Source of the DNA: Thermoanaerobaculia bacterium
GTDB lineage: Bacteria; Acidobacteriota; Thermoanaerobaculia; Multivoradales; UBA5704
Assembly: GCA_036380715.1 (NCBI GenBank)
Contig: DASVEF010000370.1
Span: 7,727 to 71,726 of the forward strand
Reading direction: 5' to 3'
DNA: 64,000 nucleotides
In this document: positions 1-64,000 of the stretch, one piece after another
How positions within the stretch are numbered: the stretch's first letter is position 1
Layout of the letters: the number at the start of each line of letters is the position of its first letter
Notes under the pieces: model-generated
Database searches by the model: none
The model's input: only the letters and a program-made list of their open reading frames with translations
What the model was told of the DNA's origin: nothing
Position numbers and translations under genes: made by a program

Positions 1-112
1 CGCGCCGGCGAGGTCCTCCCAGGGAGCCCGGGCCTCGGGCTCGCGCACGGTGGCGAGGAGCGCCGCGATCTCCTCCAGCAGCACCTCCCGCTGGGACGGG
101 TCGATCGTCAGA

Positions 113-236
113 GCCCCCTCCCCCGGCCCCTCCCCCGCAGAGCGGGAGAGGGGAGAAAAACCCGGTTCTTCTTGCTTTTCTCCCCCCTCTCCCGGTTGGG
201 GGGAGGGCGATGGGAGAGGGGGGCCGGGGGGGTGAG
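113..236. repeat. GC-rich nested-palindrome intergenic repeat, copy A (composite/degenerate; CCCCTCTCCCGG...GGGAGAGGGG...GGGTGAGG)
   Basis: Inverted repeats CCCCTCCCCCGCAGAGCGGGAGAGGGG and CCCCCCTCTCCCGGTTGGGGGGAGGGCGATGGGAGAGGGGGGCCGGGGGGGTGAGG. Near-identical to the copy at 29732-29790. Intergenic, just 3' of cysH. Confidence 0.7.
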
Positions 237-251
237 GTCGGGCGGGGGCTC

Positions 252-1082
252 TCAAACCGTCCCCCTCGGCCCCACCGCCCCCTTGTGGAGGATCGCCTCC
301 ATCTCGTGCTCGAAGCCGCCGGTCTCGATCGGGCAGTGGATCCCACACTCCTTGGGCGCGTTCGTCTCCCACCACCAGCGGCCGGCGCGTAGGTCCTCGC
401 CCGGCAGCGTGGCCCGGGTGCACGGGGCGCAGCCGATGCTCGTGAAGCCCTTCTCATAGAGGGGATGGACCGGCACGTCGTTCGCCCGGATGTAGTCCCA
501 GACCTCGTCGATCGTCCAGTCCGCCAGCGGGCTGATCTTGGCCAGGCCGCCGTGCTCGTGGTCGACCTCGACCTTGCGGATGTTGGCCCGGCTCGCCCAC
601 TGATCGCGGCGCAGGCCCGTGATCCAGGCGTCGAGCCCCTCGAGCGCCTGCCGGACTGGCTCCACTTTGCGCACGTTGCAGCACAGCAGGCGGGCGGGCA
701 CCGACCTCTGGAAGAGGTTGGGACCGTGCCGCAGCACCATCTCCTGCACCTGCCGGGCGTCCGGGGAGTAGACCTCGATCTTCATGCCGTAGCGATCACG
801 GACGGTCTCCAGGATGTCGTACGTCTCCTGGGGCAGGCGCCCGGTGTCCACCGTGAACACCCTCACCTGCGGATCGATCCGCCACGCCATGTCGAGGATG
901 GCCATGCCCTCGGCCTGGAAGCTGGTACAGATCGCGGCGTTCTGTCCCCAGCGCTCCAGCGCCCAGGCGAGCACCCCCTGGGGCTCCGCGAAGTCGAGCT
1001 CCACGGCCAGTTGCCCGGCCTCGAACTCGTCGAGCAGGTCACGGTCGTCTTCCTTTGGTTGAAAGGCAAGTCCCCGGTTCAT
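252..1082 (-). CDS. cysH: adenylyl-sulfate / phosphoadenylyl-sulfate reductase (thioredoxin-dependent), CysH family
   Basis: 276-aa ORF with CysH-type PP-loop fold, a CC...CxxC cysteine cluster (LLCCNV, CAPC) and a C-terminal KECGIH motif (ECGLH-like). Start overlaps the sir stop by 4 nt (ATGA). Confidence 0.9.
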   Translation of the reverse strand: MNRGLAFQPKEDDRDLLDEFEAGQLAVELDFAEPQGVLAWALERWGQNAAICTSFQAEGMAILDMAWRIDPQVRVFTVDTGRLPQETYDILETVRDRYGMKIEVYSPDARQVQEMVLRHGPNLFQRSVPARLLCCNVRKVEPVRQALEGLDAWITGLRRDQWASRANIRKVEVDHEHGGLAKISPLADWTIDEVWDYIRANDVPVHPLYEKGFTSIGCAPCTRATLPGEDLRAGRWWWETNAPKECGIHCPIETGGFEHEMEAILHKGAVGPRGTV

Positions 1083-2758
1083 GTGCGGACCTCATTCCGG
1101 CCAACGCCGGCGTCAAAAAAAGATGCATGCGCTGGATCGCCCTGGGCGATCGCGACGAGATCCTCGTCCGTGCTGCGGACGAAGAATTGTTGCGGCGTCT
1201 CTCCGCCGCTCCGCGCCCCGAGATAGGCGCGGAACAGCCGTTCGATGATGAGATGGACCTCGCTGCCCGGCACCCGCTTGAGGACCGGCCGGCCGATGGC
1301 CGCGCCGCTCGCCAGGCCGCCGCGCAGGAAGAGGTCGTAGCCCTGGATGCGCTCCCCGTTCGGGCCGCGCTCCCGCAGAGTGGTGCCCTGGAGCCCGATG
1401 TCGCCGATCCAGTGGTGGGCGCAGGCGTGCGGGCAGCCGTCGAGGTTGAGGCGCAGGCCCGAAGCCTCCTCGCCGAAGACCCGCTCCAGGTGCTCCACGA
1501 TCTCCCGCAGCCGCCCCTTGGTCTCGGCGACCGTGTAGTTGCAGAACGGATCGCCGGTGCAGGCGATGCTGGAGCTGCGCAGGGCGTTGACCTGGATCGG
1601 GAACCCCAGCTCCCCCACCTTCCGGACCACCTCGTCCACCCGCTCCCCGGGGATGTGGCTGAGGATGAAGTTCTGCCGGCGGGTCAGGCGGACCTCGCCG
1701 CCCCAGGACTCCGCGAGGTCGGCGACGGCCTTCATGGCGGCGCCGTCCATCAGCCCCAGATAGGCCGGGAACCCGGCGTAGAAGAGGCCGTCCTGGCTCT
1801 GCGGATGGATGCCGGTGTGGTCGTGCTCCTCGGCCGGTGGCGGAGGCGCCGCGCCGTCCCGGAGCCGCCGCCCCAGCTTCTCCTCGACGCGCGCCCGGAG
1901 AGCCTCGGCCCCGAGGTCGTGCACCATGAACTTCAGCCGCGCCCGGGTGCGCGACAGCCGGTACCTCAGATCCTCCCGCCAGACGTCCACGAGAGCCCGC
2001 AGCACCTCCAGCCCTTCCTCCAGCGGCACCCACACCTTCAGGTCGTCGGCCAGCCGGGGCCAGGTCGAGAGCCCGCCGCCGACCGTCACCGCGAAGCCCG
2101 GCCGCCCCTCCACCACAGAGCCGAGGAGGGCGATGCAGTGGATTTCCGGCGCGTTGCACTGGTGGGGGCAGGCCGCGATGGTGATCTTGTGCTTGCGCGG
2201 CAGGTCGGAGTACTCGCGGTTGCGCACGAAGAAGTCCGACGCCTCCTCCAGGAAAGGCTGGACCGCGAACAGCTCCTCCCGCGAGATCCCGGCGACCGGG
2301 CAGCCCGTAATGTTGCGCACGTTGTCGCCGCAGGCCCCGGCGGTGGTCATGCCCGCCGCGGCCACGGTCTCCAGCACCTCGGGGATCTTCTCCAGCTCGA
2401 GCCAGTGGATCTGGATGTTCTGGCGGGTGGTCAGCTCGCCGAAGCCCCGGCCGTAGCGCTCGGAGATCTCGCCCATCGTGCGCAGCTTCCCCGGGGTCAG
2501 CACGCCGCCCGGCACCTTGACCCGCATCATGAAATGGCCGAGCTTGGGCTTGTCGTGGTAGAGGCCGTACCACTGGAGCCGGACGAAGTCCTCCTCCGGC
2601 ACCGCCTCATACCCCGTCGTGATCATGGACGGCAGGTCGTGGATGACGTCGAGCCCCCCCTTCTCGTGCTTGAGGCGCTCGACGAAGTTCCGCTTGCGCA
2701 CCAGCTCCCAGGTGACTTCGCCCTCGGTGGCTGTTCGACTGCTGCCGGTACCGCTCAT
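1079..2758 (-). CDS. sir: sulfite reductase hemoprotein (ferredoxin/NADPH-type, CysI/Sir family; siroheme + 4Fe-4S)
   Basis: 559-aa ORF with nitrite/sulfite reductase ferredoxin-like and hemoprotein domains. Cys cluster motifs CGDNVRNITGCP, CPHQCNA and LDGCPHACAHHWIGDIG. Same operon as cysH. Confidence 0.9.
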   Translation of the reverse strand: MSGTGSSRTATEGEVTWELVRKRNFVERLKHEKGGLDVIHDLPSMITTGYEAVPEEDFVRLQWYGLYHDKPKLGHFMMRVKVPGGVLTPGKLRTMGEISERYGRGFGELTTRQNIQIHWLELEKIPEVLETVAAAGMTTAGACGDNVRNITGCPVAGISREELFAVQPFLEEASDFFVRNREYSDLPRKHKITIAACPHQCNAPEIHCIALLGSVVEGRPGFAVTVGGGLSTWPRLADDLKVWVPLEEGLEVLRALVDVWREDLRYRLSRTRARLKFMVHDLGAEALRARVEEKLGRRLRDGAAPPPPAEEHDHTGIHPQSQDGLFYAGFPAYLGLMDGAAMKAVADLAESWGGEVRLTRRQNFILSHIPGERVDEVVRKVGELGFPIQVNALRSSSIACTGDPFCNYTVAETKGRLREIVEHLERVFGEEASGLRLNLDGCPHACAHHWIGDIGLQGTTLRERGPNGERIQGYDLFLRGGLASGAAIGRPVLKRVPGSEVHLIIERLFRAYLGARSGGETPQQFFVRSTDEDLVAIAQGDPAHASFFDAGVGRNEVRT

Positions 2759-3204
2759 TAATAGACTCCTGGACCGAAACGTTGCGGAGGGCCTGGGCGA
2801 GCGCAGCTCCGCAGGGTAGACCCCTCCTGGGCTCTCGCCGTCGGGCGGAGCGGGTCACGCTAGCTTTGGCTTCGGGTCGGACCTTGGCGGATGCGAACGG
2901 CTACGCCGCTCACACCCGCTTGCTACATATGCAGCCAGGGGTGGGCTGGAACGTGACGGCGGCCATGGCACCGGGCGGAGGTGAGATCAGCGGTGACATT
3001 GGAGATGACTTTAGTCACCTTTACCTCGTTTGTCCAGTCCCCCTGCGGGTTTGCGGGTGACGGAGAGGTGTCAGACCGGTAACAAGGCTACACTTTCCCT
3101 CAGGAGGAAACCGTATGGCCGTGCCGGGTGCGAGAAAGAGGGTCGAAGGGGTCGTCCTGACCGGCTGGGGCTCGTAGCGCAGCCCCCACCGTTAACATAG
3201 GGCC

Positions 3205-4590
3205 ATGATTTCCGCGGCAGGCGAGGGCCCCCGGTTCTGGGACCAGCTCCTCCAGTTCATCGAGGAGGGGCGGGTCGTCCCCATCGTCGGCCCCGATCTC
3301 CTCGTCGCCGATGTCGAGGGACGCTCTGTCCTTCTCTACTCCTTTCTGGCGGAGCGGCTGGCGGAGTATCTGGAGGTCCCCGGGGGCGATCTCCCCGCGG
3401 CGGGCGCGCTGCACGAAGTAGCCTGCCGCTTCCTGAGCCAGGGCGGCCAGATCGAGGACATCTACTCCGGCCTGAAGCGGGTCTTCCCCTCCAGGGAGGC
3501 CTTTCCCATCCCGCAGCCGCTCCTCCAGCTCGCCGGGATCCGGCCGTTCAAGCTGTTCCTGACCACCACGTTCGACCCTCTTCTCCAGCAGGCCCTCGAC
3601 GAGTCTCGCTTTGGCGGGCAGCCGAGGACGCGGGTCTTCGCCTACTCCCCGAACCAGGTGCAGGACCTCGAACAGTCGGTGGACGAAATGGACCGGCCGG
3701 CCGTCTTCCACCTCTTCGGCCGCCTCTCGGCCATGCCGGAGTACGCGGTGACCGACGAGGACACCCTGGAGCTCGTCCATGCCCTGCAGTCCGAGACCCG
3801 GCGCCCCGGCCGGCTCTTCGACGAGCTCGACCGCCGGCAGCTCCTCCTGCTCGGCGGCGGCTTCTCCGACTGGCTGGCCCGCTTCTTCCTGCGCGCCCCC
3901 CGCAGCGAGCGCCTGTGGCTGGTGCGCGGCCGGACGGACATCGTCGCCGATGCCCGCATGCGCGACGACCTTTCCCTGGTCGCCTTTCTCAAGCACTTCA
4001 GCTCCCGCACCCGGATCGCCTCGCAGGGCGCGGTGGAATTCGTGGACGAGCTGCACCGGCGCTGGATCGAGCGGCACCCTCCCCAGGCCGCCGCGGCCGC
4101 GGAGCCGGCGCGCGCGCACGGACCGCTCGATATGCAGCCTGGAGCAGTCTTCTTGAGCTACGCCAGCGAGGACCGTCCCGTGGTGGAGGCGCTCAAGGAG
4201 GAGCTGGAGCGCGCCGGCCTGGACGTCTGGTTCGACCGCGACGCCCTGGAAGGGGGAGACGAGTACGAGAAGAAGATCCGGCGCAACATCGAGAGCTGCT
4301 CGCTGTTCGTCCCCGTGCTCTCGCACCATACCCTGACCTCGCGGCGGCGTTTCTTCCGCCTGGAATGGGACTGGGCCGAGAGGGTCGCCGTCCAGGCTCC
4401 TCCGAACCTGCGCTACATCGTGCCGCTGGCCGTCGACGACGTGGCGCCGGACGACCCGGCGCTGCCGGACCGGTTCAAGCGCCTGCACTGGGAGCGGCTG
4501 GCGCCGGGTCAACCCAATCCCGGCGTGGTCGAAACGCTGAAGCGGTGCTTCCGCGAGTATCAGCGGGCCACGGCCGAGGCCTCCAGGTGA
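3205..4590 (+). CDS. two-domain protein: N-terminal SIR2_2-like (DHS-like NAD-binding fold, non-canonical catalytic positions) + C-terminal TIR domain
   Basis: 461 aa. The C-terminus (VFLSYASEDRPVVEALKEELERAGLDVWFDRDALEGGDEYEKKIRRNIESCSLFVPVLSHH...RLEWDWAE) has the canonical TIR pattern. The N-terminal about 300 aa resembles the SIR2_2 layout (VVPIVGPDLL ~ GAGxS loop; FLTTTFDPLLQQAL ~ ITTNYDxLLE; VFHLFGRL ~ KLHGS) but with substitutions. Followed 13 nt later by the STAND NTPase gene. Confidence 0.75.
   Translation: MISAAGEGPRFWDQLLQFIEEGRVVPIVGPDLLVADVEGRSVLLYSFLAERLAEYLEVPGGDLPAAGALHEVACRFLSQGGQIEDIYSGLKRVFPSREAFPIPQPLLQLAGIRPFKLFLTTTFDPLLQQALDESRFGGQPRTRVFAYSPNQVQDLEQSVDEMDRPAVFHLFGRLSAMPEYAVTDEDTLELVHALQSETRRPGRLFDELDRRQLLLLGGGFSDWLARFFLRAPRSERLWLVRGRTDIVADARMRDDLSLVAFLKHFSSRTRIASQGAVEFVDELHRRWIERHPPQAAAAAEPARAHGPLDMQPGAVFLSYASEDRPVVEALKEELERAGLDVWFDRDALEGGDEYEKKIRRNIESCSLFVPVLSHHTLTSRRRFFRLEWDWAERVAVQAPPNLRYIVPLAVDDVAPDDPALPDRFKRLHWERLAPGQPNPGVVETLKRCFREYQRATAEASR
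4141..4530 (+). other. TIR domain region of the 3205-4590 product
   Basis: FLSYAxED...DVWFD...I...S...VPVLS TIR signature (residues about 313-440). Candidate catalytic Glu in RLEWDWAE. Confidence 0.7.
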
Positions 4591-4603
4591 CCGAGGCTTC
4601 CTG

Positions 4604-7600
4604 ATGGCGGAGCCCCTCCCTCGCGAAGCCGATCCCGGCACGGTCGACGCTGACAATCCCTGGCCCGGGCTGGCCTCTTTCCGGGAGGCGGACCGAGAGC
4701 TCTTCTACGGCCGGGAGACGGAGACCCAGGAGGTGCTGCGGCTGGCGCTGCGCGAGCGGCTGACGGTCCTCTTCGGGCTCTCCGGCCTCGGCAAGACCTC
4801 GCTGCTCCGGGCCGGCCTTTTCCCCCGGCTCCGCGAGCAGAACGTCCTGCCGGTCTACATCCGGCTGGACTTCTCTGAAGGCGGAGGCGCCCGCCGCACC
4901 CTGACCGATCAGATCCGGCAGGCGATCGCCCGCGAGGCCAGGGCCGCCGGCATCGAGGCTCCACCCCTCCCCGAGTCGGAGACGCTCTGGGAGTCCCTGC
5001 ACCGGCAGGAGGCGGAATTCTGGAGCCCGCGCAACCGCATCGTCACGCCGCTCCTCGTCTTCGACCAGTTCGAAGAGGTCTTCACCCTCGGACAGCGGAA
5101 TCCCTCCCGGGCTCGGGAGACCGAGGCGTTCCTCGCCGAGCTGGCGGACCTCTGCGAAGGGTCGCCGCCGGCGAGCGTCCGCGAGCGGCTGGAGGCGGAC
5201 CCGTCCGCGGCCCGCGAGCTCTCCTTCACCCGCCACGCCTACAAGATCCTCCTCAGCCTGCGCGAGGATTTCCTGCCCGAGCTGGAGGGGCTGCGCGGTC
5301 GCATCCGCTCGATCGTCCACAACCGCTTCCGCCTGCGGCGGATGAACGGCGACAACGCCCTGAAAGTAATCACCCAGGCGGGCGGCCACCTGGTCGAGCC
5401 GGACGTCCCCGAGCGGGTGGTCCGCTTCGTCGCCGGCAAGGAGAGCGACGGCGCGGTCCCGCTGGCCGGGCTGGAGATCGAGCCGGCGCTCCTCAGCGTC
5501 GTCTGCCGGGAGCTGAACAACAAGCGCCGCGCCCAGGGGCTGTCCCGCATCACCGCCGGCCTGGTGAGCGGCAACCGCGACGAGATCCTCTCCGAGCTCT
5601 ACGAAAGGAGCGTCGAGGACCTGGGACCGGAGGTCCGCGCCTTCGTCGAGGAGCGCCTGCTGACCCGGTCCGGCTTCCGCGACACGGTGGCCCTGGAGAA
5701 CGCCCTCGAGCTGCCCGGCGTCACCCGCGAGGCCCTGGACAGGCTGACCGACCGCCGGCTCCTGCGCATCGAGGACCGCGGCGGCATGCAGCGCCTGGAG
5801 CTGACCCACGACGTGCTGACCGGGGTCATCCGCAAGAGCCGCGACCTCCGCCGGGAGCGAGAGGCCGAGAGAAAGCTCCGGCGCAGTTGGCTGATCATCG
5901 CGCTCCTCGCCCTCGTCCTGGTCGGCGTTTTCACCCTCGCCGCTTGGGCACTCTGGGCAGAAAGGCGGGCGGAGCAGGCCCTGGCGGCCTCGGACGCCGG
6001 GAGGGCCTTGAGCCTTCGGGACAGCCGGCCCTCTCACGCCCTCGCCTACCTGGCCCGGGCGCTGCGCGCAGACCCGGACAACATCCCGGCGCAGAGCGTC
6101 CTCAGCGACCTCCTCCTCGGCAGAGCCTGGCCGAGGCCCGTCGCCGAGCTGCGGCTCGCGGACGCCGATTCGGTCCACCTCAGCGAGGATGGACGGTTCT
6201 TCGCCGCGGTCTCAGAGGACTGGACGGTCCGCGTCTGGGACACCCGGACGCTCCAGAAGACGGGAACGGTCCGCCCGGAAGACGCCGCCGAATCCCTCGA
6301 ATTGAGCCGGGATGGCCGGCGCATGCTGATCCTCTCCCCCGCCTTGGCGCGGCTCTGGGACGTTCGCACCGGCCAGCCTCTCGGACGCTTTCCGCTGAGA
6401 GAAGAGAGATCCCACGCGCTGCTCAGCCCGGACGGCCAGTGGATCGCCCTGGTTTACGGCGGCCACACCCTCGTCCTTCGCCACATCGACACGGGCAAGG
6501 AGCGCGAGATAAGGCTCCCCGTAGATCCCGCCATGATCCCCTACGGCGGCGGCTTCGAGGGTTTCGGGTTCAGCCCCGATAGCCGGAGGTTCTTCGCCAC
6601 CGACTCGCTGGCGGTCCTTCTCTGGGACGTCGGGAGCGGCCGCTCGATTCCCGGGCCGCCGGCAGGAATGATCCTTCACGTGGTTTTCAGCCCCGACAGC
6701 CGCCGCCTCCTGGTCACGGGGAACGAGCTGGTGGTTTGGGACACCGTCGTTGGCGGACCGTCCGAAGGGACCTTCGGTGGCGACGCGAACCGAGCATGGC
6801 TCAGCCCAAGAGGCGGGAGGCTTGCGACCTATCATGCGCCCGAAGCCGCGCTCCGGATCTGGAGCATCCGCGATCCGCGGGGACCCTTGACGATCTCGAA
6901 GCCCAACCTGCTCCACGCTCAATTCAGCCACGACGGCCAGCTCCTCCTGACCACGTCCCAGGAGGGGGTGGAGCTGTGGGACGCCGACACCGGCCATCCG
7001 GTCAGCCAACCGCTCTGCGATTGCCTGCAAGGCCGCTTCCTCGAAGGCACCCGCCAGGTCGTCACGAGCGACGACAGCGGCATCCTCAGGGTCTGGAGCT
7101 CTGAGCCCGCGCGGACCGGCACGGAGCTCCTCTACGATTCTGAGAGCCTGTACCCTGTCTTTAGCCAGGACGGGAGCCGCCTCGCGTTGCAATCGCGGGA
7201 TGGCGTGGTCCATTTCTGGGACACCACCGCCGTCCGGTCCGTGGAATCCCCGGTCCGCAACGTCGATCTCCGGCTCAGCGCGGACGGCCGCTTTCTGCTG
7301 GAGCAGCGGAAAAGCACGGTACAGCTCTGGGATGCCCGCACCGGCCGTCGGACCGGACAGCCTTTGACACTGCCCGGCGACCGATACCAACTCCGCCCGG
7401 ACAAGGATCTCGATTCCGAGAGGGAGGTCCTGGGCATCCGGAGGGGCTCCACAGTCCAGCTCTGGAGCTTCGCCACAGGCCGGCAGGTGGGAGAGGTCCA
7501 ACAGAGCCAGGAGGTCACGGACCTCGCGTTCAGCCCTGGCGGCGACCGGCTCGTCACCGTCTCCCCGCAAGGCGTGATCCGCACCTGGGACTCGCGGACG

Positions 7601-8461
7601 GGCGAGCCGCTCGACCTCGTCTACCACGAGAGCCCCGTCGTCTCCTTCGACCTCAGCCAGGATGGCGAGCGGATTGCGACGGGCACCCGGAGGGGGCTCG
7701 CAAGGATCTGGGACCTCCGGTCCGGCGAGCTGCTCGTCGGTCCTCTCCGCCACCGGTATCCGGTGAGCTTCGTCAAATTCCAGCCCGCAGGCCGCCTGCT
7801 CCTGACCCGTGCGCAGAACACTCTCAGGCTCTGGGACACCCGGACGGGGCAGCCCACCGGCGGAGCGCTCGATCAAAAGGGGGGCATCGGGTTCGCTCAG
7901 CTCAGCCCGGACGGCTCCCGCATCCTGGTCCAGACGATCGGCGAGTCCCCCCTCCTGCTGGACGCCCAGACGGGGCAGCTCCTCGTCAGAGCTTCTCTCC
8001 CTGTTCCCGACTCGACTTTTTACGAGGCGCGGCTCAGCCCGACCGGCGAGCTCCTGTGGGTTGCCCTTCTCGACCGGGTCCACGTCTTCGCCGTCCCCCT
8101 CTTTCCGAAGAAGGACCGGGAGCTCCTCGCCCGCTGGGCCGAGGCCGTCGGCGGCTGGACCCTCGACGGGGAAGGCCGGCTGGTGGAAATTCGCGATCAG
8201 CTCGCGCGCCTCAACGGCTTGCGCCGGGAAACCGCGAAAGCTCCTCTCGGCCAGCTTGGGGTTGCCTCCCTGATCCGCTGGTTCCTCTCCGACCCGCGGA
8301 CGCGCACGATGTCCCCCGTCCTGGACCTCACCGTCGAGCAATCCATCCGCCGCCATCTCGAAGCCGGAGACTGGCGCGGAGCCGCGGAAGCCTTCCCCGG
8401 CCACCCGTTGCTCCTCGAGCATCGGCCCCCGCCGGTTCCCATTACTCCGGACGAGCCCTGA
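4604..8461 (+). CDS. STAND-class P-loop NTPase (nSTAND/NACHT-like) with internal transmembrane helix and about 14 WD40 repeats (two predicted 7-bladed propellers)
   Basis: 1285 aa. N-terminal NPWPGLASFREADRELFYGRE motif typical of cyanobacterial-type STAND-WD40 NTPases. Walker A GLSGLGKTSLL, Walker B LLVFDQFEEVF. Hydrophobic helix SWLIIALLALVLVGVFTLAAWALW flanked by RKLRRS / ERRAEQ. Then 14 WD-type repeats (VRVWDTRT, RLWDVRTG, LLWDVGSG, VVWDTVVG, ELWDADTG, HFWDTTAV, QLWDARTG, RTWDSRTG, RIWDLRSG, RLWDTRTG ...). Confidence 0.85.
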   Translation: MAEPLPREADPGTVDADNPWPGLASFREADRELFYGRETETQEVLRLALRERLTVLFGLSGLGKTSLLRAGLFPRLREQNVLPVYIRLDFSEGGGARRTLTDQIRQAIAREARAAGIEAPPLPESETLWESLHRQEAEFWSPRNRIVTPLLVFDQFEEVFTLGQRNPSRARETEAFLAELADLCEGSPPASVRERLEADPSAARELSFTRHAYKILLSLREDFLPELEGLRGRIRSIVHNRFRLRRMNGDNALKVITQAGGHLVEPDVPERVVRFVAGKESDGAVPLAGLEIEPALLSVVCRELNNKRRAQGLSRITAGLVSGNRDEILSELYERSVEDLGPEVRAFVEERLLTRSGFRDTVALENALELPGVTREALDRLTDRRLLRIEDRGGMQRLELTHDVLTGVIRKSRDLRREREAERKLRRSWLIIALLALVLVGVFTLAAWALWAERRAEQALAASDAGRALSLRDSRPSHALAYLARALRADPDNIPAQSVLSDLLLGRAWPRPVAELRLADADSVHLSEDGRFFAAVSEDWTVRVWDTRTLQKTGTVRPEDAAESLELSRDGRRMLILSPALARLWDVRTGQPLGRFPLREERSHALLSPDGQWIALVYGGHTLVLRHIDTGKEREIRLPVDPAMIPYGGGFEGFGFSPDSRRFFATDSLAVLLWDVGSGRSIPGPPAGMILHVVFSPDSRRLLVTGNELVVWDTVVGGPSEGTFGGDANRAWLSPRGGRLATYHAPEAALRIWSIRDPRGPLTISKPNLLHAQFSHDGQLLLTTSQEGVELWDADTGHPVSQPLCDCLQGRFLEGTRQVVTSDDSGILRVWSSEPARTGTELLYDSESLYPVFSQDGSRLALQSRDGVVHFWDTTAVRSVESPVRNVDLRLSADGRFLLEQRKSTVQLWDARTGRRTGQPLTLPGDRYQLRPDKDLDSEREVLGIRRGSTVQLWSFATGRQVGEVQQSQEVTDLAFSPGGDRLVTVSPQGVIRTWDSRTGEPLDLVYHESPVVSFDLSQDGERIATGTRRGLARIWDLRSGELLVGPLRHRYPVSFVKFQPAGRLLLTRAQNTLRLWDTRTGQPTGGALDQKGGIGFAQLSPDGSRILVQTIGESPLLLDAQTGQLLVRASLPVPDSTFYEARLSPTGELLWVALLDRVHVFAVPLFPKKDRELLARWAEAVGGWTLDGEGRLVEIRDQLARLNGLRRETAKAPLGQLGVASLIRWFLSDPRTRTMSPVLDLTVEQSIRRHLEAGDWRGAAEAFPGHPLLLEHRPPPVPITPDEP
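5887..5958 (+). other. predicted single transmembrane helix inside the STAND NTPase (between NTPase/helical module and WD40 region)
   Basis: 24 consecutive hydrophobic residues with positive-inside flank (RKLRRS). Prediction by eye only. Confidence 0.55.
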
Positions 8462-8541
8462 CGCGGTTCTCGAATCCCGGTGCTAGACTTGTCATCGAAC
8501 CCCATGCCCGGGTGGCCTTCCGCGGGCGAGGAGGATATCGT

Positions 8542-9288
8542 ATGGGCGCAATTCCACTGCAACGCGATATCGACTATCCGGAATCCGACGGACAGCCCAT
8601 GGCAGAGACCGCCCTCCACCGCCGAGAGATGGTGGACCTCACCGCCGCGCTGGACCATTGGTACCTCGACGCGGCGGATGTGGCGGTGGAGAGCAATCTC
8701 TTCCTCTACTACGTCGAAGGCAACCCGCGGGCGGTGGTCTCCCCCGATGTCTTTGTTGCGCTCGGCGTGCCCAAGAGGGAGCGCAGGATCTACAAGCTTT
8801 GGGAGGAAGGCCGCGCCCCGTCCATGGTCATCGAGGTGACCTCGCTCTCGACCAAGGACGAGGACCTCTACGGCAAGAAGAGCTGTTACGAGAGGCTCGG
8901 CGTGCCGGAGTACTTCCTGCACGACCCTTGCGGGGAGTATCTGAGCCCGCCGCTCCTGGGCTATCGCCTGGTGCGTGGCCAATACCGCCTGATGAAGCCG
9001 GCAGCCGACGGCTCGCTGATCAGCAAGGTCACGGGGCTGACGCTCCAGCCCGAGGGGCAGAGGTTGCGTCTGGTGGATACTGCCACTGGAAAGCTGCTGT
9101 CGTGGGTCGCAGAGTCCCAGGCGGCCGAAGACCGGGAGGAGGAGGCGCAGCGGGCATGGCAGGAGGCGGAAGTACGAGCGGCTCAGGCCGAAGCCCGGGC
9201 AGCCCAGGAAGCCCAGGCGCGGCGGCAGGCCGAGGAGGAGTTGGCCCGTCTGCGCCGCGAGCTCGCCAAATGGGATTCGGCCGGCTGA
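8542..9288 (+). CDS. Uma2-family (DUF820) PD-(D/E)XK-like endonuclease with C-terminal coiled-coil
   Basis: 248 aa from ATG with a GAGGA RBS. Uma2 motifs PDVFVALGVP...MVIEVTSLST...DLYGKKSCYERLGVPEY. C-terminal Ala/Glu/Arg-rich heptad-like tail. Confidence 0.8.
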   Translation: MGAIPLQRDIDYPESDGQPMAETALHRREMVDLTAALDHWYLDAADVAVESNLFLYYVEGNPRAVVSPDVFVALGVPKRERRIYKLWEEGRAPSMVIEVTSLSTKDEDLYGKKSCYERLGVPEYFLHDPCGEYLSPPLLGYRLVRGQYRLMKPAADGSLISKVTGLTLQPEGQRLRLVDTATGKLLSWVAESQAAEDREEEAQRAWQEAEVRAAQAEARAAQEAQARRQAEEELARLRRELAKWDSAG

Positions 9289-9368
9289 CCTTCTTCCCCA
9301 TTCCTCTTCGATAGACTCCCACCCGGCCCTCCAAGCCGGGGGCTCTTTAGCTGATCACCGAGCCCCCG

Positions 9369-10985
9369 ATGGCCGACCGTCCCTCATCCCCCTGGACCCC
9401 ACTGAGGCAGCCGCTCTACCGGTCGTTGTGGATCGCCGCCGTGGCCTCCAACATCGGCACCTGGCTGCAGAGCGTCGGGGCGTCGTGGATGATGACCACG
9501 CTGTCGGCTTCGGCCACGATGGTGGCGCTGGTGCAGGCGGCGACCAGCCTTCCCATGTTCCTGCTGTCGCTGCCCGCCGGGGCTCTCGCCGACGTGCTCG
9601 ACCGCCGGCGGCTGCTCCTGTTCACCGAGATCTGGATGGCCCTCAGCGCGGCAGGGCTCGGACTGCTGACCCTCGCCGGGGCGGCCGGCCCGTGGACGCT
9701 GCTGGTCTTCACCTTCCTGCTCGGGCTGGGGACCGCGCTCACCGCTCCCGCCTGGCAGGCGATCGTCCCCGAGATCGTGCCGCGGGAGGACCTGCCCGCC
9801 GCCATCACTCTCCAGAGCATCGGATTCAACATCGCCCGCGCCATCGGCCCGGCCATCGGCGGCCTACTCGTGGCGGCGACGGGGCCGGCGGTGACTTTCC
9901 TGCTCAACGCCGCGTCGTTCCTCGGCGTGCTGCTGGTGGTCTACCGCTGGAAGCGCCCGGCCATGGAGTCGGTCCTCCCGGGCGAGCGCATCCTCGGAGC
10001 GATGAGCACCGGACTGCGCTACGTGCGCCACGCGCCCGAGGTCCTCGCCGTGATCGCGCGGGGGAGCACGTTCGTCCTCTGCGCCAGCTCCCTGTGGGCG
10101 CTGCTGCCGGTGGTCGCCAGCACCGAGCTGAGGCAGGGACCGGCGGGGTACGGCCTGCTCCTCGCCTCTCTCGGCGTCGGAGCGGTCTCGGGCGCGATGG
10201 TCCTGCCGCGGCTGCGCCGGGGAGGAGAGGGCTCGATGGACGGCATCGTGGCCGTGGCGACCCTGGTCTTCGCGGGCGCCACGGTCGCCCTCGGATCGCT
10301 GCGCAGCTTTCCCCTTCTCTGCCTGGCGCTGGTCTTCGCGGGCGGCGCCTGGCTCTGCCTGCTCTCCAGCCTGAACGTGGCGATCCAGACGGTGGTCCCC
10401 TCCTGGGTGCGCGGCCGGGCCTTGTCGGTCTACATGCTGATCTTCTTCGGCGGCCTCGCGGGCGGCAGCGCGCTCTGGGGAGCGGTGGCCGACCACGCGG
10501 GCACCTCCCGCGCGCTCTGGATCTCCGCGGCCGGCATGATCGCCGGCCTCGCCGCCACCTGGCGCATCCACCTGCGCTCGGGCGAAGGGCTCAACCTGGC
10601 CCCGTCGCGGCAATGGCCCGCACCGCTGGCCAGCCACGACCTGGAGCTCGACCGCGGGCCGGTCCTGGTGTCCATCCGCTACCAGATCGATCCCGAGAAG
10701 GCTTCCGAGTTCGCGGCGGCCATGCGGGAGCTGCGCCGCATCCGCCTGCGCGACGGCGCCCTGCAATGGGGTCTCTTCACCGTCGCCGAAACTCCGGGCG
10801 CCTACGCCGAGGTCTTCCTCGTCCGCTCCTGGATCGAGCATCTGCGCCAGCACGAGCGGGTCACCGTCGCCGACGAGGAGATCCGGCACCGCGCCGGCTC
10901 TTTCCACGTCGGCGAAGAGCCTCCCGTGGTCCGGCACCTCATCGCCGAGCCCATGATCCGGGTTAGAATTCCTGGGGCAGATTGA
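9369..10985 (+). CDS. MFS transporter (EntS/YbdA-like) fused to a C-terminal ABM-like (antibiotic biosynthesis monooxygenase / Dabb) domain
   Basis: 538 aa. About 12 TM helices, with MFS motif LADVLDRRRLLL after TM2. The C-terminal about 125 aa (PVLVSIRYQIDPEKASEFAAAMRELRRIRLRDGALQWGLFTVAETPGAYAEVFLVRSWIEHLRQHERVTVAD) fits the ferredoxin-like ABM pattern. Confidence 0.85.
   Translation: MADRPSSPWTPLRQPLYRSLWIAAVASNIGTWLQSVGASWMMTTLSASATMVALVQAATSLPMFLLSLPAGALADVLDRRRLLLFTEIWMALSAAGLGLLTLAGAAGPWTLLVFTFLLGLGTALTAPAWQAIVPEIVPREDLPAAITLQSIGFNIARAIGPAIGGLLVAATGPAVTFLLNAASFLGVLLVVYRWKRPAMESVLPGERILGAMSTGLRYVRHAPEVLAVIARGSTFVLCASSLWALLPVVASTELRQGPAGYGLLLASLGVGAVSGAMVLPRLRRGGEGSMDGIVAVATLVFAGATVALGSLRSFPLLCLALVFAGGAWLCLLSSLNVAIQTVVPSWVRGRALSVYMLIFFGGLAGGSALWGAVADHAGTSRALWISAAGMIAGLAATWRIHLRSGEGLNLAPSRQWPAPLASHDLELDRGPVLVSIRYQIDPEKASEFAAAMRELRRIRLRDGALQWGLFTVAETPGAYAEVFLVRSWIEHLRQHERVTVADEEIRHRAGSFHVGEEPPVVRHLIAEPMIRVRIPGAD
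10596..10985 (+). other. ABM-like soluble domain at the C-terminus of the MFS transporter
   Basis: Pattern hhhhxhxYxhxPExxxxFxxxxxxL...G...xxLhxx...PxxYxEhxxWxSxExHxxH. Confidence 0.5.
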
Positions 10986-11018
10986 AAGCAGGGTGGAGGT
11001 GAGGGTCCGAACGGCCGA

Positions 11019-11369
11019 TTTATATACTCCGGCCGAGAGCTTGTATAGACCCGCCCCTTGGAACCGCTTCAGGAACCGCAGGTTTATATAGGGAGAGGGG
11101 TGTACCTATATAGACTGTCCGTCTCCCTATATAGACGCGCAGCTTTCTTATATAGACCGGAGCCTGCGCAAAGGCGGGGGACCTCCCGTTCAGACTGTCC
11201 GAACCCTCTCCGAAAGCTCTCCGGATCGCCGCCCTATATAAAAAGAGCGCTCATCTATATAGATCCTGAGCTCCGAGACGCTTCCCCGCCGCCTCTCTAT
11301 ATATTTTGACGGCTCCCCCATATGAACCGGCCACCTTCCTATATAATCAGGCTGCAAAAGTATATAGAG
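11019..11369. repeat. AT-rich intergenic array: about 12 copies of a C(C/T)TATATAG(A) palindromic core positioned at 21-bp multiples
   Basis: Cores end near 11027, 11048, 11091, 11113, 11134, 11155, 11241, 11262, 11304, 11346 and 11367 (gaps 21, 43, 22, 21, 21, 86, 21, 42, 42, 21), with a degenerate copy near 11324. Lies in a 70% GC background between the MFS gene and vapB. Spurious ORFs across it encode YI-rich junk. Confidence 0.8.
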
Positions 11370-11419
11370 TGGCCGTCCGGAAACCTTGGGCGGGCCTTTC
11401 AAAAGGGAGGAGGAGACGC

Positions 11420-11629
11420 ATGCTCACCAGTATGGATCTGGACGAGGAGCTGTTCAAGAAGGCGTGGAATCTTTCGAGCCAGCGGACCAAGAAGGGCGTC
11501 GTGGAAGAGGCGTTGCGCATCTACGTCCGCCTCCACGAGCAGGCCCAGGTGCGTAGTCTGCGGGGCAAGCTGGCGTGGCTGGGCGATCTCGACCAGCAGA
11601 GGAAGCGGCGCCGTGCAAGCTCTCGTTGA
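11420..11629 (+). CDS. vapB: type II antitoxin, VapB-like (DUF2191-type)
   Basis: 69 aa starting MLTSMDLDEELFKKAWNLSSQRTKKGVVEEALRIYVR. Strong RBS GGGAGGAGGAG. Its 3' end overlaps the downstream PIN toxin gene. Confidence 0.7.
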   Translation: MLTSMDLDEELFKKAWNLSSQRTKKGVVEEALRIYVRLHEQAQVRSLRGKLAWLGDLDQQRKRRRASSR

Positions 11630-12005
11630 CGCTTCGGTCTGGATCGACTATTTCACCGGCGAGGCCACGCCGCAGACCGACCTCCTGGACTCCCTGCTCG
11701 GGAAGGCGGCCCTCACCGTGGCCGACCTGACGCTCGCCGAGGTCCTCTACGGCATTCCGGACGAGCGCAGCCGGCGCCTGGCGGCCGACGCGCTGACCAA
11801 GTTCTGGCTGGTCGAGGTCCGCGGGATCGACCTGGCCCAGAAGAGCGCGGTCAACTATCACACCCTGCGCGTCCGCGGCATCGAGGTCACGACCACGGAG
11901 TGCGAGATCGCCACGTTCTGCCTGGAGAACGGCTTCTCTCTCCTCCACTCCAGCCCGGGCTACGAGCCGTTCGAGACGTACCTGGGGCTCAAGGGGGTGC
12001 GGTAA
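11613..12005 (+). CDS. vapC: PIN-domain ribonuclease toxin VapC
   Basis: GTG start. PIN signature LVDASVWIDYF...LAADALTKFWLVEVRGIDL...HTLRVRGIEVTTTECEIATFCLENGFSLLH. Confidence 0.85.
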   Translation: MQALVDASVWIDYFTGEATPQTDLLDSLLGKAALTVADLTLAEVLYGIPDERSRRLAADALTKFWLVEVRGIDLAQKSAVNYHTLRVRGIEVTTTECEIATFCLENGFSLLHSSPGYEPFETYLGLKGVR

Positions 12006-12032
12006 GATTTCCTCTCGACATGGAGACTCACG

Positions 12033-12569
12033 ATGAAAGCACAGCTCGTTCTGGCCTGCTTCGTCCTCGCCGCGCCCGCTCTGGTGAAGGCCGAAGATCC
12101 GCCGCCCTGCCCTCTCCACGCCCAGCACCAGCAGGAGGCTCAGAGCCCGGGGCACGACCACCATGCCGGGGTCGACGCCCGGGGCGACAAGGTCATGGGC
12201 TTCGAGCACACCCGCACGACCCACCACTTCCTGCTGAAGCCGGACGGCGGCGTGATCCAGGTCGAGGCCAAGGACTTGGCGGACCGCGAGAGCATCGTCA
12301 AGACCCGCCACCACCTCGCAGACATCGCCGAAAAGTTCACGGCCGGCGACTTCTCCATGCCGTTCGCCATCCACGACCGGGTCCTCCCCGGCGTGCCGGA
12401 GATGACCCGCCTCAAAGGAGAGCTACGCTTCCGCTACGAAGAGACCGAGCGCGGCGCCCGCGTCCACATCGCCACGGAGAGCCCCGAGGCCCGCGAAGCC
12501 GTCCACGCCTTCCTGCGCGCACAGATCGAGGATCACCGCACGGGCGATCCGCTCACTCCGACTCCGTAG
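12033..12569 (+). CDS. secreted hypothetical protein with His-rich N-terminal region
   Basis: Signal peptide MKAQLVLACFVLAAPALVKA. Mature N-terminus PPPCPLHAQHQQEAQSPGHDHHAGVD...HTRTTHHF. No family recognised. Confidence 0.6.
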   Translation: MKAQLVLACFVLAAPALVKAEDPPPCPLHAQHQQEAQSPGHDHHAGVDARGDKVMGFEHTRTTHHFLLKPDGGVIQVEAKDLADRESIVKTRHHLADIAEKFTAGDFSMPFAIHDRVLPGVPEMTRLKGELRFRYEETERGARVHIATESPEAREAVHAFLRAQIEDHRTGDPLTPTP

Positions 12570-12594
12570 AACGGCACTGTTATGTTATAAGAGC

Positions 12595-14100
12595 ATGATG
12601 AAGCTGTACCCGCGTCTCCTCTGCGTTCTCGCAGCCTGCCTCCTGTCCGCCCCGGTCTCCGCAGCGCCGCAGGGCCATGCCGCCGCTCCCATCGTCAACG
12701 GGAACCTCGAGGGAAACCTGCCGTCCGTGGTCGCCGTGTTCGTGGACAGCGAGCTTTGCACGGGTACCCTCATCGGCTGCCAGACCGTGCTCACCGCGGC
12801 GCACTGCATCTGCAGCGATCAGCTCACGGGATCAGCCTGCGCACAGACCCCCGGCCTCCTCGACCCCTCGCGGGTCGCGGTCTTCTCGCAGCACGCCGGG
12901 GTTCTGGACGTCGCGAGCGTGGCGGTGCATCCGGACTATCACTTCCAGGTCCGGGGCGACCTCGCGATCCTGCGCCTGGCAACTCCGGTGGCGGGAATCG
13001 CGCCGACTCCCCTCAACCTCACCGGGCGGGTGGCCCCCGGCGTCCAGGGAGTCATCGCCGGGTTCGGGCGATCGAGCAGGACGGCCGACGACTTCGGGCT
13101 GAAGCGCTCCGGAAGAGTGACGACCGCCGCCTGCACGCACGCGCCGGCCGCCACCCACCTCTGCTGGAACTTCGAAGCTCCCATCGGTCCGGTCGGGCTG
13201 GACAGCACCGCCTGCCAGGGCGACTCCGGCGGTCCGCTGCTGGTCGAAACGGGCGGCGTCGCCCGCCTCGCCGGAGTCACGTCCGGAGACGAGCCCGGAA
13301 CGTGCGCGCCGCCCGACCAGGTCTTCGCCGCCGATGTCTATGTGGACCGCGCCTGGATCCTGGAGCGGGCGGGAGCCGACGCCACGGCCACGAGCTGCGG
13401 GACGCTCCCGCCGGCCGGCTCCGCCGAGGCTCCGGTGGTCGCTGTGAACGGGGACCTCGCGCGGACAGACTCCGGGGACCGCCATGTCCTCCAGGTCCCG
13501 CCGGGCGCGGACCTGCTGCGCGTGGCGCTCAACGGCGACTTCGGCACCGCGAACGCCAACTTCCAGCTCTACGTCAAGCCGGGCGCGCCGCCGACGCCAG
13601 AGGACTTCCTCTGCGAGAGCGAGATGCCGGGGCCCTATGAATTTTGTGAATTGCCGTCGCCGGTCGCCGGGGAGTGGCACGTGCTCGTCCACCGCCAGGG
13701 CGGCTCGGGGGCGTACCAGCTCACCGCGACCACGTTCGGGGTCTCTTCGTCGAGTTGCGTGCCTGACGCCACGACGCTGTGCCTGAACAACGGCCGCTTC
13801 CGCGTCCGCGCCACCTGGCGGCTCCGAAACGGCCAATCCGGAGCCGGCAACATGATCCCCCTGACCTCCGACACCGGCTACTTCTGGTTCTTCGACCCCG
13901 CCAACGTGGAGGTCGTCGTCAAGGTCCTCAACGCCTGCGCCCGCGGGAACTACTGGGTCTTCGCCAGCGGCCTGACCAACGTCCAGGTTACCCTCACCGT
14001 GACCGACACCCAGAGCGGCGTGACCCGGACTTACCAGAACCCGCAGGGGACGCCCTTCCAGCCGATCCAGGACACCGGGGCGTTTCCGACCTGTCCGTGA
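12595..14100 (+). CDS. secreted trypsin-like serine protease (S1 family) with pre-peptidase C-terminal (PPC) domain and extra C-terminal beta-rich domain
   Basis: Signal peptide. IVNG start of the mature trypsin fold. Catalytic triad contexts TAAHC, DLAILRL and GDSGGPL. PPC-like segment LQVPPGADLLRVALNGDFGTANANFQLYVKPGAPP...GEWHVLVHRQGGSGAYQLT. Confidence 0.85.
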   Translation: MMKLYPRLLCVLAACLLSAPVSAAPQGHAAAPIVNGNLEGNLPSVVAVFVDSELCTGTLIGCQTVLTAAHCICSDQLTGSACAQTPGLLDPSRVAVFSQHAGVLDVASVAVHPDYHFQVRGDLAILRLATPVAGIAPTPLNLTGRVAPGVQGVIAGFGRSSRTADDFGLKRSGRVTTAACTHAPAATHLCWNFEAPIGPVGLDSTACQGDSGGPLLVETGGVARLAGVTSGDEPGTCAPPDQVFAADVYVDRAWILERAGADATATSCGTLPPAGSAEAPVVAVNGDLARTDSGDRHVLQVPPGADLLRVALNGDFGTANANFQLYVKPGAPPTPEDFLCESEMPGPYEFCELPSPVAGEWHVLVHRQGGSGAYQLTATTFGVSSSSCVPDATTLCLNNGRFRVRATWRLRNGQSGAGNMIPLTSDTGYFWFFDPANVEVVVKVLNACARGNYWVFASGLTNVQVTLTVTDTQSGVTRTYQNPQGTPFQPIQDTGAFPTCP

Positions 14101-14183
14101 GCAGCAGGTCCTCCTCGGAGTTCCGGAGAGGATCCGCCTCAAGACACCCGTTGGATAGTGGCGGCGCCGGAGAAGGATCCAAC

Positions 14184-14528
14184 TTACCGCCCAAGCACCA
14201 TGTCAATGCCCGCTAACACCAACTCGAGCTGGCGTCCGGACAACTTGCCGACGCACTCGGTGAGTTGCCGCTTGTCGATCGCAACGATCAGCGATACGTT
14301 CGCGACCGAATCCTTCGATAGGCCCGTCGCCTTTGCGGCCAGCGACACATTTCCAGGCGCTTCTGCCCATTTCAAGTTGCTCGTCAAGGGTACGCAGACG
14401 ACGGTGCCGATCCGGCTCCGGTTCAAGGCGTCGCATTGCACCACCACGACAGGCCGCCGATATCCAGGCTCGGATCCGGTCGGCTCTCCCAGGTCGGCCC
14501 ACCAGACCTCCCCCTGGGCGATTACCAA
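14184..14528 (-). CDS. mazF: type II toxin, PemK/MazF-family mRNA interferase
   Basis: 114 aa. GEVWWADLGEPTGSEPGYRRPVVVVQ...CVPLTS pattern of MazF/PemK. Confidence 0.8.
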   Translation of the reverse strand: MVIAQGEVWWADLGEPTGSEPGYRRPVVVVQCDALNRSRIGTVVCVPLTSNLKWAEAPGNVSLAAKATGLSKDSVANVSLIVAIDKRQLTECVGKLSGRQLELVLAGIDMVLGR

Positions 14529-14758
14529 TCGACCTGCTCCAGCACCCGGCGTGAGGCCCTCCGGCTGAACTCATCGACACCGTCTCCAGCCTCTTCGACC
14601 ACTCGATTCATGGCATCCGTGAGGCGGTCAGGCGCATGTCTGGCCACGAACTCCTGGAGCGCTCGACTGTAGAGTTGGCTGCGAGAAGTCCTGAGCTCTT
14701 CCGCCAGACGCTCAGCCTCCTCAAACACGTCGTCGGGGATCGACACGGCTGTTTTCAT
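14522..14758 (-). CDS. type II antitoxin (ribbon-helix-helix, MazE/CopG-like) partner of the PemK/MazF toxin
   Basis: 78 aa starting MKTAVSIPDDVFEEAERLAEELRTSRSQLYSRALQEFV. Overlaps the toxin start. Confidence 0.65.
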   Translation of the reverse strand: MKTAVSIPDDVFEEAERLAEELRTSRSQLYSRALQEFVARHAPDRLTDAMNRVVEEAGDGVDEFSRRASRRVLEQVDW

Positions 14759-14773
14759 ACCCTGAGTATAACC

Positions 14774-17305
14774 CTACTTCCTCAACGCCAGCACCGGATC
14801 CAGCAGGCTCGCCTTCCGCGCCGGAATGCAGCTCGCCAGCAGCGCCACCGTGGCCAGCACGAGCGGCGCGGCCACGAAGGTGAAGGGGTCGGTCGTGCTC
14901 ACTCCGACGAGGAGGCTGGAGAGGGCGCGGGTGGCGGCGAAGGCTCCGAGGAGGCCGGCGATCACGCCGACCGACACCGCGGTCATCCCCTGCCGCGCCA
15001 CCATGCGGAGGACGTGCATCCCGGTCGCCCCGAGCGCCATGCGGATGCCGATCTCCCGGGTGCGCTGGTTCACCAGGTAGGACAGCACGCCGTAGATGCC
15101 CACCGCCGCCAGGACCAGCGCCACGAAGGCCAGCGCCCCCATGAGCAGCATGTTGAAGCGGTAGGAACCCAGCGACCGGTCGACGATTTCTTCCATGGTC
15201 CGGATGTCCGTGATCGGCTGCTGCGGGTCCGCGGCCCAGATCTCCTTGCGCGCCGCCTGCGGGATTCCGGCCAGGGTCCCCTCGCCCTGGATCACCACGG
15301 AGAGCGGGAGCAGGCGTACGAACATCCCCATCAGCCTCTCGTTGACCTGGCCGATCGGCAGGTAGACGATCGCCGGCGCGGCCTCGTCCAGCCCCACCTC
15401 GCGGACGTCCTTGACGATTCCGACGATCCGCCGCGGCGCCTTATCCGCCAGCTCGGGAGCGTACGGCATGCCTATGGTGATCCGCTGGCCGATGGGGTCT
15501 TCGTTGGGCCAGTACTGGCGCGCGGCCTCCTCGTTGATGATGGCCACCCCCTCGGAATTCACCGTGTCGTTCGCCGTGAGCAGCCGGCCGCGGGAGAGCG
15601 GGATGCCCAGCGCCTCGAAGTAGCCGGGCGTCGAGGCGCGGTATTGGGCGGAGCCCACCCCTTCCTCGCTGTCCCCGCCCGCGTAACGCCCCTCGATCGT
15701 GAACGTCAGGTCCGGCCCCATCTCCAGCGGCAGCGAGGAGGCGACGGCCGCCTTCTTGACCCCGGGCAGGGCGTTGAGCCGCTTGGTCACCTGCCGGCTG
15801 AACAGCTCCATGTTGACCGGCGTGCCGTAGCGCGCCTCGGGCAGCGACAGCTTGAGCGTCAGCACGTTCTCGGGCCGGAAGCCCGGATCGGTCTCCAGGA
15901 GGCCGTTGAAGCTCTTCACCAGCAGGGCCGCGCCGATGATCACCACCAGGGCGACCGCCACCTCGGCGACCACGAGCGCGGTCCGCGCGATCATGCCGCG
16001 GGGGCCGCCGGTCGAGCGCGCCGAGTCTTCCTTCAGAGGATCGTTGAGGTTCGGCCGGGCGGCCTGGACGGCCGGCGCGAGACCAAAGATCATGCCCGCC
16101 AGCAGCGAGATCCCGAGCGTGAAGGCGAGCACCGTGCCGTCGATCCCGATCTCCGGCAGCGACGCCTGGGCGGCCATCAGCCCCGCCTGCCCCACCGGGC
16201 TCAGCGCGACCAGCGGCTTGAGAATCCAATAGCCCAGGAGCAGCCCCACGGCGCCGCCGGCCAGGGAGAGCACCAGGCTCTCGGTGATGAGCTGCGCGAA
16301 GATGCGCGACGAGCTGGCTCCCAGGGCCGTGCGGATCGCGACCTCCCGCCGCCGCGCCGCCGAACGCGCGAGCTGCAGGTTGGCGATGTTGACGCAGGCG
16401 ATCAGGAGCACGCCGCCGACCGTGCCCAGCAGCACCAGCAGGGCGGGTCGGAGCTCGCCGTACAGGCGCTCCTGGAGCGTCTTCACCCGGAAAGTCTCCT
16501 CGTCGCTCATGTCTCCGAGACGGCGCTCCCGGTACTGCCGGGCCACAACGTTCAGGGCCGCCTGGGCCTTCTCCACGCTCAACCCGTCCTTGAGCCGGCC
16601 CGTGATCTCCAGGTAGTTCGCCTTCTCCGTGCTCGCGGGGTCGATCCCCAGCGGCGTCCACAGCTCGGCCGTGGCGGGGTAGCGGAACGCGGCCGGCATG
16701 ATCCCGACTACCACGTAGCTCTCCCCGTTCAGGTGGATCGTGCGGTTGACCAGCGAGCGGTCGCCGCCGAACCGCCTCTTCCAGAGCGCATGGCTGAGGA
16801 CCACCACTTTCTGGGCGTTGGGCCGGTCCTCCTCGGCCACGAAGTCACGGCCGATCTCCGGCCGGACGTTGAAGACCGAGAAGAACTCCTTGCTCACCCG
16901 CGAGCCGACCACCCGCTCCGGGTCTCCGCCGCCGGTCAGGTTGAACCCCGATCCGAGCGTGTCGTAGGTGGCCACCGCGTCGAAGACATCGTTGTGCTCC
17001 CGCACGTAGAGGAACTTGGGGATGGCGATCGAGATGCTCTCGTTGTCGCGATAGCCGCGCATCACCTGCACCAGCTCGTGGGAATCGGGGAACGGCAAGG
17101 GCCGCAGCAGCAGGGCGTTGACCACGCTGAAGATCGCCGCGTTGGCGCCGATGGCGAGCGCCAGCGTCAGCAGGGCGACCAGCGTGAAACCCGGAGACCT
17201 GAGGAGGACCCGGACGGCATAACGGAGGTTTTGGATCACCAGACTCATGGAAGCTCTCCTCCTGGTTCGGCTCCAACTACGCGCCAGGGGGCGGATCTGT
17301 TTCAC
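14774..17305 (-). CDS. ABC transporter permease, ADOP family (Acidobacterial duplicated orphan permease; MacB-like periplasmic core + two FtsX domains)
   Basis: 843 aa. N-terminal TM then a large periplasmic domain and FtsX-type 4-TM bundle, repeated twice. This architecture is typical of Acidobacteria. Confidence 0.9.
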   Translation of the reverse strand: MKQIRPLARSWSRTRRRASMSLVIQNLRYAVRVLLRSPGFTLVALLTLALAIGANAAIFSVVNALLLRPLPFPDSHELVQVMRGYRDNESISIAIPKFLYVREHNDVFDAVATYDTLGSGFNLTGGGDPERVVGSRVSKEFFSVFNVRPEIGRDFVAEEDRPNAQKVVVLSHALWKRRFGGDRSLVNRTIHLNGESYVVVGIMPAAFRYPATAELWTPLGIDPASTEKANYLEITGRLKDGLSVEKAQAALNVVARQYRERRLGDMSDEETFRVKTLQERLYGELRPALLVLLGTVGGVLLIACVNIANLQLARSAARRREVAIRTALGASSSRIFAQLITESLVLSLAGGAVGLLLGYWILKPLVALSPVGQAGLMAAQASLPEIGIDGTVLAFTLGISLLAGMIFGLAPAVQAARPNLNDPLKEDSARSTGGPRGMIARTALVVAEVAVALVVIIGAALLVKSFNGLLETDPGFRPENVLTLKLSLPEARYGTPVNMELFSRQVTKRLNALPGVKKAAVASSLPLEMGPDLTFTIEGRYAGGDSEEGVGSAQYRASTPGYFEALGIPLSRGRLLTANDTVNSEGVAIINEEAARQYWPNEDPIGQRITIGMPYAPELADKAPRRIVGIVKDVREVGLDEAAPAIVYLPIGQVNERLMGMFVRLLPLSVVIQGEGTLAGIPQAARKEIWAADPQQPITDIRTMEEIVDRSLGSYRFNMLLMGALAFVALVLAAVGIYGVLSYLVNQRTREIGIRMALGATGMHVLRMVARQGMTAVSVGVIAGLLGAFAATRALSSLLVGVSTTDPFTFVAAPLVLATVALLASCIPARKASLLDPVLALRK

Positions 17306-17478
17306 GCCGTCATCCGGACAGCCGGGATCTCCGTAGCTAGAGGTGGAGCAGAAACCCCCGGGACATCGGCAATGCGCTCCAGGCCTCCGTGTACGGTGGA
17401 TTGGGAGAGGTTCGTCTTGGAAGCACGGAAGAGCCGGGGCGCCGGGTGTCCCCCAACCAGATAAAACGGAGAACCGCC

Positions 17479-20400
17479 ATGTCCGAGCCCCTCGTCCGCG
17501 TGACGTTCCCCAACGGAGGCGAACGATTCCAGCCAGGCCAGCAGATCGGGATACAGTGGCAGAGCAGCGACGACTTCGGCCTCGTTGGCCACGACGTCAA
17601 GTTTTCAGCTACCGGCGATGCCCCTTTCACCGACATCGCCACCAATCTCCCCGGCTTCAGCCAGAGCTTCCTCTGGACCGTGCCCAACCTCCAGACCAGC
17701 CAGGGCGTGATCCGGGTCACTGCCCGCAACAGCCTGGGCACCCAGAGCGGCGACCGCAGCGACGGCACCTTCACCATCGGCCAGATCCAGCAGGTTGACA
17801 CCGCCCCGCCGACCGTCCAGGTCACCTTCCCCAACGGCGGGCAGCAGTTTCAGCCTGGCCAGCCGGTCACCATCCAGTGGATCAGCAGCGACAACGTCGG
17901 CGTCGTGGCCCATGACGTGAAGTTCTCCTCCGATGGCGGGAACAACTTCGTGGATATCGCCACCAACCTCCCGGGCTCGGTCCAGAGTTTCGGCTGGACG
18001 GCCCCCAACCTGCAGACCACCCAGGGAGTCATCCGGGTTGTGGCGAGGGATGCCGCAGGGAATCAGAGCGGCGACCGCAGCGACGCACCCTTTACGATCG
18101 GGCAGATCCAGACGATCGACACGATTCCGCCGACCGTCCAGGTCACCTTCCCCAACGGCGGACAGCAGTTCCAGCCCGGACAGCCGGTGGCGATCCAGTG
18201 GGCCAGCAGCGACAACGTCGGCGTCTTCGCTCATGACGTGAAGTTCTCCCCGACGGGCGGCGACCCCTTCCAGGACATCGCCACCAACCTGCCGGGATTC
18301 CAGAAGAGCTTCAACTGGATCGTGCCCAACGCTCCGACCAGCCAAGGGGTGATCCGCGTCGTCGCCCGCGATGCGGCGGGAAATCAGGCTGGGGATCGCA
18401 GCGACGCCTTCTTCGTCATCGCTCAGCCGATCGACACGATCCCACCGACCGTCCAGGTGATCTCGCCCAACGGCGGGGAGATTCTGACGCCGGGTCAGAC
18501 CGCTTTGATCCGCTGGACGAGCACCGACAACGTCGGAGTCATCGCTCACGACGTGAAGCTCTCTTCCGACAATGGGCTCAACTTCTCGGACATTGTCACG
18601 AACCTTCCCGGTTCGGCACAGAGCTTCTCCTGGATCGTTCCCGATGCCCCGACTAGCCAAGGTGTGATCCGGGTGGTGGCCCGGGATGCCGCCGGCAACC
18701 AGGGAGGCGACCGCAGCAATTCGGTCTTCACCATCCAGATCGCGACGATCGAGGATTTCGACGAGCCGTCGATCCAGCCGCAGGCGACGTTCTCCGTCGT
18801 CGCGGGCCTGAGCGTGAATGTGCCCCGCGAGCGAGCCCGGTTCATGAAAAGTGGCATGCTGGTGAAGGAATGCGTGGGGCGCGAGGTGACCCCAGGCAAC
18901 CCCGCACCTCCCAAGCCCTTCGAATTCACGATCGTGCCCGCCCTGACCGGAAGGTGCGACGCCCAGAAAATCGAAACTTGCAATCAAGGCGAGTCGGGAG
19001 ACTGCGGCAGGTACTCAATCCGCGTCACGCCACCGGTCGAGACTCCGCCGGGAACGTACACGTTCAATGTGAAAAGCACCAACACCGGTCAGATGATCGA
19101 CCCCTTCAGGGTGGCCGTCCCCCAACCGAAAATCAGGATTACCGCCCGTCCGCGGCAGGAGCCGAAGATCTTTGCAGGGGAGCAGCTCGACTATGACGTC
19201 GAGATCCAGAGGACCAACTATGTAGGACCGGTCAGACTCAGGGTCCGTCCTGGAACGGAAGTGGACCTATCCGAAAACGTCTTCATCCCGCAGGAGTTTC
19301 GGTCGAGCTCCAATCCAGCCGGCACAGACCGTACGACGCTCACGATCATCACCAGCAAGCCGCAGGCCGATGTTTCGCCGGGGACCGGCAAGGGAAGTTA
19401 CAGCCCGGTGATCGAAGTCGAGGACGCCCTGCCCTTCCTTCAGGTAACTCCCGCAACTCTTTCCTTGGAGGTGGACATCCGGCCGGACATCGACGTCACG
19501 ATCAGTCCGGACCGGCTCAGCGCCGCTCCGGAAGAGAAGGCGGTCTTCACGGTCGACCTGTTCAAGTACGCCTTCCAGGAGCAGGACGACCTTCGGGTCA
19601 CCGGACAGCCCACAGGCTCGAAAGTCGACTTCGTCCCCGCGGGCACCAAGACGATCAAGGCCGGGAAAAGAGACCGGTTCAACCTGGAGATCACTCCCCC
19701 CGCCGGGACGATGCCGGTCCAGTTCCCGCTGACCGTGACCGCCCCCTTCACCCGGGAGGGGATCGTGAAGACCCCTTCCGCCATGGCCACCCTGAAGGTG
19801 GAGCCCGTGGAGAAGAGGATCGTGCTCAGCTTCCGGTCCATGCCGGCCATACCGGGCGACGTCCGGGTGCTGGAGTGCGCCTCGTTCGATTTCGAGGTCG
19901 CGGCGTTGGGCTTCACCACTCCTGAGCCGGTGAGCCTGTCGTTCGAGCGTTCTCCCTCGATAGACCTGGTGCGGGGCGTCTTCGTCCTGCCGAACGGCAG
20001 CACCGGCACGACCTTCACTCCCGATCTCAACAATGCGGACAACAACGTCGTCAAGCTCCGCTTTGAGGTGCCGGTCGATCTCAGCAAAGACGGCGTCCGG
20101 ATCAAGTACGACTTCGACATCGTCGCCAAGCTGGCCAGCGATCCTAAGATCGAATCCAACAAGATCTCCGGCGCCTTCTCGGTTCTCTACGCCGTTCCCG
20201 AAGTCGAGCTGATTCCGATCGATCCTCCGCCGGTCGCCGAGGAGTCGACGGCGAAAGGAAGCTCGGTGCCGGCCAACTTCGGCTTCGACGTCCGGCGCGG
20301 CACCCCGGGCTGCCCGCTGTTCTTCGACCAGCCGGTGACGCTGAAGGTGAACCCGAACCGCCTGCCGCGCGGCGTCTTTGTCGCGGAGATCCAGCAGCCC

Positions 20401-21411
20401 ACGGGCACCATGTCAGGCAGCACGTCCCCGGGGTTCGTGCGGCTCGGGGCGACCCTGGAAGCGCGGGCGGACCGCTATCTGATCCCGATCGAAGGCGAGG
20501 CCGCCGGCGCCAAGATCATTCCGAAAGAGGTGACGCTCGTCGTCGATGACGCCGTCTCGGTCAACACGCCCGCCGGGCCCTTTCAGGGTTTTGAGCAGCT
20601 TACGGTGACGTGGACGACCGTGGGGCCGGTAGATAGTCACGAGATCCAACTGTCCATCGACGGCGGCAACCAGTTCGACAAGGTGGGAGAGACCACCAAC
20701 GCGGCTCAGCGCATGTTCAGCTTCGAGATCAACAACTCGAAGCTCGCGGAGGAGAACAATTCCCGAGTTCGCGTAATCGCCAAGGACCGCAACGGAAGGA
20801 TCATCGGCCTAGGCGACAGCCAGATCTTCAAGATCTTCCGGACCGACGACCCGAAAGTCATCGACTTCACTCCGCAGGACGGAGCGCGCGGCACGACGGT
20901 GACGATCACCGGCGAGGAATTCGTCAAGGGCAGGACGGAGGTGCAGTTTCAGCCGGCGGTCAGGGTGAGAGCCAATGTCGCCGATTCTCGGACGCTGACG
21001 GTCCAGGTACCGGACGGCGCCCAGACCGGAACGCTCCTGGTGATCACTCCCAAGGGGATCGCCGCCACCAGCCGTCCATTCAACGTACTGCAGTCCAGCC
21101 CGCGGATCCATACCGTCACGGCCTTCTCGCCCGCGAGCGGCCCGGTGGGGACCCGGGTGACCATCCGGGGCACGAATTTCCTCAACGTCACCTCGGTGAA
21201 GTTCCGGGGCATCGAGGCAGCAAGCTTCACGGTGGACTCGCCGCGCTCGATTACGGCCGTGGTGCCGCCGGGCGCGCAGAGTGGACCGATCGAGGTGACG
21301 ACGGCCGGCGGAACAGTGGCCAGCAGGACGCCGTTCACCCGGACGACCCGGCCGCGGAGGACGACGGGGCCCCGGCCGGCGAGCCCGGCGAACGGCCAGG
21401 GCGCGCTGTAG
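17479..21411 (+). CDS. large (about 1310 aa) repeat protein: four ~105-aa tandem beta-sandwich-like repeats, central variable region, three C-terminal IPT/TIG-like domains
   Basis: Repeats begin VTFPNGG(E/Q)xFQPGQ...IQW.SSDN.GV.AHDVKFS..GG..F.DIATNLPG..QSF.W..PN..TSQGVIRV.ARDAAGNQ.GDRSD. The C-terminus has G.TV.I.G..F IPT-like units. RBS GGAG 9 nt before ATG 17479. No obvious Sec signal peptide. A rho-independent terminator follows. Confidence 0.8.
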   Translation: MSEPLVRVTFPNGGERFQPGQQIGIQWQSSDDFGLVGHDVKFSATGDAPFTDIATNLPGFSQSFLWTVPNLQTSQGVIRVTARNSLGTQSGDRSDGTFTIGQIQQVDTAPPTVQVTFPNGGQQFQPGQPVTIQWISSDNVGVVAHDVKFSSDGGNNFVDIATNLPGSVQSFGWTAPNLQTTQGVIRVVARDAAGNQSGDRSDAPFTIGQIQTIDTIPPTVQVTFPNGGQQFQPGQPVAIQWASSDNVGVFAHDVKFSPTGGDPFQDIATNLPGFQKSFNWIVPNAPTSQGVIRVVARDAAGNQAGDRSDAFFVIAQPIDTIPPTVQVISPNGGEILTPGQTALIRWTSTDNVGVIAHDVKLSSDNGLNFSDIVTNLPGSAQSFSWIVPDAPTSQGVIRVVARDAAGNQGGDRSNSVFTIQIATIEDFDEPSIQPQATFSVVAGLSVNVPRERARFMKSGMLVKECVGREVTPGNPAPPKPFEFTIVPALTGRCDAQKIETCNQGESGDCGRYSIRVTPPVETPPGTYTFNVKSTNTGQMIDPFRVAVPQPKIRITARPRQEPKIFAGEQLDYDVEIQRTNYVGPVRLRVRPGTEVDLSENVFIPQEFRSSSNPAGTDRTTLTIITSKPQADVSPGTGKGSYSPVIEVEDALPFLQVTPATLSLEVDIRPDIDVTISPDRLSAAPEEKAVFTVDLFKYAFQEQDDLRVTGQPTGSKVDFVPAGTKTIKAGKRDRFNLEITPPAGTMPVQFPLTVTAPFTREGIVKTPSAMATLKVEPVEKRIVLSFRSMPAIPGDVRVLECASFDFEVAALGFTTPEPVSLSFERSPSIDLVRGVFVLPNGSTGTTFTPDLNNADNNVVKLRFEVPVDLSKDGVRIKYDFDIVAKLASDPKIESNKISGAFSVLYAVPEVELIPIDPPPVAEESTAKGSSVPANFGFDVRRGTPGCPLFFDQPVTLKVNPNRLPRGVFVAEIQQPTGTMSGSTSPGFVRLGATLEARADRYLIPIEGEAAGAKIIPKEVTLVVDDAVSVNTPAGPFQGFEQLTVTWTTVGPVDSHEIQLSIDGGNQFDKVGETTNAAQRMFSFEINNSKLAEENNSRVRVIAKDRNGRIIGLGDSQIFKIFRTDDPKVIDFTPQDGARGTTVTITGEEFVKGRTEVQFQPAVRVRANVADSRTLTVQVPDGAQTGTLLVITPKGIAATSRPFNVLQSSPRIHTVTAFSPASGPVGTRVTIRGTNFLNVTSVKFRGIEAASFTVDSPRSITAVVPPGAQSGPIEVTTAGGTVASRTPFTRTTRPRRTTGPRPASPANGQGAL

Positions 21412-21441
21412 CCCGCCATCCCTGCCAACCGCCCTCTGTTC

Positions 21442-21477
21442 GCGGCGGGAGCGTCACCGCTCCCGCCGCTCTTTTTT
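21442..21477 (+). terminator. rho-independent terminator after the repeat protein gene
   Basis: GCGGCGGGAGCG-TCAC-CGCTCCCGCCGC followed by TCTTTTTTG. Confidence 0.8.
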
Positions 21478-21513
21478 GCTACTCTCTCTTCAACTCATAT
21501 CCGGAGGCTCGCC

Positions 21514-22863
21514 ATGTTCGGATCGATGGTGCTGGAAGTCGCGATCGGTGTGATCTTCGCGTACCTGCTCCTCAGCCTGATCGTCACGGCCGTGACGGAG
21601 CTGATCTCGGGGTGGCTCAAGTGGCGGGCCAAGGATCTCCGGGCCGGTCTCCAGAGGCTGCTGAATTCCGAGCAGCCCGAGAAGTGGGTGAGCGCGCTCT
21701 ACGAGCACCCGCTGATCCAGGGGCTCACTCAGGACAGGAGGAAAGCGGCCTCGGCGGACAGTACTGCCGAGGCCGCGGCTGGACGAGGCCCTTCCTACAT
21801 CCCATCCCGGACGTTCGCGATCGCCTTTCTGGACGTCCTGCGTGACGAGCACCCGGCGGGACGGCTCCTCTCGCAGGCGCTCCACCGGGTCCTCGACACC
21901 ACTCCGGACTCCGCGTCGATGGGCGACTTGAAGAAGGCGATCGCGGACGAGGTCCGGAAGATCCCGGACGACGGGATCGGCGCGACTCTCAAGCAGCACG
22001 CCACCGCTCTGGTCGGCCGCATCCCGGACAACGTGCCGCTGGCCGAGGCGAAGGGAGATCTCCGGGCCTATGCTCAGAAGCTCTCGGATCTACCTCTCCA
22101 GACCCTGATCGAGAACCTGCCGGACGCGAAGCTGAGGAAGGCGCTCCTCACCCTGCTGGAGGATTCAAACCGCGACGTGGAATCCCTCAAGGAGACCCTC
22201 GAGGTCTGGTTCAACAACTCCATGGCTCGCGTCAGCGGCTGGTACAAGCGGAAGACCCAGACGGTCCACGTCCTCCTGGCCATCGTGCTGACGCTGGTGA
22301 TCAACGTGGACACCGTGCTCCTCGTCGATGCCCTTTCCACGAACCAGGCCCTGCGCCAGTCGCTGGTGGCCGAGGCCGAGGCCTACGCCGATCAGGAGAA
22401 ACCCGCCAACGGCCAGCCCGGGGGAGGCGCGCAGGCGTCGGATCCGGCCGAGAACTACCGGAAGCTGCGGGCGCAGCTCGACAGCCTGGATCTGCCGATC
22501 GGCTGGCTCCTTCCAGGGGAGCGCAAGGCGCCGCCGGGGACTCCTCCCGAGCTGAAGAACGCGGACTTCCGCGACTGGCCCGGCTGGTGGGCGGCGGACA
22601 TGACCGAAGAGCAGTGGACGAAGTGGGCGAGCCTCTGGGGAGACACGATCCGCTTCCACCTCTTCGGCTGGGTGCTCACGGCCTTCGCGATTTCGCTGGG
22701 AGCCCCGTTCTGGTTCGATATGCTGAACAAGGTCATCAACATCCGTTCGTCCGGCAAGGCACCCGAGGAGAAACCGAAGGCGCCCAAGGAGGTGCCGAAG
22801 CCGCTGGAGCCGGGGGAGACTCCCGTGCAGGCGGACCTGGCGGATGGGTTGAAGAGGCGGTAG
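21514..22863 (+). CDS. hypothetical membrane protein (N-terminal TM helix, C-terminal TM hairpin)
   Basis: 449 aa. MFGSMVLEVAIGVIFAYLLLSLIVTAVTELI... then a long soluble helical region, then HVLLAIVLTLVINV... and FHLFGWVLTAFAISLGAPFWF. No family assigned. Confidence 0.6.
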   Translation: MFGSMVLEVAIGVIFAYLLLSLIVTAVTELISGWLKWRAKDLRAGLQRLLNSEQPEKWVSALYEHPLIQGLTQDRRKAASADSTAEAAAGRGPSYIPSRTFAIAFLDVLRDEHPAGRLLSQALHRVLDTTPDSASMGDLKKAIADEVRKIPDDGIGATLKQHATALVGRIPDNVPLAEAKGDLRAYAQKLSDLPLQTLIENLPDAKLRKALLTLLEDSNRDVESLKETLEVWFNNSMARVSGWYKRKTQTVHVLLAIVLTLVINVDTVLLVDALSTNQALRQSLVAEAEAYADQEKPANGQPGGGAQASDPAENYRKLRAQLDSLDLPIGWLLPGERKAPPGTPPELKNADFRDWPGWWAADMTEEQWTKWASLWGDTIRFHLFGWVLTAFAISLGAPFWFDMLNKVINIRSSGKAPEEKPKAPKEVPKPLEPGETPVQADLADGLKRR

Positions 22864-22876
22864 GCCCACCTCCCGG

Positions 22877-22932
22877 ACCCTCACCCCCCGGCCCCCTCTC
22901 CCACCCGCACTCCCTTCCCCCGGGAGAGGGGG
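22877..22932. repeat. GC-rich nested-palindrome intergenic repeat, copy B
   Basis: CCCTCACCCCCCGGCCCCCTCTCCC-(20 nt loop)-CGGGAGAGGGGGAG, between convergent genes. Confidence 0.7.
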
Positions 22933-22964
22933 AGAAAGACACGAAAATGCCAGGGGAGGGGGAC

Positions 22965-23555
22965 CTACTCGAGGCTGTCGATCGCTGCCCAGAGCGCGTC
23001 AAGATCGAGCATCAGCCCCTCGCAACCTGGGATCTTCTCCAGCGTGCCGGTGCTGACCCCCAGGACGTGGAGGTAGCGTCCCTGGGCGTCGAGCTCGAGG
23101 ATTTCCAGGCTGCGGAGCTGCGGGTCGAGGAGCCAGTACCAGGCCACTCCAAAGGCCGCATAGTCCGCCAGCTTCTCCACCCGGTCGCGCCGGCCGTCGC
23201 GGGGCGTTGGAGAGACGATCTCGATAGCAATGTCGGGCGGGACGCGGATCAGGCCGCGAGCCGGTGGCCAGCGGCTGCCTGGCAAGTAGATCGTGAGATC
23301 AGGTTTCCGGCCGCGCCGGGAGCCGACTGCGAACTTGGCCTCGGAGCCAGCCACCAGCCCACCGTACGGCGAGATCCAGCTATCCAGGAGCCGCCCCAGA
23401 CGTATGACCAGGAACTCGTGAAGGAAATCAGCCACCTCCTCCTCCTCCAGACGTCCATCCACGAGCTCCCCGGGCTCATCCTCGGGCAGGGCGAACCATT
23501 CGTCGAGCGAAAGCTCAGGCGCGGCGGGTGATTCGGCTACCGTCCCCTGGCTCAT
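22965..23555 (-). CDS. Uma2-family (DUF820) endonuclease, second copy
   Basis: 196 aa. PDLTIYLPGS...PDIAIEIVSPT...DRRDRVEKLADYAAFGVAWYWLLDP motifs. Confidence 0.8.
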   Translation of the reverse strand: MSQGTVAESPAAPELSLDEWFALPEDEPGELVDGRLEEEEVADFLHEFLVIRLGRLLDSWISPYGGLVAGSEAKFAVGSRRGRKPDLTIYLPGSRWPPARGLIRVPPDIAIEIVSPTPRDGRRDRVEKLADYAAFGVAWYWLLDPQLRSLEILELDAQGRYLHVLGVSTGTLEKIPGCEGLMLDLDALWAAIDSLE

Positions 23556-23641
23556 GAGTTGATGCTACCACGACCCTGCCGATGCCCTGCCGGCTCAGAG
23601 GTCCCCTCTCCCGGAAGGAGCGAACCGTTTACACTAGAGGG

Positions 23642-24139
23642 GTGAGGCTATCCAACTCCCGCCGGACCCGCGCCCTGGTAGCCGCGGTCCTGCTCGGCTG
23701 CGCCACTCAGAGCGCCGCGGCGCCGGAGCCGAAGGGATTAACGGCGACGGTCCCGGTCCCCGCCGACCTGCACACCCGCATCGTGTCAGGGGCGGGGGAC
23801 GCCTCCACCGCCTACCTCCTGCACATCGATGGCGTCCAGTTCCCCGCCAACGAGCCCGCCGTGGTGCACGTCTTCGGGAATCTTCCCGAGGCCGTGAACC
23901 TGAAGGAAGTGGAGAACAGCCCGCACTACCTCGGCTACTTCACCATCGTCCCGAGGACCACCGAGGAAGGCCGGCAGTCCGAGAAGACCGAGATCGTTCT
24001 CGACGTGACCGGCAACCTCCCCATCCTGCTGAAGAACAGCCGGACCTTGATCGTGACCCTGATCGCCGCCGGAGGTCGCAGGATCGACAAGGACCTGGGG
24101 CTCAGGTTCGAGAAGATGTACGTCACGGAAGAGAAGTGA
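23642..24139 (+). CDS. hypothetical lipoprotein
   Basis: GTG start giving VRLSNSRRTRALVAAVLLGC. This is a lipobox-like LLGC after a positively charged n-region. Alternative upstream ATG at 23582. Confidence 0.5.
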   Translation: MRLSNSRRTRALVAAVLLGCATQSAAAPEPKGLTATVPVPADLHTRIVSGAGDASTAYLLHIDGVQFPANEPAVVHVFGNLPEAVNLKEVENSPHYLGYFTIVPRTTEEGRQSEKTEIVLDVTGNLPILLKNSRTLIVTLIAAGGRRIDKDLGLRFEKMYVTEEK

Positions 24140-24143
24140 GGCT

Positions 24144-24341
24144 ATGAAAGAGGAATACGACTTTTCCAAAGGTGAGCGAGGGAAGTTCTATCGACCAGAG
24201 ATAAAGCTCAACCTGCCGACTACTCCCTCCGCACAGCCGTCATCACAATCTCCATCCGAGCGCCCCGCGGGAGAGCCGCCACCGCGACCACGGCGCGGGC
24301 CGGGGGATCTTCGGGGAAGTAGGTCGCGTAGACCTCGTTGA
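24144..24341 (+). pseudogene. possible remnant of a BrnA/DUF4415-like antitoxin gene (only the N-terminal about 25 codons recognisable)
   Basis: MKEEYDFSKGERGKFYRPEIK matches the conserved N-terminus (EYDFSKGKRG) of small antitoxin-like proteins. The rest of the ORF is antisense to the RidA gene 3' end and low-complexity. Confidence 0.2.
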
Positions 24342-24678
24342 GCTTCGCGTAGTCGGCGATGTCGGCGAGGAAGATCTGGACCTGGACCACGTCCTTCAAC
24401 GAATAGCCCGCCGCCTCCAGCACGGCCCGGCAGTTCTCGATCGCGCGGCGGGTCTCCGCTTCCAGGCCGCCGGGGACCATCTCGCGGGTGGCGGGGTCGA
24501 GGCCGATCTGGCCGGCGAGGTAGAGGGTGTCCCCCACCTGGATCGCCTGCGAGTAGGAGGCGATGGCTGCCGGGGCGCGGTCGGTGGAGATGACCCGCCG
24601 CTCGCGAGGACGGCCGGTCTCGGTCGCCGCGACGCAGCCGGTCAGCGCGAGGAGGAGGCAGACCGCGGACGCCCTCAT
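24220..24678 (-). CDS. ridA: RidA/YjgF-family reactive-intermediate deaminase, predicted lipoprotein
   Basis: MRASAVCLLLALTGC lipobox. YjgF fold motifs SQAIQVGDTLYLAGQIGLDP...PARAVVAVAALPRGARMEIVMTA. Start overlaps the upstream aminotransferase stop (ATGA). Confidence 0.8.
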   Translation of the reverse strand: MRASAVCLLLALTGCVAATETGRPRERRVISTDRAPAAIASYSQAIQVGDTLYLAGQIGLDPATREMVPGGLEAETRRAIENCRAVLEAAGYSLKDVVQVQIFLADIADYAKLNEVYATYFPEDPPARAVVAVAALPRGARMEIVMTAVRRE

Positions 24679-25970
24679 ACCGCGATCCCCTTCTCCATCA
24701 CCGTTTCCATGGCATCGCAGAAGTAGTCGATCTCCTGGAGGGTCGTATAGACGCTCGGGGTGATCCTCAGCCCTTCGAACTCGGGATGGACGATCGGCGT
24801 GACCAGGATTCGGTGGCGGTCCCAGAGGTGCTGAACGAGCCTGGGGGTCTCGATCCCGGCGATCTGGACGTTGCCGATGCCGCAAGAGAAGCGCGGGTCG
24901 AGGCTGGTATGGAGGCGCACCCGGTCATGTTTCATCAGGCGCTTCGCCCAGCGGTCCCGCAGATAGCGGAGACGGGCGGCCTTGCGCTCGGGGCCGATTC
25001 CCTCGTGGAAGGTCAGCGCGTCGGTGATCGCCAGGTAGTTGGCCGCCGGATGGGTGCCGATCTCCTCGTACTTGCGGATGTCGCCGTCCATTTTGGCGGG
25101 CGCGGCCATCAGCGGCCAGAGGCCGGCGATCCTGTCCTTGCGGACGTAGAGCAGCCCGGTGCCGTGGGGCGCGAAGAGCCATTTGTGCAGGCTGCTCGCG
25201 TAGTAGTCGCAATCCAGGTCCGCGTGGGTGAACGGGAAGTGCGCGAAGGTGTGCGCGCCGTCCACGATCACCGGGATTCCCTTCTCTCGCGCCATGGCCA
25301 CCACCCGCTTCACCGGGAGGATCTGCCCCGTGAGGTTGATCATGTGGCACATCAGGATCAGCTTCGTCTTCGGCGTGACGGCGGCGCGGAAGCGCTCGAC
25401 GACCTCGTCGTCGTCCTCGGAGGGGACGGGCAGCGAGATCTGCTTGAGGACGATCCGGTCGCGCCGGGCCCTCTGCTCCCAGGTGGTCAGCATGCGCGGG
25501 TAGTCCTGATTGGAGGTCAGGACTTCGTCGCCCGGCTCCAGGTCGAAGCCGTACTGGCAGATCTGGATCCCTTCGGAGGCGTTGCGGGTGAGGGCGATCT
25601 CTTCAGGATCGCAGACGAAGAAGCGGGCGAGGCGCTGGCGGACCGTTTCGCGCTGCGGCTCCAGGATCTGCCAGAGGGCGTAGGGCGGCGGCGCGCTGTT
25701 CGAGTAGTCGAGGTGGCGCTTCATGGCCTCCTGGACCACCGCCGGCGACGGGCTCACCCCGCCGTTGTTGAGGTTCACGATGGACCGGTCCATGGTGAAC
25801 GCCTGCTGGATCTCGAACCAGAAGGCCTCGTCCGCGGCCACCTCCTCCGGAGAGCCGGGACGGGGCGTGGCCAGGGCGCGCTGCGCGCGGGTGAGATCGA
25901 GCGCGGCCAAGGCCACGGCCGCGGCGGCCGGCCGGGCGAAGGCGCCAAAGAGCTCGCGACGGCTGTACAT
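24675..25970 (-). CDS. Tat-exported class-V aminotransferase-fold PLP enzyme (isopenicillin-N-epimerase / cysteine-desulfurase-like)
   Basis: Twin-arginine signal SRRELFGAFARPAAAAVALAALDL. Aminotransferase class V motifs, with PLP lysine context SSLHKWLFAPHGTGLLYV. Confidence 0.85.
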   Translation of the reverse strand: MYSRRELFGAFARPAAAAVALAALDLTRAQRALATPRPGSPEEVAADEAFWFEIQQAFTMDRSIVNLNNGGVSPSPAVVQEAMKRHLDYSNSAPPPYALWQILEPQRETVRQRLARFFVCDPEEIALTRNASEGIQICQYGFDLEPGDEVLTSNQDYPRMLTTWEQRARRDRIVLKQISLPVPSEDDDEVVERFRAAVTPKTKLILMCHMINLTGQILPVKRVVAMAREKGIPVIVDGAHTFAHFPFTHADLDCDYYASSLHKWLFAPHGTGLLYVRKDRIAGLWPLMAAPAKMDGDIRKYEEIGTHPAANYLAITDALTFHEGIGPERKAARLRYLRDRWAKRLMKHDRVRLHTSLDPRFSCGIGNVQIAGIETPRLVQHLWDRHRILVTPIVHPEFEGLRITPSVYTTLQEIDYFCDAMETVMEKGIAV

Positions 25971-26071
25971 TCGGATGCCCTCCAGGTTGAGGGTTGGTGA
26001 AGCAGGAGGATTCTAGCGCCCGGCGAAGATCGGGACCAGCCCGAAGAGGTCATCGATCTCGCTGGCTCAGG

Positions 26072-27073
26072 TTAACGAGAGGCTTTCTGGACGACCCAGG
26101 ACTCGCCAACGGTGCTCCAGAACTCGCCTGGAGCCATGACGTCCTTCCAGCGCTCGTAATCGGGATGCTCGGAGAGAGCCTTCACGGAGGCGTAGCCGTC
26201 CTCGTCGAGCGAAGTCAGCAGGATCTCCTCGGCTTCCAAATAGTCGAGGAGATACGGGGAATGGCTGGTCGCCACGATCTGCAGCTCGGGATTCTGCTTC
26301 TGAAGCGACCGGATTTGGGAGATTAGATCTCCCAGGGCCTTGGGATGGAGACCGCGCTCCAGATTGTCGACAAGGATGAGCTGAGGAGCCTTGGGAGATG
26401 CAAGCACCGTCAGAAGGGCCAGAGTCACCAAGGTCCCTTCACTAACGGCATAGGCTGGGATACCGCTTCCTCCTTTCATGTCAAAGAGGAGCTCATATCC
26501 GATATCGCCCGATTCGAGAGCTGTACGCTTCAGTCGCAGGCCTTGCACCGAAGGGACGACTTCCCGAAGACGATCCACGATACTTCCGAAGAGCTCTGGG
26601 AATTCAAGCTGGAGACCGGAAAGAAACCATGACAGCCCCGTCCCGTCGGAAGGTAAGGTGTCGAGGATCTCCCGGATGTAAGCCGGAGCAGCAAGTTTCT
26701 TGAGGTCGATATCCAGGATTACTGGTCTTACCAGGGCCGAGTCTGGGAATTCAAATATTCTTACTCTCGGCATAGGTATTACTTCTGAAGACTCCATTCC
26801 AAGGGAAAATCGCTCGCCCTTGAATGCTCCTGAGATTTCGATCTTGAGTGGCCCTTCTGGCATTCGGCTCGTCAATACCGCCGAATCCTCCGGCACAATG
26901 GTAAACATAGCTCCTTGGCGCCCTTTAACGATCCGATATCCTGCATAGTTAAGCGCGAGCAAGATGCTGCTCTTGCCTGAGCCGTTAGGCCCTACGACGA
27001 GCGTCAGAGGCCGGAGCTTCACGTTGACGTTCCGTAACACCTTGAAGTTCCGCAATGAGAGGGACTCGATCAT
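26072..27073 (-). CDS. AAA_21/AAA_15-type (ABC-like) ATPase, orphan, low-GC (likely horizontally acquired)
   Basis: 333 aa. Walker A GPNGSGKSS. Walker B-like QLILVDNLERGLHP. H-loop ATSHSPYLL. About 55% GC in a 70% GC context. Confidence 0.8.
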   Translation of the reverse strand: MIESLSLRNFKVLRNVNVKLRPLTLVVGPNGSGKSSILLALNYAGYRIVKGRQGAMFTIVPEDSAVLTSRMPEGPLKIEISGAFKGERFSLGMESSEVIPMPRVRIFEFPDSALVRPVILDIDLKKLAAPAYIREILDTLPSDGTGLSWFLSGLQLEFPELFGSIVDRLREVVPSVQGLRLKRTALESGDIGYELLFDMKGGSGIPAYAVSEGTLVTLALLTVLASPKAPQLILVDNLERGLHPKALGDLISQIRSLQKQNPELQIVATSHSPYLLDYLEAEEILLTSLDEDGYASVKALSEHPDYERWKDVMAPGEFWSTVGESWVVQKASR

Positions 27074-27296
27074 GGCGTAGGCTCCAGATCTATACTCTAC
27101 AACAACTTAGGCCAAACCTCCGGCCTCTCTCTTCCGGCCGCAAAGGTCTTTGTCTCGCTCTATAGGGCTGAAGACGCGAGTTGGCAGCTTTTTGCCGCGA
27201 ACCCAATCTTCTCGCGCCGAACGGAGCCTTCCGCGGCGGCTGGGTCTCCGGATTCCTCGTCGAGACGATGCCCTGACTTCCCGGGACCCGGGGTGG

Positions 27297-27569
27297 ACTT
27301 CCGGAGGCCCCGGGTGGACTCCCGGAAGCTTCGGATGGACTTCCGGAGGCTCCGGGTGGACTTCCTGAGGGCTCGGGTGAGTTTCCGGAGGCTCCGGGTG
27401 GACTCCCAGAGACTCCGGGTGAGCTCCCGGAGGCTTCGGGTGGACTTCCGGAAGCCCCGGGTGGACTTCCGGAGGGCTCGGGTGAGCTTCCGGAAGCTCC
27501 GGGTGGACTTCCGGAGGCTCCAGGTGAGTTTCCGGAGGGTCCGGGCGGACTTCCGGAGCCTCGCCGCTT
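27297..27569. repeat. 13 contiguous copies of a 21-bp tandem repeat (consensus about CTCCGGGTGGACTTCCGGAGG) containing a TTCCGGAA/TCCGGA palindromic core
   Basis: Read directly. Copies about 80-95% identical. The array starts right after the pyrE stop codon and ends about 220 bp upstream of the ATPase start. Both strands give 7-aa repeat ORFs (FRRLRVD / SGSPPGA) judged non-coding. Confidence 0.85.
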
Positions 27570-28249
27570 ACCCTGTCGCGCTCGACGTCCCGGATCCCGT
27601 CCCCGCGATTCCCGCTGTCCCTGTCGTCCCGGTCGCCCCCGTGTCATCACCACTCAGAGCTTGCGTTCCCGCCGCTTCCGGCCGGCTGCCGGGCTTCTCG
27701 GGCGGGACGCCTCCTACCATGCAGACCGGGCACTCGGTGGGCTGGTAGGACGGCAGGTCGAGCTGGAGAAGGGAGCGGAAGGGGACGTCGAAGGGGTCGC
27801 GGCCGGCAGTGCGGTCGATGATCGCTCCGATCGCCACGACGCGCGCTCCCCGGTTCGTAGCCAGGGCGGCGGTCTCCAGCGTGGAGCGGCCGGTCGTCAC
27901 CACGTCCTCGACGATCACCACGCGCTCCCCCTGGCGCAGGGTGAAGCCGCGGCGCAGCCCCATCTCTTCTCCCTTGCGCTCGGTGAAGCGGAAGGGGACT
28001 CCCAGCGCGGCGGCCACCTCGTGGCCGATGATCAAGCCGCCGAGGGCGGGCGCCAGGACCGAGTCGGGATGGAACGAGCGCAGCTCTTCGGCGAGGTTCT
28101 CCCCCACCTGGCGCGCCCGCAGCGGGTCTTCCAGCAGCAGCGCGCACTGGACGTACGCCTCGGAGTGCAAGCCGGAAGAGAGCAGGAAGTGTCCTCGGCG
28201 CAACGCTCCGCTCTCTTCCAGCATACGCATCAGGATCCGCTGCCTGTCC

Positions 28250-28260
<11 letters not shown>
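27568..28260 (-). CDS. pyrE: orotate phosphoribosyltransferase with low-complexity Gly/Thr-rich C-terminal tail
   Basis: PRPP-binding motif VVIVEDVVTTGRSTLE. LPSYQPTECPVCMVGGVPPEKPGSR near the usual C-terminus, followed by about 28 extra residues (GDDTGATGTTGTAGIAGTGSGTSSATG). Confidence 0.85.
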
Positions 28261-29647
<1,387 letters not shown>

Positions 29648-29731
29648 TGTCAAGCCAGTGTAACAAGAAAACGGCCGGCCCTTCGTCGGGCCGGCCACAG
29701 TTGTCCTTATTCCGATCTTCCTCCCTGTCTT

Positions 29732-29790
29732 CTCCCCCTCTCCCGGCAGGCGGGGAGGGGGATGGGAGAGGGGGGCCGGGGGGTGAGGGG
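29732..29790. repeat. GC-rich nested-palindrome intergenic repeat, copy C (reverse orientation)
   Basis: CCCCCTCTCCCGGCAGGCGGGGAGGGGGATGGGAGAGGGGGGCCGGGGGGTGAGGGG. Confidence 0.7.
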
Positions 29791-29792
29791 CC

Positions 29793-31331
29793 TTACGGCA
29801 CCTGGACCACCGCGAAGAAGGGCTGCAGCCGCTCGCCCCGGCGGCCGAAGCTCGTCACGTAGAGGCGCAGGTACGACTTCGGCTTCGCGCCCTTCACGAT
29901 CTCCTCGAACTCCTCGACGCTCTTGACCTCCTGACCGTTGACCTCGGTGATGATGACCCCCGGACGCACGGCCTGCTCGTAGAGCGGGCTGGTCGGCGTG
30001 ACGTTGGTCACCAGGACGCCGTCGACGGTGTCCGGGATGCCGTGGACGCCGCGCAGGTTGGCGCTCAGGTCCTGGTACTGGATGCCCAGCCAGTCGATGC
30101 CGGTCTCGCCCTCCTCGGGCTCCTCGGCCTCCGCCTGCTGGAGACCCGGACGCTCGCCCAGCCGGACCTCTCTCTCGAAGGTCTTGCCGTCGCGCCAGAC
30201 CTTCAACTGGACCGTGGAGCTCGGGCCCTTGGCCGAGACGTAGTTGATCAGGTCGCGCGTGTTCTTCACCGGGATGTCGTCGACCTGCAGGATCACGTCG
30301 CCGTGGCGGATGCCCGCCTTGCCGGCCGGCGTGTCCGCGTCGACCGAGCCCACCAGGGCGCCGTCGGTCGACTCGAGGCCGAAGGCCTGCGCCTGGGCGT
30401 AGGTCAGGTTGCCGATCTGGATGCCCAGGTAGCCGCGGCTGACCTTCCCCCTCTCGCGAAGCTGCGGCAGGATCTGCTTCAGCGTGTTGACCGGGACCGC
30501 GAAGCCGATGTTCTCGGCCCCCCAGTTGATGGCCGTGGCGATGCCGATGACCTGCCCCTGCAGGTTGACCAGCGGGCCGCCCGAGTTGCCGAAGTTGATC
30601 GCGGCGTCGGTCTGGATGAAGTTCTCGAACGAGGCGTCGCTGATGCCGAGCGACCGGCCCTTGGCGCTGACCACGCCGGTGGTCACCGTCTTGTCGAGGT
30701 TCAGCGGGTTGCCGATCACCATCAGCCAGTCGCCGACGCGCACATTGTCGCTGTCGCCCAGCTCCAGGTAGCGCAGGTCGCGGCCGGCGCTGATCTTCAG
30801 CAGGGCGATGTCGGTGGCCTGGTCGGTCCCCTTGACCTCGGCGGTGTAGTCGCGGTCGCCGAGATGGACCTTGACCTCGCTGGCCCCCTCGATCACGTGG
30901 TAGTTGGTGACCACGAGCCCGTCGCGGCTGATCACGAAGCCGCTGCCGCCCGCGTCGGAGCGGAACTCCTCCGGCTGCCGCGGCCGCTGTCCCTGCCCCT
31001 CGCCATCCTCCTGCTCCTGACGGAAGCGCGGGCCGAAGAAAAACTCGAAGGGATCCACGCCGCCCCGGCCACCGCGGCCCTGCGGGCCTCTCTCGATGGT
31101 CGCGGCCTGGATGGAGACGACGGCGGGATCGACGGCTGTCGCCAGGTCCGCGAAGCTCGGCAGCGTCGCGATCGCCGGCTTGGAGCTGGCGATCTGCGTG
31201 GCGGAGAGCGTCGCTTCAGGGGCTGCCGATCCGGGCAGCGTCAGTTGCAGGCCCCCCGCGAGGACCATGCCGAAGACGACCGCTCCCAGGACCAGCAGGA
31301 ACGTGGCCAGGTGTTTGCGGGATGTGCTCAT
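29793..31331 (-). CDS. periplasmic serine endoprotease DegP/HtrA family with two PDZ domains
   Basis: Signal peptide. Catalytic His/Asp/Ser contexts NYHVIEGA, DIALLKI and GNSGGPL. Two PDZ-like segments. Confidence 0.9.
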   Translation of the reverse strand: MSTSRKHLATFLLVLGAVVFGMVLAGGLQLTLPGSAAPEATLSATQIASSKPAIATLPSFADLATAVDPAVVSIQAATIERGPQGRGGRGGVDPFEFFFGPRFRQEQEDGEGQGQRPRQPEEFRSDAGGSGFVISRDGLVVTNYHVIEGASEVKVHLGDRDYTAEVKGTDQATDIALLKISAGRDLRYLELGDSDNVRVGDWLMVIGNPLNLDKTVTTGVVSAKGRSLGISDASFENFIQTDAAINFGNSGGPLVNLQGQVIGIATAINWGAENIGFAVPVNTLKQILPQLRERGKVSRGYLGIQIGNLTYAQAQAFGLESTDGALVGSVDADTPAGKAGIRHGDVILQVDDIPVKNTRDLINYVSAKGPSSTVQLKVWRDGKTFEREVRLGERPGLQQAEAEEPEEGETGIDWLGIQYQDLSANLRGVHGIPDTVDGVLVTNVTPTSPLYEQAVRPGVIITEVNGQEVKSVEEFEEIVKGAKPKSYLRLYVTSFGRRGERLQPFFAVVQVP

Positions 31332-31450
31332 GGGCGTTGAGATCTCCTTTCCATTTCCTCTCTCACAACTCTAAGCAAGCGCCCTGCCATGGAAAATTCC
31401 ACAGGAGAGCGGCTGCCGGAGACCTCGATTACGCGCCAATTTGGCACGCC

Positions 31451-33055
31451 TCAAGCCTGCACAGGCGGCAGCTCGACCTTCTCTTCGACCTTCACCACCG
31501 GCAGGTCCGCCTTCGCCGGCGCCGCGGACGATCCGCGCACCTTGGCGAACAGCTCCTCCATCTTCACTCCGGTCAGCGACTCGACCACCGGCGGCATCTG
31601 GGCGATCACCTTGGCGATCTCGTTGGTGATTTTGGAGACCCCGACGTCGCCGTTGCCGGTGCTCACCATGGTGATGCGGTCGATCTTCGCCAGCGGCTCG
31701 GCCACGGACCTGGCGATCTCGGGCAGGATCGGGGCGAGGATCTGGAGGACCGCGGCCTCGTTGTACATGCGCCAAGCCTCGGCCTTCTTCTCCATGGCCA
31801 AGGCCTCGGCGAGGCCCTGCGCCTTGCGCGCCTCGGCCTCGGCCAGGCCCTGCGCCTCGCGGATCTGCGCCGCGGCGATGCCGCGCGCCCTGTCGGACTC
31901 GGCTTCGGCGTGGCCCTGGGCCTTGGTGACCTCGGCGGCGGCGATGCCGCGGGCCTTCTCGCCTTCGGCCACGGTGGTGAGGCGCGACCTCTCGGCCTCG
32001 GCGCCGGCCTCGATCCTCTGCCGCTCGGCCGCGGCCAGAGTCTCGATCTCGTAGCGCTTGGCGTCGGCCTGGCGCCGGATCGTGGCGTCGAGCTCCTTCT
32101 CCTTCCTCTTGATCTCCTGCTCCTGGACCTGGATCTCCATGGTCTTCTTCTGGAGGTCGTAAGCCATCTCGGCCTCGGCCCTCTTCTTGTTGGCGGCGCT
32201 CTGCTCTTCGGCGATGGCCTGGGCCGCCTGGAAGTTGGCGATCTCCGCGGCGCGGCGGGCCGCGGCGTCGGCCTCCTGCTGGCGGCGCATGCGGTCGGCC
32301 TGGGCCTCGGCGATGGCGGCGTCGCGGCGGGCCTCGGCCTCCTGGGCCAGGCGCTGGGCCTCGGCCTGCCGCTCGCGGGTCTCGCGCTCGGCGTCGGCCG
32401 AGGCGATGGCGGCCTCCTTGGCGGCCACGGCCTCGGCGACGGTCGCGGCGCGCTTGACCTCGGCGATCCGCGGCTTGCCCAGAGCCTCCAGATAGCCGTG
32501 CTTGTCGCGGATGTCGCGGATGGTGAACGAGTCGATCCCCAGCCCCATGTTGGCCAGGTCGCCGGCCGAGATCTCCTGGACCTTCTGGGCGAACTGGTCG
32601 CGGCTCATGTAGATGTTCTCGACCGTCAGAGTGCCGAGGATCCCCCGCAGGTGCCCCTGCACGGTCTCCAGGGCGATCTTGGCGATGGCCTGCGGCGGCA
32701 TGCCCAGGAAGCGCTCGGCCGCGGCCTGCAGCGAGCCTTCGTCCTTCTTGATCTTGATCTGCGCCACGCCGTCGACGGCGATGGGCACGCCCTGCGAGGT
32801 GTAGACCTCGGGGGTGGTGACGTCGAGCGTCATCACCTCCAGCGACAGGGAGTTCCAGGTGTGGAACAGGGGGATGACCATGTCGGCGCCGCCGGTGATG
32901 AACTTCACCTGGCCGCGGCCGGAGACCACGATGACCTCGTTGGGGCCCGCCTTCTTCAGGAAGGCGAGGTAGGTGATGACGTAGCCCACGGCGACGACGG
33001 CGAGCACGCCCACCGCGCCGAGCACCAGGACCATTCCGAGACCCAGATCGTTCAT
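31451..33055 (-). CDS. flotillin-like SPFH/Band-7 protein (YqiK/FloA-like) with long Ala/Glu/Arg-rich coiled-coil
   Basis: 534 aa from MNDLGLG. N-terminal TM, SPFH domain, EA-rich repeats. 4-nt overlap with the upstream NfeD gene. Confidence 0.85.
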   Translation of the reverse strand: MNDLGLGMVLVLGAVGVLAVVAVGYVITYLAFLKKAGPNEVIVVSGRGQVKFITGGADMVIPLFHTWNSLSLEVMTLDVTTPEVYTSQGVPIAVDGVAQIKIKKDEGSLQAAAERFLGMPPQAIAKIALETVQGHLRGILGTLTVENIYMSRDQFAQKVQEISAGDLANMGLGIDSFTIRDIRDKHGYLEALGKPRIAEVKRAATVAEAVAAKEAAIASADAERETRERQAEAQRLAQEAEARRDAAIAEAQADRMRRQQEADAAARRAAEIANFQAAQAIAEEQSAANKKRAEAEMAYDLQKKTMEIQVQEQEIKRKEKELDATIRRQADAKRYEIETLAAAERQRIEAGAEAERSRLTTVAEGEKARGIAAAEVTKAQGHAEAESDRARGIAAAQIREAQGLAEAEARKAQGLAEALAMEKKAEAWRMYNEAAVLQILAPILPEIARSVAEPLAKIDRITMVSTGNGDVGVSKITNEIAKVIAQMPPVVESLTGVKMEELFAKVRGSSAAPAKADLPVVKVEEKVELPPVQA

Positions 33056-33690
33056 GCCTGAAAGCTCCCTTCTTCGCGTGCTCGGACCGCCACTGTGAGC
33101 GTGGGTCCGACCCCCACCACCGTGACCAGCGACCCGCGCGGCACTTCCCGGCCGCCGGCCTCCCGGGCCGGAGAGGGGAACCGCTGCCCGTCGATCATCA
33201 CCACCGCCTCCCCCACTCCTCCAGCCGGGATCGGCACCGTCACCTCGGCCGGCGCCCCCTGGAGGCGCGACAGGCGGATGACGCTGGAGGCGCGCGAGCC
33301 GCTCGCCAGCTTCCAGCCGACCCAGGTCACCCCGTAGGCCGTGGCCAGCGCCGCCGGGAGAGCCACGAGCAGGCTCGCGGCGTCGCCGGCGCCGAAGCCG
33401 TGCTGGGCGATCAGGCCGTAGCCGCCGACGCAGGCGAGCAGCGTGGCGATCGCCAGGGGGGAGAAGAACGGGAAGTGGAAATCCCCGGGACCGGCGGCGT
33501 CCGTCGAGGTAGTGCCGTGGCCCTGCCCGTCGAGGCCGTAGTGGCTCTCGGCCGTGGCGTGGCCCGCGTCGTGGCCCCCCGCTCCGCCGTCGGCCCCTCC
33601 GTCCGAGAAGTCGATATGCCCCAGCAGGGCCGAGACCAGGACGTAGCCGCAACCGAGGACGGCGAAGGCGATGTACATCAGGGTGAGCAC
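33052..33690 (-). CDS. NfeD-like membrane protein (partner of flotillin)
   Basis: 212 aa. N-terminal TM helices plus C-terminal OB-fold-like domain (VIRLSRLQGAPAEVTVPIPAGGVGEAVVMIDGQRF). Confidence 0.75.
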   Translation of the reverse strand: MLTLMYIAFAVLGCGYVLVSALLGHIDFSDGGADGGAGGHDAGHATAESHYGLDGQGHGTTSTDAAGPGDFHFPFFSPLAIATLLACVGGYGLIAQHGFGAGDAASLLVALPAALATAYGVTWVGWKLASGSRASSVIRLSRLQGAPAEVTVPIPAGGVGEAVVMIDGQRFPSPAREAGGREVPRGSLVTVVGVGPTLTVAVRAREEGSFQA

Positions 33691-33775
33691 AGGCTCCTCC
33701 TGTCAAAGATGACGCGTTGACGATGGCGCGAGGCCTGCCTGCGATTCTATCCGCAATATGCCCGTCTCCCGCAAC

Positions 33776-33804
33776 TTGCAGTTGCGGCCCCGCGGCCCTA
33801 TAAT
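33776..33804 (+). promoter_or_regulatory. sigma70-like promoter of the rimP-nusA-infB operon (TTGCAG-17 bp-TATAAT)
   Basis: Hexamers read directly: -35 TTGCAG, 17-bp spacer, -10 TATAAT. About 114 nt upstream of rimP ATG. Confidence 0.6.
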
Positions 33805-33845
33805 GCATCGGGCCAGCTTGCCCTGACCGGCAACGGTCGGTAAGG

Positions 33846-33873
33846 AGTGGGCATCTTCTGCCCACTCTTTTTG
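33846..33873 (+). terminator. leader hairpin + U-tract (intrinsic-terminator-like attenuator) in the rimP-nusA-infB 5' leader
   Basis: AGTGGGCA-TCTTC-TGCCCACT followed by CTTTTTGTTGT, between the predicted promoter and rimP start. Confidence 0.6.
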
Positions 33874-33917
33874 TTGTAAGGGCAAGGACGGCGCTTTCGG
33901 ACCAAGGGCGGCGGACG

Positions 33918-34412
33918 ATGAACGAGGCCAGGAAGGGCGCCGGCCGTGTCGCGGAGCTCCGACCGGAGCTCGAGCAGATCGCGGAGGCGGCGGGTTGCGA
34001 GCTGGTTCACGTCGAGATCAAGGGCGGGGTCCTGCGATTGATCCTCGACAAGCCGGAAGGGGTTTCGCTCGGGGATTGCGAGCACGTCTCCCGGCAGGTG
34101 TCGGCCTTCCTCGACGTCGCCGACTTCGGCAAGAGCCGCTACGTGCTGGAGGTCTCCTCCCCCGGGCTCGACCGGCCGCTGTACCGTCCGCGCGACTATG
34201 AGCGCTTTCTGGGCCGGCTGGCGCGGGTCACGGTGGAGGACCCGGAGACGGGGAAGAAGAGGACCGTGATCGGCCGCCTGCAGGAGTTTGAGAGGCCGGA
34301 GGGTGCCTCCGAGGAGGACGCCCGGGTCATCGTGGTCGAGGAGCCCAGGGGCGAGCGCCACGAGATCGCGTTGCGAAATATTCGCCAGGCTCGGTTGGAG
34401 ATCGAGCTGTAG
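33918..34412 (+). CDS. rimP: ribosome maturation factor RimP
   Basis: 164 aa. RimP family. Immediately upstream of nusA. Confidence 0.85.
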   Translation: MNEARKGAGRVAELRPELEQIAEAAGCELVHVEIKGGVLRLILDKPEGVSLGDCEHVSRQVSAFLDVADFGKSRYVLEVSSPGLDRPLYRPRDYERFLGRLARVTVEDPETGKKRTVIGRLQEFERPEGASEEDARVIVVEEPRGERHEIALRNIRQARLEIEL

Positions 34413-34438
34413 ACAGGGGAACCAGGAAAGAACGAAAC

Positions 34439-35953
34439 ATGCCGCAAGCACAGACCGCAGAGCTGAACCTGAACGAGATCCTGCGCCAGGTCGCGCGTGA
34501 GAAGGACATCGACCTCGACCGGTGGATCGCCGCTCTCGAGGACGCCATGGCCTCGGCCGCGAAGAAGCAGCACCGGATCAAGGAGCCGGTGCGCGCGCGG
34601 CTGGACCGGGAGACCGGCAAGTTCGAGGCCTTCATCGTCAAGAAGGTGGTCGACGAGGTCCAGGACCCGCTCGCGGAATGGACGGTCGACGAGGCCCAGG
34701 ACCACAAGCCGGGCGCCGTGGTCGGCGACGAGGTCCTGCTCCCCATCCCGACCGACGGCCTCGGCCGCATCGCCGCGCAGTCGGCCAAGCAGGTCCTCTA
34801 CCAGAGGGTGCGCGAGGCCGAGCGGGAGAACGTCTACAACGAGTACATCGACCGCCTCGGCGAGGTGGTCAACGGCACGGTCAAGCGTTTCGAGCGCGGC
34901 GACATCATCGTCGACCTCGGGCGCACCGAGGCGATCGCGCCGCGCTCCGAGCAGGCCCGCCACGAGCGCTACAGCCAGGGCGAGCGCATCCGCGCCGTCA
35001 TCGTCGACGTGCACAAGCAGCCCAAGGGGCCGCAGATCGTGCTGTCGCGCACCGATCCGCGGCTGCTGGTCAAGCTGTTCGAGACCGAGGTGCCGGAGAT
35101 CTACGACGGCACGGTGGTCATCAAGAACGCGGTGCGCGCTCCGGGCGAGCGGGCCAAGGTGGCGGTCTACAGCCGCGAGCGGGACGTCGATCCGGTCGGC
35201 GCCTGCGTCGGTATGAAGGGCTCGCGCGTGCAGTCGATCATCCGCGAGTTGAGGGGCGAGAAGATCGACATCATCGAGCACAGCGACGACCTGGTGACCT
35301 TCGCCCAGAGCGCCCTGGCGCCGGCCAAGATCACCCGCGTGTCGGTGACGCACCAGGGCGAGGTGCCGCACCTCGACGTGATCGTCGAGGACGAGCAGCT
35401 CTCGCTGGCCATCGGCAAGCGTGGCCAGAACGTGCGCCTGGCCTCCGAGCTGATCGGCTGCCGCATCGACATCAAGAGCGAGAGCGACGTCAAGGACGAG
35501 GTCGCCGACGCGCTGGCCCGCATGCTCCAGACCGCCATCGGCGGCACGGAGGCGGCGGCCGCGACGGTGCGGGAGTCGGACATCACCTCGGTCGAGGGGG
35601 TCACTCCCGAGATCGCCGAACGGCTCCTCGAGGCCGGGCTCGGCACGCCCGACGCCCTGCTCGAGGCGCAGCCCAGCCAGCTCGTGGAGATCGAGGGCGT
35701 GGACGAGCGCATGGCCGACCGGCTGGTCGACTGGGCCCAGGAGCAGGCGGCGCGCCGCGAGGCCGGCGCCGAGGACATCGGCAAGACCTTCCGCGCGCCC
35801 GCTTCCGCCGCGACCTCCATGCCCGACGAGGATTTCATGGCGGCGCTCAGCCGGGCGTTCCAGGAGCAGCAGCGGGCTCCCGTGCAGTGGCCGGGCGAGG
35901 AAGGCGGGGAGGCGCCCGCCGAGGAGCAGGAGGAGCCCAAGGGGACCGAATAG
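34439..35953 (+). CDS. nusA: transcription termination/antitermination factor NusA
   Basis: NTD, S1, two KH domains and C-terminal acidic repeat region. Conserved gene order. Confidence 0.95.
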   Translation: MPQAQTAELNLNEILRQVAREKDIDLDRWIAALEDAMASAAKKQHRIKEPVRARLDRETGKFEAFIVKKVVDEVQDPLAEWTVDEAQDHKPGAVVGDEVLLPIPTDGLGRIAAQSAKQVLYQRVREAERENVYNEYIDRLGEVVNGTVKRFERGDIIVDLGRTEAIAPRSEQARHERYSQGERIRAVIVDVHKQPKGPQIVLSRTDPRLLVKLFETEVPEIYDGTVVIKNAVRAPGERAKVAVYSRERDVDPVGACVGMKGSRVQSIIRELRGEKIDIIEHSDDLVTFAQSALAPAKITRVSVTHQGEVPHLDVIVEDEQLSLAIGKRGQNVRLASELIGCRIDIKSESDVKDEVADALARMLQTAIGGTEAAAATVRESDITSVEGVTPEIAERLLEAGLGTPDALLEAQPSQLVEIEGVDERMADRLVDWAQEQAARREAGAEDIGKTFRAPASAATSMPDEDFMAALSRAFQEQQRAPVQWPGEEGGEAPAEEQEEPKGTE

Positions 35954-36031
35954 ACCGGCGAAGTCGAAGATCGCCCCCGCGGCGAAACGGCGAGGCGGGC
36001 AAGGTATTTAAAGGAGCTGAAGAGACCACAT

Positions 36032-38923
36032 ATGGGAAAGATTCGAGTCCAGGACCTCGCGGGGATGATGGGAATCTCCAATCAGGACCTCGTCTTCAAG
36101 CTGAAGTCCATCGGGGTGCGGGTCGAGGGGGACGACGCCCACATCGACACCGACATCATCCAGGCGATCCTGCAGGGCAAGAAGCTCCCGCATCCGCGGG
36201 AGGTCATCCTGCGGGATGAGGCGACCGCTCCGGTCCAGGACCGGCGGCGCGGAGCTGCTCCGGCAGCCCCTCCCGCCCGGCGTCCGGCCGCCAATCCGCT
36301 GCGCCCGAACCGTCCGCGCACGCTGATCCAGAAGGTGGAGCCGCGCATCCAGAACATGCCGATGACGGAGCGCCCGGCGCCGCATCTGATGCCGGAGTCG
36401 CACGTGGAAGCGCCCGCTCCTCTCCATCAGGAAGAGGTCCAACCGGCGCCGGTGGCCCTGGAGCCGCCGCACCCCGAGGAGGTGCGCGAGCCGGAGATGG
36501 CCCCCACGGCGGCGGGGGCAACCACGCCCGCTCCGGCGGCCACGGCGCGGCCGGAGATGGCGCCGCCGCCTTCCCCACCGCCGCCGCGGCGCGAGCAGCC
36601 CGCGCCTGTCCGTCCCTCCGGCCCACCCCCGCGCACCGGCGGCCCCATGGGTCCGGGCTCGCGCCCCGGCTATCCTTCGGGTCCCGGCGCCCGTACCGGC
36701 CCCCCCGCCGGTCCGCGCCCCGGCGTTCCTTACAGCCCGGGCCAGCAGCGCCCCGGCGGACCGGGTAGCCCCGGTGGCTCCTCGGGTCCGGGCGGACGCC
36801 CCGGTCCCGGCCAGCAGCGCCCTAGCGGCGGTCTCGGCCCGCGTCCCGGCATGGCCGCTCCTCCCACCACCGAGGAGCTGAAGCGGCGCGCCGAGCAGCG
36901 CACCCAGGAGCAGATCGGCCGCGACAAGAAGAAGAAAGGCGTCAAGAAGCCCGGCCCGCGGGTCGTCGATGAAGAGGAGCTCGCGACGCTGCGCGGAACG
37001 CTCAACCTGGAAGATGTGGACGACATGGTCACCGGCGCGGTCCCGGCCGGGAGCACGTCCGGCCGCCGCGGGCGTCGCGTCCAGCGCCGTGAAGAGGACC
37101 GGGAAGAGGGCGGCAAGCTCCTGACTTTCAAGAAGGCCCGGCCGGAGGGCCCGATCACGATCCGCGAGGGCATGACCCTGCGCGAGTTCGCCGAGAAGCT
37201 GGGCGTCAAGACCAAGGACCTGATGAAGTCGCTGTTCGACCGCGGCATCCTGGCCAACATCAACCAGGTGCTGGATTCCGAGCTCGCCGAGCAGCTCGCC
37301 AGGGATCTCGGCGTCGAGGCCATGCTGGTCTCGTTCGAGGAGGAGGTCCAGCTCCGCGAGGAGCTCCAGACGGGCAAGGACGGCGAGCCGGTGGAGGCCA
37401 AGGCCAAGGTCGGCCGCGCGCCGGTGGTGACCATCATGGGCCACGTCGACCACGGCAAGACCTCGCTGCTCGACGCCATCCGCTCCTCCAAGGTCACGGA
37501 GAGCGAGTTCGGCGGCATCACGCAGCACATCGGCGCCTACCATGTCGACGTCAACGGCCGGCAGGTGGTCTTCCTCGACACCCCGGGCCACGAAGCCTTC
37601 ACCATGATGCGCGCCCGCGGCGCCAAGGTGACCGACATCGTCGTGCTCGTGGTGGCGGCGGACGACGGCGTCATGCCGCAGACCATCGAGGCGATCAACC
37701 ACGCGCGCGCCGCCAAGGTGCCGCTCGTGGTTGCGGTTAACAAGATGGACAAGGCCAACGCCAACCCCGACCGGGTCAAGCGCGAGCTCTCCGAGCAGGG
37801 GCTGATGCCCGAGGACTGGGGCGGCGACACGGTCATGGTGCCGATCTCGGCGCTGCGCCGGGAGGGCATCTCGGAGCTGCTCGACATGATCCTGCTCACC
37901 GCGGACATCCTCGACCTCAAGTCGAGCCCGGAGCTCTCCGCCCAGGGCGCGGTCCTGGAGGCGCGCAAGGAGGTCGGCCGCGGCATCGTGGCCACCGTGC
38001 TGGTGCAGAACGGCACGCTGCGCGTGGGCGACGTCTTCGTCTCCGGCGCCACCTGGGGGCGTGTGCGCTCGATGAGCGACGACCGCGGCCAGCGGGCGCA
38101 GGAGGCCGGCCCTTCGACTCCGGTCGAGGTCACCGGCTTCAACGAGCTGCCGGGCGCGGGCGACCTGCTGCAGGTGGTGCAGGACGAGGCGCAGGCGCGC
38201 GGCATCGCCACCTACCGGCACCAGGAGCACCGCGAGCGCGACCTCCTCAGCTCCGGACCGGGGCGTCTGTCGCTGGCGCAGCTCTTCAACCGCATCCAGG
38301 AGGGTGAGGTCAAGGAGCTGGCGGTCGTGGTCAAGGCCGACGTGCAGGGCTCCCTGGAAGTGCTGCGCGACACGCTGGCCAAGCTCAGCACGGAGAAGGT
38401 CAAGGTGCAGGTGATCCACGCCGGGGTGGGAGCGATCTCCACCAACGACGTGCTGCTCGCCTCCGCCTCCAAGGCCATCATCGTCGGCTTCAACGTCCGC
38501 CCGGAGCGGAGCGCCGTCGACCTGGCCGAGAAGGAAGAGGTGGAGATCCGCCTGCACACAGTCATCTACGAGCTGATGGACGAGCTGCGCAAGGCCATGA
38601 CCGGCCTGCTCGATCCGACGTTCCGCGAGGTGTCGAGCGGCCGGGCCGAGGTGCGCGACACCTTCAAGGTGCCCAAGGTGGGCACCGTGGCCGGCTGCCA
38701 CGTGGTGGAAGGAGTGATCCCGCGGAGCGCCTCCGTCCGCCTGCTGCGCGACAACCGCGTGGTGTACGAGGGGAAGATCGCCTCCCTCCGGCGCTTCAAG
38801 GAGGACGTCTCCGAGGTGCGGACCGGCTTCGACTGCGGCATCGGTCTCGACCGCTTCCAGGACGTCAAGCCGGGCGACACCATCGAGGCCTACCTGCGCG
38901 AAGAGGTGGCGCCGGTCCTGTAA
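36032..38923 (+). CDS. infB: translation initiation factor IF-2
   Basis: Pro/Gly-rich N-terminal region. G domain [25 protein letters not shown]-terminal IF2 beta-barrels. Confidence 0.95.
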
Positions 38924-38986
38924 GAGAAGGCCCCCCTCCCCCGCTCCACGGAACGCGGGAGGGGCCTTCGGGAGACCGGTCGAGCC

Positions 38987-39280
38987 ATGATCGTCGGAGT
39001 TTCCAGCTTCGAGCTGCACCTCCCTTCGAGCCGCAGCCTCAAGGACAAACGGCGCGTGGTCAAGTCGCTGGTGGACCGCATCCACCAGCGCTTCCGGGTG
39101 TCGATCGCCGAGACCGGCTTCCACGACCTCCATCAGCGGGCGGAGATCTCGATGGCGGCGGTGACGAACGGCGAGGGTGAGATGGAGAACCTGATGGAAC
39201 AGATCCGGAGCCTCGTGGACAGCGAGCCCGAGGCCTACCTGACCCGCTGGGATCCGCAGATCCTGGAGGGAGTGCAATGA
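38987..39280 (+). CDS. DUF503 family protein (YlxP-like)
   Basis: 97 aa. Conserved position between infB and rbfA. 4-nt overlap with rbfA. Confidence 0.75.
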   Translation: MIVGVSSFELHLPSSRSLKDKRRVVKSLVDRIHQRFRVSIAETGFHDLHQRAEISMAAVTNGEGEMENLMEQIRSLVDSEPEAYLTRWDPQILEGVQ

Positions 39281-39633
39281 AGCGGCGCAACAACCGGATC
39301 GGCGACCTGGTGCGCGCCGAGCTGTCCGACCTGCTGCTGCGCGAGGTCCAGGACCCGCGCATCAAGCTGGTCAGCGTGACCTCGGTCGACGTCAGCCCGG
39401 ACCTGCGCCGGGCCGTGGTCAAGGTCTCGGCCCTGGGGACGGAAGAGGAGAGGCTCGGCGCCGTCGAGGCCTTGCGCCACGCGAAGGGGTTCCTGCGGAC
39501 GGAGCTGGCTCACCGCCTGCGCACCCGCGTGACCCCGGAGCTCGTCTTCGAGCTCGACCGGGGGGCCGAGCACAGCCAGCGAATCTCAGACATTCTGGAG
39601 AGCTTGCACGATGGGCGGGATGAAAGCTCCTGA
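39277..39633 (+). CDS. rbfA: ribosome-binding factor A
   Basis: 118 aa. RbfA KH-like fold motif RIGDLVRAELSDLL. Confidence 0.9.
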   Translation: MKRRNNRIGDLVRAELSDLLLREVQDPRIKLVSVTSVDVSPDLRRAVVKVSALGTEEERLGAVEALRHAKGFLRTELAHRLRTRVTPELVFELDRGAEHSQRISDILESLHDGRDESS

Positions 39634-40645
39634 AGACCTCCTGCGGAGGATCCGGCAAGGCAACCGGTTCCTCCTCACGAGCCATATCAACCCCGACGGC
39701 GACGCGATCGGCTCCGAGCTGGGGCTGGCGCGCCTGCTGCGCCGGATGGGCAAGGGCGCCGTGGTCTGGAACCGCGACGAGACGCCGACCATCTACCGGC
39801 CGCTGCCGGGGAGCGACCGGGTGCACAACGGCGCCGAGCCGCCGGCCGGGTTCCCCGACCTGTTCGACGCCATCATCGTGCTGGAATGCCCGAGCCCCGA
39901 CCGCACCGGAATCGAGCAGCATCTGAGCGCGCGGCCGGTGATCAATATCGACCACCACCTGGGCAACCAGCACTACGGCGACGTCAACTGGGTGGACACG
40001 GCGGCGCCGGCGGTGGGCGAGATGGTCTACCGGCTGGCCCAGGGGCTGAAGCTCGCCCTGGAGCCGGAGACCGCGAGCTGTCTGTACCTGACCCTGGTCA
40101 CCGACACCGGCGGCTTCCGCTTCTCCAACGCCACGGCCGTGGCTTTCGAGGCGGCGGCCTCCCTGGTGCGCGACGGCGCGCACCCGGAGCAGGTCTCGCA
40201 GTGGCTGTACGAGAGCCAGCCCCTGCCGGTGGTCCGCCTGGTCGGAGAGATGCTGCAGACCCTCCAGGTCCATGAAGGGGGCCGCATCGCCACGGCGCGC
40301 CTCCTGCCCGAGATGTTCGAGCGGGTCGGCGCCTCGCCGGGCGACTCCGAAGGGTTGATCGACTATCCCCGCTCCATCGCGGGCGTCGACGCGGTCGCCC
40401 TGATCCGCCAGCGCGAGGATGGGACGCACAAAGTCTCGCTGCGCAGCCGGGGCGAGGTCGACGTGGAGAAGATCGCCCGTCACCACGGTGGAGGCGGTCA
40501 CCGCAACGCCGCTGGATTCGTCATGGAAGGCGACGGCGAGCAGGTCCGCCAGCAGGTGGTGGCCGCCCTCGCCGCATCCCTCCCGCAGGCGGGAACCGTA
40601 GAGGCGCCCCAGTCCCCCACCACGACCGAAGCGACGTCCTCATAG
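39611..40645 (+). CDS. nrnA: DHH-DHHA1 family phosphoesterase (NrnA-like bifunctional oligoribonuclease / pAp phosphatase)
   Basis: DHH motifs HINPDGDAIGS and DHH. DHHA1 motif GGGH at the C-terminus. Confidence 0.8.
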   Translation: MGGMKAPEDLLRRIRQGNRFLLTSHINPDGDAIGSELGLARLLRRMGKGAVVWNRDETPTIYRPLPGSDRVHNGAEPPAGFPDLFDAIIVLECPSPDRTGIEQHLSARPVINIDHHLGNQHYGDVNWVDTAAPAVGEMVYRLAQGLKLALEPETASCLYLTLVTDTGGFRFSNATAVAFEAAASLVRDGAHPEQVSQWLYESQPLPVVRLVGEMLQTLQVHEGGRIATARLLPEMFERVGASPGDSEGLIDYPRSIAGVDAVALIRQREDGTHKVSLRSRGEVDVEKIARHHGGGGHRNAAGFVMEGDGEQVRQQVVAALAASLPQAGTVEAPQSPTTTEATSS

Positions 40646-40659
40646 CCGGGGCGCCTCAA

Positions 40660-41577
40660 ATGAAGGACGGTTTGTTATTGGTCGACAAGGAGGGGGGCTT
40701 CACCTCGCACGACGTCGTGCAGAAGGTGCGGCGCGTCCTCAAGCAGAAGAAGATCGGGCACTGCGGCACGCTCGACCCGGACGCCACGGGCCTGCTGCTC
40801 CTGACCCTGGGGACCGCGACCCGGCTGACCCGGTTCCTGATCCGTGCGCCCAAGGTCTACGAAGGGGTGATCCAGCTCGGCGCGGCCACCGACACCTACG
40901 ACGCCTCCGGCCGGGTGGTCTCCGAAGCGCCCGCCGAGGCGGTGGCGGCCCTGGACCCGGAGGCGGTGGCCGCGGCCATGCGCGGCTTCGAGGGGACCAT
41001 CGAGCAGAAGGCGCCCCCCTACTCCGCCAAGAAGGTCAACGGGGTCAAGTACTACGAGCTCGCCCGCCGGGGCGAGGAGGTGCCGGACGAGGCCAAGGAG
41101 ATCACGGTCTTCGAATTCTCCCCGCTGGATCGCCTGGAGAACGGCCGCATCCGTTTCAAGCTCGCCTGCTCCTCGGGCACCTACGCCCGCGGGCTGGCCC
41201 ACGACCTCGGGGCGATGCTCGGCGTGGGTGGCCATCTGGCCGAGCTGCGGCGCAGCCGGATCGGCTCCTTCGCCGTGGAGTCGGCGGTCACCCTGGCCGG
41301 GCTGGAGGCGGCCGTGGCCGCGGGCGAGGTCCCGGGCGAGGCCTGGATCCCCTTCGACCAGATCCCGCTGCCGTTCGGCGAGGTGACGGCGGACCCGCAG
41401 CAGGAGCACCGGATCAGCCACGGGCAGACCATCCTGATCCGCGAGCTGCCGGGGGAGGAGGGGGACTGGGTCAAGCTGGTCAACCGGCGGCGTGAGCTCA
41501 TCGCCGTGGGGACCGTGGTCGAGAGGATCGGCGGCGCCGGGGTGGGGATCGTCCAGCCCAAAGTGGTTTTCCGCTGA
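40660..41577 (+). CDS. truB: tRNA pseudouridine(55) synthase TruB
   Basis: [16 protein letters not shown] catalytic Asp motif. PUA-like C-terminus. Confidence 0.9.
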
Positions 41578-41610
41578 TTTTTCAAAAATCCCCGGATCAG
41601 GCATCGTTTG

Positions 41611-41619
41611 TGCTACAAT
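41611..41619 (+). promoter_or_regulatory. extended -10 promoter element (TGcTACAAT) upstream of rpsO
   Basis: TGn + TACAAT, 33 nt upstream of the rpsO TTG start. No good -35. Confidence 0.4.
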
Positions 41620-41651
41620 CCGGTCCGGAGCTTTGTAAGGAGGAGTTTGCT

Positions 41652-41921
41652 TTGGCGCAAACCAGTGAAGTGAAGAGTCAGATCGTTGAAAAGTATCGGG
41701 TGCACGAGCAGGACACCGGGTCGCCCGAGGTGCAGGTGGCTCTCCTGACCAACCGGATCACGGAGCTCACGGAGCACTTCAAGACCCACACGAAGGATCA
41801 CCACAGCCGCCGCGGCCTGTTGAAGCTGGTCGGCCGCCGCCGCCGCCTTCTCGACTATCTGAAGGGCAAGGACCTCGAGCGCTACCGGGCCACCATCGAG
41901 CGCCTCGGGCTCCGCAAGTAA
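41652..41921 (+). CDS. rpsO: 30S ribosomal protein S15
   Basis: TTG start 7 nt after AAGGAGG gives an 89-aa S15 ([33 protein letters not shown]...). Confidence 0.9.
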
Positions 41922-41946
41922 AGTCCCTTCGATCCGGCAGGAAAGA

Positions 41947-41987
41947 GTCCCGACGCGCTCTGGTGGCCAGCCGCCAGAGGTCGGGAC
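41947..41987 (+). promoter_or_regulatory. long stem-loop (about 17 bp stem) in the rpsO-pnp intergenic region; candidate RNase III / PNPase-autoregulation hairpin
   Basis: GTCCCGACGCGCTCTGGTGG-CCAGCC-GCCAGAGGTCGGGAC, a near-perfect inverted repeat (one G-U). Confidence 0.55.
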
Positions 41988-42081
41988 GATTCCACCCCGC
42001 CCGGGTTTCCCCTCCGGGCGCTCCGGCCGAGATGGCCATCCGTAGGCAGACGAGAGAGAAAGAGAAAGAAGAAAAAAAGCT

Positions 42082-44352
<2,271 letters not shown>

Positions 44353-44377
44353 CGCCCTCTTCCAAGCAGTCCTGAAC

Positions 44378-44407
44378 GGGGCGGCCTGCGGGCCGCCCTT
44401 TTCTTTT
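44378..44407 (+). terminator. rho-independent terminator after pnp
   Basis: GGGCGGCC-TGCG-GGCCGCCC followed by TTTTCTTTT. Confidence 0.85.
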
Positions 44408-44420
44408 ACACTCCCCTCTC

Positions 44421-45188
44421 ATGACCGCCACGATCGATCGCGACGCTCTCGTCTCCTACCTCGACCAGTACCTGGACGCCGGCCGCGGGCGCGACTACGG
44501 CCCGAACGGCCTGCAGGTGGAGGGCCGCGAGGAGATCCGCAAAATCGTGACCGGCGTCTCCGCCTGCCAGGAGCTGTTCGTACGGGCGCGCCAAGCCGGA
44601 GCCGACGCCGTGCTGGTCCACCACGGAATCTTCTGGGAAGGAATGCCGCGCGTCCTCACCGGCTTCCAGGTCCACCGAGTGGCGGAGCTGATCCGGGGTG
44701 AGATGAGCCTGATCGCCTATCACCTCCCCCTCGACCGCCACCCCGAGATCGGCAACAACGCCCTCGCCGGCCGCGACCTGGGCCTCGCCGACTTGGAGCC
44801 CTTCGGCTTCCACGACGGCCTGCCCATCGGCTTCAAAGGACGCTTCCCCGAGCCCATCCCCGCCGCCGAGCTTGTCGCCCGTGCCCGCAAAGTCTTCGCC
44901 CAGGAGCCTCTCGCCTTCCTGGAAGGCCCCGAGCCGGTCCGCAGCCTGGGCATGATCAGCGGGGGTGCCCAGCGCGACTTCTACTCCGCTATCGACGAAG
45001 GACTGGACGCCTACATCACCGGCGAGGTGAGCGAATGGGTGATGAACGTGGCGCGAGAGGCCCGGGTCCACTACCTCGCCGCCGGCCACTACGCGACTGA
45101 GCGGCTGGGCATCCGCGCCCTGGGCGAGCACCTGGTCGAGAAGTTCGGCATCGAGGCCGAGTTCATCGACGTGCCGAACCCAGTGTAG
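44421..45188 (+). CDS. Nif3-like dinuclear metal center protein (YqfO/YbgI family)
   Basis: 255 aa. NIF3 family motifs HHGIFWEG and HYATE. Confidence 0.85.
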   Translation: MTATIDRDALVSYLDQYLDAGRGRDYGPNGLQVEGREEIRKIVTGVSACQELFVRARQAGADAVLVHHGIFWEGMPRVLTGFQVHRVAELIRGEMSLIAYHLPLDRHPEIGNNALAGRDLGLADLEPFGFHDGLPIGFKGRFPEPIPAAELVARARKVFAQEPLAFLEGPEPVRSLGMISGGAQRDFYSAIDEGLDAYITGEVSEWVMNVAREARVHYLAAGHYATERLGIRALGEHLVEKFGIEAEFIDVPNPV

Positions 45189-45197
45189 GGAGCTTGG

Positions 45198-47360
45198 TCA
45201 CCAGCTCGCGCCGGCCTGAATCAGCCCGACCGTGGCGGCCCGGCCCAGCGGCTCGGAGAAGAAATAGCCCTGGCCGTAATGGCAGGAGAGGGCGCGCAGC
45301 CGTGAGAACTGCTCGGCGGTTTCGATCCCCTCGGCCGCGACGTCCATCTTCAGAGTCCGGGCGAGGGTCACGATCGTGCCGACGATCTCCGAGCGCTCGT
45401 CGTGGCCGTCGATCTCGCTGATGAACGAGCGGTCGATCTTGAGCGCGTCCATGGGCAGGCGGTGGAGATAGCTCAGGGAGGAGTAGCCGGTACCGAAGTC
45501 GTCGATGTAGAGCTTGACCCCGAGCGCACGCAACTGGAGGAGCTTGGCGATCGCGTCGTCCGCCTGCCCCATGATCGTGCTCTCGGTCATCTCCAGCCGC
45601 AGGCTCTCCGGCAGGATGCCCGTTTCGCTCAGGGTCTCCTCGACCCTGCGCAGGAGGTCCGCCTGCATGAACTGCTTCCCCGACAGGTTCACGGTCACGG
45701 CCAGCGACCGGCCGTCCATGGCGAGAGACTGCCACTCGGCGAGCTGCTCGCAGGCCTCGCGCAGGACCCACCAGCCGATGGGCACGATCAGCCCCGTCTC
45801 CTCGGCGGTGGCGACGAAGCTCTCGGGCGTGAGGAGGCCGCGCTGCGGATGCCGCCAGCGCAGCAGGGCCTCGAAAGCGCTGATCTTGCCGCTGGCCAGC
45901 GAGATGATCGGCTGGTAGTGGACCTCGAACTCCTGCCGCTCGATCGCCCGCCGCAGGTCGTTCTCGAGCTGCAGGAGGGCCACGGCCTGGTTGTGCATGT
46001 TGCGATCGAAGACGGCGTCTCGCGCCCGGCCCGAGGTCTTCGCGTCATACATGGCCGTGTCCGCGTCCCGCAGCACGTCCTCCGGGCGTTCGTAGATCCC
46101 CCTCGCTCCCACCGTGATGCCCAGGCTCATGGTGACGAAGATCTCGGTGCCCCGCACCTTGAAGGGCTGCGCCATCTCCTGATGCATCCGCTGCGCGACC
46201 TCGACGGCGTGCTCGACGTCGGCGATGTCGTCGAGCAGGATCGTGAACTCGTCGCCACCCAGCCGCGCCACCGTGTCGCCGGGACGCAGGCAGGACTCGA
46301 GCCGACGGGCCACCGCGACCAGCAGCTCGTCGCCGGCGCTGTGACCCAGGCTGTCGTTGATGTTCTTGAAGCGGTCGAGGTCGATGAAGAGGACGGCGAA
46401 CGTGTAGCTCAGCCGCCGCTTCGCATGGGCGATCGCCATGCCGAGGCGGTCCATGAGGAGCGCGCGGTTCGGCAGGCCGGTCAGGGAGTCGTGGAAGGCG
46501 TCGTGCAGGAGACGCTCTTCGGCCAGCTTGCGAGAGGTGATGTCCGACTGCGAGCCCGCCATCCGGTAGGCCTCGCCCAGGTCGTTGCGCACCGCCAGAC
46601 CCCGGGTGAGGACCCAGCGGTAGCTCCCGTCCCGATGGAGCATCCGGTGCTCGCTTTCGAAGTCGGACGCCCGGCCGTTCAGGTGCGCCGACATCCCGAG
46701 CCGGACCGCGATGAGATCGTCGGGATGCACCCGTTCGAACCACTCCGCCGGGTCGTCGCCGATTTCGCCGTTCTCGAAACCGAGCATGAACTTCCAGCGC
46801 GGCGAAAAATAGATCCGGTCGCTGCGGAGGTCCCAATCCCAGAGGCCGTCCTTGGCGCCGTGGATCGCGAGCTCGTAGCGCTGCTGGCTCTCCCGCAGCG
46901 CCACCTGGGCCCGCTTGCGCTCGATGGCGTAGCGGATCGCCCGGCCGAGCAGCCCGTTATCGACCTCTCTCTTGATGAGGTAGTCCTGGGCGCCCTCCCG
47001 CACCGCTCGCACCGCCAGCTCCTCATCCTCGACCCCGGTCAGCAGGATGATCGGCAGATCCGGAGCTTCGCGGTTGATCCGTGCCAGGGAGTCGAGCGAG
47101 CCGGGGAGGCTGTCGGGCAGCGACAGGTCGAGCAGGACGACGTCCACCTTCTCGCGGTGGCCAAGGAGCTCCAGGGCTTTTGAAATGCGATCGACGGCGG
47201 TGAGCTGAAACGGTGTGAAGATCGTCCTGTCCAGCATCCTGCGGATCAGGCGCGCGTCACCAGGGTTGTCCTCTACCATCAAGATCCGAGTCGGTTCCCC
47301 GGACACCATCGCGGCGGCTCCCTCCAGATTGCCGGCAGCCGTACAGCCGACCGTCAGCAC
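45198..47360 (-). CDS. response-regulator receiver-PAS-GGDEF-EAL c-di-GMP signalling protein
   Basis: REC (ILMVEDNPGD...D). PAS. GGDEF (RLGGDEFTILL). EAL (EALLRWRHP). Start may be the internal ATG at 47309. Confidence 0.85.
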   Translation of the reverse strand: MLTVGCTAAGNLEGAAAMVSGEPTRILMVEDNPGDARLIRRMLDRTIFTPFQLTAVDRISKALELLGHREKVDVVLLDLSLPDSLPGSLDSLARINREAPDLPIILLTGVEDEELAVRAVREGAQDYLIKREVDNGLLGRAIRYAIERKRAQVALRESQQRYELAIHGAKDGLWDWDLRSDRIYFSPRWKFMLGFENGEIGDDPAEWFERVHPDDLIAVRLGMSAHLNGRASDFESEHRMLHRDGSYRWVLTRGLAVRNDLGEAYRMAGSQSDITSRKLAEERLLHDAFHDSLTGLPNRALLMDRLGMAIAHAKRRLSYTFAVLFIDLDRFKNINDSLGHSAGDELLVAVARRLESCLRPGDTVARLGGDEFTILLDDIADVEHAVEVAQRMHQEMAQPFKVRGTEIFVTMSLGITVGARGIYERPEDVLRDADTAMYDAKTSGRARDAVFDRNMHNQAVALLQLENDLRRAIERQEFEVHYQPIISLASGKISAFEALLRWRHPQRGLLTPESFVATAEETGLIVPIGWWVLREACEQLAEWQSLAMDGRSLAVTVNLSGKQFMQADLLRRVEETLSETGILPESLRLEMTESTIMGQADDAIAKLLQLRALGVKLYIDDFGTGYSSLSYLHRLPMDALKIDRSFISEIDGHDERSEIVGTIVTLARTLKMDVAAEGIETAEQFSRLRALSCHYGQGYFFSEPLGRAATVGLIQAGASW

Positions 47361-47444
47361 AGCAACAGCTTAGATCTACGATCCAATATCACTCAAATTG
47401 TAACATGCCTCCGGCAAGTTTTGCCAAGTCAGGTGATTTGGACA

Positions 47445-48920
47445 TCAGGAGACGGGATCTTCCGTCGCGGGTATGGTAAAAAAGAAGGTGGAGCCGCGAC
47501 CCGGCTCGGAATGCACCGAAATCCGTCCCCCGTGGCGCTCGACAATTCTCTTGCAGAGGGCAAGGCCGACCCCGCTGCCGGGGACCTCGGGGTTGAGACG
47601 CTTGAAAATGGTGAAGATCGATTCCGCCTCGGCGGGATCGATGCCGATGCCGTTGTCGCGTACGGAGAAGACCCACTCGCGAGGGGCCCTTCGCGCGGAG
47701 ACGTGCACCCGCGGCGCCTCCTCGCCGCGGAACTTGATCGCGTTGGCGATCAGGTTCTGGAAGAGCTGGACGATCTGCACGGGGTCGGCCTCGATCTCCG
47801 GCAGCGGCGCGTGCTCGACCGTGGCGCCGCTCTCCTCGATGACGGGCCCGAGATAGGCGAGAGCCCGCTGGAGGAGATCCTCCGCGCTGACGCGCTCCAG
47901 CGGCCGGTCCCGGCTTTCGAGCCGCGAGAAGGCGAGCAGGCCGTCGATCAGCGCTTCGAGCCTCCGCGAGGCATCGACCAGGATCCCGATGACCTCGTCC
48001 GCTCCCCGGTCGAGCCGGCCCTGATAGTCCTCCTTCAGCATCTGGGCGTATCTCTCCACCATGCGGACCGGCTCCCGTAGCTCGTGAGAGGCCATCGCCG
48101 CGAACTGCTGGAGATCTTCGTTCGACCGCCGGAGCTGCGCCGAGCGCCGGGCCGCTTCCTCTTCGGCCTGCTTACGGACGGTGATGTCTTCGACCAGGCC
48201 GTCGATCCGCAGCCCCCCGGCATCCTGGATGAGCGTGCTGATCACCTCGACCCAGATGGGGCGTCCATCCGCCCGCTGGAGCTTCACCTCCCGGGGGGTC
48301 TTCGCTTCGGGAGCGCCGTGGCCCGATGACGCCGCGCTCTGCTCGGCCGCGGCGACGAGCGGCCCCAGGGGGAGCCGGGCCGCGCTCTCGAAGCTCCCGG
48401 CGCCCAGGAGCTGCAGGAAGCCCGAGCTGGCGTTCAGCAGGCGCCCTTCGGGCGTCGCGCTGAACACCGCCACTTGTGCCTGCCGCAGGAGAGATTCCAG
48501 CGGAGTCGCGCCGGGAGTGGCACGGTTCCGGGACCGGTCCCCCTTGTCGAGCACCGACGACACGGCGATGGGCAGCGCCAGGAAGCCCGCGGGCCTCTTG
48601 ACCAGGTAATTGTCGGCGCCCAGCCGCGTCGCCTTCAGACTGACCTCCTCGTCGCCATGGCGCGTGAACACGATCACGGGCACCTCCGGCCAGTCCTCTT
48701 TCAGGGCCGCGAGGACCGCCAGGCCCTCCGCCCACGCGAGCTTCTGCTCCAGGATCACCAGATGGAAGCTCCTCCTGCCGCAAGCCTGGGCGAACGACAG
48801 CGGGTCGGTGATCTCCTGGATCTGAAGCTGAGGCAGCTCGTGCTCGAGCACCAGCCTGGCGAGCGCACGATCGTCAGGATCGTCGTCGAGCAGGAGGATC
48901 CGGGGGCGGTTTTCGCGCAT
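47445..48920 (-). CDS. hybrid signalling protein: N-terminal receiver domain + PAS + histidine kinase (HisKA/HATPase_c)
   Basis: REC (RILLLDDDPDD). H-box MASHELREPV. N/G boxes (NLIANAIKF, GSGVGLALC). Alternative GTG start at 48968. Confidence 0.85.
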   Translation of the reverse strand: MRENRPRILLLDDDPDDRALARLVLEHELPQLQIQEITDPLSFAQACGRRSFHLVILEQKLAWAEGLAVLAALKEDWPEVPVIVFTRHGDEEVSLKATRLGADNYLVKRPAGFLALPIAVSSVLDKGDRSRNRATPGATPLESLLRQAQVAVFSATPEGRLLNASSGFLQLLGAGSFESAARLPLGPLVAAAEQSAASSGHGAPEAKTPREVKLQRADGRPIWVEVISTLIQDAGGLRIDGLVEDITVRKQAEEEAARRSAQLRRSNEDLQQFAAMASHELREPVRMVERYAQMLKEDYQGRLDRGADEVIGILVDASRRLEALIDGLLAFSRLESRDRPLERVSAEDLLQRALAYLGPVIEESGATVEHAPLPEIEADPVQIVQLFQNLIANAIKFRGEEAPRVHVSARRAPREWVFSVRDNGIGIDPAEAESIFTIFKRLNPEVPGSGVGLALCKRIVERHGGRISVHSEPGRGSTFFFTIPATEDPVS

Positions 48921-49028
48921 GGACAGCGGCAAACCTATAGAAAGCGGGGGACGAAATCTACTCCACACCAGCTATAATCTTTTCTATACCTGTCGATATA
49001 GCCGGCACGGCATGGGAGCACGGATGGC

Positions 49029-50231
49029 ATGGACGTCGAGTACTCCTCGCAGAGCCGCAGCGAACGCCTGATCGCCGGCATGCGGCTGCTCGCCGCCTGG
49101 CCGCGGAGCTCTCTCCGCGACGCCGACGACCTCCTCGCCCACCTGCTGGGCCAGGTGGCCAGCATTCTGGAAGCTCCGCGCGTCCTCCTGATCTGGGAGG
49201 AGATCGACGAGCCGTGGCTCTATCTGGCGCACTGGTCGGGCGGCGGGCTGGAGCGGTTCCGCGAGCCCCCGCCCGACGCTCCGCTCGTGCCCGGGCCTCT
49301 CACCGGGGCGAGCTTTCTTTCGAACGGTGCCGGCGAGACCTGGTACCAGTGCGAGCGGGGGATCGAGCGCTGGCGCGGCGCGCCGGTCGACGAGGGCGTC
49401 CGGCGCCGCTTCGCCGTCGAGGAGTTGGCCTCCTGGCCCGTGCTGGGCGAGGTCGTGCAGGGCCGGCTGTTCGTCCTCGACCGCAAGGATCTCGAGAGGG
49501 ACCATCTCGTCCTGGGGGAGATCGTGGCGCTGCGCCTGGCCGCGGAGCTCGATCAGTTCTACCTGACGCGACAGGTCCGGACCGTGGCGGTGACCGACGA
49601 GAGGATCCGCCTCGCCTGCGACCTCCACGACGGCATGCTCCAGTCGCTCACGGGGACCGCTCTGCAGCTTCAGGCCCTGGCGAAGCTGATGGAGGGGGGT
49701 CCGCCGGCCGCTCGCGAGCAGCTCCTGGAGGTCCAGCGGCTCATCGCCTCCGACCAGCGCGACCTGCGCTTCTTCATCGAGGAGCTGAAGCCGGTCCCGC
49801 GGGCGCTCGCCGGTCAGGCCGACCTGCGGAGCCGCCTGGCGGAGCTGGCGGACCGGATCAAGCGGCTCTGGGGCCTCCAGATCGACGTCCGCCTGGAAGC
49901 CATCGAGGACCAGGTCCCGGAGGCGTTCATCCGGCAGCTCTACCGGCTGCTGCGCGAGGCGCTGTTCAATGTGGCCCGCCATGCCGAGGCGTCCAGCGCC
50001 CAGGTCGAGATCTCCCGGCAGGGGCAGGAGCTGAGCATCACCGTGACCGATGACGGGCGCGGGTTCCCCTTCCGCGGCCGCTACGAGCACGAGGAGCTCC
50101 ATCAGAGAAAGCTGGGGCCGGTCAGCCTCAAGGAGCGGATCTCCGCCCTGGGCGGATCGCTCGCCATCGACTCCTGCCCCGGCCTGACGCGCCTGGAGAT
50201 GCACCTCCCGATCGGAGGAAGGACGAGATGA
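49029..50231 (+). CDS. sensor histidine kinase, HisKA_3 (NarX/DesK-type) with N-terminal GAF-like sensory region
   Basis: H-box CDLHDGMLQSLTG. HATPase_c N/G boxes. Stop overlaps the downstream LuxR-type RR by 4 nt. Confidence 0.8.
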   Translation: MDVEYSSQSRSERLIAGMRLLAAWPRSSLRDADDLLAHLLGQVASILEAPRVLLIWEEIDEPWLYLAHWSGGGLERFREPPPDAPLVPGPLTGASFLSNGAGETWYQCERGIERWRGAPVDEGVRRRFAVEELASWPVLGEVVQGRLFVLDRKDLERDHLVLGEIVALRLAAELDQFYLTRQVRTVAVTDERIRLACDLHDGMLQSLTGTALQLQALAKLMEGGPPAAREQLLEVQRLIASDQRDLRFFIEELKPVPRALAGQADLRSRLAELADRIKRLWGLQIDVRLEAIEDQVPEAFIRQLYRLLREALFNVARHAEASSAQVEISRQGQELSITVTDDGRGFPFRGRYEHEELHQRKLGPVSLKERISALGGSLAIDSCPGLTRLEMHLPIGGRTR

Positions 50232-50896
50232 AAGATGAAACGGAGGTTTCGCCGGCAACGCCGATCCGCCTGGTGATCGTGGACGATCACCCGATCGTCC
50301 TCGAGGGGCTCGAGCGGCTCTTTCGCCTCGAGGGAGACTTCGAGATCGTCGCGCGGTGCGTCAACGGGTCCGAAGCCCTGGAAGCCGTGCGCACCTACCT
50401 GCCCGACATCCTCGTGCTCGACATCCGCCTGCCGGGCCGGAGCGGCCTCGACGTGCTGGACCAGGTGCGGCGCGAAGGGCTGCCGACCCACGCGGTCCTG
50501 CTGGCCGGCTCCATCAACGAAGACGAGCTCGTCGAGGCCCTTCACCTGGGAGCGCGCGGAATCGTCCTCAAGGAGATGGCGCCGGAGCTCCTGATCCGCT
50601 GCATCCGCACGGTCCACGCCGGCGGCCGCTGGCTGGAGAACGATTTCCTGAGCCGAGCGCTCGAGGGGATCCTCAAGCGGGACGGAGTCGCCAGGCCGGG
50701 GCGGCTCGCGCTGTCGGTCCGGGAGCTGGAGATCGTGCGCCTGGCTGCGACCGGCCACCACAACCGGGAGATCGCCGAAAGCCTCCACATCACCGAGGGA
50801 ACGGTGAAGGTCCACCTGCACAACATCTACGAGAAGCTGGGAATCGAGGGCCGGGTCGAGCTGACGATCTACGCCCGCGACCACGGCTGGGTCTAA
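50228..50896 (+). CDS. response regulator, NarL/FixJ (LuxR-type HTH) family
   Basis: REC (RLVIVDDHPIV...DILVLDIRLPG). LuxR HTH LSVRELEIVRLAATGHHNREIAESLHITEGTVKVHL. Confidence 0.9.
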   Translation: MKDETEVSPATPIRLVIVDDHPIVLEGLERLFRLEGDFEIVARCVNGSEALEAVRTYLPDILVLDIRLPGRSGLDVLDQVRREGLPTHAVLLAGSINEDELVEALHLGARGIVLKEMAPELLIRCIRTVHAGGRWLENDFLSRALEGILKRDGVARPGRLALSVRELEIVRLAATGHHNREIAESLHITEGTVKVHLHNIYEKLGIEGRVELTIYARDHGWV

Positions 50897-50903
50897 ATGC
50901 AGC

Positions 50904-51689
50904 TCAGCCCGTCCCTGCCGCTTTCGCGAACAGCCGGAAAAAATTCTCCCCCGTCCTCCGCGCCACCTGCTCCGGCGTCTCTCCGGTCTCCTGGGCGAGC
51001 CGGGCGGCGATCTCGACCACGTAGGCGGGGCGGTTGGGCTTGCCCCGGTAGGGGATGGGGGCGAGATAAGGCGTATCGGTCTCGACCAGGCAGCGGTCGG
51101 GAGGGAGGACGGGGATCACCTCGCGGACGTTGCCGGCCTTGGGGAAGGTGATCATGCCGGAAAGGCCGAGGTAGAAGCCGCGCTCGGTCAGTTCCTTGGC
51201 CATCTCCAGGCCACCGGCGAAGGAGTGAAAGTCGGCCTGGAGATCTCGGAAGGCCTCCTCGCGGACGACTTCCAGCATCTCCTCGTTGCTGTCGCGGTTG
51301 TGGACCACGACCGGAAGCCCCAGCTCGACAGCCAGCTCCCACTGCTCGCGCAGGACACGAAACTGCACGTCCCGCGGCGAGTGGTCGTAGTAGAAGTCGA
51401 GCCCGCACTCCCCCACCGCTACGGCCCTGGGATCGGCGAGCAGGGAGCGCAGGCGCTCGCGGTCCCCTGGCTGCCAGGTGCCGGCGTCGTGGGGGTGGAC
51501 GCCGAGGGCGCACCAGACGTCCGGGTGGCGGTGGCAGAAGGCGAGGATATCCTCCGCCTCGTTCAGCCGGATGGCGGGGACGAGGAAGCCGCGCACCCCC
51601 CTCTCGCGGGCGTGGTCGAGGGCGCGCTCCCGCTCGTCGGGGGGGAGGCTCTGGAGGTGGCAGTGGGAGTCGATCGGGCCCGTGCTCAC
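50904..51689 (-). CDS. tatD: TatD-family metal-dependent hydrolase/DNase
   Basis: GTG start overlapping metG stop (GTGA). Motifs IDSHCHL, GECGLDFYY, HNRD. Confidence 0.85.
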   Translation of the reverse strand: MSTGPIDSHCHLQSLPPDERERALDHARERGVRGFLVPAIRLNEAEDILAFCHRHPDVWCALGVHPHDAGTWQPGDRERLRSLLADPRAVAVGECGLDFYYDHSPRDVQFRVLREQWELAVELGLPVVVHNRDSNEEMLEVVREEAFRDLQADFHSFAGGLEMAKELTERGFYLGLSGMITFPKAGNVREVIPVLPPDRCLVETDTPYLAPIPYRGKPNRPAYVVEIAARLAQETGETPEQVARRTGENFFRLFAKAAGTG

Positions 51690-53605
51690 CGGACCCGCGT
51701 CCCGTTCGGGACCTCGCCTCCCGGGTGAAGCAGGACCGGTTTGCCGTCGATCGACGCCGCGAGCACCATCCCCTGCGACTCGACCCCCATCAGCTTGGCC
51801 GGCTGCAGGTTGGCGACGACGATCACCTGCTTCCCCACGAGATCCTCCGGTGCGTAGGCGAGGCCGATGCCCGCCACCACGGTGCGGGGGTTCTCGTCTC
51901 CTGCGTCCACGGTCAGCTTGAGCAGCTTGTCCGACTTCGGCACCCGCTCCGCCGCCTGGACGGTCGCCACCTTCAGCTCGGTCTGCATGAACTGGTCGAT
52001 CGAGATCAATTTCTTCTCCTGTCCGGTCGGGGCCTTCGCCGGCGCGGTCGCGGAAGGTTTCGCGTCGCCGAGGTAGGCCTCCTTGTCGATGCGTGGGAAG
52101 AGCGGCTTCGGCTCGGGCAGCTCGACGCCGTTGGGAGTCCCGCCCCACTCCAGGGCGTCGAGGCTCGCCGGCACCTCGGTCACGCCGATCGCCGCCAGCA
52201 CCTCGGGAGCGATCTTCGGCATGAAGGGGAGGAGGCCGGTGGCCACGATGCGCACGGATTCGAGGCCGTTCCAGAGAACCCGCGAGAGCTTCCCGGTTGG
52301 TCCCTCGGTCTTGATGAGCTTCCAGGGCTCGCGCGTGACCAGGTACCCGTTGGCCTCGGCGAGCAGCTTCCACAGAGCCTCGAGCGCACGGTGGAAGGAC
52401 AGGTCCTCCATGGCGGCGCGGTACTCGGGCACGATGCGGCGGGAGGCCTCGATGAGCGGGTTGTCAGTGCAGGGCTCCGGCGGGGTCTTGCCGTCGAAGG
52501 CGCGGCGCGACAGCGTCACCAGCCGGCTCACGGTGTTGCCGAGGTCGTTGGCGAGGTCGCTGTTGTAGCGGCCGACGAAGGCCTCGTCGGAGAACTGCGC
52601 GTCCTGCCCGAACACCATCTCGCGGAACAGGAAGTAGCGCACGCTGTCGGCGCCGAAGCGGTCGATCAGCTCATCCGGCCGGACGATGTTGCCGGCCGAC
52701 TTCGAGACCTTGCGGCCGTCGCGCAGCCACCAGCCGTGGGCCCAGACCGTGGTGGGTAGCGGCAGCTTCGCGGACATCAGGAAGGCCGGCCAGTAGATGG
52801 TGTGGAAACGGAGGATGTCCTTGCCGATGAGGTGGAGCCGGACATCGCCCTTCTCCCAGAACTTTTCGTAGAGCCCGCGGTCCTCTCGGCCGAAACCGAG
52901 GGCGCTGATGTAGTTGGTCAGCGCGTCGAGCCAGACGTAGACGGTCTGGCCGGGATAACCTGGGAAGGGGATGCCCCAGTCCAGGTTCGCGCGCGAGACC
53001 GACAGGTCGCGCAGGCCGGCTTCGACGAAGGCGCGGACCTCGTTCAGACGGCTCGCCGGGCGGACGAACTCCGGATGCTTGTCGTAGAGGTCGAGCAGCG
53101 GCTGCTGGTACCTGGAAAGCCGGAAGAAGAGGTTCTCCTCCGACTTCCACTCCACCGCGGTGCCGTGCACCGGGCAGGTCTTGTCGGGGCCCAGCTCCTT
53201 CTCGGTATAGAAGGTCTCGCAGGGCGAGCAGTACCACCCCTCATGGGTGGCGCTGTAGAAGTCTCCCGCCTCCTCGATGCGGCGGATCATCTCCTCGACG
53301 CCGCGCTTGTGGCGCTCCTCGGTCGTGCGGACGAAGTCGTCGTAGGAGAAGCCGAGCCGGTCCTTCAGGTCGCGGTATTGGGCGACCACCCGGTCGGCCA
53401 GCTCGATGGGCGTGATCCCCTCGTTGCGCGCGGCCCGCTCGATGTTCTGCCCGTGCTCGTCGGTGCCGGTGAGGAAGCGGACGTCGTCCCCGGCCATGCG
53501 CCGGTAGCGCACCAGGGCGTCGCCCACGGTGGTCGTATAGATGTGCCCGATGTGGGGCAGGCTGTTGACGTAGTAGATGGGGGTGGTGACGTAGAAGGTG
53601 CTCAT
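51686..53605 (-). CDS. metG: methionine--tRNA ligase (with C-terminal tRNA-binding domain)
   Basis: HIGH (LPHIGHIYTT), KMSKS (KVSKSAGN), C-terminal EMAP/Trbp111-like domain. Confidence 0.95.
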   Translation of the reverse strand: MSTFYVTTPIYYVNSLPHIGHIYTTTVGDALVRYRRMAGDDVRFLTGTDEHGQNIERAARNEGITPIELADRVVAQYRDLKDRLGFSYDDFVRTTEERHKRGVEEMIRRIEEAGDFYSATHEGWYCSPCETFYTEKELGPDKTCPVHGTAVEWKSEENLFFRLSRYQQPLLDLYDKHPEFVRPASRLNEVRAFVEAGLRDLSVSRANLDWGIPFPGYPGQTVYVWLDALTNYISALGFGREDRGLYEKFWEKGDVRLHLIGKDILRFHTIYWPAFLMSAKLPLPTTVWAHGWWLRDGRKVSKSAGNIVRPDELIDRFGADSVRYFLFREMVFGQDAQFSDEAFVGRYNSDLANDLGNTVSRLVTLSRRAFDGKTPPEPCTDNPLIEASRRIVPEYRAAMEDLSFHRALEALWKLLAEANGYLVTREPWKLIKTEGPTGKLSRVLWNGLESVRIVATGLLPFMPKIAPEVLAAIGVTEVPASLDALEWGGTPNGVELPEPKPLFPRIDKEAYLGDAKPSATAPAKAPTGQEKKLISIDQFMQTELKVATVQAAERVPKSDKLLKLTVDAGDENPRTVVAGIGLAYAPEDLVGKQVIVVANLQPAKLMGVESQGMVLAASIDGKPVLLHPGGEVPNGTRVR

Positions 53606-54492
53606 GGAGCCGGAGATTGTAACTCCTCGGGCGTGAAGATGTAGTGCGCCCCGCAGAACACGCAGTCGGCGTCGATCGTGCCGTCCTCGCGGCGCAGGTA
53701 GTCGCGGTCGTCGGCCGGGAGCAGGACCAGGTGGCGGAGGAGCCTTTCGCGGCTGCAGCGGCAGCGGTACCGCATCGGGCTCACCTCCAGGACCTCGCGG
53801 TCGAGGCCGGAGAGGACGGTCTCCATGACGTAGGGGATGCCCCCCTCCTCCAGCAGCTCGCTGATCCCCTTGATGCGGAAGATATTCTCTTCCAGGCGCG
53901 AGATCACTTCCTCGGGAGCACCGGGCAGGACCTCGACGATCATCCCGCCCGCCGCGGCCACGCCGCTCGGCTTGCCGAGGACCCCCAGGAGCACGGCCGA
54001 GTTGGTCTGCTCGCTCTGCGAGAGGTAGTGGGCCAGGTCCTCGCCGATCTCGCCGTTGACCAGCTCCACCTGGCTCTGGTAGCCGCCTCCCCCCGCGTAC
54101 TCGCGGCGCACCCAGAGGTGCCCCTTCCCCACCGCGCGGCCGACGGCCAGCTTGTTGTCGGTCCAGTGCGGGACATCCACCTGAGGATGTCCCACGAGCC
54201 CGCGCAGGTTCCCCTCCTGATCGGCCTCGGCCATGACGCGGAGGATCGGACCGTCCCCGCGCACCTCCACGGTGAGCCGGGTCGGGGTCTTCGCGGCGAG
54301 GCGCAGCAGCAGCGCGGCTCCCGCCATGCAGCGCCCGAGGGCCGCCGTGGACACCGGGCTGAGATCGCGCCGGTCGCGCGCCTCCTGGACCACGTCCGTC
54401 AGATCGACCACCGCCCAGCGGAAGGCCCCCTCTCCGGCGAGGCCCAGCTCGAGCCGGCCTCCCGCCGACACGGGTGCATTCATCTCTTCCAT
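53602..54492 (-). CDS. hslO: Hsp33 redox-regulated chaperone
   Basis: Hsp33 fold. C-terminal zinc centre CRC...CVFC. Confidence 0.85.
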   Translation of the reverse strand: MEEMNAPVSAGGRLELGLAGEGAFRWAVVDLTDVVQEARDRRDLSPVSTAALGRCMAGAALLLRLAAKTPTRLTVEVRGDGPILRVMAEADQEGNLRGLVGHPQVDVPHWTDNKLAVGRAVGKGHLWVRREYAGGGGYQSQVELVNGEIGEDLAHYLSQSEQTNSAVLLGVLGKPSGVAAAGGMIVEVLPGAPEEVISRLEENIFRIKGISELLEEGGIPYVMETVLSGLDREVLEVSPMRYRCRCSRERLLRHLVLLPADDRDYLRREDGTIDADCVFCGAHYIFTPEELQSPAP

Positions 54493-54506
54493 CACGGCTC
54501 GTCTCT

Positions 54507-55784
54507 TCAGGTTGAAGGTTGGATGGCCGCCAGGGCGGCGCGGTAAACGTCGCGCCAAGGGACTCCGCCGGCCAGCGCGAGACGCCGGCAGTCCTCGAAC
54601 TCCGGCGCGGCGGCGAGCAGCTTCCCCTGGAAGCGGGCCTGCTTGATCCGCACGGTGCCGAACGCGGTCTCGACCTCGGCCGTCTCGCGCTCCGCCTCGA
54701 AGCGGTTCGTCAGGTAATAACGGCAACCGAGCGAGCCGGATTCCATCAGCAGCATCCCCGCGAGCGCCTCGATCTGAGGGCGGCGGCAGAGGAGCGTGAT
54801 CAGCGTCCCCGGGCGATTCTTCTTCATCTGCACAGGAGTGAAGTAGACGTCCAGCGCTCCGGCTTCGAGCAGGCGCTCCATCAGGAAGCCGAACCCCTCG
54901 CCCGGCAGATCGTCCACCTGGCACTCGATGACGGCCACCTCCGGCCGGGCCTCGGCCCCTCGCCCGCGCAGGAGCCGGACGGCGTTGGGCTGGTGCGCGA
55001 GGTCCTTGCGGCCGAGCCCATAGCCCACCCCTTCCAGGACCATGGCCGGGAGCTCCACGAATTCGTCGACCAGCTCGGCGAGCAGCACCGCTCCGGTCGG
55101 CGTGGTCAGCTCCCCTCCCGGACCGCCGTAGACCGGCACCCCGCGCAGCAGCTCCGCCGTGGCGGGCGCCGGAACCGACAGCTCGCCGTGCGCGGTCTTC
55201 ACCCGGCCGCTGCCCACGTTCACCGGCCCGCAGGTCAGGCGCTCGGGAGCCAGGTGCTCGATCGCCGCGGCGGCCCCCACCAGGTCGACGATGGAGTCCA
55301 CCGCCCCCACCTCATGGAAGTGGACCCGCTCGATCGGCATGCCGTGCGCCTTGGCCTCCGCCTCCCCCAACCGCTGGAAGAGCCGGAGCGCCCGCTCCTT
55401 GACCGGCGCGGAGAGTCCGCTCTCCTGGATGAGCTGGCGGATCGCCGGCAGGTCCCGGCTGTGTCCGTGGTGATGTCCGTGCCCGTGGCCGTGTTCCTGT
55501 CCGTGATCGTGGTGGTGGTGGTGATGATGCTCGTGCTCGTGATGGTGGTGCTGCACCTCCTCCGGGTCCGGCCCTTCGAGCGGACGGCCGTCGACCAGGA
55601 CACGGAAACGGACGCCGGTGAAGCCGCCGCGGGAGGCCTTGCGGCTCTCGACCGAGACGCCCGGGAGGCGGAGCCGCTCGACCGTGTCGGCGAGCACTTC
55701 CAGGGGCATTCCGAGGTCCAGACAGGCGCCCAGGAACATGTCGCCCGCGATGCCGCTGGAGCAGTCGAGGTGGTATCTCGCCAT
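54507..55784 (-). CDS. larC: LarC-family (DUF111) nickel-insertion protein with His-rich insert
   Basis: N-terminus MARYHLDCSSGIAGDM (LarC start motif). His-rich run HHHHEHEHHHHHHHDHGQEHGHGHGHHHGH. C-terminal domain conserved. Confidence 0.8.
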   Translation of the reverse strand: MARYHLDCSSGIAGDMFLGACLDLGMPLEVLADTVERLRLPGVSVESRKASRGGFTGVRFRVLVDGRPLEGPDPEEVQHHHHEHEHHHHHHHDHGQEHGHGHGHHHGHSRDLPAIRQLIQESGLSAPVKERALRLFQRLGEAEAKAHGMPIERVHFHEVGAVDSIVDLVGAAAAIEHLAPERLTCGPVNVGSGRVKTAHGELSVPAPATAELLRGVPVYGGPGGELTTPTGAVLLAELVDEFVELPAMVLEGVGYGLGRKDLAHQPNAVRLLRGRGAEARPEVAVIECQVDDLPGEGFGFLMERLLEAGALDVYFTPVQMKKNRPGTLITLLCRRPQIEALAGMLLMESGSLGCRYYLTNRFEAERETAEVETAFGTVRIKQARFQGKLLAAAPEFEDCRRLALAGGVPWRDVYRAALAAIQPST

Positions 55785-55795
55785 GGGCCGGAAGG

Positions 55796-56473
55796 CTACC
55801 ATGCCAGCCGATCCCGCAGAGACGTCCAGCGCCCCCGGCTGCCCAGGACCAGGTGGTCGTGGAGCTTGACGCCGAGCACGGCCGCCGCGTCCGCCAGATG
55901 GCGCGTGAATTGGAGGTCGTCCGCGCTCGGACTGGGATCGCCGCTGGGATGGGTGTGGAAGAGAACGACCCCGGCGGCGTTGCGCAGCAGGCACTCCTTG
56001 AGAATCTCCCGGGGATCGACGGCCGCCCGGTCGAGCGTGCCGCGGAAGATCTCCCGCTCGCCCAGCAGGCGGCTCCGGATGTCGAGGAACAGGGCCCCCA
56101 TGACCTCCTGGTCGCCGGTCGGATACCGCAGGCTCAGATAGCGGGCGATCTCGGCGGGCCGGCTCAGAAGATCCCGGTCCTCGTCCGCGACCTTCTCCTT
56201 GGCGAGACGGCGCGCGATCTCCAGGGCAGCCAGGAGCGACGCGGCCTTGGCCGGGCCGAGCCCCCGCCGCCGCAGAGTCTGGGGCGTGGCGCCCAGCAGG
56301 CCGGCGAGCCCTCCGTTCTCGTACAGGAGCTCCCGCGCGATCTCGAGCGCCGAGGCCCCGAGGCTCCCGGTGCGGAGCAGCACGGCGACCAGCTCCGAAT
56401 CCGCGAGCGAGCCGCTCCCCTGCTCCAGCAGCCGCTCCCGGGGGCGCTCCGTCTCCGGCAGCTCGCGGATCAT
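55796..56473 (-). CDS. radC: RadC-family JAB/MPN-domain protein (UPF0758)
   Basis: HhH N-terminal region. JAMM motif HTHPSGDPSPSADD. Overlaps cobB stop. Confidence 0.85.
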   Translation of the reverse strand: MIRELPETERPRERLLEQGSGSLADSELVAVLLRTGSLGASALEIARELLYENGGLAGLLGATPQTLRRRGLGPAKAASLLAALEIARRLAKEKVADEDRDLLSRPAEIARYLSLRYPTGDQEVMGALFLDIRSRLLGEREIFRGTLDRAAVDPREILKECLLRNAAGVVLFHTHPSGDPSPSADDLQFTRHLADAAAVLGVKLHDHLVLGSRGRWTSLRDRLAW

Positions 56474-57231
56474 CCAAGAGCCCGGCATCGCTCGATCTCC
56501 CCGGTCAGCTTCGGAAGGGCCTCCCCCGCCGGCGCGGCGATCTGCAGGTCCATCTGCCGCGAGTACGGGGTCGGCTCGGGATTGACCTCGATGACGCAGG
56601 CGCCCGCCCGGTGCGCCACATCGATCAGCCCGGCCGCGGGATAGACCGTGGAGGACGTGCCCACCGACAGGAACAGGTCGCACCGGGACGCCTCCCGCTG
56701 CGACCGCGAGAGCACCTCGGGATCGAGCGTCTCGCCGAACCAGACCACCGCCGGGCGAAACCTCCCGCCGCACTCGCAGAGCGGCGGCTCCTCGGGCGAC
56801 TCCGCGATCGCCTCGCCCATGTCCCGCAGCCGGCCGCAGACGTTGCAGCGCGCGTGCAGCAGGGTGCCGTGCAGCTCCAGCAGGCTCCGGCTCCCCGCTC
56901 GGGCGTGGAGGCCGTCGACGTTCTGGGTGACGAGGAGAAAGGACGGGAACAGGGTCTCCCATTGGACGAGCGCCAAGTGCGCCGGATTCGGCTGGGCGGC
57001 CGCGGCCGTCCGGTAGCGCCAGGCGTACCACTGCCAGACCTTCTCCGGGTGCGAGCGGAACGCCTCGGGGGTGGCCAGCTCTTCGGGGCGCATACGCTCC
57101 CAGAGCCCGCCGGCGCCGCGGAATGTGTCGAGCCCGCTCTCGCGCGACACCCCCGCGCCTGAGAAGGCGACAACGCGCCGGGCAGCGCGGATGCGCTCCC
57201 GGATCTCTTCGGGAATCCGCAAACTCTCCAT
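56470..57231 (-). CDS. cobB: NAD-dependent protein deacylase, Sir2 family (CobB)
   Basis: GAGVSRESGLDTFRG. Catalytic context TQNVDGLH. Zn ribbon CNVCG...CECGG. Confidence 0.9.
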   Translation of the reverse strand: MESLRIPEEIRERIRAARRVVAFSGAGVSRESGLDTFRGAGGLWERMRPEELATPEAFRSHPEKVWQWYAWRYRTAAAAQPNPAHLALVQWETLFPSFLLVTQNVDGLHARAGSRSLLELHGTLLHARCNVCGRLRDMGEAIAESPEEPPLCECGGRFRPAVVWFGETLDPEVLSRSQREASRCDLFLSVGTSSTVYPAAGLIDVAHRAGACVIEVNPEPTPYSRQMDLQIAAPAGEALPKLTGEIERCRALG

Positions 57232-57364
57232 TCGATACCCTCCCTCGGGCAGACGTGTGCCCGTTCACCCCTATATAAGACGGAAAACAGGTCCCGAATC
57301 TCGCACAGAATTTTTCGCCGGCGTCGCGTTGACACCCCGGCGTCCTCTTGCTACAAACGCGCCC

Positions 57365-58240
57365 ATGCCTTTGCTACCCACCAACTTCGGCCTGCTGGAG
57401 CCGGAAGACTGCGACTACGAGACCAGCCGCATCGTCGTGCTGCCCGTCCCCTTCGAGCGCACCACCTCCTATGGAAAAGGGACGACCGCCGGACCCGCGG
57501 CGATCATCCGCGCCTCGCAGGCCATGGAGCTGTGGGACGAGGAGCTGGGGACCGAGCCCTACCGGCAGGGGATCGCGACCCTCTCCCCTTTCCTCCCCGA
57601 GAGCTTCGACATGAAGGAGGCGCTCGCGGAGATCCAGGCCGAAGCCCGGGAGCACATGGAGAAGGGCAAGTTCGTGGTGACGCTCGGCGGCGAGCACAGC
57701 TTGAGCCAGGCGCCGATCCAGGCCGCGAAGGAGACCCACGGCAAGATCGGCGTGGTCCAGTTCGACGCCCACGCCGACCTGCGGGAGGAGTTCGAGGGGA
57801 CCCCCTACAGCCACGCGAGCGTCATGAAGCGGGTGGTCGACGCGGGCATCCCGACCCTGGCGGTGGGCATCCGCTCGCTCTCCTCCCCGGAAGCCGCGCT
57901 GGTCCGCAGAAAGGACCTGCCGGTGATCTGGGGCCACCAGCTCAACCGGGCCGCCGAGATGTTCCTGGAGATGCTCGCCTCCCTGCCCGAGAAGATCTAC
58001 CTCACCTTCGACGTCGACTACTTCGACCCCTCCCTGGTCCCCGCGACCGGCACTCCCGAGCCGGGCGGCGGCCTCTGGTATCCCACCCTGGGCCTCCTCC
58101 GCCACCTCTTCCAGACCAAGACCGTCGTCTCCATGGACGTGGTCGAGCTGGCTCCCATCGGTGGCCAGCCGGCGAGCGACTTCCTGACCTCGAAGCTGAT
58201 CTACAAGTGCCTGGGGTATCTGCAGGAGGCGGAGGAGTAG
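57365..58240 (+). CDS. speB: agmatinase / ureohydrolase (arginase family)
   Basis: Arginase-family metal-binding motifs GGEHS, DAHADL and SMDVVELAP. Start MPLLPTNF. Confidence 0.8.
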   Translation: MPLLPTNFGLLEPEDCDYETSRIVVLPVPFERTTSYGKGTTAGPAAIIRASQAMELWDEELGTEPYRQGIATLSPFLPESFDMKEALAEIQAEAREHMEKGKFVVTLGGEHSLSQAPIQAAKETHGKIGVVQFDAHADLREEFEGTPYSHASVMKRVVDAGIPTLAVGIRSLSSPEAALVRRKDLPVIWGHQLNRAAEMFLEMLASLPEKIYLTFDVDYFDPSLVPATGTPEPGGGLWYPTLGLLRHLFQTKTVVSMDVVELAPIGGQPASDFLTSKLIYKCLGYLQEAEE

Positions 58241-58274
58241 CGGTAGCGCCGAGCCCTTCTACCCCGCCGCGCGG

Positions 58275-58395
58275 GCCCTCACCCCCGTCCCCTCTCCCGT
58301 CACCGGGAGAGGGGCGCCCCCGCCCGACGCTTCTTCCTTCTTTCCGCGTCTTCCCCCTCTCCCGGTGACGGGAGAGGGGGCCAGGGGGTGAGGGT
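58275..58395. repeat. GC-rich nested-palindrome intergenic repeat, copy D (two hairpin units in opposite orientation flanking about 45 bp)
   Basis: CCCTCACCCCCGTCCCCTCTCCCGTCACCGGGAGAGGGG ... CCCCCTCTCCCGGTGACGGGAGAGGGGGCCAGGGGGTGAGGG, between convergent speB and SDR genes. Confidence 0.75.
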
Positions 58396-59151
58396 CTACC
58401 CGACCAGAACGCTCCCGCCGTTGACGTTCAAAATCTCCCCCGTGATGTGGCGGGCGAGGGGGGAGCAGAGGAAGATGACCGGGCCGGCGATGTCTTCGGG
58501 AGTGGCGATGCAGCGGAGGGGGATTGAGCACAGGACCTCTTCCCGCCTCGGGCCGGCGAGGGCGTCCGCGGTCATGTCGGTGTCCACCCAGCCGGGGGCC
58601 ACGGCGTTGACGCGGATCTTCGGGGCCAGCTCGCTGGACCAGGATTTGGTGGCCGAGATCATGGCCCCCTTGCTCGCCGCGTAGGGACTGTAGAAGGCCT
58701 CGCCCCGCTGCCCCGCGGTCGAGCTGATGTTGATGATGTTGCCGTCGTGCGAGCGCTCCAGGAGCGGCACGGCATCGCGGGCGCAGAGGAACGGGCCCAC
58801 CACGTTGACCGCCAGCGTGGCGTCGAGCTTGGTCTTGTCGAGCTCGACGAGAGGATCGTGGATCCACACTCCGGCGTTGTTGACCAGGCAGTCGAGCGCT
58901 CCCCACTCCGTGCGCACGAAGTCGAAGAGCCCCTCGATCTGTTCGCGGTCGGTGACGTCGCAGCGGATCTTGCGGTGAGGCTTGGAGGAGATCCGCAGCA
59001 GCTCGTCGAGCACCTTCCTCGCCCGGGCGCCGCTCGCCAGATACTGGATCATGACGGTGGCGCCCGCCTGGGCGAAGAGGCGGCAGCACGCGGACCCGAT
59101 GCCGCGGCTGCCGCCGGTCACGAGGACCCGGTACCCGGTGAGGTCGATCAT
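58396..59151 (-). CDS. short-chain dehydrogenase/reductase (SDR family, FabG-like)
   Basis: VTGGSRGIGSA cofactor motif. YSPYAASKGA catalytic YxxxK. Start overlaps thiolase stop. Confidence 0.85.
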   Translation of the reverse strand: MIDLTGYRVLVTGGSRGIGSACCRLFAQAGATVMIQYLASGARARKVLDELLRISSKPHRKIRCDVTDREQIEGLFDFVRTEWGALDCLVNNAGVWIHDPLVELDKTKLDATLAVNVVGPFLCARDAVPLLERSHDGNIINISSTAGQRGEAFYSPYAASKGAMISATKSWSSELAPKIRVNAVAPGWVDTDMTADALAGPRREEVLCSIPLRCIATPEDIAGPVIFLCSPLARHITGEILNVNGGSVLVG

Positions 59152-60335
59152 GCGGCGGCTTCGACGACCATCGCGATCCCCTGGCCGCCGCCGATGCAGG
59201 CCGACGCCACGCCCACGCCGCCGCCGCGACGGCGCAGCTCCTTCATCAGGGTGAGGAGGATGCGGGTGCCCGACGCGCCCAGCGGATGCCCGAGGGCGAT
59301 CGCGCCGCCGTTGACGTTCAGCTTGTCCACGTCGAGGCCCAGCTCCTTGATGACCGCCAGGATCTGGCCGGCGAACGCCTCGTTGATCTCGATCAGGTCG
59401 AGGTCGCCGAGGGTCATGCCCGCCTTCTTCAGCGCCTGCCGGATGGCCGGCGCCGGGCCGATGCCCATGCGCGAGGGATCGACGCCCACGACGGACCAGG
59501 AGACGATGCGCCCGAGAGGCTCGAAGCCGCGCTCCCTGGCCCGCTCGGCGGTGGTCAGAAGCAGCATCGCCGCGCCGTCCACGATCCCCGAGGCGTTGCC
59601 GGCGGTCACGAAACCGTCCTTGTCGAACGCCGTGGGCAGGCCGGCCAGGTCCTCCATGGTGGTCTCGGGCCGCATGTGGCTGTCCCTCTCGATCCTCTTC
59701 GCCCGCTTGCCCTTCCCCACCTCGACCGGCACGACCTCTTCCTTGAGCCGGCAGGCATCCCACGCGGCCGTGGCCCGCTTCTGGGACAGGAGCGCGAACT
59801 CGTCCTGCTCCTGACGGCTGATGCCGTAGTCGCGGGCGAGGTTGTTGCTGGTCTGGGCCATGTAGCAGCCGCAATAGGTGTCCATCAGGGCGACCATCAG
59901 CAGGTCCTGGAGCTGCCCCTGCCCCAGCTTGAAGCCCTTGCGCGCGCCCCAGATCACGTGCGGCGTCTGCGACATGTTCTCCATGCCGCCCACCAGGCAG
60001 GTCGTAGCGTCGCCGGTGAGGATCGTCTGGGCGCCGGAGATGACCGACTGGATGCCCGAGCCGCACAGCCGGTTGACCGTCAGCGCGGGCACCTCCTGGG
60101 GCACCCCGGCCTTGAGCGCCACGTGGCGGGCGCCGTAGATGGCGTCGGGCGAGGTCTGGAGCGCGTTGCCCACGATGGTGTGGTCGATCTCGCTCCCCTC
60201 GACGCCTGTCTTGTCCAGCAGGGCTTTGGCCGCGTGCGCCGCCAGGTCGATCGCCGAGACGTCGGCGAAGTCGGTGTTGTACTCGATCATCGGGGTGCGT
60301 ACCCCGTCGATGAAGACCAGGTCTCGTAGATTCAT
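59148..60335 (-). CDS. acetyl-CoA C-acyltransferase (thiolase)
   Basis: Active-site contexts NRLCGSGIQ, GHPLGASG and CIGGGQG. Confidence 0.9.
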   Translation of the reverse strand: MNLRDLVFIDGVRTPMIEYNTDFADVSAIDLAAHAAKALLDKTGVEGSEIDHTIVGNALQTSPDAIYGARHVALKAGVPQEVPALTVNRLCGSGIQSVISGAQTILTGDATTCLVGGMENMSQTPHVIWGARKGFKLGQGQLQDLLMVALMDTYCGCYMAQTSNNLARDYGISRQEQDEFALLSQKRATAAWDACRLKEEVVPVEVGKGKRAKRIERDSHMRPETTMEDLAGLPTAFDKDGFVTAGNASGIVDGAAMLLLTTAERARERGFEPLGRIVSWSVVGVDPSRMGIGPAPAIRQALKKAGMTLGDLDLIEINEAFAGQILAVIKELGLDVDKLNVNGGAIALGHPLGASGTRILLTLMKELRRRGGGVGVASACIGGGQGIAMVVEAAA

Positions 60336-60365
60336 ATCGGCAGTCGCCTCCTCAGCGATTCGATT

Positions 60366-61424
60366 CTATCGGACGTTCAGCGAATGAAACTTCCTGCGCC
60401 ATCGGTGGATGTCCGCCAGCGGATCGATCCGGTGCCCGAGCAGGACGAGCACACGCCGCCGTTCAGGGTCGATCCAGAGATTGCCGCCAGCGAAGCCAGT
60501 GTGACCGAAGGAAGAGGGGGAGAGCGCCCGTCCGCCGCCTCCCTTGAGGGTCCGTCGCCACCAGCCCAGAGCGAAAGATCTCCCCCCTCGCAGGGCCGCG
60601 GCAACGCCCTCCGGTTGCAACAGCTTCCGCGGCTCCAGCCATTCCGCCCCCAGGATCCACAGATCGCGCGCACGGCCGAACAGCCCGGCGTTGCCCGTGA
60701 GCCGTCCGATCCCCCCTTCCAGGCCGGTCAGGAACCGGCAGTTGCCGTCCTGAGGGAACCCGACTGGAGGCGGCGGCAGGGTCTCGATCGCGATCCCCGC
60801 CCTGGCCGCGAGTTGGGTCTCCTTGGTGGTGTTCATCCGGCTCTCGGCCACATCCGGCTGGTCCCCGGGAGTCGGCTCCACGGAAGACAGTCCCAGGGGA
60901 TCGAGGACGCGCGAACGGATCAGGGACGGCAGAGACTGCCCCGTCGCCTTCACGGCCGTCATCCCCCAGAGGATGAAATCGAGATCGCTGTACGTATCGG
61001 CCCGGGTCCCCAGCAGCTCCCCGCCCAGGAGCAGGTCCAGCACCTCTTCGCGCGACCGGCAGAGATGGTACAGCGGCCTCCAGGGAGCGAGCCCCGACCG
61101 GTGCCGGAGCAGGTCCGATAGTTTTTTGCGGGCCAGCTTGGGATGGGCCTGCGGCCAGACCTCTCCGATCGCCGTCGCGAGCGGCAGCATCCCCTCGGCG
61201 TCCAGGACCAGGGCCAGGGTGGCCATGAAGGGCTTGGTGATGGAGGCGAAATCGAAGCGGGTCGAAGAATGGGTGGGGACGCCCTCGCGAGCCTGGCCGG
61301 CGGAGTCCTCCCGGAGGATCTCGTCGGCGGTGCCCACGAGGCCGACGGCGGAGGTGACGACGCCGTCCCGGACGAGGCGGTCCAGGAACTCTTTCAGAGG
61401 CTGTCTCGAAAGTGCAGGCCGCAC
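60366..61424 (-). CDS. beta-lactamase-fold serine hydrolase family protein
   Basis: SxxK motif FDFASITKPF. GTG start inferred as the only start codon upstream of it in frame. The longer track ORF runs through the palindromic repeat and is rejected. Confidence 0.7.
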   Translation of the reverse strand: MRPALSRQPLKEFLDRLVRDGVVTSAVGLVGTADEILREDSAGQAREGVPTHSSTRFDFASITKPFMATLALVLDAEGMLPLATAIGEVWPQAHPKLARKKLSDLLRHRSGLAPWRPLYHLCRSREEVLDLLLGGELLGTRADTYSDLDFILWGMTAVKATGQSLPSLIRSRVLDPLGLSSVEPTPGDQPDVAESRMNTTKETQLAARAGIAIETLPPPPVGFPQDGNCRFLTGLEGGIGRLTGNAGLFGRARDLWILGAEWLEPRKLLQPEGVAAALRGGRSFALGWWRRTLKGGGGRALSPSSFGHTGFAGGNLWIDPERRRVLVLLGHRIDPLADIHRWRRKFHSLNVR

Positions 61425-61431
61425 CGCTGAG

Positions 61432-61495
61432 CCCTCACCCCCTGGCCCCCTCTCCCGGTGACGGGAGAGGGGGCGGGGGTGAGGGCCCCCCACGG
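61432..61495. repeat. GC-rich nested-palindrome intergenic repeat, copy E (most perfect copy)
   Basis: CCCTCACCCCC-TGG-CCCCCTCTCCC-GGTGAC-GGGAGAGGGGG-CGG-GGGGTGAGGG. Confidence 0.8.
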
Positions 61496-61528
61496 CCGCG
61501 ACTGTACGTGGGCTTCTCAGGAACTCCC

Positions 61529-62674
61529 TCACACGTAATTCCCCGGATCCCCCGTCTGAAACACCACCACCCGCTCCCCCTCCGCGAACGCTCCGCCCGC
61601 CGCCAGATCCTCCATCGCCGCGAACGCCGCCGCCCCTTCCGGACCGATCCGCAGGCCCTCCATCCGGGCGACTCGCGCGGCGATCTCGGGGAGACGCGAC
61701 TCGTCTACCGCGATCGCTCGACCTCCCGATTCGCGGACCGCCCGCAGGACCAGGAAATCCCCGATCGCCTTGGGCACGCGCAGCCCCCAGACTTTCGTCT
61801 CCGGCTCCTGCCAGGGCTCGGCGGAGTCGGCCCCCTGCTCGAAGGCGCGCACGATCGGAGCGCAGCCCGCGGCCTGGACCACGACGAAGCGAGGGAGCCT
61901 GGGGCCGATGAGCCCCAGATGCCACAGCTCGTCGAACGCCTTGCGCATCCCGACGATGCCGGTGCCGCCGCCGAGCGGGTAGATGATCCAGTCCGGCAGC
62001 TCCCAGCCGAGCTGCTCGGCCAGCTCCAGGCCCATGGTCTTCTTCCCTTCCACGCGGTAGGGCTCCCGGAGGGTGGAGACGTTCCAGTAGTCCTCTCCCA
62101 GCAGCTTCGCGGCCTCGACCAGAGTGCCCGGAGACGACAGCACCTCGGCGCCGTGCTCCCGGCAGCGCTCGAACACCGTGCGCGGCGTGTCGGCCGGCAG
62201 GGCCACGCGGGCGGGGAGACCGGCCGCGGCGGCGTAGGCGGTCAGGGCCAGGGCCGCGTTGCCCGCACTGGCGAGCTGCACCCCGGGCGCTCCCAGCTCC
62301 CGCGCCCGGTTCACCGCGAGCGACAGCCCGCGCGCCTTGAACGACCCGGTCGGGTTCAGCGACTCGTCCTTGACCAGCACCTCGACCCCGGGAGGCGCCA
62401 GGCGCCGGAGGCGGACCAGAGGCGTCCCTCCCTCTCCGAGGTCCACCCGATTCTCGAAGTCCGACAGCGGCAGCAGCTCGTGGTAACGCCAGAGCGTCCA
62501 CGGCCGGCCGGGGAGGTCGCGCCGCAGCCCCTCCCCTTTTTCAGGATCGAGGTCGTAGTCCACCAACCAGGGGGCCCCGGCCGGGGAAAGAAAGGCCGGC
62601 GCGTCCAGCTCCCCCGAATCGCCCGTCCGCGAACAGAGCAGCCCCTTTGCCCACCTCTCCGAACGCTCTCTCAA
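61529..62674 (-). CDS. threonine-synthase-like PLP-dependent enzyme (tryptophan-synthase-beta fold)
   Basis: PLP lysine motif NPTGSFKARG. Gly-rich loop GGGTG. Confidence 0.8.
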   Translation of the reverse strand: MRERSERWAKGLLCSRTGDSGELDAPAFLSPAGAPWLVDYDLDPEKGEGLRRDLPGRPWTLWRYHELLPLSDFENRVDLGEGGTPLVRLRRLAPPGVEVLVKDESLNPTGSFKARGLSLAVNRARELGAPGVQLASAGNAALALTAYAAAAGLPARVALPADTPRTVFERCREHGAEVLSSPGTLVEAAKLLGEDYWNVSTLREPYRVEGKKTMGLELAEQLGWELPDWIIYPLGGGTGIVGMRKAFDELWHLGLIGPRLPRFVVVQAAGCAPIVRAFEQGADSAEPWQEPETKVWGLRVPKAIGDFLVLRAVRESGGRAIAVDESRLPEIAARVARMEGLRIGPEGAAAFAAMEDLAAGGAFAEGERVVVFQTGDPGNYV

Positions 62675-62675
62675 C

Positions 62676-63242
62676 TCACCCCTCCTTGCCCCCGCGGGCG
62701 CGCTCGAGATCGTCTCGGTGCTTGGCGATCAGCGCGGCATTGTGCCGCACGCCGGGACCGAGGGACGGCCGGGAGCCTTTCATGAGCCCCCGAAGCTCTC
62801 CGATCTGCCGGTCGATCTCCGCCCGCCGTCCCGGATCCACGGCCTTCTTCCTCTCCTCCTCCAGGAAGCGGAGGACCCGCAGCCGGCTCTCCTGAATCTT
62901 GCTGTCGAGGATCGCCCCGGCCCCGGCGCTCTCGGCCTCGCGGACCCGGTCCTGCACCCAGAGCAGCTCCTTGGGATTGACCCCCAGCTCATGCGCCGCC
63001 CGCAGGTCCGCCGTGGCCGGGTCGTTCCCTTGGATCTTCCGGGAGCGCGCCTCGACCTCGACGTACATCTCGACCTGTCGCTCGGTGAGCCGGCCGTCCG
63101 CGGGCGGGCGGTACTCCGCTTTCGCGACCTCCTCCATCAGCGAGGCCGTGCCCCGGGGGGCGCTCTTCTCCTCCTTGTCCTTGCAACCGGCCACGATCAG
63201 CGCCGCGACCAGGAACAAGGCCAGGAAGGCGGACCGCGCCAT
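62676..63242 (-). CDS. hypothetical lipoprotein
   Basis: MARSAFLALFLVAALIVAGC lipobox, then a charged helical protein. 1-nt overlap with der stop. Confidence 0.55.
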   Translation of the reverse strand: MARSAFLALFLVAALIVAGCKDKEEKSAPRGTASLMEEVAKAEYRPPADGRLTERQVEMYVEVEARSRKIQGNDPATADLRAAHELGVNPKELLWVQDRVREAESAGAGAILDSKIQESRLRVLRFLEEERKKAVDPGRRAEIDRQIGELRGLMKGSRPSLGPGVRHNAALIAKHRDDLERARGGKEG

Positions 63243-64000
63243 CACTCCGTCCGCTTGCGGACCACCAGGCGGACCGGCACGCCGGGGAGGTCCAGCTCCT
63301 CGCGCAGGCGGTTCTCCAGATAGCGCCGGTAGTGGTGGTTGCGCGGCAGAAGGCGGTTGGCGAAGAGCATGAAGGTCGGCGGAGCGGTCGAGACCTGCGT
63401 CGTGTAGTAGAGCTTCCAGAAATTGCCGCTGATCGACGGCGGGCTGACTTTCTTGATCGCCGCCTCGAAGATGCGGTTGAGCTGGCCGGTCCCGAGCCGG
63501 AGGTTGTACGCGGCGAGCGTCCGGTCGATCGGCCCCCAGAGCTTCTCCACCCCGCGTCCGGAGAGGGCCGAGACGTTGACCCGCTCGGGATTGGCGAGCA
63601 GCTCGCTCATCTTCTCGTAGGACGACTCCAGCTTCTGCCGCCCCTCCTCGTCCAGCAGGTCCCACTTGTTCACGGCGACCACCGCGGCCCGGCCGAGCTC
63701 CCAGATCGTCCCCGCGATCGCCATGTCGCCGCTGGTCACCCCGGCCGAGGCATCGATCACCAGCACCGCAACCTGCGCCCGCTCGATCTGCCGCCGCGCC
63801 ATCATGACCGCCAGCTCCTCGGGCTGACCCGAAGTCTGGCTCCGGCGCCGGATGCCGGCGGTGTCGATCAGCAGATACGACTTGCCGTTGCGCTCGATCA
63901 GAGTGTCCACGGGATCGCGGGTCGTGCCCGCGACGGGCGAGACCAGGGCCCGGAGCTGGCCGGAGATCTTGTTGAGGAGCGACGACTTGCCCACGTTCGG
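63242..64000 (-). CDS. der: ribosome-biogenesis GTPase Der (EngA), C-terminal part (second GTPase domain + KH-like domain); 5' end outside window
   Basis: G motifs GKSSLLN, DTAGIRRR and NKWD, then the KH-like C-terminus. The ORF continues past position 64000. Confidence 0.85.
   Translation of the reverse strand, partial: PNVGKSSLLNKISGQLRALVSPVAGTTRDPVDTLIERNGKSYLLIDTAGIRRRSQTSGQPEELAVMMARRQIERAQVAVLVIDASAGVTSGDMAIAGTIWELGRAAVVAVNKWDLLDEEGRQKLESSYEKMSELLANPERVNVSALSGRGVEKLWGPIDRTLAAYNLRLGTGQLNRIFEAAIKKVSPPSISGNFWKLYYTTQVSTAPPTFMLFANRLLPRNHHYRRYLENRLREELDLPGVPVRLVVRKRTE

Follow-up and report, generated by a model that had tools for sequence, protein, structure and literature searches.

The locus lies on the forward strand of a 64,000-nucleotide stretch of DNA from a Thermoanaerobaculia bacterium (hereafter the window) and comprises two adjacent genes, both of which stand where the original prediction had placed them. 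Gene 1 (3205..4590; ORF list, Pfam and AF2) encodes a protein of 461 residues in which a SIR2-like domain, probably a pseudo-enzyme, precedes a TIR domain. A Thermoanaerobaculia MAG encodes the identical protein (100%) under the annotation 'TIR domain-containing protein'. AF2 models gene 1 with confidence (pLDDT 88), and its product is predicted to be soluble and cytoplasmic. Gene 2 (4604..8461; ORF list, Pfam and homologues) encodes 1285 residues arranged as an nSTAND1 NTPase, a single transmembrane (TM) helix, a double beta-propeller that is predicted to be an ectodomain, and a C-terminal tail. Direct reading of the sequence puts the TGA stop of gene 1 at 4588-4590 and leaves the 13 nt spacer that had been proposed (4591..4603), within which a Shine-Dalgarno-like GAGG motif at 4593-4596 stands 7 nt ahead of the gene 2 ATG at 4604.

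The two genes are strictly paired across genomes

The two-gene operon is real and very widely conserved. Across 79 loci from species-representative genomes of at least 10 phyla, an nSTAND1 gene lies directly downstream of the SIR2-TIR gene in 78, the sole exception being a sequence that ends 20 nt past gene 1, and in the reverse direction a SIR2_2+TIR_2 gene was found directly upstream of all seven gene 2 homologues checked. Stop and start codons overlap by 4 nt in 56 of 77 loci, and the pairwise identities of gene 1 and gene 2 correlate (r=0.89). The two-gene locus that had been proposed is thus borne out as one functional unit. One locus (L002) carries two tandem pairs, and several MAGs contain two or three paralogous pairs. 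A search across loci for a conserved third gene near the pair returned none, and a sister architecture, with the TIR domain fused in cis to nSTAND1, is present at locus L085.

Gene 1 joins a SIR2-like domain without catalytic residues to a TIR domain

The N-terminal part of gene 1 (residues ~1-295, 3205..4089) adopts a SIR2 fold. Pfam SIR2_2 matches its core at residues 117-234 (nt 3553-3906; E=9.6e-10, 39.1 bits against a cutoff of 24.5), the best structural matches by Foldseek are ThsA entries 8btp and 6lhx (E 4e-10 to 1e-9), followed by KomC/HAM-SIR2 9xvc (TMt 0.72), Avs5 9jap and DSR2, and a gene 1 profile run against PDB sequences also finds ThsA (E=0.0025). The fold and motif order of the SIR2 call are therefore upheld; its catalytic residues are not. 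In ThsA, the N112A substitution abolishes both NAD+ binding and cleavage, and H152A abolishes activity (PMC7272460). Residue-level HMMER alignment to 6lhx places T122 (codon 3568..3570; 'TTTFD' here against 'TTNYD' in ThsA) at the position of Asn112, and F171 (codon 3715..3717; 'FHLFG' against 'YKMHG') at that of His152. Among 77 species representatives the first position holds T in 62, S in ten, C in three, and G and A in one each, but never N; the second holds F in 53, L in 20 and M in three, together 76 of the 77, with Y in the remaining one, and never H. In the nucleotide-binding loop, where the canonical motif is GAGxS, D or E stands in place of the second Gly in the family alignment. Because the equivalents of the ThsA catalytic Asn and His are absent from every member, the SIR2-like domain is probably a non-catalytic pseudo-enzyme, and the label 'SIR2-like/TIR effector', with its implication of two NADase domains, is not supported.

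The TIR signature claimed for the C-terminus is supported. The domain spans residues 314-461 (4144..4587), with Pfam TIR_2 matching residues 315-432 (E=1.9e-21, 77.2 bits against a cutoff of 28). PdTIR 3h16 (3e-7), AbTIR and SARM1 are found among PDB sequences, 3h16 and the SPARTA TIR by Foldseek, and ThsB profiles of PADLOC-DB match this part of the protein. AbTIR-like motifs (FLSYASED, WFD and GD) are retained. A Glu-Trp pair, E387-W388 (codons 4363..4368), opens TIR helix alpha-C and is invariant in the family alignment even at 30% identity, with E387, W388 and A391 each conserved in 76 of 77 species representatives. E387 is a candidate catalytic Glu, although more than one catalytic register can be drawn. 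In the HMMER alignments W388 falls on the active-site Trp of PdTIR and SARM1, so that the canonical Glu would be residue 392, which is E in gene 1 but mostly I, L, V, F or A across the family. Since the canonical WxxxE position is not conserved, catalysis by the TIR domain would depend on an alternative register through E387.

This ambiguity leaves room for an inverted assignment, in which the NADase activity belongs to the SIR2-like domain, by way of non-canonical residues such as H169, and the TIR domain has no catalytic role but serves in assembly or as an adaptor. The SIR2 fold is well preserved, H169, close to F171, is found in 58 of 77 representatives, and by their titles the matched ThsA, Avs5 and KomC entries are activated helical or filament assemblies of SIR2. 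However, H169 is not a conserved catalytic residue, because Q replaces it in 13 of the 77, and the inverted assignment has further to contend with the loss of the Asn that ThsA requires for NAD+ binding, of the His and of the second loop Gly, as well as with the invariance of E387-W388. We consider it very unlikely.

Gene 2 is an nSTAND1 NTPase with one predicted membrane-spanning helix

Residues 19-423 of gene 2 (4658..5872) form a STAND-class NTPase module made up of a P-loop domain, a helical domain and a winged helix. The module matches nSTAND1 (PF20703; E=2.6e-33, 116.6 bits against a cutoff of 27.1), so that the STAND protein left without a family in the original prediction belongs to a named family of known kind. 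An AF2 model of residues 1-469 (pLDDT 89, pTM 0.82) has the NBD-HD-WHD arrangement with a beta-hairpin at 387-400, and its NTPase is matched by Foldseek to Orc1/Cdc6, the archaeal ATPases 2qen and 2fna, the NLRs WRR4A and NLRP2/7, and Avs4. Both nucleotide-binding motifs that had been pointed out are conserved. Walker A (GLSGLGKT, residues 58-65, 4775..4798) has its G.SGLGK[ST] pattern in 59 of 64 scanned homologues, and in the alignment of gene 2 homologues S60, G61, L62, G63 and K64 are invariant, as are D154, Q155, E157 and E158 of the hhhhDQFEE-type Walker B (LLVFDQFEE, residues 150-158, 5051..5077). Their conservation points to an active NTPase switch.

The single TM helix expected from the earlier reading lies at residues 428-452 (5885..5959). 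Its Kyte-Doolittle mean over a 19-residue window is 2.76, and in the AF2 model it is part of one continuous helix (residues 404-468) that emerges from the winged-helix domain; a profile search gave an anti-sigma factor model as a weak match to this region. A helix occupies the same position in nearly all complete homologues. Eight K/R residues fall within the 15 residues before the gene 2 helix and three within the 15 after it, and the N-terminal side is the richer in K/R in 61 of 64 homologues (mean 6.5 against 3.2). On hydropathy and the positive-inside rule, an N-in topology is predicted, with the NTPase in the cytoplasm and the C-terminal domain outside it.

A swappable domain follows the helix

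In the window the helix is followed by a WD40/PD40-type beta-propeller region, predicted to be extracytoplasmic (residues 520-1175, 6161..8128), and a tail (residues 1176-1285, 8129..8458) with no recognisable domain and no match in Pfam or NCBIfam. Many WD40 and beta-propeller models of Pfam match residues ~520-1110. A bootstrapped repeat HMM finds 15 blades plus one degenerate unit at about residues 810-845; the double propeller that had been proposed is retained, and the count rises from about 14 to about 16 blades, which fits two propellers. A search of the region for DNA-level tandem repeats found none.

The WD40 array, offered earlier as a defining feature, is only one of at least six interchangeable ectodomains. 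Among homologues the region after the helix is a WD40, FGE-sulfatase, DM9 lectin, TPR, L7/L12-CTD or unannotated domain, with PD40-type repeats in 31 of 65. Close relatives are 65-79% identical in gene 1 and the NTPase against 29-51% in the ectodomain. The region is thus a fast-evolving, swappable cassette on a constant cytoplasmic chassis.

The nature of these cassettes bears on whether the helix spans the membrane at all. Should it only tether the protein, or not cross the membrane, the C-terminal repeats would be cytoplasmic and gene 2 would be a membrane-anchored, Avs/bNACHT-like sensor of phage proteins in the cytosol. WD40, TPR and L7/L12-CTD domains usually occur in the cytoplasm, and for the L7/L12-CTD variant (L019, P0203) an inside location is the more plausible; TPR and L7/L12-CTD would be unusual outside the cell, which counts against the N-in topology. 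A helix of 19-25 hydrophobic residues with a KD mean of 2-3 and charged flanks would nevertheless have to place those flanks on opposite sides if it crosses the membrane, its K/R asymmetry is N-in in all but three of the homologues scored, and its position is conserved though the sequence that follows is swapped. PD40-type repeats, FGE-sulfatase and DM9 are common among extracytoplasmic or lectin modules. A cytosolic sensor is therefore quite unlikely.

Genomic context is mixed

The 'defence-island flavour' ascribed to the window is weak, with the pair preceded by CysH and sulfite reductase and followed by Uma2, an MFS_3 transporter, VapB/PIN and a secreted trypsin-like protease. Three further loci (L081, L083 and L084) likewise have housekeeping neighbours. 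Elsewhere, SLATT, patatin and a second nSTAND1 lie near the pair in Tunturibacter, where a gene for a Pkinase-FGE-sulfatase receptor kinase also adjoins it, pYEATS-TIR and TIR-nSTAND1 are neighbours at L085, and a CAP12-type TIR and DUF4062 lie near another locus. Nearest-neighbour ORFs include the PADLOC families DpdF, Cas8e, PsyrT and 2TM effectors, with any single family matching at most 3 of 140 such ORFs. Defence context is thus inconsistent, being only occasional across loci. Searches of phage records, viral contigs and mobilisable plasmids found no homologues. The hosts are soil and sediment bacteria.

This context, with many loci among housekeeping genes, soil or sediment hosts, the adjoining receptor kinase and no phage, virus or mobile-plasmid association found, would suit a module for transmembrane signalling outside immunity, in the manner of those receptor Ser/Thr kinases or anti-sigma factors whose ectodomains vary. 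Its ectodomain would sense an environmental or envelope cue (a polysaccharide, a nutrient polymer or cell-cell contact), for which lectin-type domains such as FGE and DM9 are well suited, and the TIR domain would make an NAD-derived second messenger or act as a scaffold, adjusting physiology and not killing the cell. Against it, the closest solved or profile-matched relatives of both gene 1 domains include several immune or cell-death NADases (ThsA, Avs5, DSR2, AbTIR, SARM1 and SPARTA); sensor swapping, fast divergence and paralogous copies resemble immune receptor repertoires; the pair is found at some loci in the company of other TIR, SLATT, patatin or CBASS-type genes; and no downstream signal receiver is conserved beside the pair. 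We regard such a module as possible, if unlikely.

A model for the pair

Our preferred reading, to which we give a probability of roughly 0.55, is that the pair is an outside-in, membrane-spanning STAND ('NLR-like') switch that recruits a putative TIR NADase and serves in conflict or immunity. According to this model, gene 2 would reside in the inner membrane, the nSTAND1 module on the cytoplasmic side and the variable C-terminal domain (two WD40-type propellers in the window) on the other, exposed to the periplasm or the exterior. When the ectodomain binds a ligand, the single TM helix, which runs on from the winged-helix domain, would carry the signal inwards and thereby license the NTPase to oligomerise, dependent on NTP, at the inner membrane face. 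The oligomer would then recruit and cluster the gene 1 protein, for which the catalytically dead SIR2-like domain may provide a docking or oligomerisation scaffold, and the clustered TIR domains would cleave NAD+, either depleting it or generating a nucleotide signal, with growth arrest or death as the outcome; the triggers would be phage, foreign cells or other invaders that are detected at the envelope. The phage-defence role, the outside-in activation and the NADase activity of the TIR domain are our inferences. So is physical contact between the two proteins, which lacks support from precedent because hhalign finds no adaptor domain shared between them (probability 0.4%).

Comparison with known systems

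The specific pair is absent from PADLOC-DB v2.0, and the conflict-system and STAND literature examined contained no description of a SIR2-like+TIR/TM-nSTAND1 pair, in agreement with the original prediction that it was undescribed. It appears to be a variant, so far undescribed, of the switches for immunity or cell death in bacteria. The kind of system is already known, because a role has been predicted for the nSTAND1 family in conflict systems whose effectors are encoded in trans (Kaur, Iyer, Burroughs, Aravind, eLife 2021, PMC8195603). As described in the portions of that paper used here, these nSTAND1 or 'STAND NTPase-FGS' counter-invader systems, which are predicted only, share with the pair the NTPase family (PF20703), variable C-terminal sensors including FGE-sulfatase and repeat domains, the possibility of an effector such as TIR on a separate protein, and that of several diversified copies per genome. 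Their trans effectors are coupled through a shared EAD or bDLD adaptor, or the effector is fused to the NTPase N-terminus, whereas in gene 2 no N-terminal domain precedes the NTPase, which begins at residue 19, and no domain is common to both proteins. The same descriptions mention no conserved TM helix separating the NTPase from the sensor, and no SIR2-like+TIR partner.

Type I Thoeris (ThsA SIR2-SLOG with ThsB TIR) uses the same two domain families, and ThsA is the best structural match. There, however, each of the two domains has a protein of its own, the signal comes from the TIR protein, and an active, SLOG-gated SIR2 (N112/H152) is the effector, while in the present pair a single chain carries both domains and lacks the SIR2 catalytic residues, Pfam detects no SLOG or Macro sensor, and the partner is a STAND NTPase. 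Avs5/SIR2-STAND and TIR-STAND proteins (Avs, bNACHT, Rst_TIR-NLR) follow the same logic of sensor, STAND oligomerisation and NADase effector, and gene 1 and gene 2 structurally match the Avs5 SIR2 domain and the Avs4 NTPase, respectively. These single-protein STANDs are cytoplasmic, sense phage proteins inside the cell and carry a catalytically competent effector in cis, in contrast to the separate effector protein, dead SIR2 domain and predicted trans-membrane placement of the sensor found here.

By analogy only, the pair also recalls animal Toll-like receptors with TIR adaptors, in which a repeat ectodomain, a single TM helix and a cytoplasmic platform recruit TIR proteins; those receptors carry their own TIR domain, have no NTPase and share no homology with the pair except TIR. 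In predicted topology (a cytoplasmic N-terminal module, one TM helix and a large C-terminal ectodomain) gene 2 matches two bacterial groups that have beta-propeller or FGE ectodomains, receptor Ser/Thr kinases and anti-sigma factors, but its output would pass through a STAND NTPase and a TIR protein instead of a kinase or a sigma-factor partner.

Results

Two open reading frames make up the locus, one at 3205..4590 (+) encoding a protein of 461 aa (gene 1) and one at 4604..8461 (+) encoding a protein of 1285 aa (gene 2), in a window with a G+C content of ~70%. Both frames and the 13-nt spacer between them were recovered from the re-read sequence exactly as first described, and a GAGG motif stands 7 nt before the gene 2 ATG. 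A Thermoanaerobaculia (Acidobacteriota) MAG encodes a protein 100% identical to that of gene 1. The SIR2-like and TIR domains of gene 1, already named in the original prediction, are recognised by Pfam as SIR2_2 (aa 117-234, E=9.6e-10, 39.1 bits against a cutoff of 24.5) and TIR_2 (aa 315-432, E=1.9e-21, 77.2 bits), and Foldseek agrees, the AF2 model having a pLDDT of 88. Gene 2, for which a STAND-class NTPase with Walker A and B motifs had been proposed, matches nSTAND1 (PF20703) at aa 19-423 (E=2.6e-33, 116.6 bits against a cutoff of 27.1; model positions 1-358 of 379), as do the homologues scanned, likewise above threshold. The AF2 model of gene 2 aa 1-469 (pLDDT 89, pTM 0.82) has the NBD-HD-WHD order of P-loop domain, helical domain and winged helix, its nearest Foldseek matches being Orc1/Cdc6, archaeal STAND-like ATPases, plant and animal NLRs and Avs4, and both Walker motifs are invariant across homologues. 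The gene 2 NTPase is thus a bona fide nSTAND1 member. NCBIfam returned nothing above threshold for either protein, and a promoter and terminator scan of 2700-8700 nothing informative.

Beyond nSTAND1, gene 2 matches many WD40/propeller Pfam models. The array of about 14 WD repeats originally predicted is present, although a self-built repeat HMM counts 15 blades plus one degenerate unit, and it is therefore likely that the repeats form two propellers. An array with high internal conservation between its WD repeats, of the kind seen in fungal NLRs, was rejected, there being no DNA tandem repeats.

Gene 1 and gene 2 form a module that is both obligate and widespread. With one genome taken per GTDB species, a pattern scan yielded 351 gene 1 relatives. 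The best 79 loci were examined and span Acidobacteriota, Pseudomonadota (Methylococcales, Nitrosomonas and others), Nitrospira, Gemmatimonadota, Verrucomicrobiota, Bacteroidota, Myxococcota, Thermodesulfobacteriota and Geobacter, Fibrobacteres and Binatia. Directly downstream on the same strand, 78 of these 79 loci have a gene 2 NTPase homologue, and in the remaining one the contig stops 20 nt past gene 1. The pairing is kept in the reverse direction too, a SIR2_2+TIR_2 gene being found directly upstream of gene 2 homologues in 7/7 cases. Among these are the cultured strains Tunturibacter psychrotolerans (pair at 5,202,002-5,205,303 of CP132942.1) and Paraburkholderia caribensis MBA4 (NZ_CP012748.1, about 376-380 kb), of which the second has a gene 1 homologue only 30% identical to the window protein; Nitrosomonas sp. 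Nm84 is a further cultured host. Stop and start codons overlap by 4 nt in 56/77 loci, a count that took the candidate start nearest the gene 1 stop and so favours small gaps, but which cannot in this way yield an identical −4 in 56 loci. Across 2,628 pairs, identity in gene 1 correlates with identity in gene 2 (r=0.89). Several MAGs carry two or three paralogous pairs, and in one locus with two tandem pairs (L002) every NTPase has its own SIR2-TIR gene. An exhaustive search of 1.84 billion cluster representatives found 886 clusters at E<=1e-30, the best 150 of which are nearly all 430-480 aa long.

A conserved third gene was sought by all-against-all clustering of 802 flanking ORFs and rejected, as no cluster occurs in more than 7/78 loci; the commonest are extra nSTAND1 paralogues. 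MAP3K_TRAF_bd/TPR-S, which adjoins the pair in two cultured strains, was likewise dismissed as a third component, being present in only 2/82 loci. Two homologues have unusual architectures. In P0375 (1006 aa) a partial nSTAND1 and SIR2_2+TIR_2 share a single ORF, which may be either a Rosetta-stone fusion or a tandem-pair artefact and is given little weight; P0252 (615 aa) reads TIR_2 + SIR2_2 + TIR_2.

The N-terminal ~290 residues of gene 1 adopt a defence-type sirtuin fold in Foldseek comparisons (target-normalised TM-score to sirtuins up to 0.72), with ThsA, KomC/HAM-SIR2, Avs5 and DSR2 as the best PDB matches. The fold of the NADase-type SIR2 domain originally predicted is therefore retained, whereas its catalytic residues are not. 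In a profile alignment to ThsA of type I Thoeris (6lhx), 'YWTTNYD' falls on 'FLTTTFD' and 'VYKMHGD' on 'VFHLFGR', placing T122 and F171 opposite N112 and H152 (numbering counted along the 6lhx alignment). None of 77 species representatives has N at position 122, where T/S/C/G/A are found, or H at position 171, which is F/L/M/Y; in the Paraburkholderia homologue of 30% identity, too, neither residue stands at the equivalent position. H169 is not invariant, being Q in 13/77. In the nucleotide-binding loop, the position that we take to be the second glycine of the canonical GAGxS motif is D or E across the 77 representatives. The N112A and H152A substitutions in ThsA each abolish both NAD+ binding and cleavage (PMC7272460). 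Because the Asn and His that ThsA requires are absent family-wide, the SIR2-like domain is most probably a pseudo-enzyme kept for a structural role. Docking to the NTPase or driving assembly is plausible, the latter because the titles of the matched ThsA, Avs5 and KomC entries describe helical or filament assemblies. Such family-wide loss of catalysis with the fold kept points to a sirtuin-derived adaptor or scaffold, a role for which we found no description among defence sirtuins in the literature searched.

The C-terminal domain of gene 1 certainly has a TIR fold: PdTIR, AbTIR and SARM1 are its sequence matches in the PDB, Foldseek finds 3h16, the N-terminal motifs resemble those of AbTIR, PdTIR and TcpB, and FLSYASED, D344 and G351-D352 are conserved. 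The register of the catalytic glutamate, expected in helix alpha-C, is less straightforward. E387-W388-x-x-A391 is invariant in the family (E387 in 76/77), and HMMER pairs W388 with the Trp in the active sites of PdTIR and SARM1, which would put the canonical WxxxE Glu at 392; the SARM1, AbTir, TcpB and PdTIR references in one of these alignments are partly approximate. Residue 392 is E in gene 1 and mostly I/L/V/F/A across the family, and so is not a conserved catalytic residue. HMM alignments to PdTIR, TcpB and SARM1 give conflicting registers, and the C-terminal two-thirds of the TIR domain, when searched against the PDB, returned noise only. We lean towards an alternative register, F383-x-x-x-E387, which needs only a 2-residue loop insertion and agrees with the conservation pattern. 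After E387 come a hydrophobic residue, a small one at +4 and again a hydrophobic one at +5, as in the 'EIVTAL' of SARM1 and the 'ELDGLV' of AbTIR.

The single positive-inside hydrophobic helix of the original prediction was found, by AF2 and hydropathy, as segment 428-452 within an unbroken helix (404-468) that leaves the winged helix. Although gene 2 homologues range from about 650 to 1750 aa in length, nearly all complete ones have a single hydrophobic helix at ~420-490. Its N-terminal flank is richer in K/R than its C-terminal flank in 61/64 (mean 6.5 vs 3.2), and this bias predicts an N-in, C-out single pass with the NTPase cytoplasmic and the C-terminal domain extracytoplasmic.

What lies beyond the helix, here called the ectodomain, varies. 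It consists of WD40/PD40 propellers in 39/65 loci and elsewhere of FGE-sulfatase, TPR, L7/L12 C-terminal domain or DM9 repeats. DM9 (PF11901, E=1.9e-25), present in the homologues P0123, P0125, P0127 and P0142, is a lectin-type module of invertebrate pattern-recognition proteins. FGE-sulfatase has a C-type-lectin fold, according to PMC8195603, and together the FGE/C-lectin fold, DM9 and propeller repertoire suggests recognition of glycans or surface structures. The L7/L12 C-terminal domain (PF00542, E about 1e-24) follows the helix at 12727-13302 (+) of locus L019 and at aa 582-648 of P0203; it is odd for an extracytoplasmic site, and hints either that the topology of that subclass is to be questioned or that it is a decoy-type sensor. 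Most short gene 2 variants have an unannotated ~130-aa domain in place of these modules, which may be an undescribed sensor domain. It is carried by P0131, P0167, P0143 and most hits of ~640-680 aa, in the columns past the helix of the gene 2 homologue alignment (A6), with a consensus ...ADHPTFQN...GWGCL...DPTK... and only a sub-threshold similarity to pYEATS (E=0.002). Between close relatives, the ectodomain is 29-51% identical, against 65-79% for gene 1 and the NTPase. A swapped, fast-diverging ectodomain combined with paralogous pairs is what one would expect of a receptor repertoire under diversifying pressure.

The genomic surroundings of the pair are mixed. The defence-island flavour that the original prediction saw in the window is weak: sulfate-assimilation genes lie upstream, and Uma2, an MFS transporter, VapBC and a protease downstream; other loci have plainly housekeeping neighbours. 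The Uma2-family endonuclease ORF (8056-9288, 410 aa; domain aa 169-324) probably has its true start near 8530, and the gene would then not overlap the end of gene 2. The VapB/PIN toxin-antitoxin pair (11306-12005) lies in a stretch (10500-12000) with a G+C content of 0.61-0.62 against about 0.70 around it, which suggests a small inserted segment. Further on, 12033-12569 encodes a 178-aa protein that has a hydrophobic N-terminus and matches nothing in Pfam, and 12595-14100 a trypsin-like protease with a PPC domain that is probably secreted.

Some loci have a different character. In the cultured acidobacterium Tunturibacter psychrotolerans (L080; CP132942.1, record 5193318-5215303) the pair stands beside a second nSTAND1, as nSTAND1-WD40, with LSDAT_prok-SLATT, patatin, two MAP3K_TRAF_bd/TPR-S genes, and a Pkinase-FGE-sulfatase gene accompanied by an ECF sigma factor, a cluster that has the look of a conflict island. 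A second locus (L085, 432-9118) has a TIR_2 protein, a pYEATS-TIR protein and a cis-fused TIR_2-nSTAND1-phosphoesterase beside the pair, and a third (L086, 728-6964) a CAP12-PCTIR_TIR protein together with a member of the DUF4062 family, recently reported as a TIR-like NADase. Nearest-neighbour matches elsewhere include DpdF, Cas8e, PsyrT and 2TM effectors. A phage or mobile-element origin was rejected, with no match in 50,697 phage records and none in IMG/VR contigs; plasmids gave a single match, to a non-mobilisable chromid of 2.5 Mb.

Three lines suggest that the pair has a conflict or immune role: the proteins to which both gene 1 domains are related, its receptor-like evolution, and some of these neighbourhoods. 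That it serves instead in non-immune signalling is a serious alternative, given the housekeeping neighbours in the window and at other loci and the lack of any phage or mobile-element association in the records searched. As context is inconsistent and this association was not found, we infer a defence role rather than assert it. Were the function one of ordinary signalling, the pair would still be an uncharacterised and abundant module of soil bacteria.

Discussion

Gene 1 and gene 2 are best read as a two-component STAND switch. According to this model, a ligand would bind the gene 2 ectodomain outside the cell and the signal would pass through the rigid WHD-TM helix, whereupon the NTPase would oligomerise and the TIR protein encoded by gene 1 would be recruited and clustered, with NAD+ cleavage as the output. 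The cis-fused TIR-nSTAND1 protein that adjoins one pair (L085) supports TIR as a natural output of the nSTAND1 family.

A more far-reaching interpretation, to which we give a probability of roughly one in three, is that the pair represents the first recognised class of bacterial transmembrane NLR-like (STAND) outside-in immune or non-self receptors, with interchangeable ectodomains and a TIR protein docked by a pseudo-sirtuin. Such receptors would survey the periplasm or cell surface via lectin, propeller or repeat ectodomains and signal through a membrane-proximal NTPase oligomer to the docked TIR protein. If so, they would combine TLR-like logic with an NLR chassis in hundreds of species and at least 10 phyla, a bacterial counterpart to TLR-style outside-in signalling; and if the sensor does lie across the membrane and the effector is a separate, paired TIR protein, the STAND/NLR-like paradigm would extend to the cell envelope. 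In the available text of the literature compared, bacterial STAND/NLR-like immune sensors are treated as cytoplasmic. The idea of periplasmic sensing nevertheless has precedent, since some DGR-diversified STAND/CLec targets have been predicted to face the periplasm (Doré et al., 2024).

As a catalogued system the pair is absent from PADLOC-DB v2.0.0: gene 2 matches no model, and gene 1 matches via its TIR part only (Aga_TIR, PDC-S66, SAVED_TIR and ThsB, from unrelated systems). Type I Thoeris was rejected, as no SLOG or Macro domain was found by Pfam and SIR2 and TIR are on one chain; moreover, in contrast to Thoeris, the SIR2 domain appears inactive and the partner in 78/79 loci is an nSTAND1 protein and not a separate TIR-only ThsB. 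Avs and bNACHT were rejected because the effector is encoded in trans and the sensor is predicted to lie across the membrane. We found no description of the pair in the available text of PMC8195603, PMC7159879, PMC10907252 and preprint 10.64898/2025.12.03.692087, nor in the main text of PMC13581612, the supplements of which could list the clade. A recent bacterial STAND census discusses FGE and WD40 sensors, its main text containing neither the pair nor the membrane-spanning arrangement.

The module was originally judged undescribed, and this holds for the pair in the literature compared but not for its NTPase family: nSTAND1 was named by Kaur et al. (2021), who predicted 'STAND NTPase-FGS' conflict systems with effectors either fused or coupled in trans via shared EAD or bDLD adaptors (PMC8195603). 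An EAD adaptor shared by gene 1 and gene 2 was rejected (hhalign probability 0.4%); neither protein has an EAD or Death-like Pfam match, and the NTPase starts at residue 19. As far as those systems are set out there, the present pair differs in having no shared adaptor, whereas EAD/bDLD is on both proteins in theirs, in a conserved TM helix between switch and sensor, and in a dedicated SIR2-like+TIR partner whose sirtuin domain is without catalytic residues. The module is thus a variant within the nSTAND1 kind and not a categorically new system, well-defined and abundant, and its interest lies in the conserved, predicted outside-in architecture and the pseudo-sirtuin partner.

Follow-up and report, generated by a model that had tools for sequence, protein, structure and literature searches.

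The locus comprises two adjacent genes on the forward strand of the 64-kb window (the whole stretch of DNA analysed here), the first coding for a soluble SIR2-like-TIR protein and the second for a large STAND receptor that is divided by a single predicted membrane-spanning helix (Table 1). The stop codon of the upstream gene lies 13 nt before the receptor start, and an SD-like GAGG is found ~8 nt upstream of the receptor ATG. A promoter and terminator scan across positions 2700-9400 yielded nothing meaningful, and no second copy of the receptor was found within the window.

Table 1. Coordinates of the two genes and of the features of the receptor (nt, position in the window; aa, position in the respective protein).
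Feature	Position (nt)	Strand	Protein coordinates and basis
Partner gene, predicted cytosolic SIR2-like-TIR protein	3205-4590	+	461 aa; SIR2-like (aa 117-234), TIR (aa 315-432); Pfam TIR_2, SIR2_2
Receptor gene	4604-8461	+	1285 aa; nSTAND1, TM, linker, tandem WD40 propellers, helical tail
nSTAND1 STAND NTPase module (NBD, helical domain, winged helix)	4658-5872	+	aa 19-423; PF20703, E 2.6e-33
Walker A, GLSGLGKTS	4775-4801	+	aa 58-66
Walker B, LLVFDQFEE	5051-5077	+	aa 150-158
Charged juxtamembrane helix, predicted cytoplasmic side	5813-5884	+	aa 404-427; ends in conserved RKLRRS motif; AF2 continuous helix
Single predicted transmembrane helix	5885-5959	+	aa 428-452; hydrophobicity and family conservation
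Helical linker after the TM helix	5960-6121	+	aa 453-506; AF2 helices and consensus of 34 homologs
Tandem WD40 beta-propellers, predicted extracytoplasmic sensor	6125-8092	+	aa 508-1163; ~15-16 blades; Pfam, repeats, AF2, Foldseek
C-terminal helical tail domain	8108-8419	+	aa 1169-1272; AF2 and consensus among WD40-class relatives

The receptor is a STAND NTPase of the nSTAND1 clade with intact P-loop motifs, in which nucleotide-binding, helical and winged-helix domains are followed by a sensor. Its match to the Pfam nSTAND1 model scores 116.6 bits (cut-off 27.1) and covers profile positions 1-358 of 379, and the residues G61, G63, K64, S66, D154, Q155, E157, and E158 are invariant in a 57-sequence comparison. 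The AF2 model of the NTPase part (pLDDT 88.7) contains a beta-hairpin winged helix at aa 361-400 and is matched in Foldseek by Cdc6/Orc1, the archaeal STAND-like ATPases 2qen/2fna, and NLRP2; a PDB sequence search with the nSTAND1 and TM region found no relative.

A Conserved Helix Separates NTPase and Sensor

The first-pass annotation of this DNA had proposed a transmembrane helix between the NTPase and the WD40 region, within positions 5850-5970. Such a helix is indeed present: the translation of 4604-8461 (+) contains EAERKLRRSWLIIALLALVLVGVFTLAAWALWAERRAEQ exactly as quoted there, and SWLII...WALW, which corresponds to aa 428-451 (nt 5885-5956), lies in the longest run of the receptor that is free of D, E, K, and R (25 residues, aa 428-452). 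The Kyte-Doolittle mean of the helix is 2.76 in a 19-residue window, and a Hessa-type scale, summed over aa 430-448, gives an apparent insertion free energy of -3.75, compared to +6.3 for the next-best window of the receptor. This segment is the only one in the receptor with a negative insertion energy, and none of 2000 shuffles of the receptor protein matched the observed value; no signal peptide-like segment was seen at the N-terminus in the same hydrophobicity and insertion-energy scan. With 25 uncharged residues and a strongly negative insertion energy, the segment does not resemble the buried amphipathic helix that the annotation had considered as an alternative. An AF2 model of aa 400-1285 (pLDDT 90, pTM 0.87) shows an unbroken helix from aa 402 to 471 that passes through the hydrophobic stretch, and in both AF2 models the helix is continuous from the winged helix through the predicted membrane segment. 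A sub-threshold NCBIfam match of aa 403-472 to an “anti-sigma factor” extends over the hydrophobic helix and the residues on either side, and was therefore dismissed as a TM-region match.

Members of this nSTAND1 clade normally possess the helix. A search with the NTPase alone retrieved 2605 clusters (50% identity) at E<=1e-30, and almost all of the best 150 of these are TM-split, with the helix at the same place in 142 of them. It is likewise present in 115 of the 120 best word-indexed homologs and in 72 of 75 assessable genomic loci, which come from Acidobacteriota, Proteobacteria, Verrucomicrobiota, Planctomycetota, Gemmatimonadota, and Cyanobacteria. What is kept in these relatives is hydrophobicity, not sequence, over an uncharged span with a median of 23 aa (142 relatives), and an (R)RKLRRSR motif recurs N-terminal to the helix among homologs. 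This family survey rules out an idiosyncratic insertion of one genome: orthologs carry the helix, the absence of which the first-pass annotation had regarded as evidence against its proposal. The same annotation had considered a membrane split unusual for NLR-like proteins, which is true in general, but not for this nSTAND1 clade, where it is a family rule.

A few close relatives (P0137, P0178) lack the helix yet retain WD40 repeats, so cytosolic versions exist. The hydrophobic stretch of the receptor could be something other than a membrane-spanning segment, e.g., a buried oligomerisation helix in a protein that is wholly cytosolic like classical NLRs. We regard this as highly improbable, given that the insertion energy of the 25 uncharged residues is far below that of other segments and of shuffled sequences, and that hydrophobicity and length are conserved rather than sequence. 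Moreover, the family has a strong positive-inside bias, and the CHASE2-containing relative described below, with its three additional TM helices, fits only a true first TM helix.

The charge bias is evident both in the receptor, in which 8 K/R residues were counted by hand among the 16 positions preceding the helix and 3 among the 16 following it, and across 142 relatives, with flank averages for K+R of 6.2 (N side) and 3.5 (C side). The N side exceeds the C side in 129 of these 142 relatives, and the reverse is the case in 2. In the homolog P0054, the equivalent helix and three further TM helices enclose a CHASE2 domain (443-753), which is well established as a sensor of extracytoplasmic type. 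An N-in/C-out orientation is thus supported by the family-wide positive-inside bias, by the requirement of the ATPase for cytosolic ATP together with the lack of a signal peptide in the receptor, and by the position of CHASE2 in P0054. From these features, we infer that the receptor is inserted into the membrane in this orientation, with the ATPase inside the cell and the double beta-propeller sensor most likely outside the inner membrane, in agreement with the topology that had conditionally been suggested for it at first pass, i.e., N-in with a cytoplasmic NTPase and extracytoplasmic propellers.

The Region Beyond the Helix Is Variable

The C-terminal side of the receptor matches Pfam WD40 (PF00400) with 86 bits (cut-off 27) and, in addition, many propeller models. 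Repeat parsing recovers about 16 sequence repeats, and the AF2 model has ~60 strands across aa 508-1163 (pLDDT near 90); sequence repeats and strand count together indicate two propellers with ~15-16 blades. The top Foldseek matches of the sensor model are the tandem propellers 2ymu, Apaf-1 (3sfz), and Utp/Pwp2 (best E 5.7e-33). The AF2 linker has two helices, which form a hairpin at aa 476-506 (H77-90 and H95-107 in model numbering; offset +399) with the conserved motif ALAYLA.A.R.DP in the consensus of 34 homologs. Where the first-pass annotation had described a TPR-like linker and 14 WD blades, a two-helix linker followed by WD40 repeats is therefore found, but with a somewhat larger number of blades. 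The tail is conserved among WD40-class relatives (LA.LAEAVGG ... RWFLADP..RTISP) and aa 1169-1272 have no match in Pfam; a word-index search with aa 1125-1285 for such a tail joined to different N-terminal parts (e.g., kinases, signal peptides) returned one short and uninformative match.

Among the relatives, the regions that follow the TM helix fall into at least seven unrelated classes: WD40 (97), two unknown small domains (64 and 24), TPR (10), FGE-sulfatase (7), DM9 (4), and CHASE2 (1). Within the WD40 class, identity averages 61% in the NTPase and 30% in the sensor (29 relatives). At a syntenic locus (L013), identity is 78-79% for the flanking genes, 72% for the NTPase, and 64% for the SIR2-TIR protein, compared to 29% for the sensor. 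Judged by these sequence comparisons, the region beyond the helix is either swapped or fast-diverging.

This pattern bears on the possibility that the helix merely anchors a STAND protein that senses in the cytosol, with the C-terminal region serving as a periplasmic scaffold or localisation device and the trigger being cytoplasmic, e.g., at sites of phage DNA entry. A precedent might be seen in Avs5 (SIR2-nSTAND3), which works at membrane-associated phage entry sites via a hydrophobic localisation segment, and the conservation of the juxtamembrane cytoplasmic helix with its RRKLRRSR motif would be compatible with such an arrangement. However, variability and domain swapping are entirely confined to the part beyond the helix, and the cytoplasmic part has no variable region besides the NTPase. 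A rapidly diverging repeat domain of ligand-binding type, 830 aa in length, would be a costly anchor, and relatives carry bona fide sensor domains (CHASE2, lectin folds) at this position, which makes a mere anchoring function improbable.

The SIR2-Like-TIR Partner

A homolog of the SIR2-like-TIR gene is located directly upstream of the STAND gene in all loci compared (79/79). This constant proximity of the receptor gene to a TIR-domain gene suggests a widespread, hitherto undescribed outside-in immune receptor. The partner gene is absent from the first-pass annotation. No hydrophobic segment was detected in the partner, the best insertion-energy window being +7.97.

The TIR domain of the partner matches Pfam TIR_2 (1.9e-21, 77.2 bits; cut-off 28), has relatives in the PDB (PdTIR, 3h16; AbTIR, 8g83), and is the only part of the protein with PADLOC matches. 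In the W-x-x-x-E motif, which we take to mark the position of the TIR catalytic glutamate, W388 and E392 of the partner (W+4, the canonical position) align with WPQKE of PdTIR. Across the TIR domains of 72 relatives, position 392 is variable, position 393 is D or E in 49, and E387 is nearly invariant, so that most proteins of the family have an acidic residue at W+4 or W+5.

The SIR2-like domain matches SIR2_2 (PF13289; 9.6e-10, 39.1 bits; cut-off 24.5; aa 117-234) and displays TTTFD where SIR2 NADases have TTNYD. Position 122 is T, S, C, or A, but never N (0/72 homologs), and His169 is found in 56 of the 72. Since a PDB profile search with the SIR2-like region found no relative, the lack of the catalytic Asn is read from motif correspondence, which was itself derived from the start of the Pfam match and not from a structure alignment. 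Lacking this Asn, the domain may be non-catalytic.

A Putative Outside-In Signalling Cassette

Taken together, the two genes probably represent a conflict (immune-type) cassette, in which a periplasm-facing, single-pass STAND receptor is combined with a soluble SIR2-like-TIR effector. For such a cassette, we infer the following route from ligand sensing through oligomerisation and TIR activation to the outcome. The product of the second gene would reside in the inner membrane with its nSTAND1 ATPase and winged helix in the cytoplasm, a rigid helix leading from the winged helix straight across the membrane, and linker, double WD40 propeller, and tail facing the periplasm; the product of the first gene would remain soluble. 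The trigger could be a ligand in the envelope or periplasm, such as a component of a phage or a competitor, or a product of envelope damage, which would be bound by the fast-evolving propeller. Binding might relieve autoinhibition and/or cluster the receptors, and clustering is the assumed route by which the signal would be carried across one helix. On the inner face of the membrane, the nSTAND1 modules could then form an NTP-dependent oligomer that recruits or activates the SIR2-like-TIR partner, the TIR domain of which would consume NAD+ or produce a nucleotide signal, leading to growth arrest or death.

The same architecture and topology could also serve a non-immune transducer of envelope or environmental signals. 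The propeller would in this case sense a self or environmental cue (kin or cell-cell recognition, envelope stress, polysaccharide), and the SIR2-like-TIR protein would contribute to the regulation of physiology by producing or binding a nucleotide second messenger. The genomic setting is compatible with such a role: the cassette is chromosomal and has housekeeping neighbours (sulfite reductase, MFS transporter), the locus is syntenic in a related MAG, and no clear defence island surrounds the cassette within the window. Close relatives are missing from the phage and plasmid collections, with no match in phages and a best plasmid match of 33% identity on a Paraburkholderia megaplasmid, which leaves a mobile-element origin of the cassette unsupported, and the receptor matches no family among the PADLOC-DB v2 defence models. 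Lectin-like sensors (DM9, FGE/C-type-lectin fold) and CHASE2 in relatives would suit a transducer as well, and a SIR2-like domain without the catalytic Asn fits a binding role. However, replacement or divergence of the sensor is far faster than that of the NTPase and the flanking genes, and tandem copies of the cassette occur in some genomes (L004, L020, L062). Moreover, pairing with TIR and the earlier assignment of nSTAND1 to conflict systems are typical of immune receptors, and a non-immune role therefore seems rather unlikely.

More tentatively, the immune-type cassette may exemplify a large and phylogenetically broad class of bacterial trans-membrane NLR-like immune receptors, which would combine a TLR-like topology with NLR-like machinery and interchangeable sensors. 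Such receptors might detect ligands outside the cytoplasm, in the periplasm or envelope, before or independent of genome entry, and convert clustering across one helix into a cytosolic STAND oligomer and activation of a TIR effector. The bacterial STAND/NLR-like defences characterised to date (Avs, bNACHT) recognise phage proteins intracellularly. If the variable sensor is located across the inner membrane, bacteria would also survey the periplasm or envelope with NLR-type machinery, and the cassette would offer a tractable two-gene model of how a STAND ATPase can be activated from the other side of a membrane. A natural set of specificities for screening would be available in the modular sensors (WD40, TPR, lectin folds, CHASE2, unknown small domains), and the fusion of TIR to a SIR2-like domain that apparently lacks the catalytic Asn might represent an unexplored design of effector or adaptor.

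Relation to Known Systems

Conflict systems centred on nSTAND1 have been described by Kaur, Burroughs, Iyer and Aravind (eLife 2021, PMC8195603). According to the relevant parts of that paper, they possess variable “antigen-receptor-type” C-terminal domains, including FGE-sulfatase and repeats, associate with TIR and other NAD+-targeting effectors, and have EAD- or effector-fused N-termini, while C-terminal lectin-fold domains are proposed to recognise invader molecules. The receptor described here shares the NTPase family (PF20703) with these systems. However, those parts of the paper do not mention a membrane helix for that architecture (PMC8195603), whereas one TM helix separates NTPase and sensor in nearly all members of the present family; in further contrast to the systems as presented there, the receptor has no EAD, and the putative effector is encoded on its own, as a SIR2-like-TIR protein.

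Bacterial NACHT/STAND proteins with TM regions have already been listed among bNACHT proteins (Kibby et al., 10.1101/2022.07.19.500537) and as “transmembrane STAND ATPases” (PMC12642450), and a periplasmic CLec has been noted on a NACHT DGR target (PMC10907252). For such TM-bearing NLR-like NTPases, intramembrane or periplasmic signal recognition has been suggested (10.1101/2022.07.19.500537; PMC12642450; PMC10907252). These proteins belong to NACHT or other clades and have multiple TM regions, sometimes inside the NACHT module, or are mentioned in passing. In contrast, the present receptor belongs to the nSTAND1 clade and has a single predicted TM helix, placed directly behind the NTPase module with its winged helix, a large predicted extracytoplasmic domain, and an obligate SIR2-like-TIR neighbour. 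A description of an nSTAND1-TM-sensor plus SIR2-like-TIR cassette was not found in the literature, nor was one of SIR2-TIR or TIR-SIR2 proteins.

Avs5 (AVAST type 5), a SIR2-nSTAND3-TPR protein with an active SIR2 domain (N110 is catalytic in PaAvs5-1), is similar in that it combines a SIR2_2-type domain with a “novel STAND” NTPase and a repeat sensor, and in that it acts at the membrane (PMC12931631). However, Avs5 consists of a single soluble polypeptide, the sensor of which is cytosolic (PMC12931631), whereas the SIR2-like domain found here lacks the Asn by motif comparison, is fused to TIR, and is part of a separate protein, the sensor being located beyond a TM helix. Apaf-1 and bacterial Apaf-1-like WD40 STAND proteins (PMC13581612) likewise consist of a STAND NTPase followed by a tandem beta-propeller. 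Indeed, Apaf-1 structures (3sfz, 3j2t, 5juy) are among the best structural matches of the receptor sensor in Foldseek. Apaf-1, however, is a fully cytosolic member of the AP-ATPase clade that recruits a caspase via CARD, as opposed to a membrane-split nSTAND1 protein with a TIR partner.

With respect to topology, parallels are offered by Toll-like receptors and by bacterial receptor Ser/Thr kinases such as PknD, in which an extracytoplasmic repeat or propeller sensor is connected by one TM helix to a cytoplasmic signalling module. Toll-like receptors signal via TIR, and PknD has an extracellular beta-propeller. The likeness is one of analogy, as the signalling modules are not homologous: in the cassette, a STAND ATPase occupies the position of the signalling module, and TIR is provided by a separate protein.

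The Predicted Membrane Helix of the Receptor

By Pfam, aa 19-423 of the receptor are an nSTAND1 NTPase (PF20703, E 2.6e-33), and WD40/propeller models match at about aa 520-1110. Its Walker A (GLSGLGKTS) and Walker B (LLVFDQFEE) motifs are both intact and invariant among relatives; no PADLOC model matches the protein. As the first-pass annotation had claimed, a hydrophobic segment between NTPase and WD40 region is flanked by RKLRRS and ERRAEQ, the translation reading ...EAERKLRRS-WLIIALLALVLVGVFTLAAWALW-AERRAEQ.... With 25 aa, this is the longest uncharged stretch of the receptor, and its Kyte-Doolittle mean over a 19-mer is 2.76. The summed insertion energy is -3.75, compared to +6.3 for the next best stretch (Hessa-type scale), and 0 of 2000 shuffles of the protein match it. 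The receptor has no signal peptide, and the helix is its sole part able to insert into a membrane. A helix that does not enter the membrane was considered as an alternative; the insertion energy, the shuffles and the presence of a single such segment support a transmembrane helix.

Features of the window
Feature	Position (nt)	Strand	Description
PAPS reductase, sulfite reductase, DegP-like protease, SPFH/flotillin protein, IF-2	252-2758	-	housekeeping neighbours, first part
the same set, continued	29793-38923		housekeeping neighbours, second part
Partner	3205-4590	+	461 aa; SIR2_2 aa 117-234, TIR_2 aa 315-432 (Pfam)
Receptor	4604-8461	+	1285 aa
Hydrophobic run of receptor	5885-5959	+	aa 428-452
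Uma2-family ORF	8536-9288	+	putative restriction endonuclease
Small ORF	11058-11309	+
Small ORF	11306-11629	+
PIN-domain ORF	11322-12005	+	weak match, VapC-like
Trypsin-like protease	12595-14100	+
Ig-like domain protein	17389-21411	+	1340 aa

Two AlphaFold2 models, each built from homolog alignments, are both confident (aa 400-1285, the sensor model: pLDDT 90, pTM 0.87; aa 1-520, the N-terminal model: pLDDT 88.7). In both, a single unbroken helix runs from the winged-helix domain (about aa 404) through the hydrophobic stretch, ending at aa 471 in the sensor model and at aa 489 in the N-terminal model, where confidence is below 70 beyond about aa 470. The "TPR-like linker" of the first-pass annotation corresponds to the two-helix hairpin that comes next (aa 476-506). 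About 60 strands (aa 508-1163) and a helical tail (aa 1169-1272) follow; judging by the repeats in the sequence and the number of strands, there are about 15-16 blades, not the 14 WD blades counted previously. In Foldseek comparisons, the N-terminal module is an AAA+ domain of Orc/Cdc6-STAND type with winged helix, and the sensor is a tandem propeller matching 2ymu, Utp/Pwp2 and Apaf-1, whose own tandem propeller is structurally similar.

Conservation and Orientation

Conservation of the helix among homologs is borne out by three samples. Of the 120 best homologs of aa 1-520, 115 have a single hydrophobic segment at aa ~430-500; most of the remainder are truncated. When 1.84 billion representatives of 50%-identity clusters were searched with the NTPase only (aa 1-425), so that retrieval was unbiased by the helix, 31,556 matches passed E<=1e-3 and 2605 passed E<=1e-30. 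In 142 of the 150 best, the NTPase is directly followed by one stretch without charged residues, with a median length of 23 aa. At 79 cassette loci from six phyla, the helix lies 2-46 residues past the end of the NTPase alignment in 72 of 75 assessable ORFs. Hydrophobicity and length of the helix are conserved, its residues are not, and an RRKLRRSR-like motif is kept on the cytoplasmic flank. Two close relatives with NTPases ~55-62% identical, P0137 (1616 aa, with very canonical WD40 repeats) and P0178 (1181 aa), retain WD40 repeats without the helix; cytosolic and membrane-split versions thus coexist in the nSTAND1 clade.

The 15-residue flanks of the helix contain on average 6.2 K+R on the N side versus 3.5 on the C side (142 relatives), with the N side richer in 129 and poorer in 2. 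The ATPase must be cytosolic. In the relative P0054 (NTPase 61% identical), a CHASE2 domain (443-753) lies between the equivalent helix and a cluster of three more transmembrane helices. CHASE2 is an extracytoplasmic sensor domain, and a preceding helix with a following transmembrane cluster is its canonical arrangement. In other relatives, the helix is followed by an FGE-sulfatase domain of C-type-lectin fold, by DM9 lectin repeats or by TPRs. Because of the charge bias, the cytosolic ATPase, the CHASE2 domain and the post-helix domains of relatives, an N-in/C-out topology is predicted with high confidence, in line with the extracytoplasmic propellers proposed at first pass. As an alternative role of the helix, pure anchoring of a STAND protein that senses the cytosol was considered.

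The notion that a membrane-split NLR-like protein is exceptional was overstated. "Transmembrane STAND ATPases" are named briefly in a 2025 preprint (PMC12642450), and in a DGR study one CLec of a NACHT target was predicted to be periplasmic (PMC10907252), so membrane-associated bacterial STANDs are already a known idea. The available passages of the paper that defined nSTAND1 within STAND-FGS conflict systems (PMC8195603) do not mention a membrane helix, the main text of a 2026 STAND survey does not discuss a membrane-split topology, and the term "SIR2-TIR" or "TIR-SIR2" was not found in the literature searched. Within the searchable literature, the clade-wide single-pass nSTAND1 architecture with an obligate SIR2-like-TIR partner appears to be undescribed.

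Divergence of the Putative Sensor

Among 242 relatives, at least seven unrelated post-helix classes and many singletons occur, WD40 being the largest (97 members, including the receptor). The next commonest (64 and 24 members; relatives P0006-P0120) are two unrelated small domains of ~173 and 184 aa without a Pfam match, which are uncharacterised and putatively extracytoplasmic sensor domains. Across 29 WD40-class relatives, mean identity to the receptor is 61% for the NTPase and 30% for the sensor. Locus L013 is syntenic with the window (PAPS reductase, sulfite reductase, cassette, MFS_3), with identities of 78-79% for flanking genes, 72% for the NTPase, 64% for the partner and 29% for the sensor. 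An immune-type receptor would be expected to show this pattern, in which the signaling core stays constant and the binding domain diverges fast or is swapped; non-immune envelope signaling by the cassette was considered as an alternative.

The Partner and a Possible Mechanism

The end of the partner and the receptor ATG are 13 nt apart, a stretch that includes an SD-like GAGG; the partner has no hydrophobic segment. A homolog occupies the same position in 79/79 loci (E 1e-64 to 1e-255 where complete). Its TIR domain resembles PdTIR and AbTIR; the W-x-x-x-E position is Glu in the window, in a column that is variable in the family, most members having an acidic residue at +4 or +5. By motif correspondence only, the SIR2-like domain (within aa 117-175) reads TTTFD in place of the TTNYD-type motif of SIR2 NADases: T, S, C or A replaces the catalytic Asn in all 72 homologs, and the His is present in 56/72. 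In Avs5, the equivalent SIR2 Asn is catalytic (PMC12931631). A PDB profile search returned no structural relative of the SIR2-like region, which may be a non-catalytic adaptor or a ligand- or nucleotide-binding module fused to TIR.

What the analysis shows for the cassette is its anatomy and conservation, the charge bias around the helix, the gene pairing and the variability of the sensor; all functional steps are inferences. A periplasm-facing propeller would bind a ligand, upon which receptors would cluster or lose autoinhibition; oligomerisation of nSTAND1 modules at the membrane's inner face could then switch on the SIR2-like-TIR partner, leading to NAD+ consumption or signaling.

Tandem or duplicated cassettes occur at L004 (3-10935; two STAND genes enclosing two SIR2-TIR genes), L020 (3-8811) and L062 (5848-12794; a second, truncated STAND ending 23 aa past its transmembrane helix, and a TIR-only ORF). 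At L064 (4614-8034), a SIR2-TIR gene in three ORF fragments adjoins an nSTAND1 ORF without the helix; this cassette is degraded and probably a pseudogenised copy.

Genomic Setting

The window is chromosomal DNA of ~69% G+C, and its closest relatives are Thermoanaerobaculia and Holophagales MAGs (Acidobacteriota). The housekeeping neighbors point to a stretch of chromosome and not to a mobile island. The Uma2-family ORF just downstream of the cassette matches the PADLOC candidate system PDC-S03; L005 likewise has a homolog after its cassette, and none was found at the syntenic L013. The PIN-domain ORF and the small ORFs before it may form a toxin-antitoxin pair. Further downstream, the N-terminus of the trypsin-like protease is hydrophobic and resembles a signal peptide, and the protease also has a weak PPC match below threshold. 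The 1340-aa protein contains Ig-like domains (Big_7, NPCBM_assoc and TIG); both products are probably cell-surface or secreted.

Follow-up and report, generated by a model that had tools for sequence, protein, structure and literature searches.

Twelve copies of a 10-bp palindrome (consensus YYTATATARR) lie on a 21.25-bp lattice upstream of a vapBC operon in the window, that is, the whole 64-kb stretch of DNA that was analysed. This layout is shared by dozens of soil bacteria and, because it moves with the vapBC pair among them, the array is most likely a large docking platform for the antitoxin-repressor. We put at roughly 0.7 the probability that it is a cis-acting multi-operator platform of the adjacent operon, with binding predicted.

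Results

Counting both strands of the window, TATATAG occurs 13 times, with 12 copies within 11085-11367 (shuffles expect 0.06), and 10 of the 11 exact TATATA hexamers fall inside 11021-11366. Two degenerate cores, TGTATA and CATATG, bring these ten to 12 sites (Table 1). The core-to-core distances are, in order, 21, 43, 22, 21, 21, 86, 21, 42, 21, 21 and 21 bp, and the cores fill units 0, 1, 3, 4, 5, 6, 10, 11, 13, 14, 15 and 16 of the lattice, with a Rayleigh R of 0.989 at P = 21.25. The lattice is far above chance expectation: when 12 sites were placed at random 20,000 times and periods of 15-30 bp were scanned, the observed R was never equalled, and the 434-bp intergenic region, once its mononucleotides were shuffled, had a mean of 0.21 cores and a maximum of 4. 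The sites group into six dyads with a within-dyad spacing of 21-22 bp, and the dyads into two sub-clusters of three. An earlier sequence-only reading of this DNA had thus rightly reported a phased TATATAG array with 21-bp-unit phasing, but the '42, 42' in its list of spacings was wrong, because the degenerate core at 11319 had been skipped.

Only the 10-bp palindrome is conserved as a unit in the array, and a directional unit of 17-22 bp is absent. Tandem-repeat calling (TRF) on the array called none and the repeat search recovered the cores only, in agreement with the non-conserved spacers described earlier. The ~70% GC background also holds, at ~0.68-0.70 for the window; the bin 11001-12000 stands at 0.61. 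Spacer AT content is 0.40 within and 0.34 between dyads, a slight difference that supports no claim. As had been noted, a lone additional site is found near cobB: it lies at 57270-57279 and precedes a SIR2-family (CobB-like) gene on the minus strand by 40 bp.

Table 1. Coordinates of the array, its dyads and the adjacent genes in the window.
Feature	Position	Strand	Description
Whole array	11019..11368	.	12 palindromic sites, 21.25-bp lattice, occupancy XX.XXXX...XX.XXXX
Dyad 1	11019..11049	.	ttTATATAct (core 11021) + ctTGTATAga (core 11042), 21 bp; second core TATATA in close relatives
Dyad 2	11083..11114	.	ttTATATAgg (core 11085) + ccTATATAga (core 11107), 22 bp
Dyad 3	11126..11156	.	ccTATATAga (core 11128) + ctTATATAga (core 11149), 21 bp
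Dyad 4	11233..11263	.	ccTATATAaa (core 11235) + tcTATATAga (core 11256), 21 bp; preceded by 86-bp core-free gap
Dyad 5	11296..11326	.	tcTATATAtt (core 11298) + ccCATATGaa (core 11319, degenerate; TATATA in relatives)
Dyad 6	11338..11368	.	ccTATATAat (core 11340, includes TATAAT) + agTATATAga (core 11361)
Shine-Dalgarno-like GGGAGGAGGAG	11405..11415	+	4 nt upstream of vapB ATG; read from sequence
vapB	11420..11629	+	69 aa; VapB_antitoxin PF09957 (RHH clan); N-terminus MLTSMDLD, 'FTS-type' ribbon
vapC	11613..12005	+	130 aa PIN-domain protein; 17-nt overlap with vapB

The two genes downstream of the array are indeed vapBC, as the sequence-only reading had it: VapB matches PF09957 (36 bits, residues 1-46), and VapC matches PF01850 and NCBIfam NF047959 (109 bits, cut-off 80). 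They have the organisation of a type II VapBC module, with co-oriented, overlapping antitoxin and PIN-toxin genes in one operon. [quoted passage not shown] Residues W53, R61, R64 and R69 are invariant across the clade and have Trp54 and Arg62 as counterparts in VapB11 (PMC6265470). Among solved structures, M. tuberculosis VapC15 and VapBC11 are the closest homologues. Against the PDB, Foldseek with the VapB model returned only a weak VapB11 match, uninformative for a chain so small, and spurious TPR matches dominated the phmmer search. PADLOC matched neither VapB nor VapC.

The start codon of vapB lies 59 bp after the last core, and in some relatives the palindromes reach -21 to -29. A scan of 10900-11700 found no sigma-70 promoter and no terminator, and the TATAAT within site 11340 has, as read from the sequence, no acceptable -35 at 16-18 bp. 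Rfam gave no match on 10500-12500. Two open reading frames in the array (11058-11309 on the plus strand, 11190-11402 on the minus strand) were rejected as coding, because close relatives show spacer divergence and indels there.

The array occurs exclusively with one VapB/VapC subclade. When it was called as a phased 6-mer with n >= 6 and R21 >= 0.9, it was present at 34 of the 35 'FTS-type' VapB loci whose upstream sequence extends for 400 bp or more, versus none of 28 canonical 'MRTN-type' relatives, whose loci carry an ordinary compact operator less than 50 bp from the start codon. The 35th FTS locus (L130) has four dyads. A simple rule follows, namely that an FTS-type VapB N-terminus predicts the array. 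Relatives have 4-8 dyads in arrays spanning 300-450 bp, with 14-26 core motifs per kb inside the arrays versus 0-0.3 per kb outside, and the layout XX.XX.XX..XX.XX.XX is found again in 8 loci. Arrays are retained, with motif turnover, even where VapB identity has fallen to 59%. In a pattern scan of genome contigs (TATATAG three times, gaps of 13-15 nt), the matches listed were from AT-rich Bacteroidota, Firmicutes and archaea.

The gene neighbourhoods of the array-vapBC loci represent at least six different contexts, in which vapB and vapC are the only constant genes. The open reading frame 3' of vapC is not conserved between loci; the one in the window (12033-12569) was rejected as a third module gene, since it has no homology to its positional counterparts in L122 and L130. 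Array-bearing contigs reach 3.48 Mb, and SecA, IMPDH, GlyS and MetK are among the housekeeping neighbours. In the window's lineage, the vapBC locus lies among SIR2-TIR and STAND-WD40 defence-like genes.

In a three-way comparison of the window with the related loci L201 and L202, identical columns make up 86% of the cores, 56% of the +/-2 flanks and 38% of the spacers. The central gap is 86 bp long in the window and 84 and 61 bp long in L202 and L201, respectively, so that phase is roughly kept; more generally, indels among close relatives roughly preserve the lattice, and the cores that are degenerate in the window are perfect in relatives. By these alignments, purifying selection acts on both cores and phase.

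The core differs between VapB subclades, being TATATA, CATATG, CCTATGAA/TTCATAGG or TTGATATCAA on the same lattice, and it is uniform within each array. At the clade level, the ATAT centre co-varies with the invariant T3 and S4 of VapB, and the bases flanking the centre vary by subclade (TATATA, CATATG, CCTATG, GATATC). An F5 ribbon goes with CCTATG in 6/6 loci and VEVDEP with GATATC in 3/3 loci. A residue-level co-variation between ribbon positions 5-7 and the ATAT flanks was considered and not retained; it holds at the clade level only. In the F5 subclade every dyad is an inverted repeat, TTCCTATGAA-N11-TTCATAGGAA, which indicates that the dyad is the symmetric unit. The existence of subclade-specific cores argues against a generic -10 element or an AT-rich silencer site. 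Both had been offered by the sequence-only reading; CCTATGAA/TTCATAGG and TTGATATCAA are not TATAAT-like and are specific sequences, not merely AT-rich ones. The multi-operator region that the same reading had also proposed is supported by the linkage to FTS-type loci, by the selection on cores and by their subclade specificity.

Discussion

We infer that VapB is the reader of the array, that each dyad takes one octamer and that repression is the outcome. Palindromic sites of 10 bp are, from their sequence, what would be expected of a dimeric reader, and one VapB RHH dimer would sit on each. The two palindromes of a dyad, 21 bp apart and on the same helix face, would fit a single closed VapB4-VapC4 hetero-octamer with its two RHH heads. 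In the closed hetero-octamer of VapBC11 these heads are separated by ~60 Å, much as in FitAB bound to its 36-bp operator (PMC6265470, PMC3920265); 21 bp of B-DNA span ~71 Å on one face, which is compatible with such heads given mild bending or flexible linkers. Six dyads would then align up to six octamers (~24 VapB and ~24 VapC chains) on one face over ~350 bp directly 5' of vapB. This would result in a highly cooperative, switch-like autorepression of vapBC and would also retain a large pool of VapBC complex at the locus. Independent closed octamers need only multiples of ~10.5 bp between dyads, and the strict 21-bp lattice therefore hints at octamer-octamer contacts or at an open filament. 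Palindromes are present upstream of vapB up to -59. Against the platform model stand its size, as 350 bp with 12 sites far exceeds usual autoregulation (PMC3920265), the lack of a located sigma-70-like promoter in or near the array, the LEI ribbon, which is common to TATATA and CATATG arrays and makes the residue co-variation ambiguous, the F/L-T-S ribbon of VapB, which has no basic residue and is unusual among RHH readers, and the missing Asp116 equivalent of VapC described below.

Several known systems share parts of this organisation. FitAB of N. gonorrhoeae, VapBC11 and VapBC15 likewise consist of a PIN toxin and an RHH antitoxin whose genes overlap. Their two RHH heads, which a VapC tetramer holds at the above distance (PMC6265470, PMC3920265), would contact a pair of related sites spaced by some two helical turns in front of the operon that encodes them. 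However, their operators consist of one inverted repeat or pseudo-palindrome or of two sites, whereas here six dyads lie on one lattice; moreover, the ribbon is not the canonical R-T-N, and VapC is without an equivalent of Asp116. In F-plasmid CcdA-CcdB, an RHH antitoxin reads a 6-bp palindrome and multiple complexes form a higher-order assembly on the promoter, but that assembly covers ~120 bp and probably spreads from a single nucleation hexamer, in contrast to 12 discrete phased sites (PMC3920265); its toxin is a gyrase poison and not a PIN domain. The hipBA operon has several spaced palindromic operators, cooperative antitoxin binding and a toxin co-repressor (PMC3920265), but its four operators are of the HTH kind and form no lattice over hundreds of bp, whereas at least 12 RHH sites are predicted here.

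The sequence-only reading had also proposed a centromere- or iteron-like site, relic or active, of an integrated plasmid-like element. The R1 parC/ParR, pSK41 parC and TP228 ParG sites are short-repeat arrays bound by RHH dimers, and plasmid iterons are repeated every ~21-22 bp, two helical turns, a spacing common to both iterons and our array. The two sub-clusters of three dyads moreover recall the 5+5 layout of R1 parC, and vapBC is a classic plasmid-stabilisation module. The phased array of the window adjoins the gene for an RHH protein, which may bind it. Such centromeres lie 5' of the operon of their binder, which they autoregulate, and with the bound protein they make up a large nucleoprotein assembly, one-faced or superhelical; the omega heptads of pSM19035 are a further short-repeat array bound by an RHH protein (PMC3920265). 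However, RHH-bound centromeres have contiguous or nearly contiguous units of 7-20 bp, are carried on plasmids and work with a ParA/ParM motor, whereas the present array has 21-bp spacing, free spacers, a chromosomal location, a PIN partner and no NTPase. Iterons are directional units of 17-22 bp conserved throughout, beside rep and an AT-rich unwinding element; the array has none of these, and its conserved part is only 10 bp long, palindromic and directionless. At none of the loci examined is rep, parA, parM or parB a neighbour, genes for a partition NTPase (ParA/ParM) or a centromere-binding protein are absent from the window flanks and from all related loci examined, and the whole 64 kb contains no DnaA box with up to one mismatch. 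The large contigs with housekeeping neighbours also speak against such an element. As for homologous arrays beside par/rep genes on related plasmids, which the earlier reading had in mind, array-clade VapB is absent from 72,556 plasmids (the best plasmid matches are canonical VapB, <46% identity) and from viral contigs. This origin is thus largely refuted and very improbable, and the likeness to RHH-bound centromeres is an analogy only.

A different, unlinked DNA-binding protein, such as a host regulator or a nucleoid-associated or xenogeneic silencer, might instead read the array, with vapBC as its regulated or silenced cargo. The array region is AT-richer than its surroundings (GC 0.546 versus about 0.69), the VapB ribbon lacks basic residues, and a single matching site does exist elsewhere in the window, at 57270. 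Nevertheless, such a reader would have to co-diverge with vapBC at each change of core, and the arrays occur only beside this vapBC clade, at ~35 loci in the various contexts. The clade-dependent specificity of the motifs, among them CCTATGAA and TTGATATCAA, is not that of the generic AT tracts of an H-NS/Lsr2/MucR-type nucleation site, and the window's other low-GC stretch (26-27 kb) has no such cores. We therefore consider an unlinked reader unlikely. It is highly improbable that the array acts as RNA, with its transcript, a long 5' leader or a repeat RNA of the type III kind, serving as antitoxin, VapC substrate or decoy. Type III loci do have tandem repeats upstream of the toxin gene, and plus-strand RNA of the array folds slightly better than shuffles (z = -2.4), but self-complementary cores alone would yield such a modest z. 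The sites are palindromic and strand-symmetric, and indels in the unconserved spacers are tolerated if helical phase is roughly kept, which points to a constraint on double-stranded DNA; moreover, a protein antitoxin is present, no terminator separates the array from vapB, and Rfam is silent. Finally, replication slippage by 21 bp or unequal crossing-over could have left the array behind without any function, as a decaying minisatellite, since duplication of a unit would give a strict 21-bp and not a 10.5-bp lattice. This is hardly credible: the contrast between fully diverged spacers and cores still 86% identical strongly disfavours it, as do the recurrence of one architecture in 8 loci and the persistence of arrays, with motif turnover, down to 59% VapB identity.

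Within the platform model preferred here, the state of the toxin deserves attention. The conserved acidic residues of the PIN active site are Asp5, Glu44, Asp98 and Asp116 in VapC11 (PMC6265470). VapC of the window retains D6 and E43, and its E96 aligns with Asp98 beside a 1-residue deletion, but S114 takes the place of Asp116. In place of the H-x-D-x-D motif, 18/18 array-clade VapCs have a stretch without acidic residues, mostly H-S-(S/A)-P-G, whereas D-x-D is retained in 8/8 canonical relatives. With the Asp116 equivalent missing, the module may not be a conventional toxin-antitoxin pair. A tentative and rather doubtful extension is that array-clade VapBC is no longer a simple toxin-antitoxin pair and that its PIN subunit is mainly an architectural bridge in a nucleoprotein lattice. 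Joined by VapC, the VapB RHH dimers would then form a lattice or filament with a 21-bp pitch, and a ~350-bp nucleoprotein body of at least six octamers would occupy a single chromosomal address. It could work as an ultrasensitive or bistable epigenetic switch or, alternatively, as a DNA-tethered reservoir or sensor that frees its cargo when DNA or antitoxin is attacked.

Described type II toxin-antitoxin operators have one to four sites, and the largest complex, that of CcdAB, covers ~120 bp (PMC3920265); full-text searches of the literature returned no description of such arrays. With 12-19 sites spread over 300-450 bp, the conserved lattice would be the largest toxin-antitoxin operator known. 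The array would be a natural, sequence-defined scaffold for the cooperation of VapBC hetero-octamers on DNA and could be used to study how conditional cooperativity changes as sites are added, while at least four core variants on one lattice would offer a route to the co-evolution of operator and RHH-ribbon specificity. Moreover, VapC has lost a catalytic Asp, and a former toxin may thus have been exapted as a structural, DNA-organising subunit.

Results

The 434-bp intergenic region between the MFS_3 transporter gene and vapB has a GC content of 0.546, against ~0.68-0.70 for the window, and contains 10 of the 11 exact TATATA copies in the window as well as 12 of its 13 TATATAG matches on both strands, where shuffles predicted 0.06. 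With two degenerate cores (TGTATA at 11042, CATATG at 11319), the 6-bp site centres number 12, and their core-to-core spacings are, in order, 21, 43, 22, 21, 21, 86, 21, 42, 21, 21 and 21 bp. They fill positions 0, 1, 3, 4, 5, 6, 10, 11, 13, 14, 15 and 16 of a 21.25-bp lattice with a Rayleigh phase coherence (R) of 0.989, a value that none of 20,000 random 12-site placements equalled when all periods between 15 and 30 bp were allowed; the shuffled intergenic region held 0.21 cores on average. The bases before the core are pyrimidines and those after it purines, which makes each site the 10-bp palindrome YYTATATARR. The sites form six dyads with partners 21-22 bp apart (lattice occupancy XX.XXXX...XX.XXXX). 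TRF called no tandem repeat in the array, and a repeat search recovered the cores only, the spacers being mutually unrelated. The sequence-only reading had described phased TATATAG cores with non-conserved spacers; this description is thus correct, with a single omission from its site listing, the degenerate site at 11319.

The array ends 59 bp before the vapB ATG, which is preceded by GGGAGGAGGAG, and scans for Rfam families, consensus promoters and terminators were all negative. HEX7186296.1, a protein of a Thermoanaerobaculia (Acidobacteriota) MAG, has the same sequence as the window VapB. An inverted repeat extends sites 11085 and 11128 by GGGAGAGGG/CCGTCTCCC and is kept in two close relatives of the locus (L201 and L202). 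The repeat may point to a longer half-site or to pairing between dyads 2 and 3.

Further upstream, the SIR2_2-TIR_2 and nSTAND1-WD40 genes look like a defence pair. In L201 (1-829, 4146-6210), one STAND-WD40 protein carries the TIR domain as a fusion, and another STAND-WD40 gene lies 3' of vapBC. Between the STAND and MFS_3 genes, window ~8542-9288 equals 7123-7869 of L001, an identical Logan contig whose gene call there has PF05685 (Uma2-family endonuclease); a Pfam scan of another frame there (8658-9314) gave no match. The lowest-GC kilobase of the window (26001-27073, 0.558) coincides with an AAA_21/AAA_15 ATPase gene, possibly horizontally acquired, and contains no TATATA cores.

Coordinates of the array and of other features in the window
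Feature	Position	Strand	Remarks
SIR2_2-TIR_2 protein gene	3205-4590		PADLOC TIR-type matches
nSTAND1-WD40 NTPase gene	4604-8461		1285 aa
PF05685 gene	~8542-9288	+	
MFS_3 transporter gene	9369-10985		stop codon 35 bp before array start
Intergenic region	10986-11419		
Array	11019-11368		12 sites
Dyad 1	11021/11042		cores
Dyad 2	11085/11107		cores
Dyad 3	11128/11149		cores
Dyad 4	11235/11256		cores
Dyad 5	11298/11319		cores
Dyad 6	11340/11361		cores
Inverted repeat	11082-11099 / 11119-11136		18 nt, 89% complementary
vapB	11420-11629	+	69 aa; PF09957, RHH clan
vapC (PIN)	11613-12005	+	130 aa; 17-nt overlap with vapB; NCBIfam NF047959, 109 bits vs cut-off 80
AAA_21/AAA_15 ATPase gene	26072-27073	-	AbiEii/OLD-like
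SIR2-family gene	56470-57231	-	CobB-like
Lone site cCTATATAAg	57270-57279		40 bp upstream of SIR2-family gene, ~95 bp upstream of arginase-family gene
Arginase-family gene	from 57365		

VapB homologues of 59-75% identity were placed on their own contigs, and a metagenome scan added 70 loci. Every located homologue of the window VapB's own subclade, termed FTS-type for its N-terminus (M/V)(F/L)TS[LVMF][DE][ILV]D, has a long gap 5' of vapB carrying an array of like kind, with 8-19 in-phase cores over 300-450 bp. Most of the arrays reach an R of 0.9-1.0 at 21 bp, the weakest (L130) 0.8, and cores are essentially missing from the remainder of each locus. A motif-agnostic test (a 6-mer occurring at least 6 times with R at 21 bp of at least 0.9), applied where 400 bp or more of upstream sequence was available, was positive for 34 of 35 FTS-type loci and for 0 of 28 canonical relatives of the MRTN type (MRTN[IV]V[LI]DD); the one FTS-type locus that failed, L130, has four dyads. 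Within the last 60 bp before the start codon, the MRTN-type loci (L161-L197) have a compact element in common: TGTATAATACACA, which resembles an extended -10 and overlaps an ATACACA repeat, with TATACACA(C/T) following ~27 bp downstream; a GC-richer subgroup has TATACACA...AATATACACA in place of this layout. This element, at most 50 bp from the start codon, is probably their own promoter and ordinary operator.

The gene neighbourhoods of the array-vapBC unit vary between loci (MFS transporter and STAND-WD40 genes; OmpA and ABC transporter; BtrH_N and alcohol dehydrogenase; GlyS and a two-component system; SecA, IMPDH and GMP synthase; MerR and PemK), on contigs of up to 3.48 Mb, and the ORF 3' of vapC is not conserved between them. 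A search of 72,556 plasmids and of IMG/VR contigs found no member of the array clade. GC-rich repeats occur upstream of some arrays: L127 has a ~60-bp unit twice (4190-4265 and 4415-4475), and a GGGATGCCAGCGGTCCCAGG motif is common to L122 (~5465-5495) and L128 (~4445-4475), with a variant GGGACGCCAGCGCTCCCAGG in L127. These look like REP/MITE-like elements outside the array, and the window has none.

Three relatives have a VapB in one 90%-identity cluster with that of the window and alignable upstream regions: L201 is syntenic, L202 lies in another neighbourhood and L203 is a fragment. Columns identical in the window, L201 and L202 make up 86% of the 6-bp cores, 56% of the +/-2 flanks, 38% of the spacers and 56% of the leader, and both degenerate window cores are perfect TATATA in relatives. 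The central gap without cores is 86 bp long in the window, 84 bp in L202 and 61 bp in L201; a ~25-bp indel therefore keeps the lattice within ~2 bp of register. Eight loci have in common the occupancy XX.XX.XX..XX.XX.XX, with a dyad step of 63 bp and a central step of 84 bp.

The lattice is constant and the core differs by VapB subclade: YCTATATAGR in the window clade, TTCATATGAA or TCCATATGGA, TTGATATCAA with VapBs that carry an N-terminal extension and the ribbon FTSVEVDEP (3 of 3 loci), and dyads TTCCTATGAA-N11-TTCATAGGAA in the FTSFEIDD subclade (6 of 6). In this last subclade the single site is asymmetric but the whole dyad is a perfect inverted repeat, and the dyad is thus the symmetric unit. 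The ATAT centre of the cores and T3 and S4 of VapB are invariant. Cores are uniform inside each locus and different between clades, as a linked, co-evolving reader would make them, and vapB and vapC are the sole linked genes. At the level of single residues, however, the co-variation is blurred, the ribbon LEI occurring with both TATATA and CATATG arrays.

The PIN active site was compared in 18 array-clade VapCs (window, L122, L124, L127, L128, L130, L134, L136, L138, L140, L141, L146, L147, L149, L150, L153, L154 and L155). All retain the first two acidic residues (D6, E43); all have Glu for Asp at the third (Asp98 position) with an adjoining one-residue deletion, and a non-acidic stretch, mostly H-S-(S/A)-P-G, in place of H-x-D-x-D. 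Both Asp residues of D-x-D are kept in 8 of 8 canonical relatives. Of the four acidic residues of PIN domains, the fourth shows the weakest conservation. The window VapC nonetheless has an acidic E118 after the aromatic residue and clears the NCBIfam VapC equivalog cut-off, and VapB has retained the Trp and Arg with which VapB11 plugs the active site. On alignment to VapC11, window Ser114 and Gly116 correspond to Asp116 and Asp118, the former listed among its highly conserved active-site residues (PMC6265470). The array-clade PIN toxin may have changed or lost its catalytic activity.

Discussion

We consider the array, with a probability of about 0.9, to be a functional, phase-constrained protein-binding array of vapBC. 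A multi-operator region, one of the possibilities raised by the sequence-only reading, is supported by the tie to one VapBC subclade, by core conservation and by the change of core between subclades. That reading had also proposed a relic or active centromere- or iteron-like site of an integrated element. Indeed, the closest architectural analogues are repeat arrays bound by RHH (ribbon-helix-helix) centromere-binding proteins and omega, but the locus differs from centromeres and iteron origins in having no motor or Rep gene, plasmid location, directional full-length repeats or DnaA boxes, which leaves both suggestions unsupported. The same holds for an H-NS silencer site or a -10-like element: to judge from their sequences, the cores are specific recognition sequences, more than AT-rich DNA, and differ per VapB subclade. 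The lone site at 57270-57279 fits the array consensus, and no second site lies 21 bp to either side. A stray VapB site, a -10-like element and a chance match (with ~0.06 TATATAG expected per window) are all conceivable.

The likely binder is VapB or VapBC, in the manner proposed below. The nearest solved VapC homologues are M. tuberculosis VapC15 (4CHG, E = 2e-9) and VapC11 (6A7V); VapB matches are weak, with VapB11 the sole antitoxin among them. VapBC11 forms a closed hetero-octamer, VapB4C4, in which ~60 Å separate the two RHH heads, 'comparable to FitAB-DNA' (PMC6265470). FitAB, a tetramer of heterodimers, sits on an operator of 36 bp and touches the DNA with two RHH motifs (PMC3384007, PMC3920265). 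In its AF2 model, the window VapB has an extended N-terminus, helices 9-18 and 24-41 and then C-terminal helices, which is the RHH order. One RHH dimer would bind per palindrome and one octamer per dyad; 21 bp correspond to ~71 Å along one face, which the RHH heads could span with mild bending or flexible linkers. Up to six octamers might thus line one face of ~350 bp and repress vapBC cooperatively. Inter-dyad spacings are multiples of 21 bp only and never odd multiples of 10.5 bp. Octamers that bind independently could do without such strictness, which suggests octamer-octamer contacts, or an open -B2-C2-B2-C2- filament with empty lattice positions bound non-specifically.

By gene content, the module is a VapBC-type toxin-antitoxin (TA) pair, and its array behaves like a TA operator multiplied about six-fold and set on a lattice. 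TA operators in reviews and recent primary work have one to four sites: two in Shigella VapBC, one pseudo-palindrome in a haloarchaeal VapBC and four in hipBA, while CcdAB spreads over ~120 bp of DNA. Full-text searches of the literature found no resembling array. Six TTGCTATATAGCAA palindromes at 22-23 bp spacing occur on two contigs of one Thermoflexales genome (MAG WFQZ01; L072 1350-1466, just upstream of a 1236-aa ORF at 1572-5282, and L047 4756-4872), with no TA genes adjacent; this is a separate system of similar two-turn layout. Among the matches listed by a pattern scan, sets of three gcTATATAgc palindromes at 22-bp spacing are scattered over many loci of Porphyromonas pasteri (L006, L008, L014, L023, L057, L063, L079), and a Prevotellaceae MAG (L020, 1-250) has ~11 near-perfect 21-bp tandem repeats containing TATATAG.

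What is new is a predicted giant, lattice-organised TA operator that marks one VapBC subclade of Thermoanaerobaculia-like soil bacteria, a finding that would gain interest if the PIN subunit were an exapted structural protein.
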